A DNA stretch of 64,000 nt from Eledone cirrhosa. Lineage: Eukaryota. The notes under the pieces are model-generated. The model was not told the origin of the DNA and did not search any database. It saw nothing but the letters and a program-made list of their open reading frames with translations. The stretch lies in the NCBI GenBank assembly GCA_964016885.1, contig OZ024743.1, positions 201,376,001 through 201,440,000 on the forward strand, given 5' to 3'. Both the position numbers and the translations under genes were made by a program. Below, piece by piece: positions 1-64,000 of this stretch (the stretch's first letter is position 1; the number at the start of each line of letters is the position of its first letter).

Positions 1-167
1 AAGAAGAAGAAGAATGCATGTTGTATAGTTTGGCTATCAATTGAGTTAAATGGCTAGGAAAAGAATACTTTTATCCTGGTATAGTGTTTTGCCAATCTGC
101 TCTGCAATAGACGGCAAGATCTGTAAGATATTGCAGCTAAGCTCTTGCTTAATTTCTTCATTTCTAT

Positions 168-2310
<2,143 letters not shown>

Positions 2311-2588
2311 ATAATGATTTCTTTATTGGCCACAAGGGCTGACATCAAGACTAACATTACAGACAGCACAGGACGGTACAGAACGGTACGATGTGGGTCT
2401 TGTGCGTGTAAATATTTTTATTATTTATATAAGAAAAGAAAAAAAAGTACATAGAAACATATATATATATATAAACAATAAAAATGAAAATTGAAACAAT
2501 GAAAAATTCCCCAATAGAGGGGAAACCTCCAAGGGTTACTCATGGCGAAAACCACACAAAAGACCACCACCAGGGCAAGCGCTCTCTC

Positions 2589-5500
2589 TCAATTTTTCCA
2601 TTTCTCAAACTCAAAATTCAGAGCGGTCCCGTTCACTCGGACCATTCTCGCTACATTCACCCACCTTTCAACAAACTTGCTAGAAGGCAGCACTTGCCTC
2701 TCCACCTTGATTTTCCTCTTCAAGTGAAACTTGAAAAAGTTAATTAGGGATTCGCCGAAGAGGAAAGTGTCTGTCTTTAACCCTTTCAACCTTGTCCACC
2801 ACACAATCTCTTTCGCCATGGCCACCAGGCAGATGAAAACCGCCTGCCCTTCCTCCTCGAAGGAAGATGGCGAGACCATCTGCATAATGGACTCAGTCGA
2901 TAACTGGATCAGTCCTACACGCGACAGCAACTATTCGACATAGCTCCACAAGTCAGCAATGCTCGGGCACTGAACGAGTGCGTGCACAACGGTTTCGTCA
3001 CTCTGCGCGCATCTCGGACAGGCTCGGCTGCCTGCACTTCCGTGCTTGTAGAGCTTATCTCGAACCGGCAGCGCTCCCCGTTAGCACTGCCAGGCCAGGA
3101 ATTTTGGGAAGTTATCCATAGGCCCTGGGCTGAAAGTTCTCCGGAAAAGAGCAAACAGCTGATCTTCTACGATGCCCAGGATCTCTCCGAGAACTTCGTC
3201 GCTCTTCCCCTCCACTAGTCCTCTATAGAACGCCGAGATGGATGTTCCACCGATACTGGTACCCAGCTGGCAGAGAGCAGTGAGCGCCTGGAGACATTCC
3301 AGTTTCCAAGCGCTATCCCTCAGTCTTTTTCTGACCCAGGACTGCAGCTCCGTCAAGGAGACGAGCTGTGGGAAAACGTGCCTGGCGAACGGCGACCACA
3401 CCTGTTCACCGTCAAGGAAGCACCAGAGATCTCGCAGCCTCAGCGCATGTTTGCGCATCATCAGCCATGGTATGCCGAGTCCTCCACGCAATGGGTGTTG
3501 ACAGCAGATGGATCGTCTGACCATGGGAGCGCGTCCCTTCCACAAAAAGCGGAAGAGGAGGCGCTCCATTTTGGTGAGAGTTGGGCCGGGGCAAGGGACG
3601 ACGGTGAGGCGGTAGCAGATGACAGATGCGATGTACGCATTCACCACCTCCGCCCAGCCTTTCAGGGACAGCTTCCTCTCGGCCCATTTCTGGGTGAGGG
3701 AGGCCACCTTGCTCGTCACCTCGTTCCAGTTTTTCTCCATCTGGAGGTCCGGTCCAAACCAGACCCCGAGCAATTTAACCGGTCCGTCCGTCCAACGCCC
3801 CACGACGCTGTCGGACGGCATGGACTTGCCTCTCCAGTTGCCGAGCTGCAAGCCCACCGACTTTTCCTGGTTTATCTTTGCTCCTGTCACCACTTCGTAT
3901 TCCTTGAGAGTGGTGCCGTGCATCTGGACGTAATGGTGCTCGACGCCACCACGGTGACGTCGTCGGCATAAGCCGACTCGGATTTCCCGCATCCTAGTTC
4001 GCGTGGGACACCACTCATTGCCTCCAGTTTGTGCAGTAACGGCTCGAGAGCCAATACGTACAAGAGGGACGAGAGGGGACAACCCTGGTGGACTGAGCGC
4101 ATGATGCTGAACGTCTGTGACAGGTGACCGTTCACCCTCACAACTGAGCAGATGTCGCTGTACATCGTAGCGATCCAACCCATGAAAACCGGCTGCCCCG
4201 AGGACCGCCGCCAGTTACCGATGGTCGACCCTATCGAATGCTTTGGATTGATCCAAGTTGATCAGGGCTCCACCCGTGCCAGGTTCCTTAACCACCCTCT
4301 CTATGATGTATCGCATGAGGTGGAGGTTGTCGTGTATGGATCTGTCCGGAATGGCGCATGTCTGCACCTCTCCCACCAGACCCTTGACGACAAGCGCAAC
4401 CTAGTTGCTAACACCTTGGCCAAAATCTTGAAGTCTGCGTTTAGCAGGGTTATAGGCCTGAAATTATCGATAACATGCCCCTTGTTCGGTTCTTTTCTCA
4501 GCAGCGCCACTATTCTCTGGCTCACAAAACTGGGAATGCTCCCATTCTGCTGCCAGTTGCAGTAGACGTCTGCCAAGAGGTCACCGAACAAGTCTGGCAT
4601 ACATGCATAAAGCTCGTAGGGCAGACCATCCAAACCTGGCGATTTACCCCTCGTGCAGTTAGCCATTGCTTCCCGTATTTCACCGGCTGTTATTGGCTTT
4701 TCGCAACACTGTTCTGCGGTCGTCGAGAGCCGAGGCAGTCCGTCGAGGTATGCACTGAAGTCCATGCCCCGATCCGGGCCACCGCTGCTCCTGAACAATT
4801 CAGCAAAGTGCTGCTGAAAAGCTTCACACATCTGCTCGGGATTGAGCAAAACGCACCCGTTTTGGTCAGACAAAGACCGAATTGTGGCTTTGTTGCCACG
4901 TCGCGCCTCTGCCACCCGGGCCCATTGGACGGCTTTTGTCCCCTCGTGTTTCAGAGCCCGCGCTCTAGCTCTGACAACGCAGCCTTCGTGTTTTGCGTTG
5001 AAGAATTGGTCGAGTGCCAATCTCGCCGCAAGCACTTCAGTTGCGATGCCTGTCCTAAACGCCTCTTCTAGCTTTCTGACTAGCTTCCCTCTACTCTATT
5101 TTCCTCTATCACTAGTCCTTTGCTAAACCTAATCGACTCTACTTTAATTGCGCTATTCAAGGCGAACCACCACTGTTGTTGACAACCGCTCCCGTCAATG
5201 CCCGCTTAACTAATACGCTAATCCGGTCTCTGTAGGCTTTGCGCGCCGGGAAAGACGCATTCAGCTTCCAATAACCGGCCCTTGTCTATGAAGTCTGTCT
5301 ATGTCGATCTCACAGATCACAAATTTGTGGTCTGTGTAGTCGACTATTTTAAATTGTGGACAACTTATACTAGCCTTATCTAGTTCTCTACAGAATACCC
5401 TATCGAGATACGATCTGGATGACCCGATACGGTTTGTCCATGTCCACATTGGCACATTCGGGTGATCCAGTCGATACCTGTCAGACAGTTCAAAACGTCT

Positions 5501-6007
5501 GAGCAGGTTGGTGAGGCTCTTGCACCCTCCTCCCCTATCCACTAGCCCCACACAATCCCAGCGTTCATCCAAGATACCGTTCCCGTCGCCCACTAACACT
5601 AAAGAGCGAGACGTTCCAAGAAAGGTCTCTAGACGTCTGAAGAAATCTGGCCGTCCTGCCCCTGTTGAGGCGTAGACGGCTACTAGCCTGAAAGCATTGC
5701 CTTCTCTGCCGGTCACGTCCAGCACCACCGACTTACCTTCTGGATCTAGGAAGATGGCCCGTATGGCGAGATCCAAGCCTCTCCCAAAAAGGACGGCAAC
5801 CCCTCCCCCCGATCCTGGACGGCTGGGAGATGCGTATACATCGTAGCCGCCGAAGATCGGTGCGAAGCTTGTGCTTCGGAGATTCTGGTCTCACTGATGG
5901 CCACCACATCTATGTTTAGTGACCTGAGGTCGTTGAGCAGGTGACCCTGCTTCCAAGATGATCCCAGGCCACGTGCATTTTATACTGCCTATTCTGAGTA
6001 CGGCCAT
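2589..6007 (-). pseudogene. Tx1 copy A ORF2 (APE endonuclease + reverse transcriptase), frameshifted
   Basis: ORFs 5261-5776, 4301-5035, 3887-4183, 3081-4178 and 2589-2930 align co-linearly with the intact ORF at 12702-16121; ATG at 6007. Confidence 0.9.
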
Positions 6008-6039
6008 GTTGGATGAGAAACGGCGCAAGTGAGAAAGGG

Positions 6040-9000
6040 TTACTTACCTTGATCGTGTGGTGAAGGGACAGTAGAACCGTCCCTTTGGCTCGTCATGGGT
6101 GTTTCCAAGAAGATGTCAGTGTATATCCTCTTGGTAACCAATCCTCTGAAGTCTCCAACTGCGTTGGGGAATTTTTGTTTTAAACGTTTGTATTGTTCTA
6201 TTGAGATTTCGATGATGCTTATGTTTGTCGGGAGAGTTCTTGGTGTTGGTGGTGTGTAGTAATTTTTTTTCTGTGATGTCTGTGTGCTGCTTTATATATT
6301 GTATGAGTTCTTTTTTTGCCATGTTTATGGCTGTGTACTTTTTGGGGGGAGGGGTGATTTTGTTGCTGTTTTCTTCTTGTTGTTGTTTGGTTTGTGTGTT
6401 TTGTTTTGTTTGCGTTGTTGGTGATTTTGGTGATGCTGGTGGGGGTGTGGTTGTTGTTGGCAGTGGGGCTTGTGGTGGTGATGGTGATGGTGGTGGTGTT
6501 GCTGCAAGTTTCCTTGCTGCCTTTATCCCTCTTTGTGTGCCTTCGCTTTTGGAGGGTGAATCTAAGGGTTTTTTTGTTTTTTGTTTTTTGTGGCAGACCG
6601 TTTGCCACTTCACTCCCGCCTCAAGCTCCATGTCGGATTCCGTACCGTCTGGGAGGGGTATGTGCTCCACGACTGTTGGTGGTGGTAGTGGATCCCTCTT
6701 CGGCAATTTTGTTGCTGGTGTAACTACTTCAAATGTAGCTATTGGTGTTGCCGCCACTGATGCTGCTGCTTTAGTTGTCCGTGGCCTTGGTACGGGCGCC
6801 ACGGACGTTGCCCTCCTACTCACCGTGGAAGGGGCTTCTGCGTTTGTTGCCTGCCCTGCTCTTGGTAGCAGCAGACTAGGTATTGGAAGGAGAGGGGCCT
6901 TCTTCTTCGCTGTTTTCTGCGGGTAAAAGGACCTGAGGTGACCCTTCGACCCACAGAGATAACATTTTAGCCGTCTTCCTTCTACGCTTATAGGGAGTTG
7001 GAGTCCTTCCTCGATGTCTATGATATCGGGGATAGCGTCGATACATTCCCGGTCAGTTTGTATAAGCATTTGCTTATACAAAGAATTTATCTATCTAAAT
7101 TATCTTACGGACGACCTGTTGATTTTGAGAATGTAAGCATTGTCTTCCATATTGCGCAGTCTTCCCAATGAGCAGTGTTTTTAAACTCCGAGCTATGCTA
7201 GTCTACAATTCAAATTCCCCGTTTGTTTCTCTCGGATTTTCAATTAATATTTACATGTTTTTAAATGATTTGTCGCATTCTATTGGACCCTTCCTCAATC
7301 AAATCCTTCTCCTAAAGTTACCCATTTCCCGCCCACACACCACCATTGCTAATGGTCCAATCATAACTTAGCGGCTTTAGTAAGTTCCCTAATAAATCAG
7401 TATAGCAAAGCTACCGACCCGGTTACTACTCCTCAAGTTTAGACACGTTTGATGGGTTGACTGCGGAGATTTGGAAAGTCTAAGCATTCAATGACGATGT
7501 CACAGATAAAGATAAATTCACCTCCTGCTGCAGGACGAGAATACAAAGACCCATCTCTATTTCAGACACGAATGACCAACATAATTCCGTCTCCCACACT
7601 CCTCCCTGACCCTCTAACCAATCCATCCCACCCTCCCAACTTCAGAGTTGGTACCATGAACGTAGGCACATTAAAAGGTCGCTCAAATGAGGTTGTAGAG
7701 ATGCTTGAACGTAAAGAAGTTGATGTTTGTTGTATTCAAGAGACTAGGTGGAGATGGGGTATGCCAGATTCATCGTGGGTAAAAAACGATGCTATATACT
7801 TTTCTGGGTGGGAAATGACAACGGACTGGGTGGAGTAGGAATTATGTTAGCTGAAAAATGGGTAGATAAGGTAATCGACGTAAATAGAGTAAATGACAGA
7901 ATAATTAAAATAAGGCTAGTTCTAAATAAAACTACTGTAACAATAATATCCGTGTATGCACCCCAATCTGGTCTACTTGACGTTATAAAGGACAGGTTCT
8001 ATGAGATGCTAATGCACCCTACCTCCCAAATAACCGACAGCGACTACCTAATTATTGCTTGCGATCTAAACGGCCACGTTGGACAACATAGTGATGGCTA
8101 TGATGGAATCCATGGAGGCTATGGGTTTGGAAATAGAAATGAGGAAGGCTTCAGAATCCTGGAATTCTGTGATGCCAATAACCTAACTATCTGTAACACT
8201 AACTTCAAAAAACGAGACAATCACTTGATCACCTATAGATCAGGGGAACACGCCAGCCAGATAGATTATATCCTTACTAGAAGACGGGACAAAGTGTCTG
8301 TTGTAAACGCTAAATTCCTCCCCCGTGAAGAATGCACTTCCCAACATAGCCTAGTAGTTAGTGACCTCACAGTCAGGAATAGACGTACTCGACGACAGAG
8401 GAGGACTACCTGGACGAGAAGAATATGGAAGCTGAAGGACCCCATAGCCAGTGACAAATTTAAAAGCTTATTACTTGATACCTTTGACAATAAGGAAGAA
8501 CAATTAGGGACGTGTGATATAGAGAAACAGTGGCAATTCTTGAAAGTGAACCTGCTGAAAGGTACGGATGAAATATGTGGCTGGAGCAGACCTATTGGCA
8601 GGAGGAGAGTAACTTGGTGGTGGAACAGTAAGGTAGAAGAGACAATTAAGGCCAAAAAGCAGGCTTCGAAAGTATGGCAGAATGGGGAAAGTAGAGACCA
8701 CTATCAAGTGGCCAGGAGAAAAGCTAGGAGACAAGTGTACCTTGCAAAAAGGGAAGCAGAGGATAGAAAGTTCAAGCATGTTCTACAACGTGAGGACCAA
8801 AAACGCGAGGTGTTCAGGATTGCTAGACAAGGTGTCAAGTAAAACCGTGATATTGTCAGGGAGAAGTGTGTCCGTAATGATAACGGTGTACTTGCCCTCA
8901 CTGATGCTGATAAGAAGATAGCCTGGAAGTGTCACTACGAGAGACTATTAAATGAAGAGAATAAGTGAGAAAAAGATAGTCTGTCCCAAATCGATCCAAT

Positions 9001-12000
9001 AGAAGGACCAGCGGTGCAAGTTAAAGGTAGTATAATAAGTAAGGCAATCAAAGATCTGAAGACAGGCAAGGCAGCTGGGCCCTCGGAGATAGTTGCTGAG
9101 ATGTTGAAGGTATCTGGAATGGTGGGACATACTAAGGTCACCCGTATAGTTAACCAAGTAATACAGAATGGGGTCATACCAAAAGATTGGCGTAGCAGCA
9201 TCATCATTAACTGCTACAAGGGTAAAGGAGATGCTCTAGATAGAGGAAACTATACAGGCATTAAGTTAGTTGACCAGGTCATGAAGGTCACAGAAAGAGT
9301 TATAGCGCAACTAATCAGAGAGCGAATTGATCTAGATGAAATGCAGTTTGGGTTTGTGTCAGGTAAAAGTACCACAGAGGCTCTTTTCCTTGTACGACAA
9401 CTACAAGAGAAGTACCTAGATAAAAGTAAACCCCTCTACTTAGCTTTTGTAGACCTAGAAAAAACCTTTGACAGAGTCCCCCGCTCCATTATCTGGTGGG
9501 CTCTTAGAAAACTAGGTGTAGATGAATGGCTTGTGAGAGCTATACAAGCTATGTATAATGAAACAGTCAGTAAGGTTAGAATTAACAATGAATATTGTGA
9601 AGAATTTAGTGTAAAAGTTGGTGTTCACCAAGGCTCTGTCCTTAGCCCCCTACTATTTATTATTGCCCTTCAGGCTATAACAGAGGAGTTCAAGACCGGC
9701 TGCCCATGGGAACTCCTATACGCAGATGATCTAACGCTCATAGCTGAATCAATGGCCGAACTAGAAAAGAAATTCCAAACATGGAAGCATGGCCTAGAAT
9801 CAAAAGGCCTTAAAGTTAACTTGTCTAAGACTAAAGTCCTTGTTTGTAGAAAGGAAAATAAGGCACAGGTACCCTCAGGGAAATGGCCTTGCTCAGTGTG
9901 TAGGCAAGGAGTAGGCAGAAATTCAATTTTATGTCTCAAATTCAAAGTATGGGTACATAAAAGATGTAGTGGGATCACAGGTAAACTATCTAAGAACGTA
10001 GACTTTATATGTGGCCGATGCTCAGGTGCAATATGTAGCAAGTGTCCACAGGATACTAGCCCCTTCTATTACCCAGATGGTTCTATAGAAATAGTAGACA
10101 CTTTCCATTACCTGGGCGACAAAATCAGCAATGGTGGAGGGTGTTCTGAAAGTACAGTAGCCAGAGTCAGAACGGGATAGAAAAAGTTCAGAGAGCTTAT
10201 ACCGCTGTTGGCTACAAAAGGTTTCTCTCTAAAAATGAAAGGCAGATTGTATGAAAATGCAGATTGTATGAAAAGGCAGATTGCAATGTTACATGGCAGT
10301 GAGACATGGGCATTGCGTGCAGAGGACCTGCGTAGACTGGAAAGGAACGAAGTATGCATGCTCCGTTGGATGTGTAATAGTAATATACGTGAACGGCAAA
10401 GCATAAGTGAACTAAGTGAGAAATTAGGAATAAGAGGGATCAGATGCTGTTTACTCGAGAGAAGACTACGTGGCCACGTGATGCGCATGAAAGACGACAA
10501 CTGTATAAAAAAGTGCAGGGCGATCAAAATTGATGGTAGTTACGGAGTAGGTAGACCCAGAAAAACCTGGGACGATCTGATAAATTCCGACCTTACACAC
10601 TTGCACCTCTCTAAGACAATGTCACTGGACGGAGATCTTTGGCGCTACGCAGTAATACAGAAGACCCACCTTGCCTAAGTGCAAAGCGAAACCTACAGTC
10701 AGTAGGCACCTCTTAACCAAATATACACCCCAATCCACTACCCCTACCCTATCCTCCCACTCCCACCAACACCACCCTCTCTCTATAAAGTTGGTACCAC
10801 AACATCCAGTCCAAATAAATGAGATAAATGAGATAAATGAGATCAAGATTGTGTAGGTGTCACGAGAAAAAAACACAGTCCACGCTGTAATGTGGCCATG
10901 TAGGTAACACGGTACAAAGTTCCCAGTTCCACACTGTAAATGTGGTTGGTGTTAGGAAGGGCATCCAGCCGTAGAAAAACTGCCAGATAGTCCTATATGA
11001 GCGAGACACGGCCACCCGACCAAACCTTGCCTCAAGTGGGACAACTCCCGTCTAACCCATGCTAGCGTGGAAAGTGGACGTTAAACGAAGATGATGATGA
11101 TGATGATGATGATAATGATGATGATGATGATGATGATGATTTGCATGCCTATACTTGACCAGTTCTCTCTCCCTATTTTCTCTACTTACAGCATGGTCGT
11201 CCTGTCCTCGATTCCAGCAAGGACAGACGCGGCCAGCCAAGGTATGGGCACGTCGGGTGGGACCTGGGTCACTTTGACCCTCACAATTTTCTGCCCGCAG
11301 TAGGAGGGCACCAAGACTATCTCCTCACTCTTTAGGGTTTCCAAAGAGTGAGACTTTGCTTCCTGGGGGGTGGCGAAAAGTACGTCTACTGTGGCGTACT
11401 TTCTGCCTCGGGTGATGTGGGTTTTGCGTGCCCAGACGCACCCCAAGGCCTTTTGGATTTGAGCCTCTGTGGCTCTCTCCACCCGATGTGAGATTTTGCT
11501 TACGGTGCGGTAAGTCACCGTCCGTAGCTGCTGGTCCTTGAAAAAAATCGGGTGGAGGTTTCAGGGAGACTCTATTGGCGCTTCTTGGCCCTTGCGACTG
11601 CCATCTCCTCCTCTGTGACTAACATTGTCTCGATATTTCGGGCGACACATGCAAAAGAAGTGGTCCCTTTTTCAGCAGCACCACTATTGCCGCCGCTACT
11701 GGTCTTACTGGTGGTGCTGAGATCGCTGTTACATGTATCGATGTCATTGTTGATGTTTTCGTTGGTACAGTTGTTGTTGTTGTTGTTTTCGTTGTTGTTG
11801 TTGTTGTTACTGTTATTGTGGCTGTTGTTATTATTGTTGTTTTTGTTGATACTGTTCCTACTATTATTGTTGTTGTGGCTGTTGTTATTGTCATTTGTTA
11901 TTTTTGTTATTGTCGTTCTCGACTTTACCGCAGTTATTTTTGTTGTTACTGTTGTTATTGATGGTGTTGTTGTTGGTGTTGTTGTTGGTGTTATTGTTGG

Positions 12001-12175
12001 TGTTGTTTGTGTTAGAAATATTTGTTAATTTTAAATCTGTAACAATCTTCTTTTCCTTTGTAATATTTTCGTTTATATTTACCTCCGCTGGAACGCTGTC
12101 TTGTTGACATGCTGATAAAGTATCCCTCTCTCTGTATTGTCTGACAGCGCTCTCTCTCTTTCTTGTGTTATCCAT
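6040..12175 (-). pseudogene. Tx1 copy A ORF1 (gag-like), split by the RTE insertion
   Basis: ORF pieces 11891-12196, 11186-11518 and 6116-7081 are similar to copy B ORF1 (RGRKYATV vs RGRQYGTV, EGRR.KCYLCG vs EGKRPHCFLCG). The frame joins across the insertion as SIGMQMLIQT. Confidence 0.85.
7074..11138 (+). mobile_element. RTE-clade LINE, near full length, (ATG)n tail, nested in Tx1 ORF1
   Basis: APE (GTMNVGTL, CIQETRW, SVYAPQ, DLNGHVG, SQIDYIL) and RT (FVDLEK.FD, GVHQGSVLSP, LLYADD) in ORFs 7491-10678 with a few stops and frameshifts. 3' end TGGACGTTAAACGAA(GAT)n. Candidate TSD ATTTGC at 7068-7073 and 11139-11144. Confidence 0.92.
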
Positions 12176-12701
12176 GTTGAAATTCTTTTTTTTCAAAAAA
12201 TATTTTTACACAAATACGAATACGACACCCCGTAAAGGGGTGCCGTATTATTTACGAGTGAACTCCTGTATTAGGTGGGTCACTTCTTCTAAACTTTTAT
12301 CAAATTTAAAACTTGAATAAAAGGTTTAGAACGGTTGAACACGAGGTAAAACTTTGAAAAAAACTGGAGGCGATAAGAAGCGTGGTTTCACCAACAACAA
12401 TAATAATAATGATTTCTTTATTTCTAATAATAATAATAATAATAATAATGATTTCATTTATTGGCCACAAGGGCCGACATATAGGGGACAACACAATAGA
12501 CAGGGACAGTGGGGGTTTACATAGAGATCGAGTAAGTATAAATAACAAAAAACAAAATAACAATAAAAATACAACAATGAAAGTTCCCCAATAAGAGGGA
12601 TCACCACCCAGGGTTGACTCAAGCACCCCACCAGTCCTGAGCCACCCGACGCTCCTAGGGCACCCGGGAAGGGCACCCCTCTCCTTCTCGAATTCACCAG
12701 C

Positions 12702-15700
12702 CTACAGGCGCATGATCAGAGTAGGCCCACTCACGCGGGCCATTCTCGCCACATTCACCCACCTTTCAGTAAATGTACTGGGGGGCAGCACTTCTCTCTC
12801 CACCCTCACCTTCCTTTCCAAGTGAAACTTGAAGAAGTTGATGAGGGATTGGCCGAAGAGAAAAGTGTCTGTCTTCAGTCCTTTCAACCTGGTCCACCAT
12901 GCAACCTCTTTCGCTACTGCCACCAGGCAGAGGAAAATTGCCTGCCCTTCCTGACCAAAAGAAGGCGGCGGGTCAATCTTCACTATGGACTCGGACGATA
13001 GCCGGATCCGTTCTACACGCGACAATAGCTGTTCGACATAACCCCACAAGTCAGCAATGCACGGACACTGGACGAGTGCGTGCAGAACGGTTTCGTCGCT
13101 CTGCGCGCATCTCGGGCAGGTTCGTCTGACAGCACTTCCGTGCCTGTAGAGTTTATCCCGAACCGGCAGCGCCCCCCGGTAGCACTGCCAAGCGAGGGAT
13201 TTCTGGAAGTTATCCATCGTCCCCGGCTCGAAAGTCCTCCGGAACATACTGGTCAGTTCTACTTCGTTGACGCCCAGAGCCTCTCCTAGTACGTCATCGC
13301 ACTTGCCCTCCACTAATCCTCTATAGAAATCTTGAGTGGAAGTTCCACTGACCGCATTGCCCACCTTGCAGAGTGCAGTGAGCGCCTGGCAACATTCCAG
13401 ATGCCAGTCGCCCAGTCTCGGTCTCTTCTTGACCCAGGACTGCAGCTCAGTCAAAGAGATGAGCTGCGGAAAGGCCCGTCTAACAAACGGCGACCACACC
13501 TGTTCACCGTTTAGGCAAAATATCTGGAGATGTCGCAGCCTCAGCGCATGTCTGCGCATCATTAGCCACGGCATGCCCAGCCCTCCACGAAGAGGGTGCT
13601 GGCAGCAGATGGACCGCCTCACCAACGGGACCCGTCCCCTCCACAAAAATTTGAAAAGGAGCCGTTCCAAATTGGCGAGGCGTGGACGGGGGCAAGGCAC
13701 GACGGTCAGGCGGTAGTAGATGACGGACGCGATGTACGCGTTCGCCACCTCCGCCCGCCCTTTCAGTGATAGCTTTCTCTCAGCCCATTTCTGGGTGAGG
13801 TTGGCTATCCTGCTCGTCACCTCGTCCCAATTCTTATCCACCTGGAGGTCGGGTCCGAACCAAACCCCGAGCAACTTTACCGGTCCGTCTGTCCAGCGCC
13901 CAACGACGCTGTTGGACGGCAGGGACTTGCCTCTCCAGGTGCCGAGCTGCAAGCCCACCGACTTTTCCGGGTTAAGTTTTGCTCCCGTCAACCTTTCATA
14001 TTCCTCCAAATGGGTGCGGATCACCTCGATTTCCGAGGTGTCCGACACCATCACGGTGATGTCGTCCGCATAAGCGGACGCAGCCTTTCTACGTCCCGGT
14101 TCGAGCGGGATGCCCTGCAACAACTCCAGCTTCCGCAGTAGAGGCTCAAGAGTCAATACGTACAGAAGTGAGGAGAGAGGGCACCCTTGACGGACCGATC
14201 GAGAGATCTGAAACGGTTCCGAGAGGTGGCCATTAACTTTGACCACCAAGCAGATGCCGCTGTACATTGCAGCGATCCAGCTTCTGAAGACGGGGCCGAA
14301 GCCAGCCGCCTCGAGGACAGCCTCCAAGTACCGATGGTCGACCCTATCGAATGCTTTCGATTGATCTAAATTGATCAGAGCCCCACCGAAGCCAGGTTTG
14401 CACCCAACCCTCTCTATGATGTATCGCATGAGGTGGAGGTTGTCGTGTATGGACCTGGTCGGGATTGCGCAAGTTTGCGCCTCCCCAACCAAATCTTTGA
14501 CGATAAGCGCCAACCTTTTCGCTAACACCTTGGCCAAAATCTTAAACTCTGTGTTGAGCAGGGTTATGGGCCTGAAATTATCTAGTGTGTCCCTCTTGTT
14601 CTCGTCTTTCCTTATCAGCGTCACTACGCCACGGCTCACAGAACTGGGAATGCTCCCGTTCTGCTGCCAGTTGCAGTAGAGCGCTTCGAGGAGATCGGAG
14701 AACAAGTCTGGCATATTTACGTAAAGCTCGTAGGGCAGACCATCCAAACCGGGTGACTTGCGACTCGAGCAGCCGACAAGGGCGTCCTGAATTTCGACTG
14801 ATGTTATCGGCTCTTCGCAGCGCTCAGCGTCGGCCGTCGAGAGGCGTGGCAAGCCGTCGAGGTAGGGACTGAAGTCCGCCGCCGTCTCCGACTCACCCAT
14901 CCTCCCGAACAATCGAGCAAAGTGCTGGCGAAAGGCCTCACACATCTGCTTGGAATCGCTCAGTTCGTGTCCATCTCGATCCGTCAAAGACCGAATTGTG
15001 GTTTTATTTCCACGCTGCGTCTCTGCAAAGCGAGCCCATCGGGCAGCTTTGGTTCCCTCGTTCCTCAGAGCACGCGCCTTAGCTCTGACAATGCAACCTT
15101 CGTGTTTCGCATTGAAGAAATGGTCTAGTGCCATTCTCGCCGCTAGCACGTCTGTTGCAATGCCACTACAAATAGCCTCGTCTAACTTAGCTATCAGCCC
15201 CTCCTCCTTTCTATTTTTCTCTATTGCTACTTCTTTGCTAAATCCTATCGAGGTTGCTCTAATCTCTCTTTTGAGTGCCCCCCACCACCTGTTGTTGACA
15301 ACCCCCCCTGTCAACTTTTGCTTAACTAAGTTGTTGACCCGGTCCCTGTAAGCTTTACGTGCCGGAAACGACATGTTTAGCTTCCAGTAGCTAGGTCCTA
15401 ACCTACATGTCTTATCTAGGTCGACCATACAGATCACAAGCTTGTGATCTGAATAGGCAACCGTTTTAAAATGTGGACATCCTACACTATTTCTATCTCT
15501 TTTCCTAATGAAAATCCTATCTATGTACGATCTAGATGACCCTATGCGATTGGTCCAGGTCCATACTGGCGCATTAGGGAAATCTAGTCGGTACCTGTCA
15601 GACAGTTGAAACTGGCTGATCAGGTACTTGAGGCTTTTGCACCCCCCGCTCCTATCAGATACTCCCACACAATCCCAGCGTGCTTCTAAGATGCCATTCC

Positions 15701-16121
15701 AATCCCCTATTAACAGTAAAGGGCGAGACGTAAGCAGAAAGTTTTCCAGGCGCCTAAAGAAGTCCGGCCGACCGGCCCCAGTAGGGGCGTAGACGGCCAC
15801 CAGTCTAAAGGCACCACCTTCGCTATTGCTCACGTCCAGGACCACCAACTTTCCGTCAGGATCCCGGAAGATTGACCTTACCTCGAGATCCAGACATTTC
15901 CTAAACAGCACAGCCACTCCACCTCCCATTCCCGGCCGACTAACAGATGCAAAGATCTGATAATCGTCGAAAATCGGCGCCAGTGCGCGTGTGTCGGAAA
16001 TTCTGGTCTCGCTGATGGCAATTACATCCATTCCTAGTGACCTGAGGTCGTTGAGCAAGTGACCTTGCTTCCAGGGCGACCCCAGGCCACGAACATTTAA
16101 ACTTCCTACTCTTATGGCCAT
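12702..16121 (-). CDS. Tx1-type ORF2: APE endonuclease, reverse transcriptase and C-terminal CCHC zinc finger (1139 aa)
   Basis: SLNVRGL, ISETR, IGDWN, SDH; KSPGLDGLP, DQSKAFDRV, RQGCPLS, AYADD; CPRCAQSDETVLHALVQC; no stops. Confidence 0.95.
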   Translation of the reverse strand: MAIRVGSLNVRGLGSPWKQGHLLNDLRSLGMDVIAISETRISDTRALAPIFDDYQIFASVSRPGMGGGVAVLFRKCLDLEVRSIFRDPDGKLVVLDVSNSEGGAFRLVAVYAPTGAGRPDFFRRLENFLLTSRPLLLIGDWNGILEARWDCVGVSDRSGGCKSLKYLISQFQLSDRYRLDFPNAPVWTWTNRIGSSRSYIDRIFIRKRDRNSVGCPHFKTVAYSDHKLVICMVDLDKTCRLGPSYWKLNMSFPARKAYRDRVNNLVKQKLTGGVVNNRWWGALKREIRATSIGFSKEVAIEKNRKEEGLIAKLDEAICSGIATDVLAARMALDHFFNAKHEGCIVRAKARALRNEGTKAARWARFAETQRGNKTTIRSLTDRDGHELSDSKQMCEAFRQHFARLFGRMGESETAADFSPYLDGLPRLSTADAERCEEPITSVEIQDALVGCSSRKSPGLDGLPYELYVNMPDLFSDLLEALYCNWQQNGSIPSSVSRGVVTLIRKDENKRDTLDNFRPITLLNTEFKILAKVLAKRLALIVKDLVGEAQTCAIPTRSIHDNLHLMRYIIERVGCKPGFGGALINLDQSKAFDRVDHRYLEAVLEAAGFGPVFRSWIAAMYSGICLVVKVNGHLSEPFQISRSVRQGCPLSSLLYVLTLEPLLRKLELLQGIPLEPGRRKAASAYADDITVMVSDTSEIEVIRTHLEEYERLTGAKLNPEKSVGLQLGTWRGKSLPSNSVVGRWTDGPVKLLGVWFGPDLQVDKNWDEVTSRIANLTQKWAERKLSLKGRAEVANAYIASVIYYRLTVVPCPRPRLANLERLLFKFLWRGRVPLVRRSICCQHPLRGGLGMPWLMMRRHALRLRHLQIFCLNGEQVWSPFVRRAFPQLISLTELQSWVKKRPRLGDWHLECCQALTALCKVGNAVSGTSTQDFYRGLVEGKCDDVLGEALGVNEVELTSMFRRTFEPGTMDNFQKSLAWQCYRGALPVRDKLYRHGSAVRRTCPRCAQSDETVLHALVQCPCIADLWGYVEQLLSRVERIRLSSESIVKIDPPPSFGQEGQAIFLCLVAVAKEVAWWTRLKGLKTDTFLFGQSLINFFKFHLERKVRVEREVLPPSTFTERWVNVARMARVSGPTLIMRL

Positions 16122-16150
16122 GCTGGCAGGATGAATGGGAGAGGAAAGGT

Positions 16151-18059
16151 TTACTTACCTTCCGGGGTCTTGTGAAGGTCGGGTGGTTCGACCTCCATGG
16201 TTTGTGGGGTTTCTTTTGGGAACCCCTTTAATAGTCTTGACGTGGGTTTTACGTTCGGGGTTCCCACATCCCGAGGAAAGCTCTTTCGAATTTCTTTGTA
16301 TGAAGCGAGCGACATTCGCATCAGAAGCAAATTATCTGGTACGCGAAATGTGCTCGCTTCAAATGTTTCCCCGTCTTTTTCGATGTTTGTGCTTCGTGCT
16401 ACATGGGCCATCAATTCCTTGTTGGCCCTTCTGGCAAGCACGAAGTTTTTAATGTTTTGTTGCTCGGGTTTTATTTGTTCGTGTGATTGTGGTGGTGATA
16501 GCTTTGTTAGTGTTGTTTCTATTGTGTCTGCGTTTGTTGTGGGTGGGGTGTCTGTAGTTTCTGATGTTTGTGTGTCTATTTGTTCTTGTGTCTGTTTAGC
16601 TTGTTTGCGTTTGGGGGATTTTGGTGGTTGTGTTGGTGATGCTGTGGGGAAAATGTTTGTGTGGGTGGTGTGTGTATTTTTTTTGTGGGGGTGTTTGTGC
16701 TTTGTGGATTTCTTTTTTTTTGTGTTTTGTTTTTTGTATTTTGGGGGACTTTGGTTTTCCCTCATCTTCACTGCTGGAGGATGAGGGGTCTGTGGCTGTG
16801 AGCGTGTTTGTGTCTGAGTGAGTGTTTATGTTCTTGTTCGTGTGTGTATTTTGGGGGGGAGGGGGAATGGGAGAGCTTTCCTCGTTTCCCCCCTGGGTGT
16901 GCAATTTTGGTGGTTCCATTGTTGACGGTGTTGCTGGTGGTCCTTGTCCCGGCGTCGCCAGCAGTGGAATCTTTCGACCCCTTGCGCTTTTCGGCAGTTG
17001 AGGGCAGAAGGCTCGCAAGTGTGTCGTTTCCCCACAAAGGAAACAATGCGGCCTTTTGCCCTCAGTCATTATATGCAACACCCTCCCGTTTTGGAGGCGG
17101 ATGTGGTCCGGGATTGCTTTTACGTTTTCGGGTCTGATTTGGAGCAGTATCTCCAGATCAACCCCGGACCAGTCGTCCATGGCAGTTCTCGTTGCCTCTA
17201 CCGGGACTGTATCCGTTCCTTCCACGATTACGCAACCCAGGAGCCACCACATATCAAGTCCTGGTGGAATCCTGGGAATGCGCACACGTGCTATTCGTTT
17301 TCCCATGTGGGAGGGGTACATTATAACCTTGCTGGTTTTGCAAGGGGTCATTGAATGCTTCACAGCGAGGGCTTCAGACTTGAACAGCACCGAAACGGTG
17401 CCGTATTGCCTGCCCCTCTCTATGAAGTCTGTGTCCTCTCTGATGTATTTCAGTGCGGCTTCTATGTCAGCTTGGGCGATTATCGCTGCCCTCTTTGTCT
17501 CTACTGAGATGCATCTGAAATGCACCGTTCTTTTTTCCACTGCCTCAATGGCTTCTGCCGGGACAGTTAAGTTTGCCCAGGTCTGCTCTTGATTTATGAT
17601 TTTCCAGGCCTGGGCCAACTTTTCCTCTCTGTTGGTTAAGTCGATGCTGTAGCATGGTCTCCTTTTAGCCGCTGCCACAGCAGCGAAGGTGTTCTTGTTG
17701 GTGTTGTCACTGTTGTTGTTCTTGTTGGTGTTGCTGCTGCTATTGCTGTTGTTGTTCTCCCCTGTGTCGTGGTTACCCTCTGTGCTGTTGGCCTTGTTGG
17801 TGCTGTTGCTGTCGCTACTATTACTCTCTGTGCTGTTCGTTTTATTGGTGCTCTCGCTATTACCACCTTCTGCGCTGTTCGGCTTGTTGGTGTTGGTGTT
17901 GTCGCTGTTACCACCTTCCGCGCCGCTCGGCCCGTTGGTGCTGGCACTGTCGCTGCTCACATTCGTGCTGGTGGCGCTCCTCGCCTCACCTCTCCTCTCA
18001 ACGCTCAAGTCGCCGTTGCACGACAGCAGACCCACCTCTAGGGGGCGTGGCTCCGCCAT
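16151..18059 (-). CDS. Tx1-type ORF1 with CCHC zinc knuckle, probably one frameshift (ORFs 16596-18059 and 16151-16771)
   Basis: CFLCGETTHLRAFC (CX2CX4HX4C); low-complexity N/S/T N-terminus and P/K/T-rich C-terminus; lies upstream of ORF2. Confidence 0.85.
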
Positions 18060-18284
18060 GTTTTTTTGAGAAAAAAATTATTATTTTTTTCAAAATAAAG
18101 TTCAAATATTTGGGCCAAAAGGCCCAAATATTATGAGTTATTCCTTCACAGGATACAAATTAATGTCTTATAATGCTTCAGCGGTACAAAAAATAAACAA
18201 TTCTCTACAATTAATCCTCAAAAAATTGCTTACTCACGGAGCTTCAAAAAACGTACATCCACTTTCGTCAATAATAATAATAAT

Positions 18285-20191
18285 AATGCTTTCTTTATTA
18301 ACCACAAGGGTTTACATAAAGTAGACATTAAGGACAGTACAGGACAATACAAGACGGTACAAATGGGCATTTCTGCGTGTAAAAAACAAAAACAGAGGCT
18401 GTAACAAAAAAATAACAATGAAAAATTCCCCAATACGGGGGAGACTTCCGAGGGACATTCGTGGCGAAAGCCCATTAAAAAGCCACAGTGACCCTGACCA
18501 CAAGGGCAAGTGCCCTCTCCCAGTTTTCCACCTTTAATTTACAGACACAAACTCAGAGTAGGCCCAGTCACTCGGGCCATTCTTGCCTCTCTCACCCATC
18601 TTTCAACAAAATGCTGGGAAGAGAGCACTTCCCTCTCTACCCTGATTTTCCTTTTCAAATGAAATTTGAAAAAGTTAATCAGGGCATCACCGAAGAGGTA
18701 AGTGCTCGTCTTCAGCCCTTTCAAATACGTCCACCATACTATCTCTTTCGCCATGGCCACAAGACAGATAAAAACTGCCTGCCCTTCCCAGCTAAAGGAA
18801 GAGGGCAGGGCAATCATCACAATGGACTCAGCTGATAGCTGGATCCGTTCTACACGCGACAGCAGGTGTTTGACATAAACCCACAAGTCAGCTATGCTCG
18901 GACACTGGACCAGTGCATGCAGGATGGTTTCGTTGCCCTGCGGGCATCTCGGACATGGCTGCCTGATGGCACCTCCATGCCTGTAGAGTTTATCCCAAAC
19001 TGGAAAAGCTCCTCGGTAGCACTGCCAGGCCAGGGATTTCTGGAAATTGTCCATAGGCCCCGGCCCGAAAGTTCTTCCAAAGAGATTGGCTAGTTGATTT
19101 TCGTCGACGCCTAGAGTTTCCCTATGTACGTCGTCGCTCTTCCCCTCCACTAATCCTCTGACTGCCGCCAGATAACGATGGTCGTTATTGAAAGCTTTTG
19201 ACTGATCTAAATTGATCAAGAACCCATCTGTGCCAGGTTCCCTAGCTACCCGCTCCACGATGTATTGCATGAGGTGGAGGTTGTCGTGGATGGATCTGTC
19301 GGGAATGGAGCATGTCTGCGCCTCTCCTACCAAACCACCAACGACAAGCGCCAAACTCTTTGCTAGCACCATGGCCAAAATCTTGAACTCTGTGTTTAGA
19401 AGAGTTATGGGCCTGAAATTATCTATGTTATCCCCCTTGTTCGGATCCTTTTTCAGCAGTGCCACCACTCCTCGGCTCACAGAGCTGGGAATTCTCCCGT
19501 TCTGTTGCCAGTTGCAGTAGACGTCCGCCAAGGGGCCTCCGAACAAGTCTGGCATCTGTACGTAAAGTTCATAGGGCAGACCATCCAAACCAGGCGATTT
19601 ACCCCTTGTGCAGCCAGTCATTGCCTCCCTTACTTCAGCGGCTGTTATTGGCTTTTCGCAACACTTCGCCTCAGTGGCTGAGAGCTGCGGCAGTCCGTCG
19701 AGGTAAACACTAAAGTCCATCCCTCGATCCGGCCCGCCGCTGCCCCCGAACAGCTGAGCGAAGTGTCGCTGAAAAGCTTCACACATTTGCCTGGGATCGA
19801 GTTGCATGCACCCATCGTGATCCACCAAAGGCCGGATCATGGCTTTGTTGCCACGACGTGCCTCTTCAACCCAGGCCCACTGAACGGCTTTTGCCCCCTC
19901 ATGTGGGAGAGCACGCACCTTAGCTCTGCTTAGCGTTGAAAAATTGGTCTAAAGCCAAAATCCGCGTCAAGCACGTCGGTCGCGATGCCTTTACTAAGCG
20001 CCTCATCTAATTTCTTAACTAGATTTCCTTCTGCTCTATTTTTCTCTGTTACTAGTGCTTTACTAAACCTAATGCATTCTATTCTAATCGCTCTTTTCAG
20101 GTCAAACCACCATTTGTTGTTGACGATGACCCCTGTCAACGCCTTCTTAACTAATTCGCTAATCTGGTCTCTGGTTGTTTTTTCTCAGATT

Positions 20192-20192
<1 letters not shown>
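18285..20192 (-). mobile_element. L1/Tx1-clade LINE, copy C: 5'-truncated at a (TA)n tract, with internal deletion of the RT core
   Basis: ORF 18539-19918 is homologous to copy B ORF2 but jumps from DHRYLAAV to RGLVEGK and lacks QG/YADD; same 3' end motif and (TTA)n tail. Confidence 0.9.
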
Positions 20193-20269
<77 letters not shown>

Positions 20270-20689
20270 CGTATTTAAGAAAGCCACAACAATGCAAAGG
20301 GAAATCTCGAGGTAGGAAGTGAAATATAGATAGGAAAAGCAGGTGAAAGTGAAAGTTGAGAGAGACAAAGATGAAAACAAAACAAAGGTAGAAGGGTTAC
20401 CGTAGTAGAGATTTAATCCCAATATTTCGGGCTCACGCCCATCAACGGGGGAAAATTTCCAAAAGGGGGGAAAAAAGGCCAAGCGGAGAAAGTGGTGATG
20501 TCGTTAAGACAGGAATGCCGTTATGGGGAGAAAAATATTTAAAATTTAAAAGAGGGAAAGAATGCGCGTGCGCGTGATAAGCTGTGGCAAAAGCTACTGA
20601 CCAAATGGGTTAAATCAAGAGGGTGCGTTAGCGTGTGAAAGCCGTAAGATATGTGTAAGTAAATATATATGTGTGTGTGACTGTGTGTG

Positions 20690-21035
20690 TATGAGTGTAA
20701 GTGTGTATATGTGTGAGTGTGTGTGTGTGTGAAAGATAGTGGGCTGTAGAAGTTGGAAATGAAAGGGTGTGAAAGGTGGTAGGTTGTAAAATATGTGTGC
20801 GTGTATAAATATAGATGTGTGTGTGTGTAAGCGTATGGGTATACATGTGTGTGTGTAACTGTGTGTGTATATGTGTGAGTGCGTTTGTGTGTGAAAGATA
20901 GTGGGCTGTAGAAGCTGGAAATCAAAGGGTGTGAAAGGTGGTAGGTTGTAAAAACATGTGTGCGTGTAAAATATAGAAGTGTGTGTGCATGCGTATGGGT
21001 ATGCATATACGTGCGTGTGTGTGAAGATAGCAGGC
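20690..21035. repeat. ~180-bp (TG)-rich tandem repeat in the Penelope 3' region
   Basis: GAAAGATAGTGGGCTGTAGAAG..GAAAGGTGGTAGGTTGTAAAA recurs at ~20731 and ~20893, with a partial third copy. Confidence 0.8.
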
Positions 21036-21060
21036 CGTAGGCTGTGAATGGTCATTATGG

Positions 21061-22276
21061 TTAAGTTAGCCATGTCAGCTCATTTCTCTCAGCCCGGTTG
21101 TTAAGTGGGAGTCTGAGGTTCTTAATAACAAGTGCTTCCTTTATCCTTAAGGATCCGATGCTGCGTTCAGTCGCTAGGACTGTGACCAAGGGTCTACCTT
21201 GTGGGTTTCCGCATTTAAGGATATGTTTACGGAAGGAAGATGCGTTGGTGTTGATATGTTCCTTGATACGAACATGTAGGGGTCGGATGGTGCTACCTAT
21301 GTAAAACTTGTTACATTTATCGCATTGAATCTTATATACGACATAGGTGCGTAGGCAATCTGCCCCCCGTATCGGGCAGTTGCTGAGGGAACACGTGCCA
21401 TCTGCCTCGTAGGGTTTGTTGGAGAGGCATCTTCGCAGCGAAGGTCCTGTGTGGGCCAAATGTATGTCAAGTCCCTCCGTCCGTATGGCCCTGCGGATGG
21501 CGTTCGTAGTATATTCACTCAGGTGGGGGATTTTAAAGAAGCACCTGCTAATATTAAGTTTTCTAGTGGGTGTCAGTCTACTGGGTCTGGGGTCTCTAAT
21601 TCCGTTAATCAGTCGCTTGGGATAACCATTAGATCTGAGTAGATTACGGAATTGCGTGGTATGGGTGAGACCACCCATCGGGTCGCTGCATCTGTTAGTG
21701 ATCCGTGTCAGTTCATTTAGGACATAGCCTCTCTTAGCGTTGTTGGGGAGGGCTGAGTTATAATGCACAAATAAGTCCTTGCACGCTGCTTTGCGGTAGA
21801 AAGTGGTGTTTATGTCTCCTTCTTCCGAGATGTTGATACGGAAGTCGAGGAGGGCGAGTGACCCGTCTTCTCCTGGGTGTTCGATGGTGAAATCGATGTG
21901 TTTGGTCAGTATCGTTGAAGATTTGGTGAATTTCATTCGCCATCTCCCGGGAAGAAGTAAGTATCAGGATATCATCAACGTATCTGGAGTAGAAGGCGAC
22001 GGCGTTGGGTTGGCAGGTATTGAGTGCCTTGCGTTCCAGATGGTCCATGTACGAGATAGCAAGTATGCCGGACAGACTAGAGCCCATAGGTAGCCCAGAG
22101 ATTTGTTTGTACGTGTGGCCGAGGAAATTGAAGAGTGCATTATCCACAACGAAGGAGAGGAGTTGGTGGATGTCCGTGTGTGTGAGTCCGAAGCAGTGTA
22201 AGTTAGATGCTCGGACTCGTTCGGTCAACAGGTCGACAGCTGGGGATGCTGGTACGGAGGTATAAAGGGCGACCAC
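21061..22276 (-). pseudogene. Penelope RT (C-terminal half) + GIY-YIG endonuclease
   Basis: ORFs 21758-22276 and 21061-21936 overlap at a frameshift. Confidence 0.9.
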
Positions 22277-22293
22277 ATCAAGACTGAAGGCAT

Positions 22294-22389
<96 letters not shown>

Positions 22390-22408
22390 TGTATGTATGT
22401 ATGTATGT

Positions 22409-23013
22409 GTCAGGTCACCAGTGCTACAGGTAACATGTATCCCAGTACAACCTGTCTCATGGTCGGGTCGTTGGCGACTAAACTGGCAACCCCACCAAGG
22501 TTTCTTGGTGAGGAGTGTGGCTTTGGACATCCTGCAGGACTAAAAACAAAACCTGTCAAAAGGCAAAGAGGCTCTTAAGAGTCAATAGCCATCCAAAATC
22601 ACCGGGAGAGATGACCCCTTAGCCTTTGTCAAGGCAGAATTCTAGGAGAAGGAAAACTCTGATATAAGACCTGCAACCCTGATGGTATCCAATGATGTTG
22701 ACTTGCTCTTCTTTTTGGTAAATATCATCTTGGTTAAGAGAGTGGGACTGGCTTTGTGCAGTGCCTTTGCTCACTATAAAAGCTTCACAGCACAGGCATT
22801 GCTTTATATCTGGAGATCTCTCTGCACTTGTCGTCACATGGTACCATGGGCCCAGCACTATGTGTCAATAATTGTCACAAGTGTAGTGTTTGTACCAGAG
22901 TTTTTCAGTCGCTGGCTGGATTAAAATGTCACACTCGTTCAGCACATCGGTAGGGGTTCTCCTACATGGATATAAAGTAGTGGCCGTACTCGAAAACGAG
23001 TTGGCAGCCACCA
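22409..23013 (+). mobile_element. Non-coding interspersed repeat (SINE-like, ends in GCAGCCACC followed by a TA/TATG tail), copy 1
   Basis: Near-identical to 23659-24110; diverged reverse copies near 30290-30410 and 58892-59230. Confidence 0.75.
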
Positions 23014-23069
23014 TGTATGTATGTATGTATGTATGTATATATATATTCATACATACATACATACATACA

Positions 23070-23131
<62 letters not shown>

Positions 23132-23499
23132 AAAGTTTACATATATATATACATACACATACATATACGTGTTTTGCAACTGGTCACTTTGTGGCTCAAT
23201 GAAAAATTAATAAATTAAACAATCAGAGCTATATATCATAAAACATGTCTATAGAATCACAAGATAAAATATATACTATTTCCTCTCCCAATTAGCATAA
23301 TTAACTATATAAAAAATCGAATAGACCAGGCTATACGAATGAGGCTTCTATGAAGGAATCTCCGACAAATAACCAAAACTAGTGCTTCGCGTCGGCCGTA
23401 GCGGAATATTTATCGAATATTTCGACAGCGTAATCGCCTAGATACAGTCAACTAAGCAGAATTAGGTTTAAAATAAACTAGGAGAAAATAGAATACATT

Positions 23500-23595
23500 T
23501 AAATAACTCTACCATGGTTTCGTCCGTGTTTTGAGTTTTCCAATAATTATGTAATAATTATATAAACTCGAACGCCGGATTCTTCAGGAAGCTCG
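23500..23595 (-). ncRNA. Type I hammerhead ribozyme motif (solo)
   Basis: Minus strand: CTGAAGA (23587-23581), long stem II TCCG..GAGTTT/AAACTC..CGGA, then GAAA C CATG G TA. Confidence 0.75.
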
Positions 23596-23624
23596 CTCAT
23601 ATCTAGACATTAAAATGATATATA

Positions 23625-23658
<34 letters not shown>

Positions 23659-23660
<2 letters not shown>

Positions 23661-24110
23661 TCAGGTCGCCAGTTAGTACTACTGGTAACATGTATCCCAG
23701 TACAACCTGTCTCATGGTCGGGTCGTTGGCGACTAAACTGGCAACCCCACCAAGGTTTCTTGGTGAGGAGGGTGACTTTGAACATCCTGCAGGACTAAAA
23801 ACAAAACCTGTCAAAGGGCAAAGGAACTCTTAAGAGTCAATGGCCATCCAAAATCACCAAGTGCCTTTGCTCACTATAAAAGCTTCACGGCACAGGCATT
23901 GCTTTATATCTGGAGATCTCTCTGCACTTGACGTCACATGGTACCATGGGCCCAGCACTATGTGTCAATAATTGTCACAAGTGTAGTGTTTGTACCAGAG
24001 TTTTCAAGTTGCTGGCTGGACTAAGTCACACTTGTTCAGCGCATCGGTAGGGGTTCTCCTACATGGATATAAAGAAGTGGCCGTACTCGAAAACGAGTTG
24101 GCAGCCACCA
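23659..24110 (+). mobile_element. Same non-coding repeat as 22409-23013, copy 2, with ~160 bp internal deletion
   Basis: Direct sequence match; jumps from AAATCACC to AGTGCCTTTGCTC. Confidence 0.75.
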
Positions 24111-24223
24111 TGTATATATATATATATATATATATATGGAAAGTTATATTTAAATTGTTGGGTTACAACTAGTAAATATTTATAACTGATATAAAAGCAC
24201 TCGACAAGTATTTGGAGTATATT

Positions 24224-24605
24224 TACGATATTAAATAAATGGAAACTATATTTATAAAACCATATTTATTTCATTATATATATTTCAGGGATATCATATT
24301 AACAATATGCTATGCCTTCCTCAGACAAAATACAATATAGACAGTTTTATAGATAAATAGATTTGACATACCGTACAACATCGACTTGTATTTGAAAAGT
24401 TGAATTGGCAGAATTGACTGCCAATTCAACTTTTCAAATACAAGTCGATGTTGTACGGTATGTCAAATCTATTTATCTATAAAACTGTCTATATTGTATT
24501 TTGTCTGAGGAAGGCATAGCATATTGTTAATATGATATCCCTGAAATATATATAATGAAATAAATATGGTTTTATAAATATAGTTTCCATTTATTTAATA
24601 TCGTA
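24224..24605. repeat. Near-perfect palindrome, 188-bp arms and 6-nt loop, with a hammerhead motif in each arm
   Basis: Arms 24224-24411 and 24418-24605 are reverse complements; centre TTGGCAG-AATTGA-CTGCCAA. Confidence 0.95.
24491..24567 (+). ncRNA. Minimal type I hammerhead ribozyme motif (mirror copy on - at ~24262-24338)
   Basis: Stem I ATATTGTATTTTGT/ATGAAATAAATAT; CTGAGGA 24505-24511; stem II AGG..CATATT/AATATG..CCT; GAAA 24543-24546; T-ATAT-A-TA cleavage triplet. Confidence 0.8.
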
Positions 24606-24630
24606 TATATATATATATATATATATATAT

Positions 24631-25057
24631 GGAGGCACATGGCTTTAAATTTTTGGCCTTTAAATTGTGAAGACAATTTCAGTTGATTGAGTTTTCTTCA
24701 ATATTCATATACTTAGAAAGCAGAACTCTATTTTCTATGTGTGTGCATACTTAGTGGTTAGAGCATTGGGCTTGCAATCGTGAGGTTGTGAATTTAATTC
24801 TTGTATCAAGTGATGCATTGTGTTCTTGAGCAAGACACTTTATTTCACATTGCTCCAATTTTCTCAGATGTAGAAATGAGTTGTGATGTCACTGGTGCCA
24901 GGCTGTATCGGCCATAGCCTTTCCCTTGGGTAACATCAGTGGTGTGAAGAGAAGAGACTGGTCTTCCACAAACAACCTTGCCCAGACTTGTGCCTTTGAG
25001 GGGAGGTCTCTAGGTGCAAATCCCATGGTCACACAAGACAGAAGCAGGGTCATTACC

Positions 25058-25116
<59 letters not shown>

Positions 25117-25352
25117 TGTGAGTTCAATTCTCAGACCAGGTGATGTGTTATTTCCTTGAGCAAGACACTTTATTTTACATTGCTCCAGTTTACTCAGCTG
25201 TAGAAATGAGATGATAGGGACTGCGGTCCATATCATTCCATAGCAAAGTGGTCGTGGAGCATCCAGCTGTAGAAATCAAGCCAGAATCAGTTCCTGTCCC
25301 ACCCTTGCAAGCAGGGAAAAAGCAGACGTAAAATGAAATGATGATGATGATG
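24631..25352 (+). mobile_element. tRNA-derived SINE copies (two, partial or interrupted)
   Basis: A box TAGTGGTTAG, B-box-like GAGTTCAATTC, core TTGAGCAAGACACTTTAT; second copy ends in an RTE-like (ATG)n tail; homologous to 48913-49257. Confidence 0.75.
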
Positions 25353-27771
25353 ATATTCTTTGTTAAGGCCAAATTTGAGTCTTGTTACACCGGAGTTTCT
25401 CTTGTGCTCACAGGATCTTCGGCAAGAGTCAATTGGTAAGTACACAGGAGAAATTACCAATGTACTTAAACTATGAGAAAATTAACAGTTAAAAAAAGGA
25501 AAAAGCTGCTTCAGACTTAATCTTCAATTAACAAAGGGTCTTACTTAAAATTATGACAGAAGGTTTTTAGAAAAACCTGAACACTTTGAAATATACAATT
25601 ACTGAGGCTTGAAAAGTTTGCTTATATTAATATGATATTTGGGTAAAAAATGACTAGATGATGAATCAAAATGGGGGACGAATTGAAGAAACCTTAGTGT
25701 GCAATGGGAGGAATGTTACCTAGGACTCAGACACATCAATGATGCTTCATAACCTCGTTTAGGTAGACAGCTCCCACCAGTGACTGGTATTAAGAGTTTG
25801 GTGACCCAATGAATTTTATGATATAATGTGCTGTGTAATGCAATTGAAAGTAAATGTATATTTTGTGGACCACGTTCTGAAAAAAAAGTTTTGTGTGTCT
25901 GTGTGTATCTAGTTTAGACTAGTCACATCATGTCCTTGGTGTGATTAAAATAGTTTTGTATCATAGAATCAAGTGTGGTTTCAAGCAGTTTAGTATCAAA
26001 AGAGTTAACAACATTGATCTTTCAAAATGGCTACAAAGTTTTCCATTAATTATTTGTCCATGTATATGTATATATTCTTTCACTGGCTTTAATCATTTGA
26101 CTGAACTATGCTATGGCACTGTTATAGTGTGGATTAAAAATAAACCCAAACTACTGACTTTTTATCATATTTTTATTTTTTTAAATCTTTTGAGTTCTCT
26201 AAAGTTTTGAACATCAGAGATTGGGCATGTGGATAGAATGTCCAGGAAAGAATTGCTGGAGAGATTTTATGGGCAAAACCAACCAACAGGACACCCAGGG
26301 GTAGACCTCAAGCAGGATGCATCCATGAGCTCGGATGGTCTCACTTGGGGATCCAGCCGAATCAGTTGGAGATAGTTGCTTCTGTCAGGACCTGCTGGAA
26401 GGAGTGTTTGAAGACTCTGAACCCATGACCCTCTAAGGATTAAATGGGTAAAGAAGAAAAAGAAAAAGAGATTGAGAACTGATATTTAAAACAAAAGATT
26501 TTTTTGAAATTTGAAATAAATTGTTTTCTCAATCAGAAACTGATTACAAATGTAATACATGTTTTGTCATATCTAAATATATTTCAGTTCCATATGAATT
26601 ATATAAGTGTTATCATTATCACCCTTCAAAGTCCCCACTATTTAATGTCTTCTTAAAATTGTGATGATGATGAAGAGGGTGGTACTTGTACATTTCAAAT
26701 GCAAACAAAATATATTTAGATATGATAAAAAGAATTCTGTTTTAATTAATAATTGCATTTTAATCTGTAATATATTGAAACCAAAACAACATTTAAAATT
26801 TTCAGTAAGTGGAACACTAAAACTTAAATGTAAACAATTAAAAATCAATTTATACACTAAAACATGTATTTATAATCTTCACATGCAAAGAAAATATATT
26901 TTATATATATATATATATAACTACTGCAGCTGTAAATTCTGTAACTTTAATCAATTTCTGATTTAAAGCAGAATTAATTAAAACATTGTTTTATAATTAG
27001 TAAACTTTATTTTTTTGCAGATTCAAAATCTTTATTGTTAAAAACCAAATCATATAAAGCAAAACACGGCATAATAATAAAAAGTTTGAAGAGGTTAAAC
27101 AAATATTTTCTATAGAACCTCACTGTAGTCATTTGATTTGCTAGAAATCACAAACAAAATACACTACGGTTATCCTAATTAGCATTATTTTTACGTTGAC
27201 TTTTCCATGCTTGCATGGGTTAGATAGGTCATTTGAAGTCAATGTTTTACAGCTGGATGCCCTTCCTGATACTAATCCTTTTTAGTCACATCTTACAGCA
27301 TGCAGAGGATATGATCTATCTATTCTAATCAGGATATATATGAACTACACACTACATTTACATATAAAATACATTTTATTCAGCTGATTGACTCTTTTCT
27401 TACCATATTTATACTGCATATAATTTTCAAATCTTTTCAAAAATAATCAAGAATTCCAATTAAATTAGAAATATAACTAAATTTCTCATTATTAAGTTGA
27501 TATTTAGAGCATAACCTAAAGTTAACAAAGGGTAACATCATTTGTATGCACTGTATTATTTATATCAGCTCAATATTGTATACCTGTAATCCTATAAGAG
27601 AACAGATTGCATTGCATATAAATGATGATTGTTGGCTGAAGAGATCCCATTGACATGCAGCTGCAATAGAGGAAGACTGAGAAAGATCTGGGTAGAAGTG
27701 GTTAGAGCAGATCCCAAAACATTGAACCTCTTCTTTCCATTGGGAACTCCATAAACTTCTTCACCAAATAA

Positions 27772-28420
27772 TTGTTTCTACTTTTGGCACAAGGCCAGCA
27801 ATTACCCAGTACATTACTGGTACTTTATTTTATCGACCCCGTAAGGATGAAAGGCAAAGTTAACCTCGGCGGGATTTGAACTCAGAATGGAAAGGGCCGT
27901 AACTCTATGCATCAAAGCATGGTGTCCGACCCTCTACCGATACTGCCAATCCACCACCAAATAATCATCATCAATATATGCATCACATGTCCATACCAGT
28001 GCAATCATCTCTCTTGCACACTACAATTGGTTCCAAACACCAACTTGAAACAGAAAATGAACATGGGCCTTCTGACAGAACTTGAACCAAGTATTTTTGG
28101 CTTGCAAGTTAACACTTACAAGCAAGAAGAAATGAATTTAAAAGGATTGCAAAACCATATAAATAATTGTTTCTACTTTTGGCACAAGGCCATCAATTAT
28201 CCCAGTGCATTGCTGGTACTTTATTTTATCGACCCCGTAAGGATGAAAGGCAAAGTCAACCTCGGCGGGATTTGAACTCAGATCGCAAAACCATATAAAT
28301 AATGATGATGATGTTTTCTGACTTAGGCACGAGGCCAACAATTTTGAGCGGGGAGAAAAGTCCATTAAATTGACACCAGTGCATTACTGGTACTTTAGTT
28401 TATTGAGGATGAAAGGCAAG
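27772..28420 (-). mobile_element. tRNA-SINE copies with MetaSINE-like core (three)
   Basis: Reverse complement of GAGTTCAAATCCCGCCGAGGTTAACTTTGCCTTTCATCCTTACGGGGTCGATAAAATAAAGTACCAGT. Confidence 0.75.
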
Positions 28421-30704
28421 CCAATTCTGCCTTTCATCTTTATGGATATACGTCTTCGTGTGTGTTCATACATGCTTATGTGTATATGGGTGATGTGGTT
28501 AAGAAGTTTGCTTTGCAATTATGAAGTTACTGTAGGTCCAATTCTATGGAGTGGCATCCTGAGAATGTAACATTCACCATGGTCTTTGATCAACACAAGT
28601 CTTGTGAGTACAATTGAGTAAATGGAAACTGTGTGGAATAATGTTGGATGCATTATATCTGTAATTCAAAAGACCAGCCTTGCTAGATTGTCTCACACTG
28701 CTTCTACCTGAGGGTTATATTACTGGTATATATGTGTCTATAAAATTCTTAATCATTTACAGTAATTTAATGAGACAATGTTTTACTGCTGGATACCTTC
28801 CCAATACTACCAGTTCTAACCATTTTAGTCATCTCATGTGACTCACAGGGATATGGTGTTATGATGTACCATTTTTAAACTGGATACATACAGGCAGGGC
28901 CAGATTTAATGGGGGTGAAACAGGGCAATTGCCCTGGGGGCCATGCAGTGTGGAGCCTCACCAACAATGGCTATAGCAATTTATTTGTGCCATCAGCTGG
29001 TCATATCCTAAAGTTAGAATTTTCGAATTTAATCCCTTTATGTATAATAACTTTTCAATTCCAATTACCTGGTCCAAGCTAACTTTGAAATGCAAAATTG
29101 AGGGTTTTGCTATTTATTCTAATTTGTTGTGCATGCGTGGGAGGCTCCTCCAAACCTGAACCGTCATGGGCACCCACAAGGTCTAATCTAATTCTGTACA
29201 AACAGGTAAAAAAAAAGAAATAAAAAGAATATACTGGTATCTATTTCTAAAATATATATTTGTATAAATATATTCATATATGAAAACGTCAACAATAGCT
29301 CTTTGTAAAATTCATAAAAGACCAATTTGAATACACTTCAATAAATATATCTTTTGTAAACTGACTCAATTAATATGTGTTATTTTACACACCCTTTCCA
29401 CCAAAAAACAATAACAAAGGAACAAAGGAAATCTTTAAATCAATTACCATGATATATTTGGTGGCCTCAACTCTCTATTTTCTCTCTATTTTTAAATATC
29501 TAAATAATTGTGTAACAAATGATATAAGTTACAATAGGTAAGATTTCTTTGCAACTGTGTGATCATTTAATATGAATCACACCTGTTGTTTGTGTTTAGC
29601 TTTCTATTGTTCTCAACAAACATCCCATTCTCACACCAGCTATTGCTCTATATTGGTTTAGTTTTTATTCTTATCTCTCACACACACACACTCTCTCTCT
29701 GGCTCCCTCTCTCTCTCTCTCTCTCTTGCTTTGTCATACATACATGCATATATACATACATACATGCAGACATACATAGATGCATACATACTGCTGTTAA
29801 ACTCTCTCTTGCTCTTTGTTATATATACATACTCACTGCTGTTAAACTCACTCTCTTTGTTATTAATACATACATAAATACATACATACTTACATACATA
29901 CATATATACCCACTGCTGTTAAGCTCTCTCTCTCTTTCTCTCTTTTTGTTATTCATACATACACAATAGCTTCATCTTAATTTCAAAAATTGCCATCACT
30001 TGAAAATTTTCTCAGACATGGCTGGTACAAATATAAATATTTAAGCCCTGCCAAGGACATACATTCCTTTCTGCATATGCTACAATGGGGAAAAAAAATA
30101 ATATTTTTTTTGTTAAAGCCAGTCATACTCATGCAATACATACACATGGTGTTTAGATAAAGTATTGTCTATACTTGAAGTTTTTTTAAGTGAAGACAGG
30201 TCTTACGCTGGTCAAATCACACTCTCTGAACAACAGTGATAGATATTCAAAAAGAACAGGTTAACATTATTGGTTGCTATTGAGTCACAGGTTTTATATC
30301 AGAGTTTTCCTTCTAGAATGATGTCCTAACAAGGTTGGAGGTTTCTCACTCAGACACCAAGAACAAAGACAATATAAGGTTTCTGAAGACGCTTTGGGCT
30401 GGACAAAGAGGTGACAACATCGCTAGAGGTGGTACCATGGTAATACACACCCAGTCCACTCTGTAAAATGGTAGTGCAGGTGCCTTAAAAAAACATACCA
30501 AGTACAGCCTGTAAGGTTGTTGATGTTAGCAAAGTCATCCAGTCATAGAAACCATATGAAAACATCAACAATATGGAACATATTGCCAAGAGGTTGTCAC
30601 CTGGAAAGTCTTGCTTCAGAATGTAACAACGTACCTAAACCATGCCAGCATGGGAAATGATAGTAATGACAATGATGATGTATGTGTATTTTATTTGTAC
30701 ATGC

Positions 30705-31015
30705 ATCATCATTACCGTTTAACATCCATTTTTCCATGATAGCATGGGTTAGGCAAGTTGTCCTGTTGTGAGAAATGCCAGGTCAGATGACCATATTTTG
30801 CTCATACAGAACTAATTTTGGCTTGGTTTCTACAGCTGGATGCCCTTCCTAATGCCAACCACATTTACGGTGCTTTTTGTTGTGACACCTACATGGCCAC
30901 TTTACAGTATGGCTTCGTGCTTTTTGTCATGACACCTACACGAGCACCTTACAGTGTGGGCTGGTTGCTTTCTGTTGTGTCGCCATCATGACCACTTTAC
31001 AGTGTAGGCTGGACC
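30705..31015 (-). mobile_element. RTE-type 3' end or RTE-tailed SINE fragment
   Basis: CATCAT..TTTAACATCC..AGCATGGGTTAG..CAGCTGGATGCCCTTCCTAA matches the RTE 3' UTR at 10940-11090. Confidence 0.7.
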
Positions 31016-31855
31016 CTTGTATATGTATATGTATGTAATTATATATATGCTACACGCATTATTTCTTTGTTTTTATCTTAACCATGTTCCAATAAATCTA
31101 TGATCAAAGGTATTTCAATGTATTTCTATCCTGTCATATTTTTCAATACAGTACATCGAGAAAAATACCCAATAAAGTGTTCATTTATTATTTCAAACCT
31201 TTTATTATTATATTTCTAATGATAGACACTACCCATGGTTTTAAAATAATCAAAAACTTGGAGGAATTAATAATATAATTAACTTTTTATTTATTAAGAT
31301 GCTGTTTGGAATATAACAAAGGGTCTTACAAAGAATTATAATGGAAAGTTTTTTTAAAATAAATATAGCCACTTTAACAAACATTTTGTATCACAAAACT
31401 AGCAGCAGTTTCAAGTGGTTTAGCTCAAAAATGGTTATGGCAGGATATAACTCGAGGAAGATATGGCTACTATCTCTTGCATGTTAAGTAACAACATACA
31501 GGCCTCCTCACTCTCACACACAGGTGTGTGTGGTGGTGTTTATATGGCAGCTTGCTAAGGTTTTATCCAAGAGACAAAAGACAAGCTGTCAACCAAAAAA
31601 TGAGTAAATTTAACAATTCCAACATATGTAGCATATTAAAAAATATTAGAAAACCATATTATAAATTTCAAATGCTTCATAACAGATAAAACATAATCAA
31701 AAAACCATGAAAATTGAAATGAAATATCCATTTTATTTTTAATTTCTATGGTTTCGCTTTACCATTCTGTTTTTTAAATCTCATTTTTAAGCAATTTATT
31801 TGATTTTAATTGTCATATCATCATCACTATCACCACGACCACAACCACGACCACC

Positions 31856-31886
<31 letters not shown>

Positions 31887-31904
31887 ACATTGTCAGTATT
31901 TTTC

Positions 31905-32240
31905 ACTGATGACTTAGACATCTTTTCAAATTTCTTGAAGTAAAGTATATGTACCAACCATGTAGCTCCAGCCTAAATCCAGGTGTCATGGCCCACAATG
32001 CAAAGAACAGGATGTTGAGCAAATACCAGGACTTGTCCAGCAACTTCCTCTTCACACTGGTCCCTGTTGAGACCTCAAGCATCCTCAGATCCCATACAGC
32101 TGACCTCCTCCATAAATTCCGAATGACAGTAACTTGTCTGAGGAAAGAGCCCCGCGAGGTGGGGTAGCTGTGGCAGTTGGTGTTCCTGCTGGCCATTGTC
32201 CGCAGCAATGCCTTTGCTATTTTGTTTGCAGAGCACATTC
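31905..32240 (+). pseudogene. Decayed C-terminus of an RLE-type (CRE-like) non-LTR retrotransposon
   Basis: Translation ..SKYQDLSSNFLFTLVPVETSS..LLHKF..REVG*LWQ..AIVRSNAFAI resembles the KY..L...F.P..VET.G...QR.S.AI.RGNA C-terminus of RLE LINEs. Confidence 0.55.
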
Positions 32241-32371
32241 AAAACAATTGTCATCGTAATCATTTAAATCTTCGTTAGTTTCACATTGATACTTATAGAT
32301 CTATTATAGGCTTTATATGAATACTTTATTAAACTGGATACTGAATCAGAAGTAATAATGATGTTGATGAT

Positions 32372-32850
32372 AATTGTTTCTACTTTTGGCACAAGGCCAG
32401 CAATTACCCAGTACATTACTGGTACTTTATTTTATCGACCCCGTAAGGATGAAAGGCAAAGTTAACCTCGGCGGGATTTGAATTCAGATCATAAAGCGCC
32501 GTAACTCTTTGCTGCAAATTATTATAATATTTGAATTTTAGGAGCTACATTAAATGTTTATCTTTAGTGTCCATTGTCAGTCATTTTATCTACGATGAAT
32601 CATGAAAAATGAGTGAAACAAAAAAAATAAATGTTAAACAATTAAAAACAATATGTCTGACCCTCTACCAATACTACCAATTCAGGATTGGCAGTATTGG
32701 TGGAGCGTCAGTATAAAGTTATGGTCCTTTATGTTCTGAGTTCTAATCCCACCGAGGTTAACTTTGCCTTTCATCGTTATGGGGTCGATAAAATAAAGTA
32801 CCAGTAATACACTGGAGTAATTGCTGGCCTTGTGCCAAAAGTAGAAACAA
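32372..32850. mobile_element. Two MetaSINE-like tRNA-SINE copies in opposite orientation (32372-32505 -, 32685-32850 +)
   Basis: Same core as 27772-28420. Confidence 0.75.
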
Positions 32851-33410
32851 TTATTATGATAATGTTGATGATGATGATGATGATGATGATAATAATGATG
32901 ATAATGATGATGATGATGATGAGGATGATGATGATGATGATGTTGATAATGATGGTAATGAGCCATCACTATCATGATGATAATGTTGATGATGATGATG
33001 GTGATGGTGGTGTTTGTGATGATGACGATGATGATCATTGTGATGATAATGGTGATGACAATGATGATGCTAGTGGTGATAATGGTGATAATGATGACAC
33101 TGATGTTGATGATGGTAAAGGTGATGTTGATGATGATGATGACAATGATAATAAATGTTAATATCAGCCCCAAGGTGAGCAAACAATGAAAGGTGTTCCA
33201 GCTGTGACCACCTAGTCATGTTTTCATATATATAGCATAGAAAATATTTTCTAATGTATCCTTTATTTGTTATTTTTTTTTAAAGGTGTGTTGTAAGAAG
33301 ATGACTGTTTTAGAGGCAGCCTTCACTTGCCTCATTGTAGCTATGTCTCTGGGTTGTGAAAGTTTTCTTGGGAGCTACAGGTGTCACCCGTTGCTCCATA
33401 TCCTCTACAG

Positions 33411-33720
33411 CAGTGCTTCTCAAACTATCTGATGTGGCGGACCGGTATTTTTTTTTCAATGTGCCACGTACCGCTAATATTTTGTAGTAATATTAATTTA
33501 TACCGGAAACCATATATATATAATGAATAAAATAATAGTTGATCATTTTTTTATCTTCTATTTATTTTGTAAACAAATAATACAATATCAAAACATATAA
33601 AAATGTAAAAAAAAAATTCCTCAATGATTCCATAGCATTATCTGGACACTGGCCGCGTACCAGTAGCTGATGGCTCGTGTACCGGCTCCGGTCCGTGGAC
33701 CACCACTTTGAGTAGCACTG
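33411..33720. mobile_element. hAT/Charlie-like MITE
   Basis: TIRs CAGTGCTTCTCAAA / TTTGAGTAGCACTG; flanks CTCTACAG / CTCTAGTA (imperfect 8-bp TSD resembling the Charlie NTCTAGAN target). Confidence 0.75.
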
Positions 33721-34519
33721 CTCTAGTAGTTTACCGCTGTTGGTCTGGGGTTGTTTATTCTTTCGGCAGTTGCCCGCTTATATAGCAACTAGCGATCATA
33801 TCTGATGGTCGTATTGCTAGCCACCACCTGCGACCCATTCTCTAGCAGAAGAATAGGAATTGGCAGAATTATCTGGGGATTGGATTAAGTGCCTCAGTAT
33901 TTCGTCTGACTCACTGTGCTCTGAGTTCAAATCTCACCAAAGTCAACTTTGTCTTTTATCTTTTTGAGGTGATTAAATAAATGACCAGTTAAATACTGGG
34001 GGTCAATTTTTCCTTTTATCTCTCTTTATCCCTTTCTCTCACTCTCTTTCACTCCTCTGCAAGAAATCAGCTGTATTCAAACCTAGAAAGAAATAGGCTC
34101 TACCAGATTTAAAATGCCCAAGAAATGTTGTGTGTTACAAAAGTGCTTTAATGACCCTCTTTTGTTTTCAGTCTAAGGATAATTTAGTTGCTATTTTCAG
34201 CAGTTGAAGTAACTGCATGGTGGCTTTCTGAGTCCCTTGATGGTGACAAAGTTGCTGGTGGGGATAATGATGAGAAGAATAACAAGAATGGAAAGCATGA
34301 TGCTGGTGATTACGGTGTTGGAAAGCAAAGAAATTTGCAGATTTAGAATGATATTGTTACTGTAGTGGTGGTAGTAGGAGTAGTTGTAGGAGTAGTGGTA
34401 GGAGTAGTGGTTATAATGGAGTACATGATGATGATGATGATGATGAACAGCATGTTAATGGTTAGGATAATGATGATGATGAGGAAGACTATGGAGAGCA
34501 TGATGAGGATTTAGATGAT

Positions 34520-37500
34520 AGTGGTGTTGGTAATGATGATGATGATGGTAATGATAATGATGAGGAGAGCATGGTGTTGGTGATGATGATGATGATGGTA
34601 ATGATGAGGAGAGCATGGTGTTGTTGGTGATGATGATGATGATGGTAATGATGAGGAGAGCATGGTGTTGGTGATGATGATGATGATGATGGTAATGATG
34701 AGGAGAGCATGGTGTTGGTGATGATGATGATGATGGTAATGATGAGGAGAGCATGGTGTTGGTGATGATGATGATGATGGTAATGATGAGGAGAGCATGG
34801 TGTTGTTGGTGATGATGATGATGATGGTAATGATGAGGAGAGCATGGTGTTGGTGATGATGATGATGATGATGGTAATGATGAGGAGAGCATGGTGTTGG
34901 TGATGATGATGATGGTAATGATGAGGAGAGCATGGTGTTAGTGATGATGATGATGATGGTAATGATGAGGAGAGCATGGTGTTGGTGATGATGATGATGA
35001 TGGTAATGATGAGGAGAGCATGGTGTTGGTGATGATGATGATGATGATGGTAATGATGAGGAGAGCATGGTGTTGGTGATGATGATGATGATGGTAATGA
35101 TGAGGAGAGCATGGTGTTGGTGATGATGATGATGATGGTAATGATGAGGAGAGCATGGTGTTGGTGATGATGATGATGATGGTAATGATGAGGAGAGCAT
35201 GGTGTTGTTGGTGATGATGATGATGATGGTAATGATGAGGAGAGCATGGTGTTGGTGATGATGATGATGATGATGGTAATGATGAGGAGAGCATGGTGTT
35301 GGTGATGATGATGATGGTAATGATGAGGAGAGCATGGTGTTAGTGATGATGATGATGATGGTAATGATGAGGAGAGCATGGTGTTGGTGATGATGATGAT
35401 GATGGTAATGATGAGGAGAGCATGGTGTTGGTGATGATGATGATGATGGTAATGATGAGGAGAGCATGGTGTTGGTGATGATGATGATGATGATGGTAAT
35501 GATGAGGAGAGCATGGTGTTGGTGATGATGATGATGGTAATGATGAGGAGAGCATGGTGTTAGTGATGATGATGATGATGGTAATGATGAGGAGAGCATG
35601 GTGTTGGTGATGATGATGATGATGGTAATGATGAGGAGAGCATGGTGTTGGTGATGATGATGATGATGGTAATGATGAGGAGAGCATGGTGTTGGTGATG
35701 ATGATGATGATGATGGTAATGATGAGGAGAGCATGGTGTTGGTGATGATGATGATGATGATGGTAATGATGAGGAGAGCATGGTGTTGGTGATGATGATG
35801 ATGATGGTAATGATGAGGAGAGCATGGTGTTGGTGATGATGATGATGATGGTAATGATGAGGAGAGCATGGTGTTGGTGATGATGATGGTGATGATGATG
35901 GTAATGATGAGGAGAGCATGGTCTTGGTGATGATGATGATGATGGTAATGATGAGGAGAGCATGGTGTTGGAGATGATGATGATGATGATGGTAATGATG
36001 AGGAGAGCATGGTGTTGGTGATGATGATGATGATGGTAATGATGAGGAGAGCATGGTGTTGGTGATGATGATGATGATGGTAATGATGAGGAGAGCATGG
36101 TGTTGGTGATGATGATGGTGATGATGATGGTAATGATGAGGAGAGCATGGTCTTGGTGATGATGATGATGATGGTAATGATGAGGAGAGCATGGTGTTGG
36201 AGATGATGATGATGATGATGGTAATGATGAGGAGAGCATGGTGTTGGTGATGATGATGATGATGGTAATGATGAGGAGAGCATGGTGTTGGTGATGATGA
36301 TGATGATGGTAATGATGAGGAGAGCATGGTGTTGGTGATGATGATGATGATGATGGTAATGATGAGGAGAGCATGGTGTTGGTGATGATGATGATGATGA
36401 TGGTAATGATGAGGAGAGCATGGTGTTGGTGATGATGATGGTGATGGTAATGATGAGGAGAGCATGGTGTTGGTGATGATGATGATGATGATGGTAATGA
36501 TGAGGAGAGCATGGTGTTGGTGATGATGATGATGATGGTAATGATGAGGAGAGCATGGTGTTGGTGATGATGATGGTGATGGTAATGATGAGGAGAGCAT
36601 GGTGTTGGTGATGATGATGGTAATGATAATGATGAGGAGAGCATGGTGTTGGTGATGATGATGATGATGATGGTAATGATGAGGAGAGCATGGTGTTGGT
36701 GATGATGATGATGATGATGGTAATGATGAGGAGAGCATGGTGTTGGTGATGATGATGATGATGATGGTAATGATGAGGAGAGCATAGTGTTGGTGATGAT
36801 GATGATGATGATGGTAATGATGAGGAGAGCATAGTGTTGGTGATGATGATGATGATGGTAATGATGAGGAGAGCATGGTGTTGGTGATGATGATGATGAT
36901 GGTAATGATGAGGAGAGCATGGTGTTGGTGATGATGATGATGATGGTAATGATGAGAAGAGCATGGTGTTGGTGATGATGATGATGATGGTAATGATGAG
37001 GAGAGCATGGTGTTGGTGATGATGATGATGATGATGGTAATGATGAGGAGAGCATAGTGTTGGTGATGATGATGATGATGGTAATGATGAGGAGAGCATG
37101 GTGTTGGTGATGATGATGATGATGGTAATGATGAGGAGAGCATGGTGTTGGTGATGATGATGATGATGGTAATGATGAGGAGAGCATGGTGTTGGTGATG
37201 ATGATGATGATGATGGTAATGATGAGGAGAGCATAGTGTTGGTGATGATGATGATGATGGTAATGATGAGGAGAGCATGGTGTTGGTGATGATGATGATG
37301 ATGGTAATGATGAGGAGAACATGGTGATGATGATGATGATGATGATGGTAATGATGAGGAGAGCATGGTGTTGGTGATGATGATGATGGTAATGATGAGG
37401 AGAGCATGGTGTTGGTGATGATGATGATGATGATGGTAATGATGAGGAGAGCATGGTGTTGGTGATGATGATGATGATGATAATGATGAGGAGAGCATGG

Positions 37501-40500
37501 TGTTGGTGATGATGATGATGATGGTAATGATGAGGAGAGCATGGTGTTGGTGATGATGATGATGATGGTAATGATGAGGAGAGCATGGTGTTGGTGATGA
37601 TGATGATGATGGTAATGATGAGGAGAGCATGGTGTTGGTGATGATGATGATGATGGTAATGATGAGGAGAGCATGGTGTTGGTGATGATGATGATGGTAA
37701 TGATGAGGAGAGCATGGTGTTGGTGATGATGATGATGATGGTAATGATGAGGAGAGCATGGTGTTGGTGATGATGATGATGATGATGGTAATGATGAGGA
37801 GAGCATGGTGTTGGTGATGATGATGATGATGGTAATGATGAGGAGAGCATGGTGTTGGTGATGATGATGATGATGATGGTAATGATGAGGAGAGCATGGT
37901 GTTGGTGATGATGATGATGATGGTAATGATGAGGAGAGCATGGTGTTGGTGATGATGATGATGATGATGGTAATGATGAGGAGAGCATGGTGTTGGTGAT
38001 GATGATGATGATGGTAATGATGAGGAGAGCATGGTGTTGGTGATGATGATGATGATGGTAATGATGAGGAGAGCATGGTGTTGGTGATGATGATGATGAT
38101 GATGGTAATGATGAGGAGAGCATGGTGTTGGTGATGATGATGATGATGGTAATGATGAGGAGAGCATGGTGTTGGTGATGATGATGATGATGATGGTAAT
38201 GATGAGGAGAGCATGGTGTTGGTGATGATGATGATGATGATGGTAATGATGAGGAGAGCATGGTGTTGGTGATGATGATGATGGTAATGATGAGGAGAGC
38301 ATGGTGTTGGTGATGATGATGATGATGGTAATGATGAGGAGAGCATGGTGTTGGTGATGATGATGATGATGGTAATGATGAGGAGAGCATGGTGTTGGTG
38401 ATGATGATGATGATGATGATGGTAATGATGAGGAGAGCATGGTGTTGGTGATGATGATGATGATGATGGTAATGATGAGGAGAGCATGGTGTTGGTGATG
38501 ATGATGATGATGGTAATGATGAGGAGAGCATGGTGTTGGTGATGATGATGATGATGGTAATGATGAGGAGAGCATGGTGTTGGTGATGATGATGATGGTA
38601 ATGATGAGGAGAGCATGGTGTTGGTGATGATGATGATGATGATGGTAATGATGAGGAGAGCATGGTGTTGGTGATGATGATGATGATGGTAATGATGAGG
38701 AGAGCATGGTGTTGGTGATGATGATGATGATGGTAATGATGAGGAGAGCATGGTGTTGGTGATGATGATGATGATGATGATGGTAATGATGAGGAGAGCA
38801 TGGTCTTGGTGATGATGATGATGGTAATGATGAGGAGAGCATGGTGTTGGTGATGATGATGATGATGATGGTAATGATGAGGAGAGCATGGTGTTGGTGA
38901 TGATGATGGTGATGGTAATGATGAGGAGAGCATGGTGTTGGTGATGATGATGATGATGGTAATGATGAGGAGAGCATGGTGTTGGTGATGATGATGATGA
39001 TGATGGTAATGATGAGGAGAGCATGGTGTTGGTGATGATGATGGTGATGATGGTAATGATGAGGAGAGCATGGTGTTGGTGATGATGATGGTGATGGTAA
39101 TGATGAGGAGAGCATGGTGTTGGTGATGATGATGATGATGGTAATGATGAGGAGAGCATGGTGTTGGTGATGATGATGGTGATGGTAATGATGAGGAGAG
39201 CATGGTGTTGGTGATGATGATGATGATGGTAATGATGAGGAGAGCATGGTGTTGGTGATGATGATGATGATGATGGTAATGATGAGGAGAGCATGGTGTT
39301 GGTGATGATGATGGTAATGATAATGATGAGGAGAGCATGGTGTTGGTGATGATGATGATGATGGTAATGATGAGGAGAGCATGGTGTTGGTGATGATGAT
39401 GATGATGGTAATGATGAGGAGAGCATGGTGTTGGTGATGATGATGATGATGATGGTAATGATGAGGAGAGCATGGTGTTGGTGATGATGATGGTAATGAT
39501 AATGATGAGGAGAGCATGGTGTTGGTGATGATGATGATGATGGTAATGATGAGGAGAGCATGGTGTTGGTGATGATGATGATGATGGTAATGATGAGGAG
39601 ACCATGGTGTTGGTGATGATGATGGTGATGGTAATGATGAGGAGAGCATGGTGTTGGTGATGATGATGGTGATGGTAATGATGAGGAGAGCATGGTGTTG
39701 GTGATGATGATGATGATGGTAATGATGAGGAGAGCATGGTGTTGGTGATGATGATGATGATGGTAATGATGAGGAGAGCATGGTGTTGGTGATGATGATG
39801 ATGATGGTAATGATGAGGAGAGCATGGTGTTGGTGATGATGATGGTGATGGTAATGATGAGGAGAGCATGGTGTTGGTGATGATGATGATGATGGTAATG
39901 ATGAGGAGAGCATGGTGTTGGTGATGATGATGATGATGATGGTAATGATGAGGAGAGCATGGTGTTGGTGATGATGATGGTAATGATAATGATGAGGAGA
40001 GCATGGTGTTGGTGATGATGATGATGATGGTAATGATGAGGAGAGCATGGTGTTGGTGATGATGATGATGATGGTAATGATGAGGAGAGCATGGTGTTGG
40101 TGATGATGATGGTGATGGTAATGATGAGGAGAGCATGGTGTTGGTGATGATGATGGTGATGGTAATGATGAGGAGAGCATGGTGTTGGTGATGATGATGA
40201 TGATGATGGTAATGATGAGGAGAGCATGGTGTTGGTGATGATGATGGTAATGATAATGATGAGGAGAGCATGGTGTTGGTGATGATGATGATGATGGTAA
40301 TGATGAGGAGAGCATGGTGTTGGTGATGATGATGATGATGATGGTAATGATGAGGAGAGCATGGTGTTGGTGATGATGATGATGATGATGGTAATGATGA
40401 GGAGAGCATGGTGTTGGTGATGATGATGATGATGATAATGATGAGGAGAGCATGGTGTTGGTGATGATGATGATGATGGTAATGATGAGGAGAGCATGGT

Positions 40501-43410
40501 GTTGGTGATGATGATGATGATGGTAATGATGAGGAGAACATGGTGATGATGATGATGATGGTAATGATGAGGAGAGCATGGTGTTGGTGATGATGATGAT
40601 GATGATGATGGTAATGATGAGGAGAGCATGGTGTTGGTGATGATGATGATGATGATGGTAATGATGTGGGGAGCATGGTGTTGGTGATGATGATGATGAT
40701 GGTAATGATGAGGAGAGCATGGTGTTGGTGATGATGATGATGATGGTAATGATGAGGAGAGCATGGTGTTGGTGATGATGATGATGATGGTAATGATGAG
40801 GAGAGCATGGTGTTGGTGATGATGATGCTGGTAGTAATGATGAGGAGAGCATGGTGTTGGTGATGATGATGATGGTAATGATGAGGAGAGCATGGTGTTG
40901 GTGATGATGATGATGATGATGGTAATGATGAGGAGAGCATGGTGTTGGTGATGATGATGATGATGGTAATGATGAGGAGAGCATGGTGTTGGTGATGATG
41001 ATGATGATGATGGTAATGATGAGGAGAGCATGGTGTTGGTGATGATGATGATGATGATGGTAATGATGAGGAGAGCATGGTGTTGGTGATGATGATGGTG
41101 ATGGTAATGATGAGGAGAGCATGGTGTTGGTGATGATGATGATGATGGTAATGATGAGGAGAGCATGGTGTTGGTGATGATGATGATGATGATGATGGTA
41201 ATGATGAGGAGAGCATGGTGTTGGTGATGATGATGATGATGATGGTAATGATGAGGAGAGCATGGTGTTGGTGATGATGATGATGGTAATGATGAGGAGA
41301 GCATGGTGTTGGTGATGATGATGATGATGGTAATGATGAGGAGAGCATGGTGTTGGTGATGATGATGGTGATGGTAATGATGAGGAGAGCATGGTGTTGG
41401 TGATGATGATGGTGATGGTAATGATGAGGAGAGCATGGTGTTGGTGATGATGATGATGATGATGGTAATGATGAGGAGAGCATAGTGTTGGTGATGATGA
41501 TGATGATGGTAATGATGAGGAGAGCATGGTGTTGGTGATGATGATGATGATGGTAATGATGAGGAGAGCATGGTGTTGGTGATGATGATGATGGTAGTAA
41601 TGATGAGGAGAGCATGGTGTTGGTGATGATGATGATGGTAATGATGAGGAGAGCATGGTGTTGGTGATGATGATGATGATGATGGTAATGATGAGGAGAG
41701 CATAGTGTTGGTGATGATGATGATGATGGTAATGATGAGGAGAGCATGGTGTTGGTGATGATGATGATGATGGTAATGATGAGGAGAGCATGGTGTTGGT
41801 GATGATGATGATGGTAGTAATGATGAGGAGAGCATGGTGTTGGTGATGATGATGATGGTAATGATGAGGAGAGCATGGTGTTGGTGATGATGATGATGAT
41901 GATGGTAATGATGAGGAGAGCATGGTGTTGGTGATGATGATGATGATGGTAATGATGAGGAGAGCATGGTGTTGGTGATGATGATGATGGTAATGATGAG
42001 GGGAGCATGGTGTTGGTGATGATGATGATGATGGTAATGATGAGGAGAGCGTGGTGTTGGTGATGATGATGATGATGGTAATGATGAGGAGAGCATGGTG
42101 TTGGTGATGATGATGATGATGATGGTAATGATGAGGAGAGCATGGTGTTGGTGATGATGATGATGATGGTAATGATGAGGAGAGCATGGTGTTGGTGATG
42201 ATGATGGTGATGGTAATGATGAGGAGAACATGGTGATGATGATGATGATGATGATAATGATGAGGAGAGCATGGTGTTGGTGATGATGATGATGATGGTA
42301 ATGATGAGGAGAGCATGGTGTTGGTGATGATGATGATGATGATGGTAATGATGAGGAGAGCATGGTGTTGGTGATGATGATGATGATGATGGTAATGATG
42401 AGGAGAGCATGGTGTTGGTGATGATGATGATGATGGTAATGATGAGGAGAGCATGGTGTTGGTGATGATGATGATGATGGTAATGATGAGGAGAGCATGG
42501 TGTTGGTGATGATGATGATGATGGTAATGATGAGGAGAGCATGGTGTTGGTGATGATGATGATGATGATGGTAATGATGAGGAGAGCATGGTGTTGGTGA
42601 TGATGATGATGATGATAATGATGAGGAGAGCATGGTGTTGGTGATGATGATGGTGATGGTAATGATGAGGAGAGCATGGTGTTGGTGATGATGATGGTGA
42701 TGGTAATGATGAGGAGAGCATGGTGTTGGTGATGATGATGATGATGATGGTAATGATGAGGAGAGCATGGTGTTGGTGATGATGATGGTGATGGTAATGA
42801 TGAGGAGAGCATGGTGTTGGTGATGATGATGGTGATGATAATGATGAGGAGAGCATGGTGTTGGTGATGATGATGGTGATGGTAATGATGAGGAGAGCAT
42901 GGTGTTGGTGATGATGATGGTGATGGTAATGATGAGGAGAGCATGGTGTTGGTGATGATGATGGTGATGATAATGATGAGGAGAGCATGGTGTTGGTGAT
43001 GATGATGATGATGGTAATGATGAGGAGAGCATGGTCTTGGTGATGATGATGATGATGATGGTAATGATGAGGAGAGCATGGTGCTGGTGATGATGATGGT
43101 GATGGTAATGATAATGATGAGGAGAGCATGGTGTTGGTGATGATGATGATGGTGGTAATGATGAGGAGAGCATGATGTTGGTGATGATGATGATGATGGT
43201 AATGATGAGGAGAGCATGGTGTTGGTGATGATGATGATGATGGTAATGATGAGGAGAGCATGGTGTTGGTGATGATGATGATGGTAATGATGAGGAGAGC
43301 ATGGTGTTGGTGATGATGATGATGATGGTAATGATGAGGAGAGCATGGTGTTGGTGATGATGATGATGGTGGTAATGATGAGGAGAGCATGATGTTGGTG
43401 ATGATGATGG
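34520..43410. repeat. Minisatellite of ~200 units, consensus GAGAGCATGGTGTTGGT(GAT)5GGTAATGATGAG (44 bp, variable GAT number)
   Basis: Read directly; very homogeneous, with units mostly 41, 44, 47 or 50 bp. Confidence 0.97.
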
Positions 43411-44800
43411 TGATGAAGAAGAACATAATGGTGAAGGTGATGATGGTGATGGTGATGAGGAGTGCATGATGGTGATGAAGGTAATGAAGGAAAACAAGTT
43501 GGTGGTGATGATGATAGCAGTGATGAAGATGATGATAATGATGATGATGATGTTGAGGAGGAGGAGAAGATAATGAGGATTAGGATGGTGATGAAGTTAT
43601 TGAAGGACGAGGAGAGAATCATGAGAATTATTTATGCTGATATTGGTGATGATGATGGAGGTGATTATGATGAATATGATGAGGAGGAGAAGGAGGAGGA
43701 AAGGATGAGGAGGGGGAAAAATGATGATGAGGAGGAGGAGGATAAGAAGGAGGAGGAGGAGTAGGAGGAGGGGGAAGTGGGGGAGGAGGGGGGAGGAGCA
43801 GGGCAGCATGATGAGGATTAGGATGATGACAGTGATGATGATGAGGATAAAGTGGATAAGGAAGAGAAGGAGAAGGAGGAGGAGGAGGAGGAGGAGGAGG
43901 AAAATATGATGCAGATTAGGTTGATGAAGAGAATGATGATGACGAGAAGATGGAGGAAGGGGAAGGTAAGATGAGATGAGAATTATGTTGATGATGATGA
44001 TGATGAGGAGAAGGTAGAGGAAGGGGAAGACATAATGAGGATTATGTTGATAATGATGATGAGGAGGAGAAGGTAGAGGAAGGGGAAGACATGATGATGA
44101 TTATGTTGATGATGATGATATAGTTGATAGTGAAGGAGCATGACAACAATGAAGTGTTGAGTTTGTTGTCAAGTAGGAGGACAATAAAAGTAAACCATAG
44201 AAATACCACTGAAAGGTTTCTAAAAGAAATGGAGTGCTAAATAGAGCCCCGTAAAGTCCTCTTATTTACACAGACACACTATATAATACACTATATAACA
44301 CACTAACACACAGACACACTATATAACACACTAACACACAGACACAACACATACACGCATTTACACACACAGTATATAAAACACTAACACAGGCACACTA
44401 CATACACACAGTCACACATGCACACTTTATACACACACTAACACACAGACACACTACATACACACATTTACACATTCACGCACACTATATACACACACTA
44501 ACATACACACTACATACACATTCACACACACATATGCACTACATACACACATACTCACAGACACACTACATACACACATTCACACACACTATATAGACAC
44601 ATTCACACACACACACACAGATACCCACACATACAACAGTATGTGTACACTCATTCACACACACTACATACACATATTTACACCCAGACTACACACACTA
44701 CATACAGTCACTACACACACACACTATACACACTACATACACACACACACACACACGTACAATGCACACAGACACACAAACACATATTCACACACATATT
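43410..44800. repeat. Degenerate (GAT)/(GAG)-rich, then (CA)-rich low-complexity tracts
   Basis: Read directly. Confidence 0.85.
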
Positions 44801-45224
44801 TTTGTAGCATATATTAACTCTTTTTGCAGCAATCTTTCTAATAAAATACACTTTATTCAAATTAATTAATAAAGAATTTTGATTGATTTAAAAAAATAAT
44901 TAATTAATAAATTACTGAGGTAGAAATTAAACAAATTGTTCTTATATAAAATTATGTTGGTAGATTTTAATTTAAATCTGAACCCTCTAAAATGGGTGGT
45001 TTTGTTTCACATCACCAGTGGCAGTTTTGGTTGGGATAGTATACAAAGTGTTAAATATGAACCTTTTAAAACAGGAGATTTTGTTTCACATCACCAGTGG
45101 TGGATTTGGCTGGGATGGTATCCAAAGTGTAAAATATGAACCCTTTATTACCAAATACACTATATATACATTCATATATACATCACTATTTCAGAGCACC
45201 AATTCGAATTTATATATATATATA

Positions 45225-47058
45225 TCATCATCATCATCATCATCACCGTTTTACGTCCGTTCTTCCACGCTAGCATGGGTTAGACGGGTTGTCCTGTTGT
45301 GGGCAGTGTCTGGTCGGCTGACCATGCCTTGCTCATACAGGAACTGATCTGGCTTGATTTCTACAGCTGGATGCCCTTCCTAACACCAACCTCATTTACA
45401 GTGAGTGCTGGGTGCTTTTTCGTGGCGCCTACACGTCCACTTTACAGTGTGGGCTGGGTGCTTTTTTGCCGTGGCACCTCCACGACCACCTTGCGGTGGG
45501 GGGGGGGGGGGCATATTGTTTATATGCTTCAGCATGTACCCATGGGAGGTCGGGTACCCTGTATTACTGCGTGACGCCAGAAGTCACGGTCGTGTGTCAT
45601 TGACTTTGAGAGGTGTAGTTGGGTAAGGTCGGCTTTTATCACCTCATCCCAAGTCATCTTGGGTCTCCCCACTCCGCGGTTTCCATCAACTTCTAGTGCT
45701 CTGCACCTTTTTATGCAGCTGTCATCCTTCATACGCAACACATGTCCATACCAGCGTAACCGCCTCTCCTGCACGCAGCATTTGATTCCTCTTATGCTCA
45801 GTCTCTCTCTCAATTCATTTATGCTTTGTCGTTCACGTATATTACTGTTACACATCCATCGGAGCATGCAGGCTTCGTTTCTCTTTAATCTACGTAAGTC
45901 TTCCACCTTCAGCGCCCAGGTCTCACTACCATGCAACATCGCTGTTCGGATACACGCATCATACAGTCTGCCTTTCATTCTGAGGGAGAAGCCTTTTGCA
46001 GCTAGCAGTGGTAGTAGTTCCCTAAACTTCTTCCATCCCGTTCTTACCCTAGTTATTGTACTTTCTGAGCACCCACCTCCGTTGCTAATTCGGTCACCTA
46101 GGTAGCAGAAGCTGTCTACTGTTTCTACAGGGCCCTCCCAGAGATTGGTGGTACTTGTTTCCTGTGGCTGTTTGCTTGCTGTTTCAGCACAGCTGCTGCA
46201 TGTGAATCCTACATTCTTAATTAAGCTTCCTGAGATCCCGCTACATCTCTTGTGTACCCATTGTTTGCATTTGGGGCAAAGAATGGAGTTCCTACCTACA
46301 CCTTTCCTACATACTGAGCAAGGCCATTTCCCTGAGGGGATCTGGGTTCTGTTTTCTCGTCTACTTATAAGGACCTTAGTCTTTGTCATGTTGACTTTGA
46401 GGCCCTTTCTCTCTAGTCCCTGCTTCCAGGTTTGGAATTTATTCTCTAGTTCTACCATAGATTCAGCTATGAGTGCGAGGTCATCAGCATACAGGAGTTC
46501 CCATGGGCATCCGGTCTTAAACTCCTCCGTTATTGCCTGCAGGACTATGATGAACAGGAGAGGGCTAAGAACAGAGCCCTGGTGGACCCCAACCTGTACG
46601 CTAAATTCCTCGCTATACTCATTGCCAATCCTAACTTTGCTGACTGCTCCCCTATACATGGCTTGTACCGCTTTCACAAGCCATTCATCTACTCCTAGTT
46701 TTCTAAGAGCCCACCAGATTACTGCACGTGGAACTCTGTCAAAGGCTTTCTCAAGGTCGACAAATGCCAAGTAGAGTGGCTTACTTTTAGCTAGGTACTT
46801 TTCCTGTAATTGCCTCACAAGGAAGAGCGCATCAGTGGTGCCTTTCCCTGGTACAAACCCAAATTGCATCTCGTCTATATTCACCCGGTCCCTAATCAGC
46901 TGTGCTATAACTCTTTCTGTTACTTTCATGACCTGGTCCATCAACTTTATACCTCTATAGTTTCCTCTATCTAGTGCATCGCCTTTACCTTTGTAGCAGT
47001 TGACAATGATGCTACTGCACCAATCTTTTGGTATGGCCCCCTCTAGTATTACCTGGTT
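45225..47058 (-). mobile_element. RTE-clade LINE, 5'-truncated, open RT frame, (ATG)n tail
   Basis: ORF 45529-46944 (FVDLEKAFD, GVHQGSVLSP, YADD, PHD-like Cys cluster) is similar to 9014-10678; tail (CAT)n at ~45225-45245. Confidence 0.92.
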
Positions 47059-47280
47059 AAAATATATATATATATTATATAAATATTATATAATATTATA
47101 AAATATATATATATATTATATAAATATTATATAAATATATATATATATTATATAAATATTATATAAATATATATATATATTATATAAATATTAATTTTCT
47201 GATGAATTAACATTATAACTTGTAAATATATGCACAGAAGTATATGAGTATGCTTATGTGTGTGTATATATGTATATATA

Positions 47281-48612
47281 CAGGGTGTCCCAAAAAATTT
47301 GACATCATTTTGCAGGCCAATAATTTTGGCAATTCTTGTTGAAATAACCTCAAATTTTCACAGAATGTATAAAAATAGGTCAAGATTTTATATTTAATGT
47401 TTGATATTTTTCTCTTTTCAGGTTGAGAAATTCCCTTCACTTCCAAAGAAAAGTCATGTTGCGTCTTGGAATACGCCTTCAATGCAAAATTTGGAAAAAA
47501 GTTACCAACTGACAAACAAATTTGGACTTGGTACCAAAAATTTAGAGAGAAAGCTGCTTATGCAGGGCTAAAGGATCTGGAAGACCATCATTAACATCAG
47601 AAGAGAAAGTCGAGCAAGTTCGTGAAAAACTCTTGTGAAGCCCCAAGAAGTCCGTAAGGAGAACAAGTTTGGAAACCCAGATTCCTCGAAAGACGGTTTG
47701 GCATATCCTGAGGAAACGATTGGAAATGAAACCCTACCGTCTGCAGCTCATTCAGGCTTTAAAAGCAGATGACAAGCGAAAACGTCAAGAATTCTGTGTT
47801 GACCTGCTACAGAAACTTGAAGAAGACGAGTTTGACAAACGTCTACTTTTCAGTGATGAAGCCACATTTCATACGAATGGAAAAGTCAATAGGCACAATG
47901 TTCACATCTGGGGCGTAGAAAATCCCCATGCCACAATTGAACATGAGAGGGACTCGCCAAAAGTGAACACTCGCCAAAAGTGAACACTCACCACAATTGA
48001 ACATGAGAGGGACTCAACCAAATTCACGGCCCATTTTTTTTTAACGAAAATGTGACTGGAGAGGGTTATCTGCCAATGCTTCGGAACTGGCTAATTGATG
48101 AGCTCATTGAAATTGAACATGAGAACTTCATTTTTCAACAGGATGGTGCTCCACCCCACTGGAAGAAGACAGTACGTGCTTATCTCAATGAGAATCTGCC
48201 AGAGAGATGGATCGGGCGTGGTGGAGATGAAGACAGTTTGCTGATGAAATGGCCGCCGCAATAACCAGACCTGTCCCCGTGTGATTTCTTTTTATGGGGA
48301 TATGTGAAGGGACTGGTCTATGTCCCCTCTCTTCCTGCTAACATTGATGAACTCAAGCAGAGAATCACTTCCGCACTGGATAATGTTACTGGAGACATGC
48401 TACAGCATGTTTGGCAAGAGCTTGACTACTGACTTGACGTGTGCCATGTCACAGGCGGTGCACATATTGAATACTTGTGAAATCGGTCGCAGAATTTGAG
48501 TGAATAAAATTATGACGTTCAACACCTAAACTGTTCAATTACATTGAGCTAGACTTAGTAGTTTTCGAGATATTTGCTTTTAAAATGATGTCAAATTTTT
48601 TGGGACACCCTG
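47281..48612 (+). mobile_element. Tc1/mariner DNA transposon (DD41D/rosa-like), defective
   Basis: TIRs CAGGGTGTCCCAAAAAATTTGACATCATTTT at both ends, flanked by TA; transposase fragments FSDEATF, FQQDGAPPH, RWIGRGG, WPP.*PDLSPCDFFLWG. Confidence 0.93.
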
Positions 48613-48640
48613 TATATATATAGTATATATATATATATAC

Positions 48641-48694
<54 letters not shown>

Positions 48695-48912
48695 AATTTA
48701 CAAGAATAAAAGTTATGTTTAAAACATAACTTTGATTCTTGTGAATTCAATATTACTGCTCTGTAAAACAACTGTTGTTCTTACATTGAGCTATTTCTCT
48801 TACTGGTAATAAGGTAGTAATAAATTACTGACCTTCCCTGTTTATAGTTGTTTATAGTATAATATATACATAATTATAAATAGTATCTTTAATATTATAT
48901 ACATATATATAT

Positions 48913-49257
48913 GGAGGCACATAGCTTAGTGGTTAGAGCATTGGCTTTGCAATCGAAAGGTTGTGAGTTCAATTCTCAGACTGGGTGATGTGCTGTTTCC
49001 TTGAGCAAGACACTTTATTCCACATTGCTCCAGTTTACTCAGCTGTAGAAATGAGATGATAGGGACTGGGGTCCATATCATTCCACTGCAAAGTGGTCGT
49101 GCAGATGCCACGGCATAAAAGCACCCAGCACTCGCTGTAAATGAGGTTGGTGTTAGGAAGGGCATCCAGCTGTAGAAATTAAGCCAGAATCAGTTCCCGT
49201 CCCACCCTTGCAAGCAGGGAAAAAGCGGACGTAAAATGAAATGATGATGATGATGAT
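48913..49257 (+). mobile_element. Full-length tRNA-head SINE with RTE-derived 3' tail
   Basis: GGAGGCACATAGCTTAGTGGTTAGAGC..GAGTTCAATTC head; 3' part TTAGGAAGGGCATCCAGC..GGACGTAAAATG(ATG)n matches the RTE 3' ends. Confidence 0.8.
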
Positions 49258-49316
49258 ATATATATATATAGTAATAATAAATTTGAAGACTAAAATCCAA
49301 AGAGGGCTCGATAAGG

Positions 49317-49354
<38 letters not shown>

Positions 49355-49530
49355 TTCAAGAGTAACCAATCTTAAAGAGAGAGATGGAGATAGGAGAGGA
49401 GATAGGAGAGGAGAGATTGGTGAATTAGTTAGAAGCCAAAGCGTAAAGGCATGTGCTCAATGTGCAATATGCAGTAGAAAGCAGCTAGGTGGCTGGGTAC
49501 ATGCAGAAGTTAGGCACGCAGAGCTGGAAA

Positions 49531-50299
49531 TATTCATTAGTTAAGCAAAACAAGACCACAAATTTCACAAGGAAGACATTATTAAAAGATTGTCAACATA
49601 TTTTAGTTTGATGTAAGGAATGTAGAGAATAATAATAATATTAATAATAATAATAATGTCCGTTTACAATTGTTTCGCTACTCCATATAATATTTCTGGA
49701 TCAAATGACTATATATCATTATTGATCTGGTTCAGTTGAAAATAATTAACATATTTAAAAACAGAGCAGCTCATCGGAACTTCAAAGGAATATAAATTAA
49801 GATAAGGAGAGAATGTTACATAATGTAATGTTCCATATATTGGTATTTCACTATGGTGTCCTGGGTGTATCAATTGTCAGCCATAATCAAGCAGTATTCA
49901 TCTGTCGAGGCTGCATTGTGTGAGATGTGCCTATGGGTAACATTACATTATGTTACATTATGTAACATTCAGATCTGCCTATGGAACATTACATTATGTA
50001 ACATTATGTACCATTCTCTCCTTATCTTAATGTATATTCCTTTGAAGTCCCGATGAGCCACTCTGTTTTTAAATATGTTAATTATTTTCAACTGAACCAG
50101 ATCAATAAGGATATATAGTCATTTGATCCAGAAATATTATATGGAGTAGCGAAACAATTGTAAACTGACATTATTATTATTATTAATATTATTATTATTA
50201 TTCTCTACATTCCGTACATCAAACTAAAATATGTTGACAATCTTTTAATAATGTCTTCCTTGTGAAATTTGTGGTCTTGTTTTGCTTAACTAATGAATA
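49531..50299. repeat. Long inverted repeat (~310-bp arms, ~140-nt spacer) with a hammerhead motif in each arm
   Basis: TATTCATTAGTTAAGC.. / ..GCTTAACTAATGAATA with few mismatches. Confidence 0.93.
50045..50168 (+). ncRNA. Hammerhead-like motif with CCGAUGA core and long stem II (mirror copy on - at ~49660-49782)
   Basis: CCGATGA 50050-50056; stem II GC(C/T)(A/G)CTC..GAGTAGC; GAAA C AATT G TA 50151-50162. Confidence 0.65.
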
Positions 50300-50300
50300 A

Positions 50301-50341
<41 letters not shown>

Positions 50342-50535
50342 GTGTGATCTACCCTTGGGGGTAGGTCCGTACTGTAGATAGAACTCAATGTAATCTGATG
50401 GCGAGTAATCCAGTGAAAACCATATAGAAGTTCTGTGTTCCACTGAGTTAATTCCTTGGATACAGAGTCAGATATTAGGTATTAAATTAAAAATGAAAAT
50501 AAAAACAACAAAGTCGAGTTATTTTACCTATTCAT

Positions 50536-50677
50536 ATCATTGTTTTATGATGGTTTCGGAGGGTTGATCATATTGACATATTGTCTGATCTATAGCAGTT
50601 ATATAACTGTATACTATCAGACCTCATATACAGGTTTGATCAGACCGTCTTCTTCAGAAACGATCGTAAAACAATGA

Positions 50678-50679
<2 letters not shown>
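50536..50679 (-). ncRNA. Hammerhead motif with a short inverted copy of its 3' part
   Basis: Minus strand: GTTT CTGAAGA (50657-50651), long hairpin stem II, GAAA CCATCA TA AAAC. Plus strand 50657-50679 reads GAAA C GATC G TA AAACAATGATA. Confidence 0.7.
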
Positions 50680-50727
<48 letters not shown>

Positions 50728-50994
50728 TCTTCATATTTGATGATTGCCAGCTAAAAGAAGAGATTAGTGTGGTAATTAATGGTTAATTGTTGTCATTATA
50801 TTGTTATAAAGAGTCACCATGTTTTTTCTCTTTCTCCTCCTCCCTGCATTCTCTCTCTATCTATCTGTCTATCACCCTTTGTCTATCATGCACTCTCTCT
50901 TTCTCTCTCTACATGGGATAACGCTGACATTTTTTACTTTCAAATCAAACAACAATGTACCCGCACCACAACTACTGCCACCATTACCATAATG

Positions 50995-51520
50995 GTTTCT
51001 GATTTAGGCACAATTTTGGGTGAGGAGATTGAGTTGATTAAATTGACCCCAGTGCATTACTGGTATTTTATTTTATCAACCTCATAAGGATGAAAGGCAA
51101 ATCTAACCTCAGCAGGATTTGAACTCAGAGTGTAAAGTGAAGTAATTATATGCCACAAAGCATGGTGTCGATGCTCTACCGATACAGCCAATCCACTGGG
51201 CTCAGTAATGATAATAATAATAATGGTTTCTTATATAGGCGCAAGGTAAGTAATTTTGGGGGAGGAGAATGTCAATTAAATCGACCCCAGTGCGTGACTG
51301 GTACTTTATTTTATCGACCCCGTAGAATACATTGACCCCAGTACTTGACAAGTACTTTATTTTATCGACCCTGTAGAATATATTGACCCCAGTACTTGAC
51401 AAGTACTTTATTTTTTTGATCCAGGAATGTTGACTTTAACAGGATTTAAACTCAGAATGTAAAGGTTTGCAACAAACACAGCAAAACATTTTGTCCAACA
51501 CTCTAACCATTCTGTTAATT
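50995..51520 (-). mobile_element. MetaSINE-like SINE copies with internal tandem duplication
   Basis: Core ACTTTATTTTATCGACCCC..GGATTTGAACTC; TTGACCCCAGTACTTGACAAGTACTTTATTTT repeated. Confidence 0.7.
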
Positions 51521-52975
51521 CCTTGTTTATTGGACTAGAGAGGTCATACACCAAACAAGATGTAATACAATACTTTCACTCACTTCCTCCGTCTCCCTCA
51601 ATTTCTCCATCTATCACTATTATAAGCAGATGGGGGAACATGCACTAGCCACTCTGTGGCCCCAGCAGACAGAACAGAGAAGGCATTTCCCCAGGGGATG
51701 GTGAGGGAGACACGTTGGAAGAGTTTCTAATATACTTACTCAGACTGAAGAGTCCTCTCAGACACTATATTGTCTTAGTTCGATCACCAAACATCATGGT
51801 CTGCAGTTTCATCACGTTTATTTTTAGTGTCACCATGGTTCTGCTTGTGCTGGTGGACAGATCTTTAGTATTTTGTTAAGCTTGAACATATATGAATCAA
51901 TGGGTTAATGTTTACATGAAAAGAATGATAGGGGTGTGTTCGAGAAGGCTGTTATCCTGGACAGAGCGGATCGGTCAAAGTTATTTGTGTGGAATCTAAG
52001 AGATACAGTTATTTTGACAGATGAAAGGACAGGTGTGTTAATTGGTCCTCAGTAGAGAGGATAAGCTGTTAGGGGTAGAAACAGATGGCAAGAGAGAACA
52101 AGAGAGTGGAGAGAGGGAAATAGGGGTGGGGAACGAGAGAGTGGGGAGATGGATAGAGGGTGAGGAGAAAGTTAGATAGAGGAAGGGGAGAATGTTACAT
52201 ATTTATGAGATAGCAGTTGTAACATGTTGGTGACAAAATCATTGCCAATTAGTTAACCAACTGGTTTTGTTTTAGATGTATTTAATATTCTTTCCATTCT
52301 CCTTTATGGAGCAGAAACCTGACCCCCTCACAAAGACCCTAGCAAAGAGGATCGACAGCTTCGATAGCAGAGACCTGAGGACCATCAAAAACATCAGATG
52401 AGGCGACTACATTTCCAACAAAGTGTGTTTCCAACCTCATAGCTATCTGCTGCATGCGCTTGTATAGACATGTCCTCAGCGTTCCATCAGATCATCCTAT
52501 TAGGGCCTTACTCTCGTTTGACGGAGTCACTGTAAGCTGGAAGAGGCCCCGTGGCAGGCCCCACACCAGATGGCTGGATGTCATCAGGGAAGAGCTCCGG
52601 AGGCTTGACATCACCTTGGAGGATGCAGAGTAGCTGGTAGGGGACCGTCAGCAATGGAGAGCACTGGTAGACCTGGTTAGCTCTACGCATGATGATTCTG
52701 TCGATAACTGGACTAGGATGACCCTGGCCTCATTGAGCAAGAGCAAGAAGAAGAAGAAGAAGCATATACATCAGTGGCACTTTTCTATTGATATGAGCAA
52801 CATTCTAAAGTGAGTATTTCTTGAGTTTTGGAGAAATATGATATTAGTTAGCCTTCTATGTAAGTATGGAACTGTAATTGATAGTGGAGTCATAGAGGCT
52901 TTATAATGACAGTGTCTCTTATCTTAGGTATTTCAAAAGCAGGGATCATCCCCTCTTAATTTCTTTGAGTGAATT

Positions 52976-53010
<35 letters not shown>

Positions 53011-53227
53011 ATTGATCCCAGTACTAGACTAGTACTTTTTTATTGCCTTTAAAAAATGAAAGACAAAGTTAACCTTGGCAGGATTTAAACTCGGAGTACT
53101 GGAACAAATACTGCAAAGTATTCTACCCAACATTCTAATGACTCTGCCAATTCACTGCCTCATTAATTAGCCTTAGGGCAACATATTTCTTGATATTAAT
53201 TAGCCTAGATTAACAACATGCAACATT

Positions 53228-53289
53228 ATACAATATTTTCACAGGAGATTTTTTATTATAATCAAAAATCTCCTGTGAAAATATTGTAT
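53228..53289. repeat. Short perfect hairpin, ~25-bp arms
   Basis: ATACAATATTTTCACAGGAGATTTT / AAAATCTCCTGTGAAAATATTGTAT. Confidence 0.9.
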
Positions 53290-54561
53290 GATAATTATCA
53301 ATAAGAAATCAATTTATATTAATCAGGAATCAAATAGTAACTCTTACACAGAGAGAAAATGCATAACTATTCTTTGGATGAATGGACAGTTGTGCCAAGA
53401 ACCATACCATAAGTTGCTCTTCCCTAGTGATTTTATTAAAATAAGAAATTGATGTAATTTGTTTTAATAATGATAGTTTTAATTTCATTTAAGCTGTTAA
53501 TGTGCAAAAGAAAGACCAAAATATCACAGCTCCATTATTATTCTTCCCTCCAAAAATTCCTTACTTTATAATTTCCTAGAAAACTCTCCCATTATTACAC
53601 CAATAATATATGTATTCTTTATTATTTTATTTTAGTGGTATTTAGCTTTATTCCTTTACTTTCTGAGTTCTGATATCAATAGTGGTCAACATTGCATTTC
53701 AGCATTCCAGGGTTGAGATAAATATAATTAAATGATAATAAAAATGATTGTGTACAGTGCTCAGGTGCACTACAACTCATCAAAGGTGTTTGTATATTGC
53801 ATAGAATAATGTACAAAAGTCAGGAAAGTGAACAGTGTATGAGTCATGATATACATAGACACAGACATACACACACATGTGTGCGTGTGGAGGGGGAATA
53901 TCAGGTGTAGTATTGTCAAATTTTGGGTAGCATGGCCATTTTGAAGGATTTTGAAGGATTCAGCTTACAACTGATGAAGGTAGTTTGTTCCATGTTTCAG
54001 CATGTCTCAGTGTGAAAAAATGTTTCTGAAAGTCATGGATCTCAACTGTTTTCCAATTTTGTAAGCATGTCCACAGGTGTTAGACACATGGAAATAAAAA
54101 AAATGTGAGAATTTGTAGCTATCAAATCTATTGTTGCATTCACTTGGTTTATCATTTATGTGTGTAATATTCTATATCTAATACTGCATGCACCCCTCAT
54201 TTCTTCTTAGTCAGTACAATCATCTGCAGTCAAGGCCAATGTCTTCTGGCCATGCAACATTGCAGTTTCGAAACAGATGCACCATATAATCTGTCCTTCA
54301 CACCGAGATAGAATCCCTTTGTTGCCAGCAGAACTAACATCTCCCTGATTTTCCACTCCATACTCCCACTGGCTTTGTGTACTCACTCACACTTTCAGAA
54401 TATCAGCCTCTATTGCAAATGTTTCTTGGTATGTGTGTGTATATATATATATAAATGTAATCTACGTTTTTCAAATATTAATAATAATATTCGATTTTAT
54501 AAGCCATGTCAGTAGAATGAGCCCCTCATTCTTGCTCCTGTGTTGGCATGCAAACAGAACT

Positions 54562-54612
54562 GCAGACACTAATGTTTCTGGGTGATTACCCTTCATCAGT
54601 GTAGTTTACTGC
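54562..54612 (-). ncRNA. Minimal hammerhead-like motif (cleavage-site side degenerate)
   Basis: Minus strand: GCAGTAAACTACA CTGATGA A GGGT AATC ACCC A GAAAC ATTAGTGTCTGC. Confidence 0.6.
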
Positions 54613-54721
54613 TTACCTGCCAACTGTCAGTGCTAGTGAAAATATATATTTTCTGAAATATACAGTGACTGATTGGCCTTACCTTATTTGCATATTAGCA
54701 GACTGGCTGATCAGTCAGATC

Positions 54722-54793
<72 letters not shown>

Positions 54794-56934
54794 AATCTGA
54801 CTGATATATATATATGTATGTAAAAGGGAAATAGAAATAAATATGTATGTGTATGTGTATAAATCATTACTAGATGTTAAAAGTTAATACTGCAAACTTT
54901 CACAACAATCTGTCCACTAATAAAGATACTACAAGCATTTGGATTAAGAATCTCATATTTAAATATTTTATATTTTCACACCAATCTGACCAATAGTAAA
55001 GATACTATAAACTCTTGATTTAACAAGCATGTTTTTAGGTATATTCAGCCATATCATTACAGGATGTTAAGAGTTAATACTGCAGATTTTTACAATCTTC
55101 CACTATTAAAGATACTATAAACATTTATGATATTTTCTACTAGATCATTACAGGATTTTAAGAATTAAATCACACAACTGATTCAGTGTGTGTATGTGTG
55201 AGGAGGTTGTCTAGATATGAGTGTATGTGTATGAGTGCATGTACATGTATATGTGTGTGTGCTTCAGGTTGAGTAATTTGGTCTGTCACATAATTTTCAC
55301 TAATTGGAATTTTGAACTTAGCTCAAGGACTCCCATAGATGACTCATCCTACAAACAACATAAAGCGATGGGTTTCAGCCTTTTCACTACACAGGGCACT
55401 TTTTTTTATTTATTTAACCATTTAGCATTTAAACCAGCCATATCTGGCCAGAATTCTCTCACCTCTTTCTGTTCAAACTGGTTGTAACCATCTGCTCATA
55501 CTGACGTTGATGTGTAGTTCTCAAAATAAATCATTTCAAAAATATCATAGTATATATATAGAGTAATGTAAATGCTAAAGAGTTAAAAATGATTTTACTA
55601 TGCCTCTCCTCCCATCAGATTATTTGTTATACATGGAGAATAGTTCTCAAAAGAAAGAAATCTCCATACTTAGAGAAGAAAAGAATAGCCACCCACTAGT
55701 GTGAGCATATAACATTTTAACATAAAAAAGGATTTGAAATGTTGAAGAAGGACCACAAATACTGCCTTTATGGACACCCACGTTGTGAACTACTGACATC
55801 ACCTTATTGACACAGCACCATACAGTTTGTCTAATAATATATTCACCTTTGACCTATCAAATATATATCTCCCACACTAAATGATTTGAGAAAAGAAAGA
55901 TAAACTTATTAGATTAGGTGTGGTCATCATTTCTTGCTTTATCTCTTTCTTTTTGTTACTTTTTTCATGAAGAATAAATTTACAATGATAAAAATAATAT
56001 ATCGAATCAATAAATAAAATAAAACAAATAACAAAATAAATAAGATAAAAGTAATTCTACAAGAAATTAATATTCATTGCTATTCTAGAGAAATTTATGG
56101 TGCTGTTCACATTGTTAAACTCTATATTTATTAACTGAAATTCAAATAATAAAACGAAAAAAAAAAAATTCTTTAAACATCAATAATAATAATAATAATT
56201 AAACAAGAAAACAACAACTTATAAAGTTCAACTATAGTTATAAGTAATTGATATCAGTGCTTTGGACCCCAAAGCTATATTCAAATTTTATGAATATTTT
56301 TAGTTGAAACAAAGCTCATATTACACTGGGTAAACTTATAGTGATATTTTAAATACCCAGAATGTATTTCCTATAACTGAACATATTTCATATATTTCAT
56401 TTTTCTTTAGATATATTATTTTACTATTTTACTATTTTATTAAAATTTGAATATAAAATTAAGTTAAGCATACTTTTACTTTATTTTATATGTTCTAAAA
56501 TTGAATTTAATTTCTATTTTAGATAGATTTCTTACACACACACACACACACACACGTATAAGCTAGCATCGAAGATGGACGTTAAATGAAGATGATGATG
56601 ATGATGATGATATATATATATATATTATATATATACTTACATGTTTGTTATTATAATATCTGATATTTGAGTCATTCTAATAATTATTTATTTGTCACAA
56701 GGGCAGATCAAGTCTTTCTAATAATGGTGCACAATTCCAGTCTTCACTTACAGTTTATGACCGGCCCACAACAAAACCACCACCACCATCACCAATACCA
56801 TCACCACTACCACAGCTACACCACAGTCTCTTTCTTTGATTTGTTATATTCTTTTCAATCAATGATTACACCCTATTGAGGATATCTGTCATAAAACTTA
56901 GTTTATCATTATTATTATTATTACTAATAATAAT

Positions 56935-57940
56935 AATGGTTTCTGATTTAGGTACAAGGCCAGCAATTTTAGTGGAGAGGAAAGTCGATTATATTGACCC
57001 CAGTGTATTACAGTTACTTTATTTTATTGACACTATAAGGATGAAAGGCAATGCTAAGCTTGGCAGGATTGTGATAATAATAATTGTTTCTACTTTTGGC
57101 ACAAGGCCAGCAATTACCCAGTGTATTACTGGTACTTTATTTTATCGACCCCGTAAGGATGAAAGGCCAAGTTAACCTCGGCGGGATTTGAACTCAGATC
57201 ATAAAGGGACGTAACTCTATGCTTCAAAGCATGGCGTCCGACTCTCTACCCATACTGCCAATCCACCGTGATAATAATAATGGTAATGGTTTCTGACAAC
57301 AATAATTGTTTCTACTTTTGGCACAAGGCCAGCAATTATCTCAGTGTATTACTGGTACTTTATTTTATCGACCCTGTAAGGATGAAAGGCAATGTTAACC
57401 TCGACGGGATTTGAACTTGGACTGTAAAGGGACGTAACTATGCTAGAAAGCATGGCGTCCGACCCTTTATTGATACTGCCTTGACAATAATAATAATAAT
57501 GATAATAATTTTTTCTACTTTAGGCACAAGGCCAGCAATTTGTGGGGTGAGGAAAGTCAATTAAATCTACCCCAGTGCGTGACTAGTACTTTTTTTTTGT
57601 CGACCCACTTAAGGATAAAAGGCAAAGCTAAACTTGGCGGGATTTGAACTCAGAACTTAAAGGACCGTAACTCTATGCCACAAATGATGGTGTCCGATAC
57701 TCTACAGATTCTGTCAATTCACCGACCTTATAATAATAATAATAGTAATAATTGTTTCTACTTTTGGCACAAGGCCATCAATTACCCAGTACATTACTGG
57801 TACTATATTTTGTCGACCCTGTAAGGATGAAAGGTAAAGTTCACCGTGGCAGGATTTGAACTCAGACCGTAAAGGGACGTAACTATGCTGGAAAGCATAG
57901 TTTCCGACCCTCTACCGATACTGCCAATCCACTCCCCTTT
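56935..57940 (-). mobile_element. Tandem cluster of ~5 MetaSINE-like tRNA-SINEs separated by (AAT)n
   Basis: Repeated TTTCTACTTTTGGCACAAGGCC..ATCGACCC..GGATTTGAACTC..TACTGCCAATCC units. Confidence 0.8.
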
Positions 57941-58465
57941 AATAGTAATAATAATAATAGTAATATTAATAATAAAACTTTCCACTTTTGCCCATGTGAG
58001 CCAATGTCATTGGGGTCACTATAACAACAATATATAAATGATAATAAAATTAGCATTAACAACAACAATAATAATAATTTCAATAATCTTTTAATGAACT
58101 TTTCATAATTATTCCTATTTACACATCTGTTGATATTGATTTTATTTTCTGAAAAAAAAAATGACAAATTTTGTTTTTATTTTATATTTTAGTTTTAAGA
58201 AATTTCAGAAGCTTACTATCTGTTTTATTCTTATTTTTATATCTCTTTTATTATCTATTCATTATTTAACATTAAACAAATATATATATATTACTCGAAA
58301 TAGAGTTGCAGCTATCATATATATATATTATTCAAAATAGTTTTGCAGCCATCATATATATATATATATATATATATTTGAGTATATGTTGGTTGTTTAC
58401 TGACACCTCAGTATGCAGATTGGAGCACTCGACGAAGTACGCAGGTTGGTTTGCTTACTCCGGAG

Positions 58466-58819
58466 TAATGTAAAATAAAACAAGTAAGTCAAATATGTAA
58501 AATTTGGTTTCGTTTATTATTATAAATTTACTGCTATATATATTTCAGTGACAGCTATTATTGGCTGTGACCTCTTCAGGCAGTCCAAATTGGTGTGGAA
58601 AAGACAGGTACACATGTTGTTGAAGTGTGTTTCACTCTGTCAATACATCGATATGTCCAGGTCATGGGTGTGTACCTGTCTTTTCCACACCAATTTGGAC
58701 TGGCTGAAGAGGTCACAGCCAATAATAGCTCTCACCGAAATATATATAGCAGTAAATTTATAATTTATAATAAACGAAGCCAAATTTTACATATTTGACT
58801 TACTTATTTTATTTTATTA
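58466..58819. repeat. Inverted repeat (~150-bp arms, 54-nt spacer) with a hammerhead motif in each arm
   Basis: Arms 58466-58614 and 58669-58819 are reverse complements with few mismatches. Confidence 0.93.
58692..58759 (+). ncRNA. Minimal type I hammerhead ribozyme motif (mirror copy on - at ~58525-58591)
   Basis: AATTTGGACTG(G/C) CTGAAGA GGTCACAGC..GCT(C/G)TCAC(C/T) GAAA T ATAT A TA GCAGTAAATT. Confidence 0.8.
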
Positions 58820-58849
58820 TATATATATATATATATATACATATATATA

Positions 58850-58895
<46 letters not shown>

Positions 58896-60063
58896 GGTTG
58901 CAACTCTATTTTGAATAATGGCATCACTTGATACTTAAGCATGAGCCACATGTGCGTGGTATTTTAGTCTTGCTAGGGACTTGCCTATGGCCAGCCATGC
59001 CATACATAGCAAGAAATGTCACATATCAAGCAGTGCCTGTGCTTAAAGTTTTTTAAATTGAGGAAAGGCTTTGCATGGGGCCAATCCCACACACTGAATA
59101 TCAAATGCATTTACCCAAAAAGTAGAACTGATCTACATCATTGGATGCAAACAAAGTTATAGGTTTTATATCAGAGTGACCTCCTAGAGAGATATCTTAA
59201 TGAACACTAGGAGTCTCTCACTCCACAAAAAAATAATAAATCTTCTTTAATGTTTGTGTGTATGGGTATTAACATCAGTATTCAGGATTTGTTAAACTGA
59301 AAAAAGTTAGGAGCGGATATAGAATTTATCTTTTGTCTTGTGGTATGTGTGTATCGGTCTATGTGTGCCTACCCATTCTTCCAAGAGATAAAAGTAAGGA
59401 TAAAGATATAAATATAGATAAAATCATCATCATCATCATCATCATCAGCGTTTTACGTCCATTCTTCCACGCTAGCATGGGTTAGACGGGTTGTCCTGAT
59501 GTAGGCAGTGCCTGGTCAGCTGACCATATCTTGCTCATACAGGAACTGGTTTTGGCTTGATTTCTACAGCTGGATGCCCTTCCTAACACCAACCTCATTT
59601 ATATAGATATAGATATGATTGAAAGGGGTCCAGAGGCAGGGTTCCAGGAGGATTTGCAGAAAAAAACAAAGAGGAAGAAAAGAGATTAAAAAAAAATAAA
59701 TTAACAATATCATATATATATATATTAGATAGGGTGTGGTAAAAACCAGCTAGACCATAGCCCACTAGAGTACTCAATACTTGGAGTAGTATAATGGGTA
59801 ATATGAAAAGATTCAGGACCCTGGTCGCCCTCAGTTGAAACGGCCGGTGTTCAGCTGTTGGCGTTTTGAATCTTTTCATATATATATATATTGACAATTG
59901 ATATATCGGACCTAGGAAACAATGTTTCCGTTGGTCTTTCCAATTGCTAATACTATCTGTCGGTCACAACTCCAGGGAGATGGAGCAACATAAAATTAAG
60001 TATCTTGCTCAAGGACATAATGCATCGCCCATCCAAGAATCAGACTCACATATATATATTGAT

Positions 60064-60143
<80 letters not shown>

Positions 60144-60255
60144 CCATCATTTAATGTTAATTTTTTCATACTTGCATGGGTTAGATGGGTTGTCCATGTT
60201 ATGATACAGGCCTGGCCAGTTGGCCGGGACTTTTACCCCAAGATGCCTTTCGTTA

Positions 60256-61979
<1,724 letters not shown>

Positions 61980-62475
61980 GATATACATGTCTGCCTTTCA
62001 AGTAAACATGTCAATGAAATTATTGTTTAGGTTGTCAAAAATCAGAAGATTAAAATGAGAGAGAAAGAACTTTAGGTCTTTACAAGCTGGTCAAATTACA
62101 CAAAGAAACATTAAGAGAAAATCTACAAGTCATACCAAAATAATCTTACCAATTTTATTTTTCCATCCACTCACCCACCCTTGATATCTCCTTTTCCTCA
62201 CCCAACCCCACACACCATGCTGTTCATTCTTTCTCACTCACTCCCTCCCTCTCTGCCTTTATCCCCCCCCCCCACCTTCTCTCTTTATTACGCTAGTCTT
62301 TAGTTCTTTCATTCTTACACTTAATGTTTAGCAATTAAACTCTTCAACTGTTGATAGAAAAGGCATGGCAGGAAAAAAAGAAAGAAAAATGCCAGAGTAA
62401 ATAAACAAAAGCAATATAAAAATAAAATAACTATGAGTGAAGTGTAAAAAATACAACATATATATATATATATGT

Positions 62476-62510
<35 letters not shown>

Positions 62511-62725
62511 CTGTGTGATAAAATTATATCTGTATAGATACTGGGTGTGTAACTGAGACTGCAACAATGTATATATAAATATACACATTTTAAATATGCA
62601 GACATGTAAACATGTGAGAAAATATGAATTTCTTTGTAAATTGAAATAATGAACACCTTTAGTCAATTTTCAGATCTAATTGGAAGCTCATCAAAGGGCA
62701 TGTACATCATCCAATATAATATATA

Positions 62726-62772
<47 letters not shown>

Positions 62773-62968
62773 TTTCTGAATTTGTTTAGCAAGATTCTTT
62801 ATCTGAAATCGTGTGTTGAAACCGATATTGTTATAAATTTATAAGTTTGTAGATTTGTAAATTTATAAATTTATAAATATATAATAAATTGAAGTGAAAG
62901 CAACAGGTGCGTGTGTTTCTTATTGGCAACATGACCCTCCCAAAGTATAACAATATATATATATATAT

Positions 62969-63385
62969 ATTATAATAAAATAACAGGAGGCTGGACTTGT
63001 GTAAATCCTTGAAGGGTTTATTATACTATGATCATTTCAATGACCGGGTTCTGTATGAATCTGGTGATATCACGTATTCGAAATATAATAAATGAATATA
63101 ACAGATAAAGTCCATGGGCTGAAAATCATAGACCTGAGGACGACCGACCATCTAGCATCTTCCACTTTAGCCGGTCACCCTCAAGTGGAAGATGCTAGAT
63201 GGTCGGTCGTCCTCGGGTCTATGATTTTCAGCCCCATGGATTTTATCTGTTACATTCATTTATTATATTTTGAATACCTGATGATATCACCGGATTCATA
63301 TGGAACCCGGTCATTGAAATGATCATAGTATAATAAACCTTTCAAGGATTTACACAAGTCCAGCCTCCTGTTATTTTATTATAAT
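62969..63385. repeat. Inverted repeat (~200-bp arms, 15-nt loop) with a hammerhead motif
   Basis: Centre TCCACTT-TAGCCGGTCACCCTC-AAGTGGA; arms reverse-complementary with some mismatches. Confidence 0.93.
63272..63336 (+). ncRNA. Minimal type I hammerhead ribozyme motif
   Basis: ATAC CTGATGA (63278-63284), stem II ACCGG..CCGGT, GAAA (63316-63319), T GATC A TA GTAT. Confidence 0.8.
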
Positions 63386-63638
63386 AATTAACTCCGTACT
63401 TGCACCCCAACTACACAAACGAAAATGGTTTAGCTGCTTTACGTTGAGCACTCTCTATATTATTACATCAAGATTGACCATACGGAATGACCAACTCTAT
63501 CCAGTGGTGAACCTTCAAACCTAAATAAATATATATATATATATTTATTAAAATAACAGATTAAAGTTTAAGCAAAGAATCGCTGCTTTTACCCTTAACG
63601 GGATCTTCTGAAACTAACAAAGTCAATCTGTACGGTTG

Positions 63639-63710
63639 TTATATATTTGATATATATTTATCCTTATCGAGCCCTCTTTGGATTTTAGTCTTCAAATGTA
63701 TTATTATTAC

Positions 63711-63773
<63 letters not shown>

Positions 63774-63842
63774 ATAATAATAAATTTGAAGACTAAAATC
63801 CAAAGAGGGCTCGATAAGGATAAATATATATCAAATATATAA
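63639..63842. repeat. Inverted repeat (~70-bp arms) centred on (TA)n
   Basis: TTATCCTTATCGAGCCCTCTTTGGATTTTAGTCTTCAAA / TTTGAAGACTAAAATCCAAAGAGGGCTCGATAAGGATAA. Confidence 0.92.
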
Positions 63843-64000
63843 GAATCGTTTTATTTACTTTATTCTTAACTCTGAAGCCGAGAATCATTCGGTTTCCTAG
63901 TTAGAATTTTAGTCTACGACTTCAGTTATACCATGTACGTGGTTTTAGTCTTTGTATGCAATTGTTCTCCCTGCTCCACATATGACGTATTATCTTCGTT

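What the first reader, a model, noticed from the sequence alone, without database searches (positions are those of the whole stretch)
24138..24630. Essentially perfect 382-bp palindrome with a well-formed minimal hammerhead
The 188-bp arms show no mismatch that I could see, around a 6-nt loop, so the unit is very young or homogenised. The hammerhead has a ~13-bp stem I and predicted AUA cleavage after ~24554. A ~86-nt unique tail (24138-24223) lies on the left only, and (TA)n bounds both ends. A transcript would form long dsRNA that competes with ribozyme folding.
Basis: partly seen in the sequence, partly recalled or inferred. Interest (0 to 1): 0.75.

Follow-up and report, generated by a model that had tools for sequence, protein, structure and literature searches.

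The report
Two-ended Penelope retrotransposon stump
This mirror-image sequence is a real, young stump of an abundant Penelope-like jumping gene, a shape already described, likely built when both cut ends of the target DNA copied the start of one RNA; a sister stump carries DNA changes that were likely made by RNA editing of its hairpin and then copied back into the genome.

Summary
The palindrome is real: 188/188-bp arms, 6-nt centre, 86-nt one-sided tail, (TA)n at both ends, one type I hammerhead per strand. It is not a new ribozyme element. It is a 5'-truncated insertion of a 3.8-kb Penelope-like element (PLE) with Hydra-clade motifs, with about 2,800 tail ends in this genome. Inverted pLTR plus one-sided tail is published PLE anatomy, and this scan has noted it in other genomes. 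Perfect arms are ordinary (31 of 47 sampled insertions). Family data favour two target-primed cDNAs from one RNA, starting 86-88 nt apart and running to a fixed 5' end: 24 of 96 arms at risk stop there, either arm can hold that end, often with an extra G as if the cap was copied, and the arms share subfamily variants 185:9. The window's 6-nt centre fits cap-C, a snap-back and a 1-nt join (inferred). The hammerhead covaries in relatives but is dimer-type and would be buried in read-through RNA. Best side result: 16 copies of a sister palindrome, carried inside another element, have about 30 A>G changes confined to the paired arms, in nested sets, a likely heritable ADAR imprint. No RNA data or reads across this apex were available.

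The parts
24113..24137 (.). (TA)n target, left side; likely primer of the tail-bearing arm
   Evidence: 90 of 90 parsed outer tail ends abut TA-rich DNA
24138..24223 (-). PLE 'tail', 86 nt: sequence between the two fixed start points; in tandem copies it runs on into the ORF start
   Evidence: same role described in PMC11167929
24224..24411 (-). Arm A: pLTR of the element, sense on the minus strand, continuous with the tail
   Evidence: 99.6% to unit L036
24260..24340 (-). Type I hammerhead, mirror copy (core at 24324; predicted cleavage after 24275)
   Evidence: mirror of the plus-strand motif
24412..24417 (.). Head-to-head joint. A24417 is the fixed 5' end of the family; G24416 likely copies the RNA cap; 24412-24415 likely a snap-back addition; G24411 a 1-nt overlap
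   Evidence: sequence directly; interpretation inferred
24418..24605 (+). Arm B: inverted, tail-less pLTR ending at the family's second fixed point
   Evidence: 2,380 exact matches to this end; 64 of 71 second arms end here
24489..24569 (+). Type I hammerhead: stem I 24489-24504/24555-24569, core 24505-24511, stem II 24512-24542, GAAA 24543-24546, self-complementary helix III 24546-24553, predicted cleavage after 24554
24604..24630 (.). (TA)n target, right side; likely primer of the tail-less arm

Best explanation
The palindrome is a 5'-truncated insertion of a young Penelope-like retrotransposon with Hydra-clade motifs, made of a tail-bearing end joined head-to-head to a tail-less end inside a (TA)n repeat, and it was likely built by two target-primed cDNAs copied from one RNA and then end-joined. 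Shown: family identity, two fixed outer ends, a fixed inner stop, shared variants between arms, a different joint at most loci. Inferred: the element's GIY-YIG nuclease cuts both strands of (TA)n; each 3' end primes reverse transcription at one of two sites 86-88 nt apart; both cDNAs run to the capped 5' end of a transcript that starts inside the pLTR; the cDNA ends are joined by microhomology with short snap-back additions. The hammerhead is a passenger of the pLTR that likely needs a partner copy or the element's protein to cleave, and would be sequestered in any read-through hairpin.
For: Parent: a 3,801-bp unit with a 737-aa ORF; its fold matches telomerase RT best (E 6.8e-9); motifs RWR, DKT, YRDD, CxCX5C, IIY..YVG, CxxC, no CCHH, as defined for Hydra in PMC8557442. 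Census of the first 100 tail ends on contig C1: 8 tandem-internal, 2 unparsed, 90 parsed; 71 have an adjacent inverted arm and 64 of those end at site 2. The tail-less arm reaches more than 30 nt further 5' than the tail arm in 32 of 64, the reverse in 16, so it is not simply a copy of the tail arm. Arms share subfamily variants 185:9 and pass the inner stop together (22/2/7/33, p=5e-9): one template. Inner stop: 24 of 96 arms at risk end in one 12-nt bin against 1-7% in the 14 bins before it; exact matches fall from 449 to 270 across 8 nt. The exact 5' end is held by the tail-less arm in 48 and by the tail arm in 33 of 85 rows (77 loci); in 9 rows the tail-less arm holds it while the tail arm is cut 35-230 nt shorter. 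The base before that end is G in 49 and A in 51 of the first 100 of 201 listed (hand count), including direct joins to (TA)n. 25 loci turn at this point with 20 different joints (hand count). In vitro a PLE protein cuts and extends both strands and starts at two internal sites that bound the tail (PMC11167929).
Against: No RNA evidence for the start site, the cap or cleavage. The stop lies just before a U-rich tract, and 8 of 72 arms end in the next bin, so RT stalling could contribute. The G excess can partly come from joints chosen by microhomology; T before the same motif is also common (127 matches, partly a genomic variant and the 16 passenger copies). Unequal arms could arise later by deletion at the centre of a longer hairpin. 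19 of 90 parsed ends had no adjacent second arm and 7 of 71 second arms ended elsewhere. The census holds a few non-independent rows (both ends of one insertion; passenger copies L111, L151, L152). The shared-template result fits fold-back models as well. Pfam named no RT or GIY-YIG domain in 3 of 3 ORFs; clade placement rests on motifs, not on a tree.
Confidence: 0.72

Rival explanations
1. Same element, but the second arm is made by fold-back (self-priming) of one cDNA or of an antisense RNA, then trimmed by the nuclease at site 2, with later deletions at the centre.
For: Published reading for PLE inverted joints (PMC3846280 Discussion; tail ascribed to nuclease resolution in PMC8557442). 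Arms share one template. A recurrent joint with a 5-nt loop is a plausible snap-back hairpin.
Against: The tail-less arm is longer in 32 of 64 and holds the intact 5' end, with the extra G, as often as the tail arm. The same recurrent joint occurs in both polarities. Joints with 1 nt between arms (4 of 25 loci) cannot be folded within one strand.
Confidence: 0.18
2. A self-contained hairpin ribozyme element (MITE- or retrozyme-like) that is copied as a 470-bp unit.
For: 25 loci share the turning point. One sister palindrome was recopied 16 times.
Against: Those 25 loci have 20 different joints and the window's joint occurs once. The 16 recopied ones keep their flanks and ride inside a larger element. 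Most family members run on into the 3' UTR and ORF.
Confidence: 0.04
3. Assembly or library fold-back artefact.
For: No contig of 4 runs bridged this apex.
Against: The two flanks differ and the tail is one-sided. The layout recurs with fixed ends at scores of loci. Short-read contigs hold two sister joints, one a palindromic apex (loose ends, matching L062 and L166), though these runs may be the assembly's own sample.
Confidence: 0.03
4. A host-functional locus: a regulatory hairpin RNA or ribozyme switch.
For: Read-through would give a 188-bp duplex; a sister copy shows that such duplexes form.
Against: The copy is 99.6% identical to a mobile unit, sits among SINE-like and simple repeats, and its own arms show no editing-type difference. 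No evidence of transcription or conservation at this site.
Confidence: 0.03

Closest known systems
Hydra clade of endonuclease-bearing Penelope-like elements (Craig et al. 2021, PMC8557442; includes Hydra-1_Obim)
   Same: Single ORF, RT then C-terminal GIY-YIG; RWK-like, DKT, CxCX5C, CxxC and CxH motifs; no CCHH; hammerhead near the 3' end; (TA)n targets. The supplement's Hydra-1_Obim protein shows the same motif order by eye.
   Different: A different family: other hammerhead sequence, 3.8-kb unit with a long 3' UTR (theirs mostly under 3 kb; Hydra-1_Obim 2,507 bp, 'no pLTR'), 86-nt tail, thousands of young copies.
Inverted pLTR plus one-sided tail of EN+ PLEs (Pen2a_Av, PMC3846280; Fig. 2 legend of PMC8557442)
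   Same: Head-to-head inverted 5'-truncated copy, tail at one end only, Inr-like TCACT in the pLTR.
   Different: Tail 86 nt rather than 30-40; no target duplication readable in (TA)n; those papers invoke self-priming or nuclease resolution, whereas this family's ends favour two primed cDNAs.
Minimal and palindromic-helix-III hammerheads of metazoan PLEs (Cervera and De la Pena 2014, PMC4209133)
   Same: Type I, long helix II, self-complementary helix III; that paper already reports dual motifs 100-700 bp apart on opposite strands.
   Different: Longer stem I; A-U at 10.1-11.1; activity untested here.
Poseidon PAc of Anolis in vitro (Frangieh et al. 2024, PMC11167929)
   Same: Two internal RT start sites bounding the tail, cleavage and extension of both strands of AT-rich DNA, protein-assisted hammerhead not needed for insertion.
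   Different: Other clade; the hammerhead overlaps the ORF start there but lies upstream of it here; the parts read (1-2 of 4) do not link two-strand priming to inverted insertions.
LINE-1 twin priming (recalled, not from a call)
   Same: Both target ends prime on one RNA and the cDNAs are joined by microhomology.
   Different: In L1 the second primer anneals at a variable site and the two pieces do not overlap; here both starts are fixed and the arms overlap, giving a palindrome.

Membership tests
EN+ Penelope-like element | Single ORF with telomerase-like RT | tested here: met
   Intact ORFs in L032, L036, L037; YRDD core; top fold match TERT. Pfam silent.
EN+ Penelope-like element | C-terminal GIY-YIG endonuclease | tested here: met
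   IIY...YVG at 616-633 with Y618, Y631, G633, R642, E701, N713 invariant in 60 homologues; by motif, no profile hit.
EN+ Penelope-like element | pLTRs from partial tandems, with inverted 5'-truncated copy | tested here: met
   Tandems at 3,801-bp spacing; 71 of 90 ends with inverted arm.
EN+ Penelope-like element | One-sided tail that equals the start of the next unit | tested here: met
   Tail runs into the ORF start in L032, L036, L037, L048; 86 nt, longer than the published 30-40.
EN+ Penelope-like element | Target-site duplication | tested here: inconclusive
   Both ends lie in (TA)n, so none can be read.
Hydra clade | RWK motif, DKG changed to DKT, GxKF/Y not conserved | tested here: met
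   RWR at 37-39, DKT at 118; the only GxKF lies after RWR, not at the N-terminal place.
Hydra clade | CxCX5C linker, no CCHH, CxxC and CxH beside the conserved E and N | tested here: met
   CxCX5C at 597, CxxC at 695, CKH after N713 read from the translation, one Cys only between IIY and YVG.
Hydra clade | (TA)n insertion preference and hammerhead | tested here: met
   90 of 90.
Hydra clade | Placement in the RT tree with published Hydra families | not tested
   No tree built; resemblance to Hydra-1_Obim judged by eye from the supplement.
Type I hammerhead ribozyme | Core CUGANGA / GAAA / NUH with three helices | tested here: met
   Core kept in about 100 family arms with N7 free (G 53, A 44, T 2); 9 of 30 pairs with two-sided change, 8 in stem II, 0 of 500 shuffles (30 related rows chosen for divergence, so relatedness inflates this).
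Type I hammerhead ribozyme | G10.1-C11.1 pair | tested here: not met
   A-U in 24 of 30 rows; alternatively an unpaired A then G-C with an extra U.
Type I hammerhead ribozyme | Self-cleavage | not testable with these tools
   No RNA reads; helix III probability 0.004 as monomer.
Non-LTR retrozyme | Non-coding tandem monomers each with a hammerhead | tested here: not met
   One motif per strand, no tandem array; parent codes for its own RT; definition from bioRxiv 10.64898/2026.07.22.740005.

The most novel reading that the evidence does not exclude
PLEs integrate by paired priming on one capped RNA: two RT subunits start at fixed sites, the upstream one leading, and copies begun in the first pLTR give a strong-stop palindrome that records the transcription start and cap. 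These hairpins are then germline ADAR substrates, and when one rides in another retroelement the edits are written back into DNA round after round, destroying the ribozyme core: a heritable record of RNA editing.
Probability: 0.5. Interest if true: 0.65.

Novelty: new member of a known kind. Interest (0 to 1): 0.4.

Why it matters
The locus itself is ordinary. The family matters because how PLEs make inverted repeats and tails is named as open in PMC8557442 and PMC11167929, and thousands of young copies with an intact ORF give exact, testable start and stop points. The edited sister lineage is direct DNA evidence that such palindromes were transcribed as hairpins in the germline and that A-to-I type changes can become heritable through retrotransposition.

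Tried and rejected
Rfam: no hammerhead match at gathering score or E<=10. Pfam: no RT or GIY-YIG hit in 3 of 3 ORFs; one weak zf-RVT hit below cut-off. PDB by sequence: nothing meaningful. Sequencing runs: no RNA holder listed. Contigs of 4 runs, one study, did not bridge this apex and had no cover at 24624-24711; a hole proves nothing. The ranked DNA search scored 40 of 800 candidates and is biased to full-length matches, so counts come from pattern searches and the positional census. Two rows (L111, L152) gave own-arm divergence near 0.3, partly from editing and partly from misalignment; they were kept in that count and left out of the control. The last step timed out and was redone. A DPE-like RGWYV lies at +27 from the inferred start, one base off the usual place (consensus recalled); too weak to count. 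ADAR neighbour preference was weak: G before 2 of 44 changed and 7 of 41 unchanged sites. Literature searches for two-strand priming as the origin of PLE inverted repeats and for ADAR-edited genomic retrocopies listed nothing on point; the library lacks most subscription papers, so this does not show they are unpublished. Supplements of PMC11167929 and PMC3846280 were not read.

Full report
Observation. The arms 24224-24411 and 24418-24605 are perfect complements around AATTGA. The 86-nt tail is on the left only and (TA)n bounds both ends. A hammerhead core starts at 24505 on the plus strand and at 24324 on the minus strand. Stem I has 15 bp with one bulge, stem II is long, helix III is a 2-bp stem within a self-complementary 8-mer, and cleavage is predicted after 24554. 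Rfam does not detect it.

What it is. The left 274 nt match many loci at 99-100%. Longer stretches show a 3,801-bp unit with one 737-aa ORF, in partial tandems where the tail runs into the ORF start. The window arm differs from that unit at 1 of 274 nt. Three held loci have an intact ORF. The predicted fold (pLDDT 89) matches telomerase RT best, and the motifs are those given for the Hydra clade of Penelope-like elements. Named homologues are from Argonauta and an octopus Hydra family is listed in the paper's supplement, so the host is likely an octopod (inference). The genome has 2,809 exact tail-end and 2,380 exact tail-less-end matches. Inverted pLTR with a one-sided tail is published PLE anatomy, and paired hammerheads on opposite strands 100-700 bp apart were reported in 2014. 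Two more such hairpins of other families lie in this window.

Census. I took the first 100 of 2,809 tail ends by position on contig C1. Eight were internal to tandems and two were not parsed. Of 90, all abut TA-rich DNA, 71 have an adjacent inverted arm, and 64 of these end at the same second site as the window's right arm. Nineteen had no adjacent second arm. The tail-less arm reaches more than 30 nt further 5' in 32, the tail arm in 16, and 16 are within 30 nt. Median divergence between arms is 0.5% against a mean of 4.7% between loci, and subfamily variants are shared by both arms 185 times against 9 (49 loci). Over the hammerhead region 31 of 47 insertions have identical arms, so the window's perfection needs no homogenisation.

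Inner stop. Of 96 arms reaching the 12-nt bin that holds the window's centre, 24 end there; the 14 bins before it lose 1-7% each and the next bin 8 of 72. Genome-wide, 449 exact matches reach the point and 270 read 8 nt beyond. The two arms pass the stop together (22 both, 33 neither, 2 and 7 discordant), so they share a template. Sense sequence there reads TCACT, the initiator-like word noted in a rotifer pLTR, and Drosophila Penelope has an internal promoter. Twenty-five loci turn here with 20 different joints. Among 85 rows from 77 loci that keep the exact end, it is on the tail-less arm in 48, the tail arm in 33 and unclear in 4. The base before it is G in 49 and A in 51 of the first 100 of 201 listed (hand count), high for AT-rich DNA and as expected if the cap was copied; T is also common (127), partly for other reasons.

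Mechanism. Shown: two fixed outer ends, one fixed inner stop, one template, arms that are not copies of each other, joints with short overlaps or templated additions. Inferred: both strands of a cut (TA)n prime cDNA on one RNA at sites 86-88 nt apart; copies begun in the first pLTR run to the capped 5' end; the ends are joined. In the window the tail-less cDNA would end at the RNA's first base plus a cap-derived C, snap back to add five bases from its own sequence and pair its last C with the last G of the other arm, which accounts for every base of the centre. A PLE protein cuts and extends both strands and starts at two sites bounding the tail in vitro. The published alternative is self-priming; it handles the shared template but not a longer or end-holding tail-less arm without later central deletion, which I cannot exclude.

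Ribozyme. The core is kept across about 100 arms with only N7 free, and related families show compensatory changes, mainly in stem II (rows are related and chosen for divergence). It is dimer-type: minimal PLE motifs did not cleave as monomers and the Anolis one needs the protein and is dispensable for insertion. On either strand a read-through RNA makes the antisense arm first, and the duplex (-315 or -311 kcal/mol) outweighs the ribozyme fold (-11). Activity at this locus is unlikely unless the internal promoter fires outward; untested.

Edited sister lineage. One asymmetric palindrome of the same family occurs in 16 copies with the same joint and shared flanks, inside the 3' part of another element that has a similar nuclease-like ORF end (read by eye). 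In the 15 copies with both arms, arm differences are 211 G-for-A on the tail arm and 274 C-for-T on the other, against 9 others; both classes are A>G on one transcript strand. The unpaired loop and tail lack this excess. Control insertions have 1 and 2 such differences in 47 loci. Most sites are shared by all copies, which is one inherited event, and some by subsets (for example four sites in L235, L236, L239, L241), which suggests repeated rounds. Two changes hit the GAAA core. This is the ADAR pattern (established knowledge; no RNA seen).

Artefact check. Flanks differ, the layout recurs with fixed ends, and short-read contigs hold two sister joints, but nothing bridged this apex and no RNA run was listed.

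Prior notes and papers. This scan reported the same architecture and the twin-priming idea in other genomes and other families of this genome, after I had written that reading down; these notes are not independent support. No note matched this sequence or the editing. Papers seen: PMC8557442 passages, section 11 and supplement rows; PMC11167929 parts 1-2 of 4; PMC3846280 part 1, passages and Discussion; PMC4209133 parts 1-2 of 4; PMC2377424 passages; bioRxiv 10.64898/2026.07.22.740005 part 1 of 5.

Verdict. Real, young, and a new member of a known kind. Identity about 0.95; paired priming about 0.7; interest 0.4, carried by the family-level mechanism and the edited lineage.

Noticed in passing
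L226-L241 (for example G000:C1:83202412, C1:147537504, C3:251803401): 16 copies of one asymmetric palindrome of this family, riding in another element, with about 14 A>G and 18 T>C changes per copy confined to the paired arms and in nested sets: likely ADAR editing written back into DNA.
   Followed up: partly
window 58471-58816: Second head-to-head hairpin with a hammerhead core on each strand (58579 -, 58704 +), another family, arms 96-97% alike.
   Followed up: no
window 62968-63386: Third hairpin with a hammerhead core at 63278 (+), another family, arms 92-96% alike.
   Followed up: no
window 34537-43415: 8.9-kb satellite of a 44-bp unit, about 198 copies, 93% matches, GC skew 0.89.
   Followed up: no
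window 24740-24883, 25113-25213, 48920-48983: tRNA-like SINE heads; the last scores as tRNA in Rfam at 30.6 bits.
   Followed up: no
L059 (G000:C4:62316502) and L004, L082/L083: Exceptions to the one-tail rule: L059 has two tail-less arms; L004 and L083 show tail ends facing both ways, as nested or tandem insertions.
   Followed up: no
L001, L020, L030, L033: Long insertions with the same layout: a 3' piece joined to an inverted piece holding most of the ORF, flanked by the two end types.
   Followed up: partly
L057, L124, L139, L145, L201, L218: Joints with repeated templated additions of 13-80 nt or more copied from the arm ends, like synthesis-dependent end joining.
   Followed up: partly

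Follow-up and report, generated by a model that had tools for sequence, protein, structure and literature searches.

The 64-kb window of Eledone cirrhosa DNA, i.e. the whole stretch that was analysed, contains at 58378-58816 two 3′ ends, placed head to head, from a single family of Hydra-clade Penelope-like elements (PLEs). Both ends sit in a (TA)n run and are joined by microhomology. Insertions of the families B, C and H lie in the same window, and the features are as follows.

58354-58377: (TA)n target on the tail side, from sequence
58378-58673, minus strand: long copy, the 5′-truncated 3′ end (pseudo-LTR, pLTR, plus tail) of a family A Hydra-type PLE, from family matches
58378-58470, minus strand: one-sided tail of 93 nt, spanning the gap between the two preferred 3′ ends
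58424-58466, minus strand: hairpin 1, from predicted fold and pair table
58471-58614, minus strand: left arm, the portion of the long copy that is matched by the short copy
58543-58579, minus strand: predicted hammerhead core of the long copy, CUGAAGA-stem II-GAAA and then the palindromic UAUAUAUA, from pattern
58615-58668, minus strand: unpaired ‘spacer’, the additional 5′ part of the long copy, from matches to family copies
58669-58673: inversion-joint microhomology TGTGT, 5 nt, the overlap of both copies
58669-58816, plus strand: short inverted copy, ending 4 nt before hairpin 1
58704-58740, plus strand: predicted hammerhead core of the short copy, from pattern
58818-58893 (end approximate): (TA)n target on the short side, with a GT interruption
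24139-24611: family B insertion, laid out in the same way, with hairpin 1 at 24218-24196 (minus strand)
62968-63529: family C insertion, laid out in the same way, with hairpin 1 at 63391-63452 (plus strand)
63541-63712: family H insertion, a short arm at 63541-63632 (minus strand) joined to a tail-side copy at 63628-63712 (plus strand)

The layout of the original prediction, (TA)n, tail, arm, spacer, arm and (TA)n, was borne out and maps to 58354-58893, and so was the hammerhead palindrome, with cores at 58579-58543 (minus strand) and 58704-58740 (plus strand) that both read outward by the CTGAAGA...GAAA pattern. An Rfam scan of the window gave nothing for hammerheads at gathering score and only a weak tRNA match. 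The arms are identical at 139 of 144 aligned bases and differ further by one 4-nt indel, while the ‘spacer’ is ordinary family A sequence that is present in the long copy and missing from the short one. At 90% identity the long copy matches a family A pLTR elsewhere (L311) that runs into an RT ORF, and its outer end stops 9-10 nt short of the second hairpin of family A, which itself is outside the insertion. This palindrome layout is already known and ordinary for EN+ Penelope-like elements. A short repeat word flanks the unit in two tandem copies on the left (58292-58353) and one inverted copy on the right (58894-58918), and recurs at 24085-24110; its presence at both flanks, inverted on the right, suggests insertion into an older TA-associated palindrome.

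The element and its families

The units in the window were originally called unrelated, which holds at the DNA level, where they are not alignable (best local match 27 nt), but not at the protein level, as the ORFs of families A and B are 48% identical over 435 aa. Family A, of the 58378 unit, is large (2,504 first-look candidates); family B, of the 24139 unit, gave 800 candidates, the top 40 copies being 99-100% identical, and family C, of the 63200 unit, gave 3,694. The inverted copies halt at a recurring query position in all three. The short arm of the family B unit stops 5 nt before hairpin 1 and that of the family C unit 4 nt before it, the latter hairpin having a 48-nt loop and a decayed first pair; the family H insertion carries a variant hairpin with U-A at pair 5.

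Family B is a very young family with an intact element present, L081, which was obtained from two family B copies 3.8 kb apart. It reads, in order, inverted pLTR, pLTR, a 746-aa open frame, 1.4 kb of non-coding sequence, and pLTR plus tail; the frame is intact, with an ATG at residue 9. The protein has RWR, DKT, CxCx5C (CNCRDRSKC), CxxC (CETC) and CxH (CKH) and is without CCHH, and its GIY-YIG core holds a single Cys. Pfam returned no informative match, neither RT nor GIY-YIG, on Hydra-type proteins including the divergent L081, the domains of which were assigned from the motifs YRDD and IIY...YVG. The family A pLTR was followed by a homologous ORF in 18 of 20 loci; those ORFs are broken and no intact copy was recovered among the 20 loci, and their translations have RWR/RWK and DKT.

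Marks of EN+ PLEs are found in these insertions, i.e. a single ORF with RT and C-terminal GIY-YIG between pLTRs in L081, a 5′-truncated inverted copy with a one-sided tail, and a hammerhead motif in the pLTR, the core and stem II of which are predicted from pattern. So are marks of the Hydra clade, with an RWK-type motif and DKT replacing DKG in L081 and family A, the CxCx5C linker, no CCHH and CxxC/CxH near the EN end in L081, and a preference for (TA)n, a TA run ending 419 of the 492 non-read-through copies. The clade tends to be below 3 kb in size, and L081 departs from this at ~4.1 kb. By these sequence marks, we class the family A and family B elements as Hydra-clade EN+ Penelope-like elements. 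A Naiad-type PLE, with N-terminal EN, was rejected on the C-terminal EN and the presence of a hammerhead core, and a MITE or fold-back DNA transposon on the variable centres, the many armless copies and the asymmetric ends. For families H and I, a hammerhead was not found within 330 nt upstream of hairpin 2, though an ORF is present in family H. Tail pieces of family H lie at 63632-63849 and 49260-49337, and two converge on one (TA)n run.

A pair of bulged hairpins

The shared tail words noted originally are present, with AGCACTCGAC at 58424 and 24196, GGAGTA at 58462 and 24214, and GCAAGTACGGAGT on the minus strand at 63391-63403. The linear motif as first aligned had to be rejected for the third unit, where the counterpart of GCACTCGAC is not GCAAGTAC but GTTGAGCACT at 63443-63452, with 48 nt between it and the other half. 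Two halves make up the motif, RCUC-Y ... R-UY-GAGY-RCU on the element strand, and the loop between them varies from 3 to 48 nt; the predicted fold has a stem of 4 bp, then a pyrimidine bulge of 2 nt, then an upper stem. The copy at 58424-58466 comprises an ACUC/GAGU stem, a 2-nt UC bulge, a C-G pair, a GGAGUA/UACUUC upper stem, an AC-rich loop and a 3′ GCU, and its predicted fold was matched in stability by none of 200 shuffles (z −3.4). The whole tail of family B gave z −1.9, and the decayed hairpin 1 of the family C unit itself folded no better than shuffles (z −0.07).

Genome samples taken at even spacing, 720 kb in all, gave 14 matches to the motif, 11 of them with a hammerhead upstream, versus 0-1 in five Markov controls; the enlarged 1.32-Mb sample had 21, of which 16 had a hammerhead 40-110 nt upstream. 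Genome-wide, one exact variant matched 20,439 times versus 8 for the reversed control, and other exact variants 6,615 versus 3 and 92,751 versus 339 times. The recurrence is not chance. In a pair table of 28 family-level hairpins (hairpins 1 and 2, one copy each), pair 1 is A-U in 13, G-C in 14 and unpaired in 1, varying mostly between hairpin 1 and hairpin 2; pair 5 is C-G in 25, U-A in 2 and U-G in 1; pair 6 forms in 21 of 28, through six pair types, and pairs 7 and 8 are paired in only 15 and 16 of 28. Thus, pairs 1, 5 and 6 covary between families, through few independent changes. The U-A form at pair 5 accounts for 92,751 genomic matches versus 5,802 for the C-A mismatch, many of the latter from one satellite array. 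Such a tandem array (G000:C1:14234975-14241494) has a 58-bp unit that contains a family I hairpin variant, and is apparently a satellite born from a PLE tail. The 3′ strand of the hairpin, GAGYRCUC (e.g. 58423-58430), is a near-perfect palindrome (GAGUACUC, GAGCGCUC), which could permit pairing between the two hairpins or between RNAs.

L081 has a second hairpin, with G-C at pair 1, just past the tail end and ~20 nt before the ATG. Its pattern matched 2,900 times genome-wide versus 72 for the control, and among 30 such loci a Hydra-type ORF follows in 21 and hairpin 1 lies upstream by pattern in 16, with ~20-45 nt between hairpin 2 and the ATG. The two hairpins are spaced 74-99 nt apart in eleven references, with 99 nt in family A and ~140 nt in family C, and the long end tracks hairpin 2 as this spacing varies. 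Ordinary insertions are without hairpin 2 because long copies stop just before it. It commonly consists of no more than five pairs and would then need protein to be stable. The pattern search gave 0 matches for a second hairpin of family E, and none is assigned to families G and J; that of family C is defined by 20 pattern matches and one further locus (L289), with no continuous copy obtained that carries both hairpins. Among the matches listed (92,751 in all), the hairpin is carried most often by family I. No ORF or hammerhead was seen at a family I locus (L291) and no ORF after hairpin 2 in families D and D2, and these three are possibly non-autonomous elements that keep both hairpins.

Positions of the insertion ends and how they may arise

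Sixteen references were aligned to all collected loci, which yielded 534 copies, 153 from unbiased samples and 381 from searches selecting for tail or motif. Of these copies, 273 have a (TA)n junction mapped to the base near a hairpin, 1 has it elsewhere and 145 have TA junctions that could not be mapped; the others are without a TA run (73) or read through (42). The mapped junctions, which come from ten family groups, fall 2-10 nt to the 5′ side of either hairpin in 257 of 273 cases, with the last templated base in this interval before hairpin 1 at 113 of 119 short ends and before hairpin 2 at 144 of 154 long ends. The unbiased samples alone placed 79 of 83 mapped ends at −10 to −2 from a hairpin, and by an alignment-end criterion 33 of the 534 copies end at neither site. 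The offsets scatter over about 8 nt with modes that differ between families, and target microhomology at mapped ends is mostly 2-4 nt. Local TA microhomology picks the exact base inside this ~8-nt window.

The tail motif had originally been proposed as a cis-signal that fixes the boundary of the inverted copy, with the arm starting just after GGAGT. In the larger set, spanning ten family groups, the motif is enriched and keeps its position near the short-arm end; what fell away is the exactness, as the arms begin 4, 5 and 4 nt later in the three units and the boundary is a ~8-nt window, and the form of the signal, which is a covarying hairpin on the element strand and not a linear word, with a second copy marking the tail end. 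These positions suggest that the motif causes the boundary. The hammerhead was rejected as the cause of either outer end, since the ends lie 55-230 nt downstream of it.

Pairing of the ends was determined for 141 head-to-head pairs, among which 101 were long+short, 3 long+long and 1 short+short, the other 36 being read-through or unclassified. The 37 unbiased pairs comprised 29 long+short, 1 long+long and 1 short+short, i.e. 29 of the 31 classifiable (p about 2e-7 versus independent choice), and long and short ends are about equally common in the unbiased samples (67 and 70). Unpaired copies there are 31 short and 26 long; this near-equality agrees with the two-start reading set out below only where the partner escapes view through small size or distance, and is not fully explained. 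Microhomology at the joint is mixed in family B, where 7 pairs range from an overlap of +1 to a gap of 14. The inner (5′) arm ends of family B cluster at −195/−196 from hairpin 1 in 6 of 7 pairs, which is perhaps the RNA start; the pairs examined included L035, L038, L041, L044, L046 and the window unit at 24414.

From this positional evidence, the two RNA hairpins probably position two internal RT starts, one primed from each cut target strand. The element protein, probably dimeric like the form predicted for PAc of the lizard, would bind hairpins 1 and 2 of one RNA, and its endonuclease would cut both strands of the (TA)n target. Each cut 3′ end would then anneal, through 2-4 nt of microhomology, to UA-rich sequence immediately 5′ of a hairpin and be extended; both cDNAs would stop early, and their 5′-side ends would be joined head to head by microhomology. 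The copy started at hairpin 2 would carry the tail including hairpin 1, and the copy started at hairpin 1 would not. If the starts are set by hairpins 1 and 2, tail length equals hairpin spacing, and two-hairpin priming would explain why there is a tail, how long it is, why either copy may bear it and why long ends pair with short ones.

A broader form of this reading, on which we are evenly divided, is that the tandem bulged RNA hairpins act as a two-station jig for an RT dimer, which would hold both on one RNA and prime simultaneously from the two target strands, giving one long and one short 3′ end per insertion with a tail equal to the hairpin spacing, and that octopus, coral and sea cucumber share the conserved signal, a portable, definable start signal for a telomerase-related RT. 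Penelope-like elements are the closest mobile relatives of telomerase.

An unlikely alternative, the best placed of those considered, has the motifs acting in DNA, where the GIY-YIG endonuclease would recognise them and cut a few bases 5′ of each to resolve a longer intermediate. Stems are possible in single-stranded DNA too, the available text of Craig et al. (PMC8557442) attributes the tail to ‘EN-mediated resolution’, and that of Frangieh et al. (PMC11167929) has the D. virilis EN needing the tail to recognise plasmid DNA. The latter text also has the PAc tail ends coinciding with RT start sites in vitro, and the 2-4 nt TA microhomology and the 8-nt scatter of ends are as expected from priming; moreover, at pairs 5-8 on the element strand G-U (12) exceeds A-C (6), which weakly favours sense RNA.

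The ends might instead be set by UA-rich microhomology, or by RNA 3′ ends processed 5′ of the hairpins, which would then do another job (translation control before the ATG, packaging, or dimerisation via the near-palindromic GAGYRCUC) or only block a nuclease. This reading comes next and seems improbable. A UA-rich patch does precede every hairpin, hairpin 2 does lie ~20-45 nt before the ATG, and non-Hydra families appear two-ended without this hairpin. However, the RNA offers a better primer match than the used sites, a perfect 8-9-nt TA run 65-74 nt upstream, and this decoy holds the end in only 2 of 186 spanning copies versus 62 at the short site (0 versus 12 of 20 in the unbiased samples). 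Processing alone leaves one end of each kind per insertion unexplained, and PAc initiates internally irrespective of the RNA 3′ end in the available part of PMC11167929.

Fold-back self-priming of one cDNA or antisense template, the short end being a chance cut or stop of the fold-back copy, was put forward for PLE inversions in the available part of Arkhipova et al. 2013 (PMC3846280) and agrees with some family B pairs in which both 5′ ends lie at nearly the same base, but is very unlikely, as the arms of the 58378 unit differ in their 5′ ends, with a 5-nt microhomology joint and a 54-nt unpaired stretch, and as neither the link between the short end and hairpin 1, seen in ten family groups, nor the presence of tails on one copy or the other (short+through in 13 pairs, long+through in 6) follows from fold-back by itself.

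Scope and comparison with known systems

Two-hairpin priming as proposed here concerns Hydra-type elements. When 3′ ends linked to ORFs were scanned over >100 nt, the hairpin was in 0 of 10 from the L082-type PLE group, which has a different Cys linker (9 further 3′ ends, shortened by an early TA run, were outside the 10), and in 18 of 26 Hydra-type ORFs scanned likewise, several of the rest appearing to be unrelated downstream cores. Several large hammerhead clusters in the unbiased sample had no hairpin, and some hairpin-free PLE families appear to have two end clusters. The hairpin as a universal cause of PLE tails was rejected on the L082-type elements and these seemingly two-ended families. 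One hairpin-free 3′ end, of a family with an L082-type ORF elsewhere, adjoins the family C unit at about 62770-62950, and the ends of this family seem to fall into two clusters separated by about 55-60 nt. A broken PLE ORF of another type lies at 21061-22414 (minus strand), with RT (PF00078, E 2e-10) and GIY-YIG (PF01541, just below cut-off).

By eye, the published consensi Hydra-2_Amil, Hydra-2_Ajap and Hydra-1_Ajap have a similar hairpin that carries U-A at pair 5 and either follows the hammerhead or precedes the ATG, and Hydra-1_Ajap has two in tandem before the ATG. Only weak versions were seen in Hydra-1_Crog, Hydra-1_Amil and Hydra-1_Obim, the last of which stops at the short end and has its weak hairpin before the ATG.

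The Hydra clade, as described in the available portion of Craig et al. 2021 (PMC8557442), is C-terminal EN+ with its own protein marks, a pLTR hammerhead, (TA)n targets and a one-sided tail, and includes the octopus family Hydra-1_Obim. The present elements are alike in the protein marks, the pLTR hammerhead, (TA)n, the 5′-truncated inverted copy and the one-sided tail, whereas that portion of the account does not name an end hairpin, gives tails of 30-40 nt versus about 75-140 nt here, and a size generally ‘<3 kb’ versus ~4.1 kb, with a 1.4-kb 3′ non-coding region, for L081. The available text on PAc, a Poseidon element of Anolis carolinensis (Frangieh et al. 2024, PMC11167929), describes two internal RT starts that bound the tail, cutting and extension of both target strands, a predicted dimer and AT-rich targets. 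An AC-rich loop is common to PAc and families A and C, but PAc is of another clade and, in that text, initiates inside one AC-rich stem-loop within the ORF, whereas the two ends studied here are each found 5′ of a separate bulged hairpin, before the ATG is reached; also, its starts were shown biochemically, whereas the ends here are mapped from sequence. No RCUC...GAGY motif was found by eye in the PAc RNA of Fig. S1 (PMC11167929), and a term search of the supplements available gave no match, their figures being pictures, so that a hairpin in Fig. S2 could be missed.

Hammerheads described earlier have a palindromic stem III and opposite-strand core pairs 100-700 bp apart, both shared here, where the hammerhead marks neither outer end and sits 60-90 nt upstream of hairpin 1. 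Priming from both target strands is a likeness to L1 twin priming, with the difference that RNA structure is not known to fix the second L1 site. Hepadnavirus epsilon, a bulged stem-loop that positions a reverse transcriptase and templates protein priming from the bulge, and the template-positioning elements of telomerase may be compared for RT positioning. Unlike with epsilon, copying here would begin outside and 5′ of the stem. All three likenesses are analogies without membership.

The origin of the inverted ends and one-sided tail of PLEs is a stated open question in the available parts of PMC8557442 and PMC11167929; the in vitro study of PAc (PMC11167929) linked the tail to two RT starts, and what sets them is not given in the text available. 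No account of the twin hairpin turned up in a literature search, the coverage of which excluded subscription papers, Repbase notes and picture-only supplements, and the available part of PMC13282606 mentions neither Hydra nor hairpins. The new part is the hairpin pair at the ends; the element class and the layout are known. A conserved, covarying hairpin pair, each member at a near-fixed distance from one end, makes the tail origin directly testable, and also offers a route to the true boundaries of well over 100,000 motif-bearing copies in the E. cirrhosa genome; it covers one clade only.

Elsewhere in the window, a 770-bp palindrome at 49531-50299 has 199-nt arms matching at 96%, with no hammerhead core found in it, and a nested palindrome of repeat fragments at 60334-61914, 94% complementary, has a long (TA)n run in its middle. 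An uninterrupted 1150-aa endonuclease-RT frame at 12702-16154 (minus strand) belongs to what we take to be a LINE, its type judged from motifs, and a 9-kb tandem repeat with a GC skew of 0.89 occupies 34455-43631.
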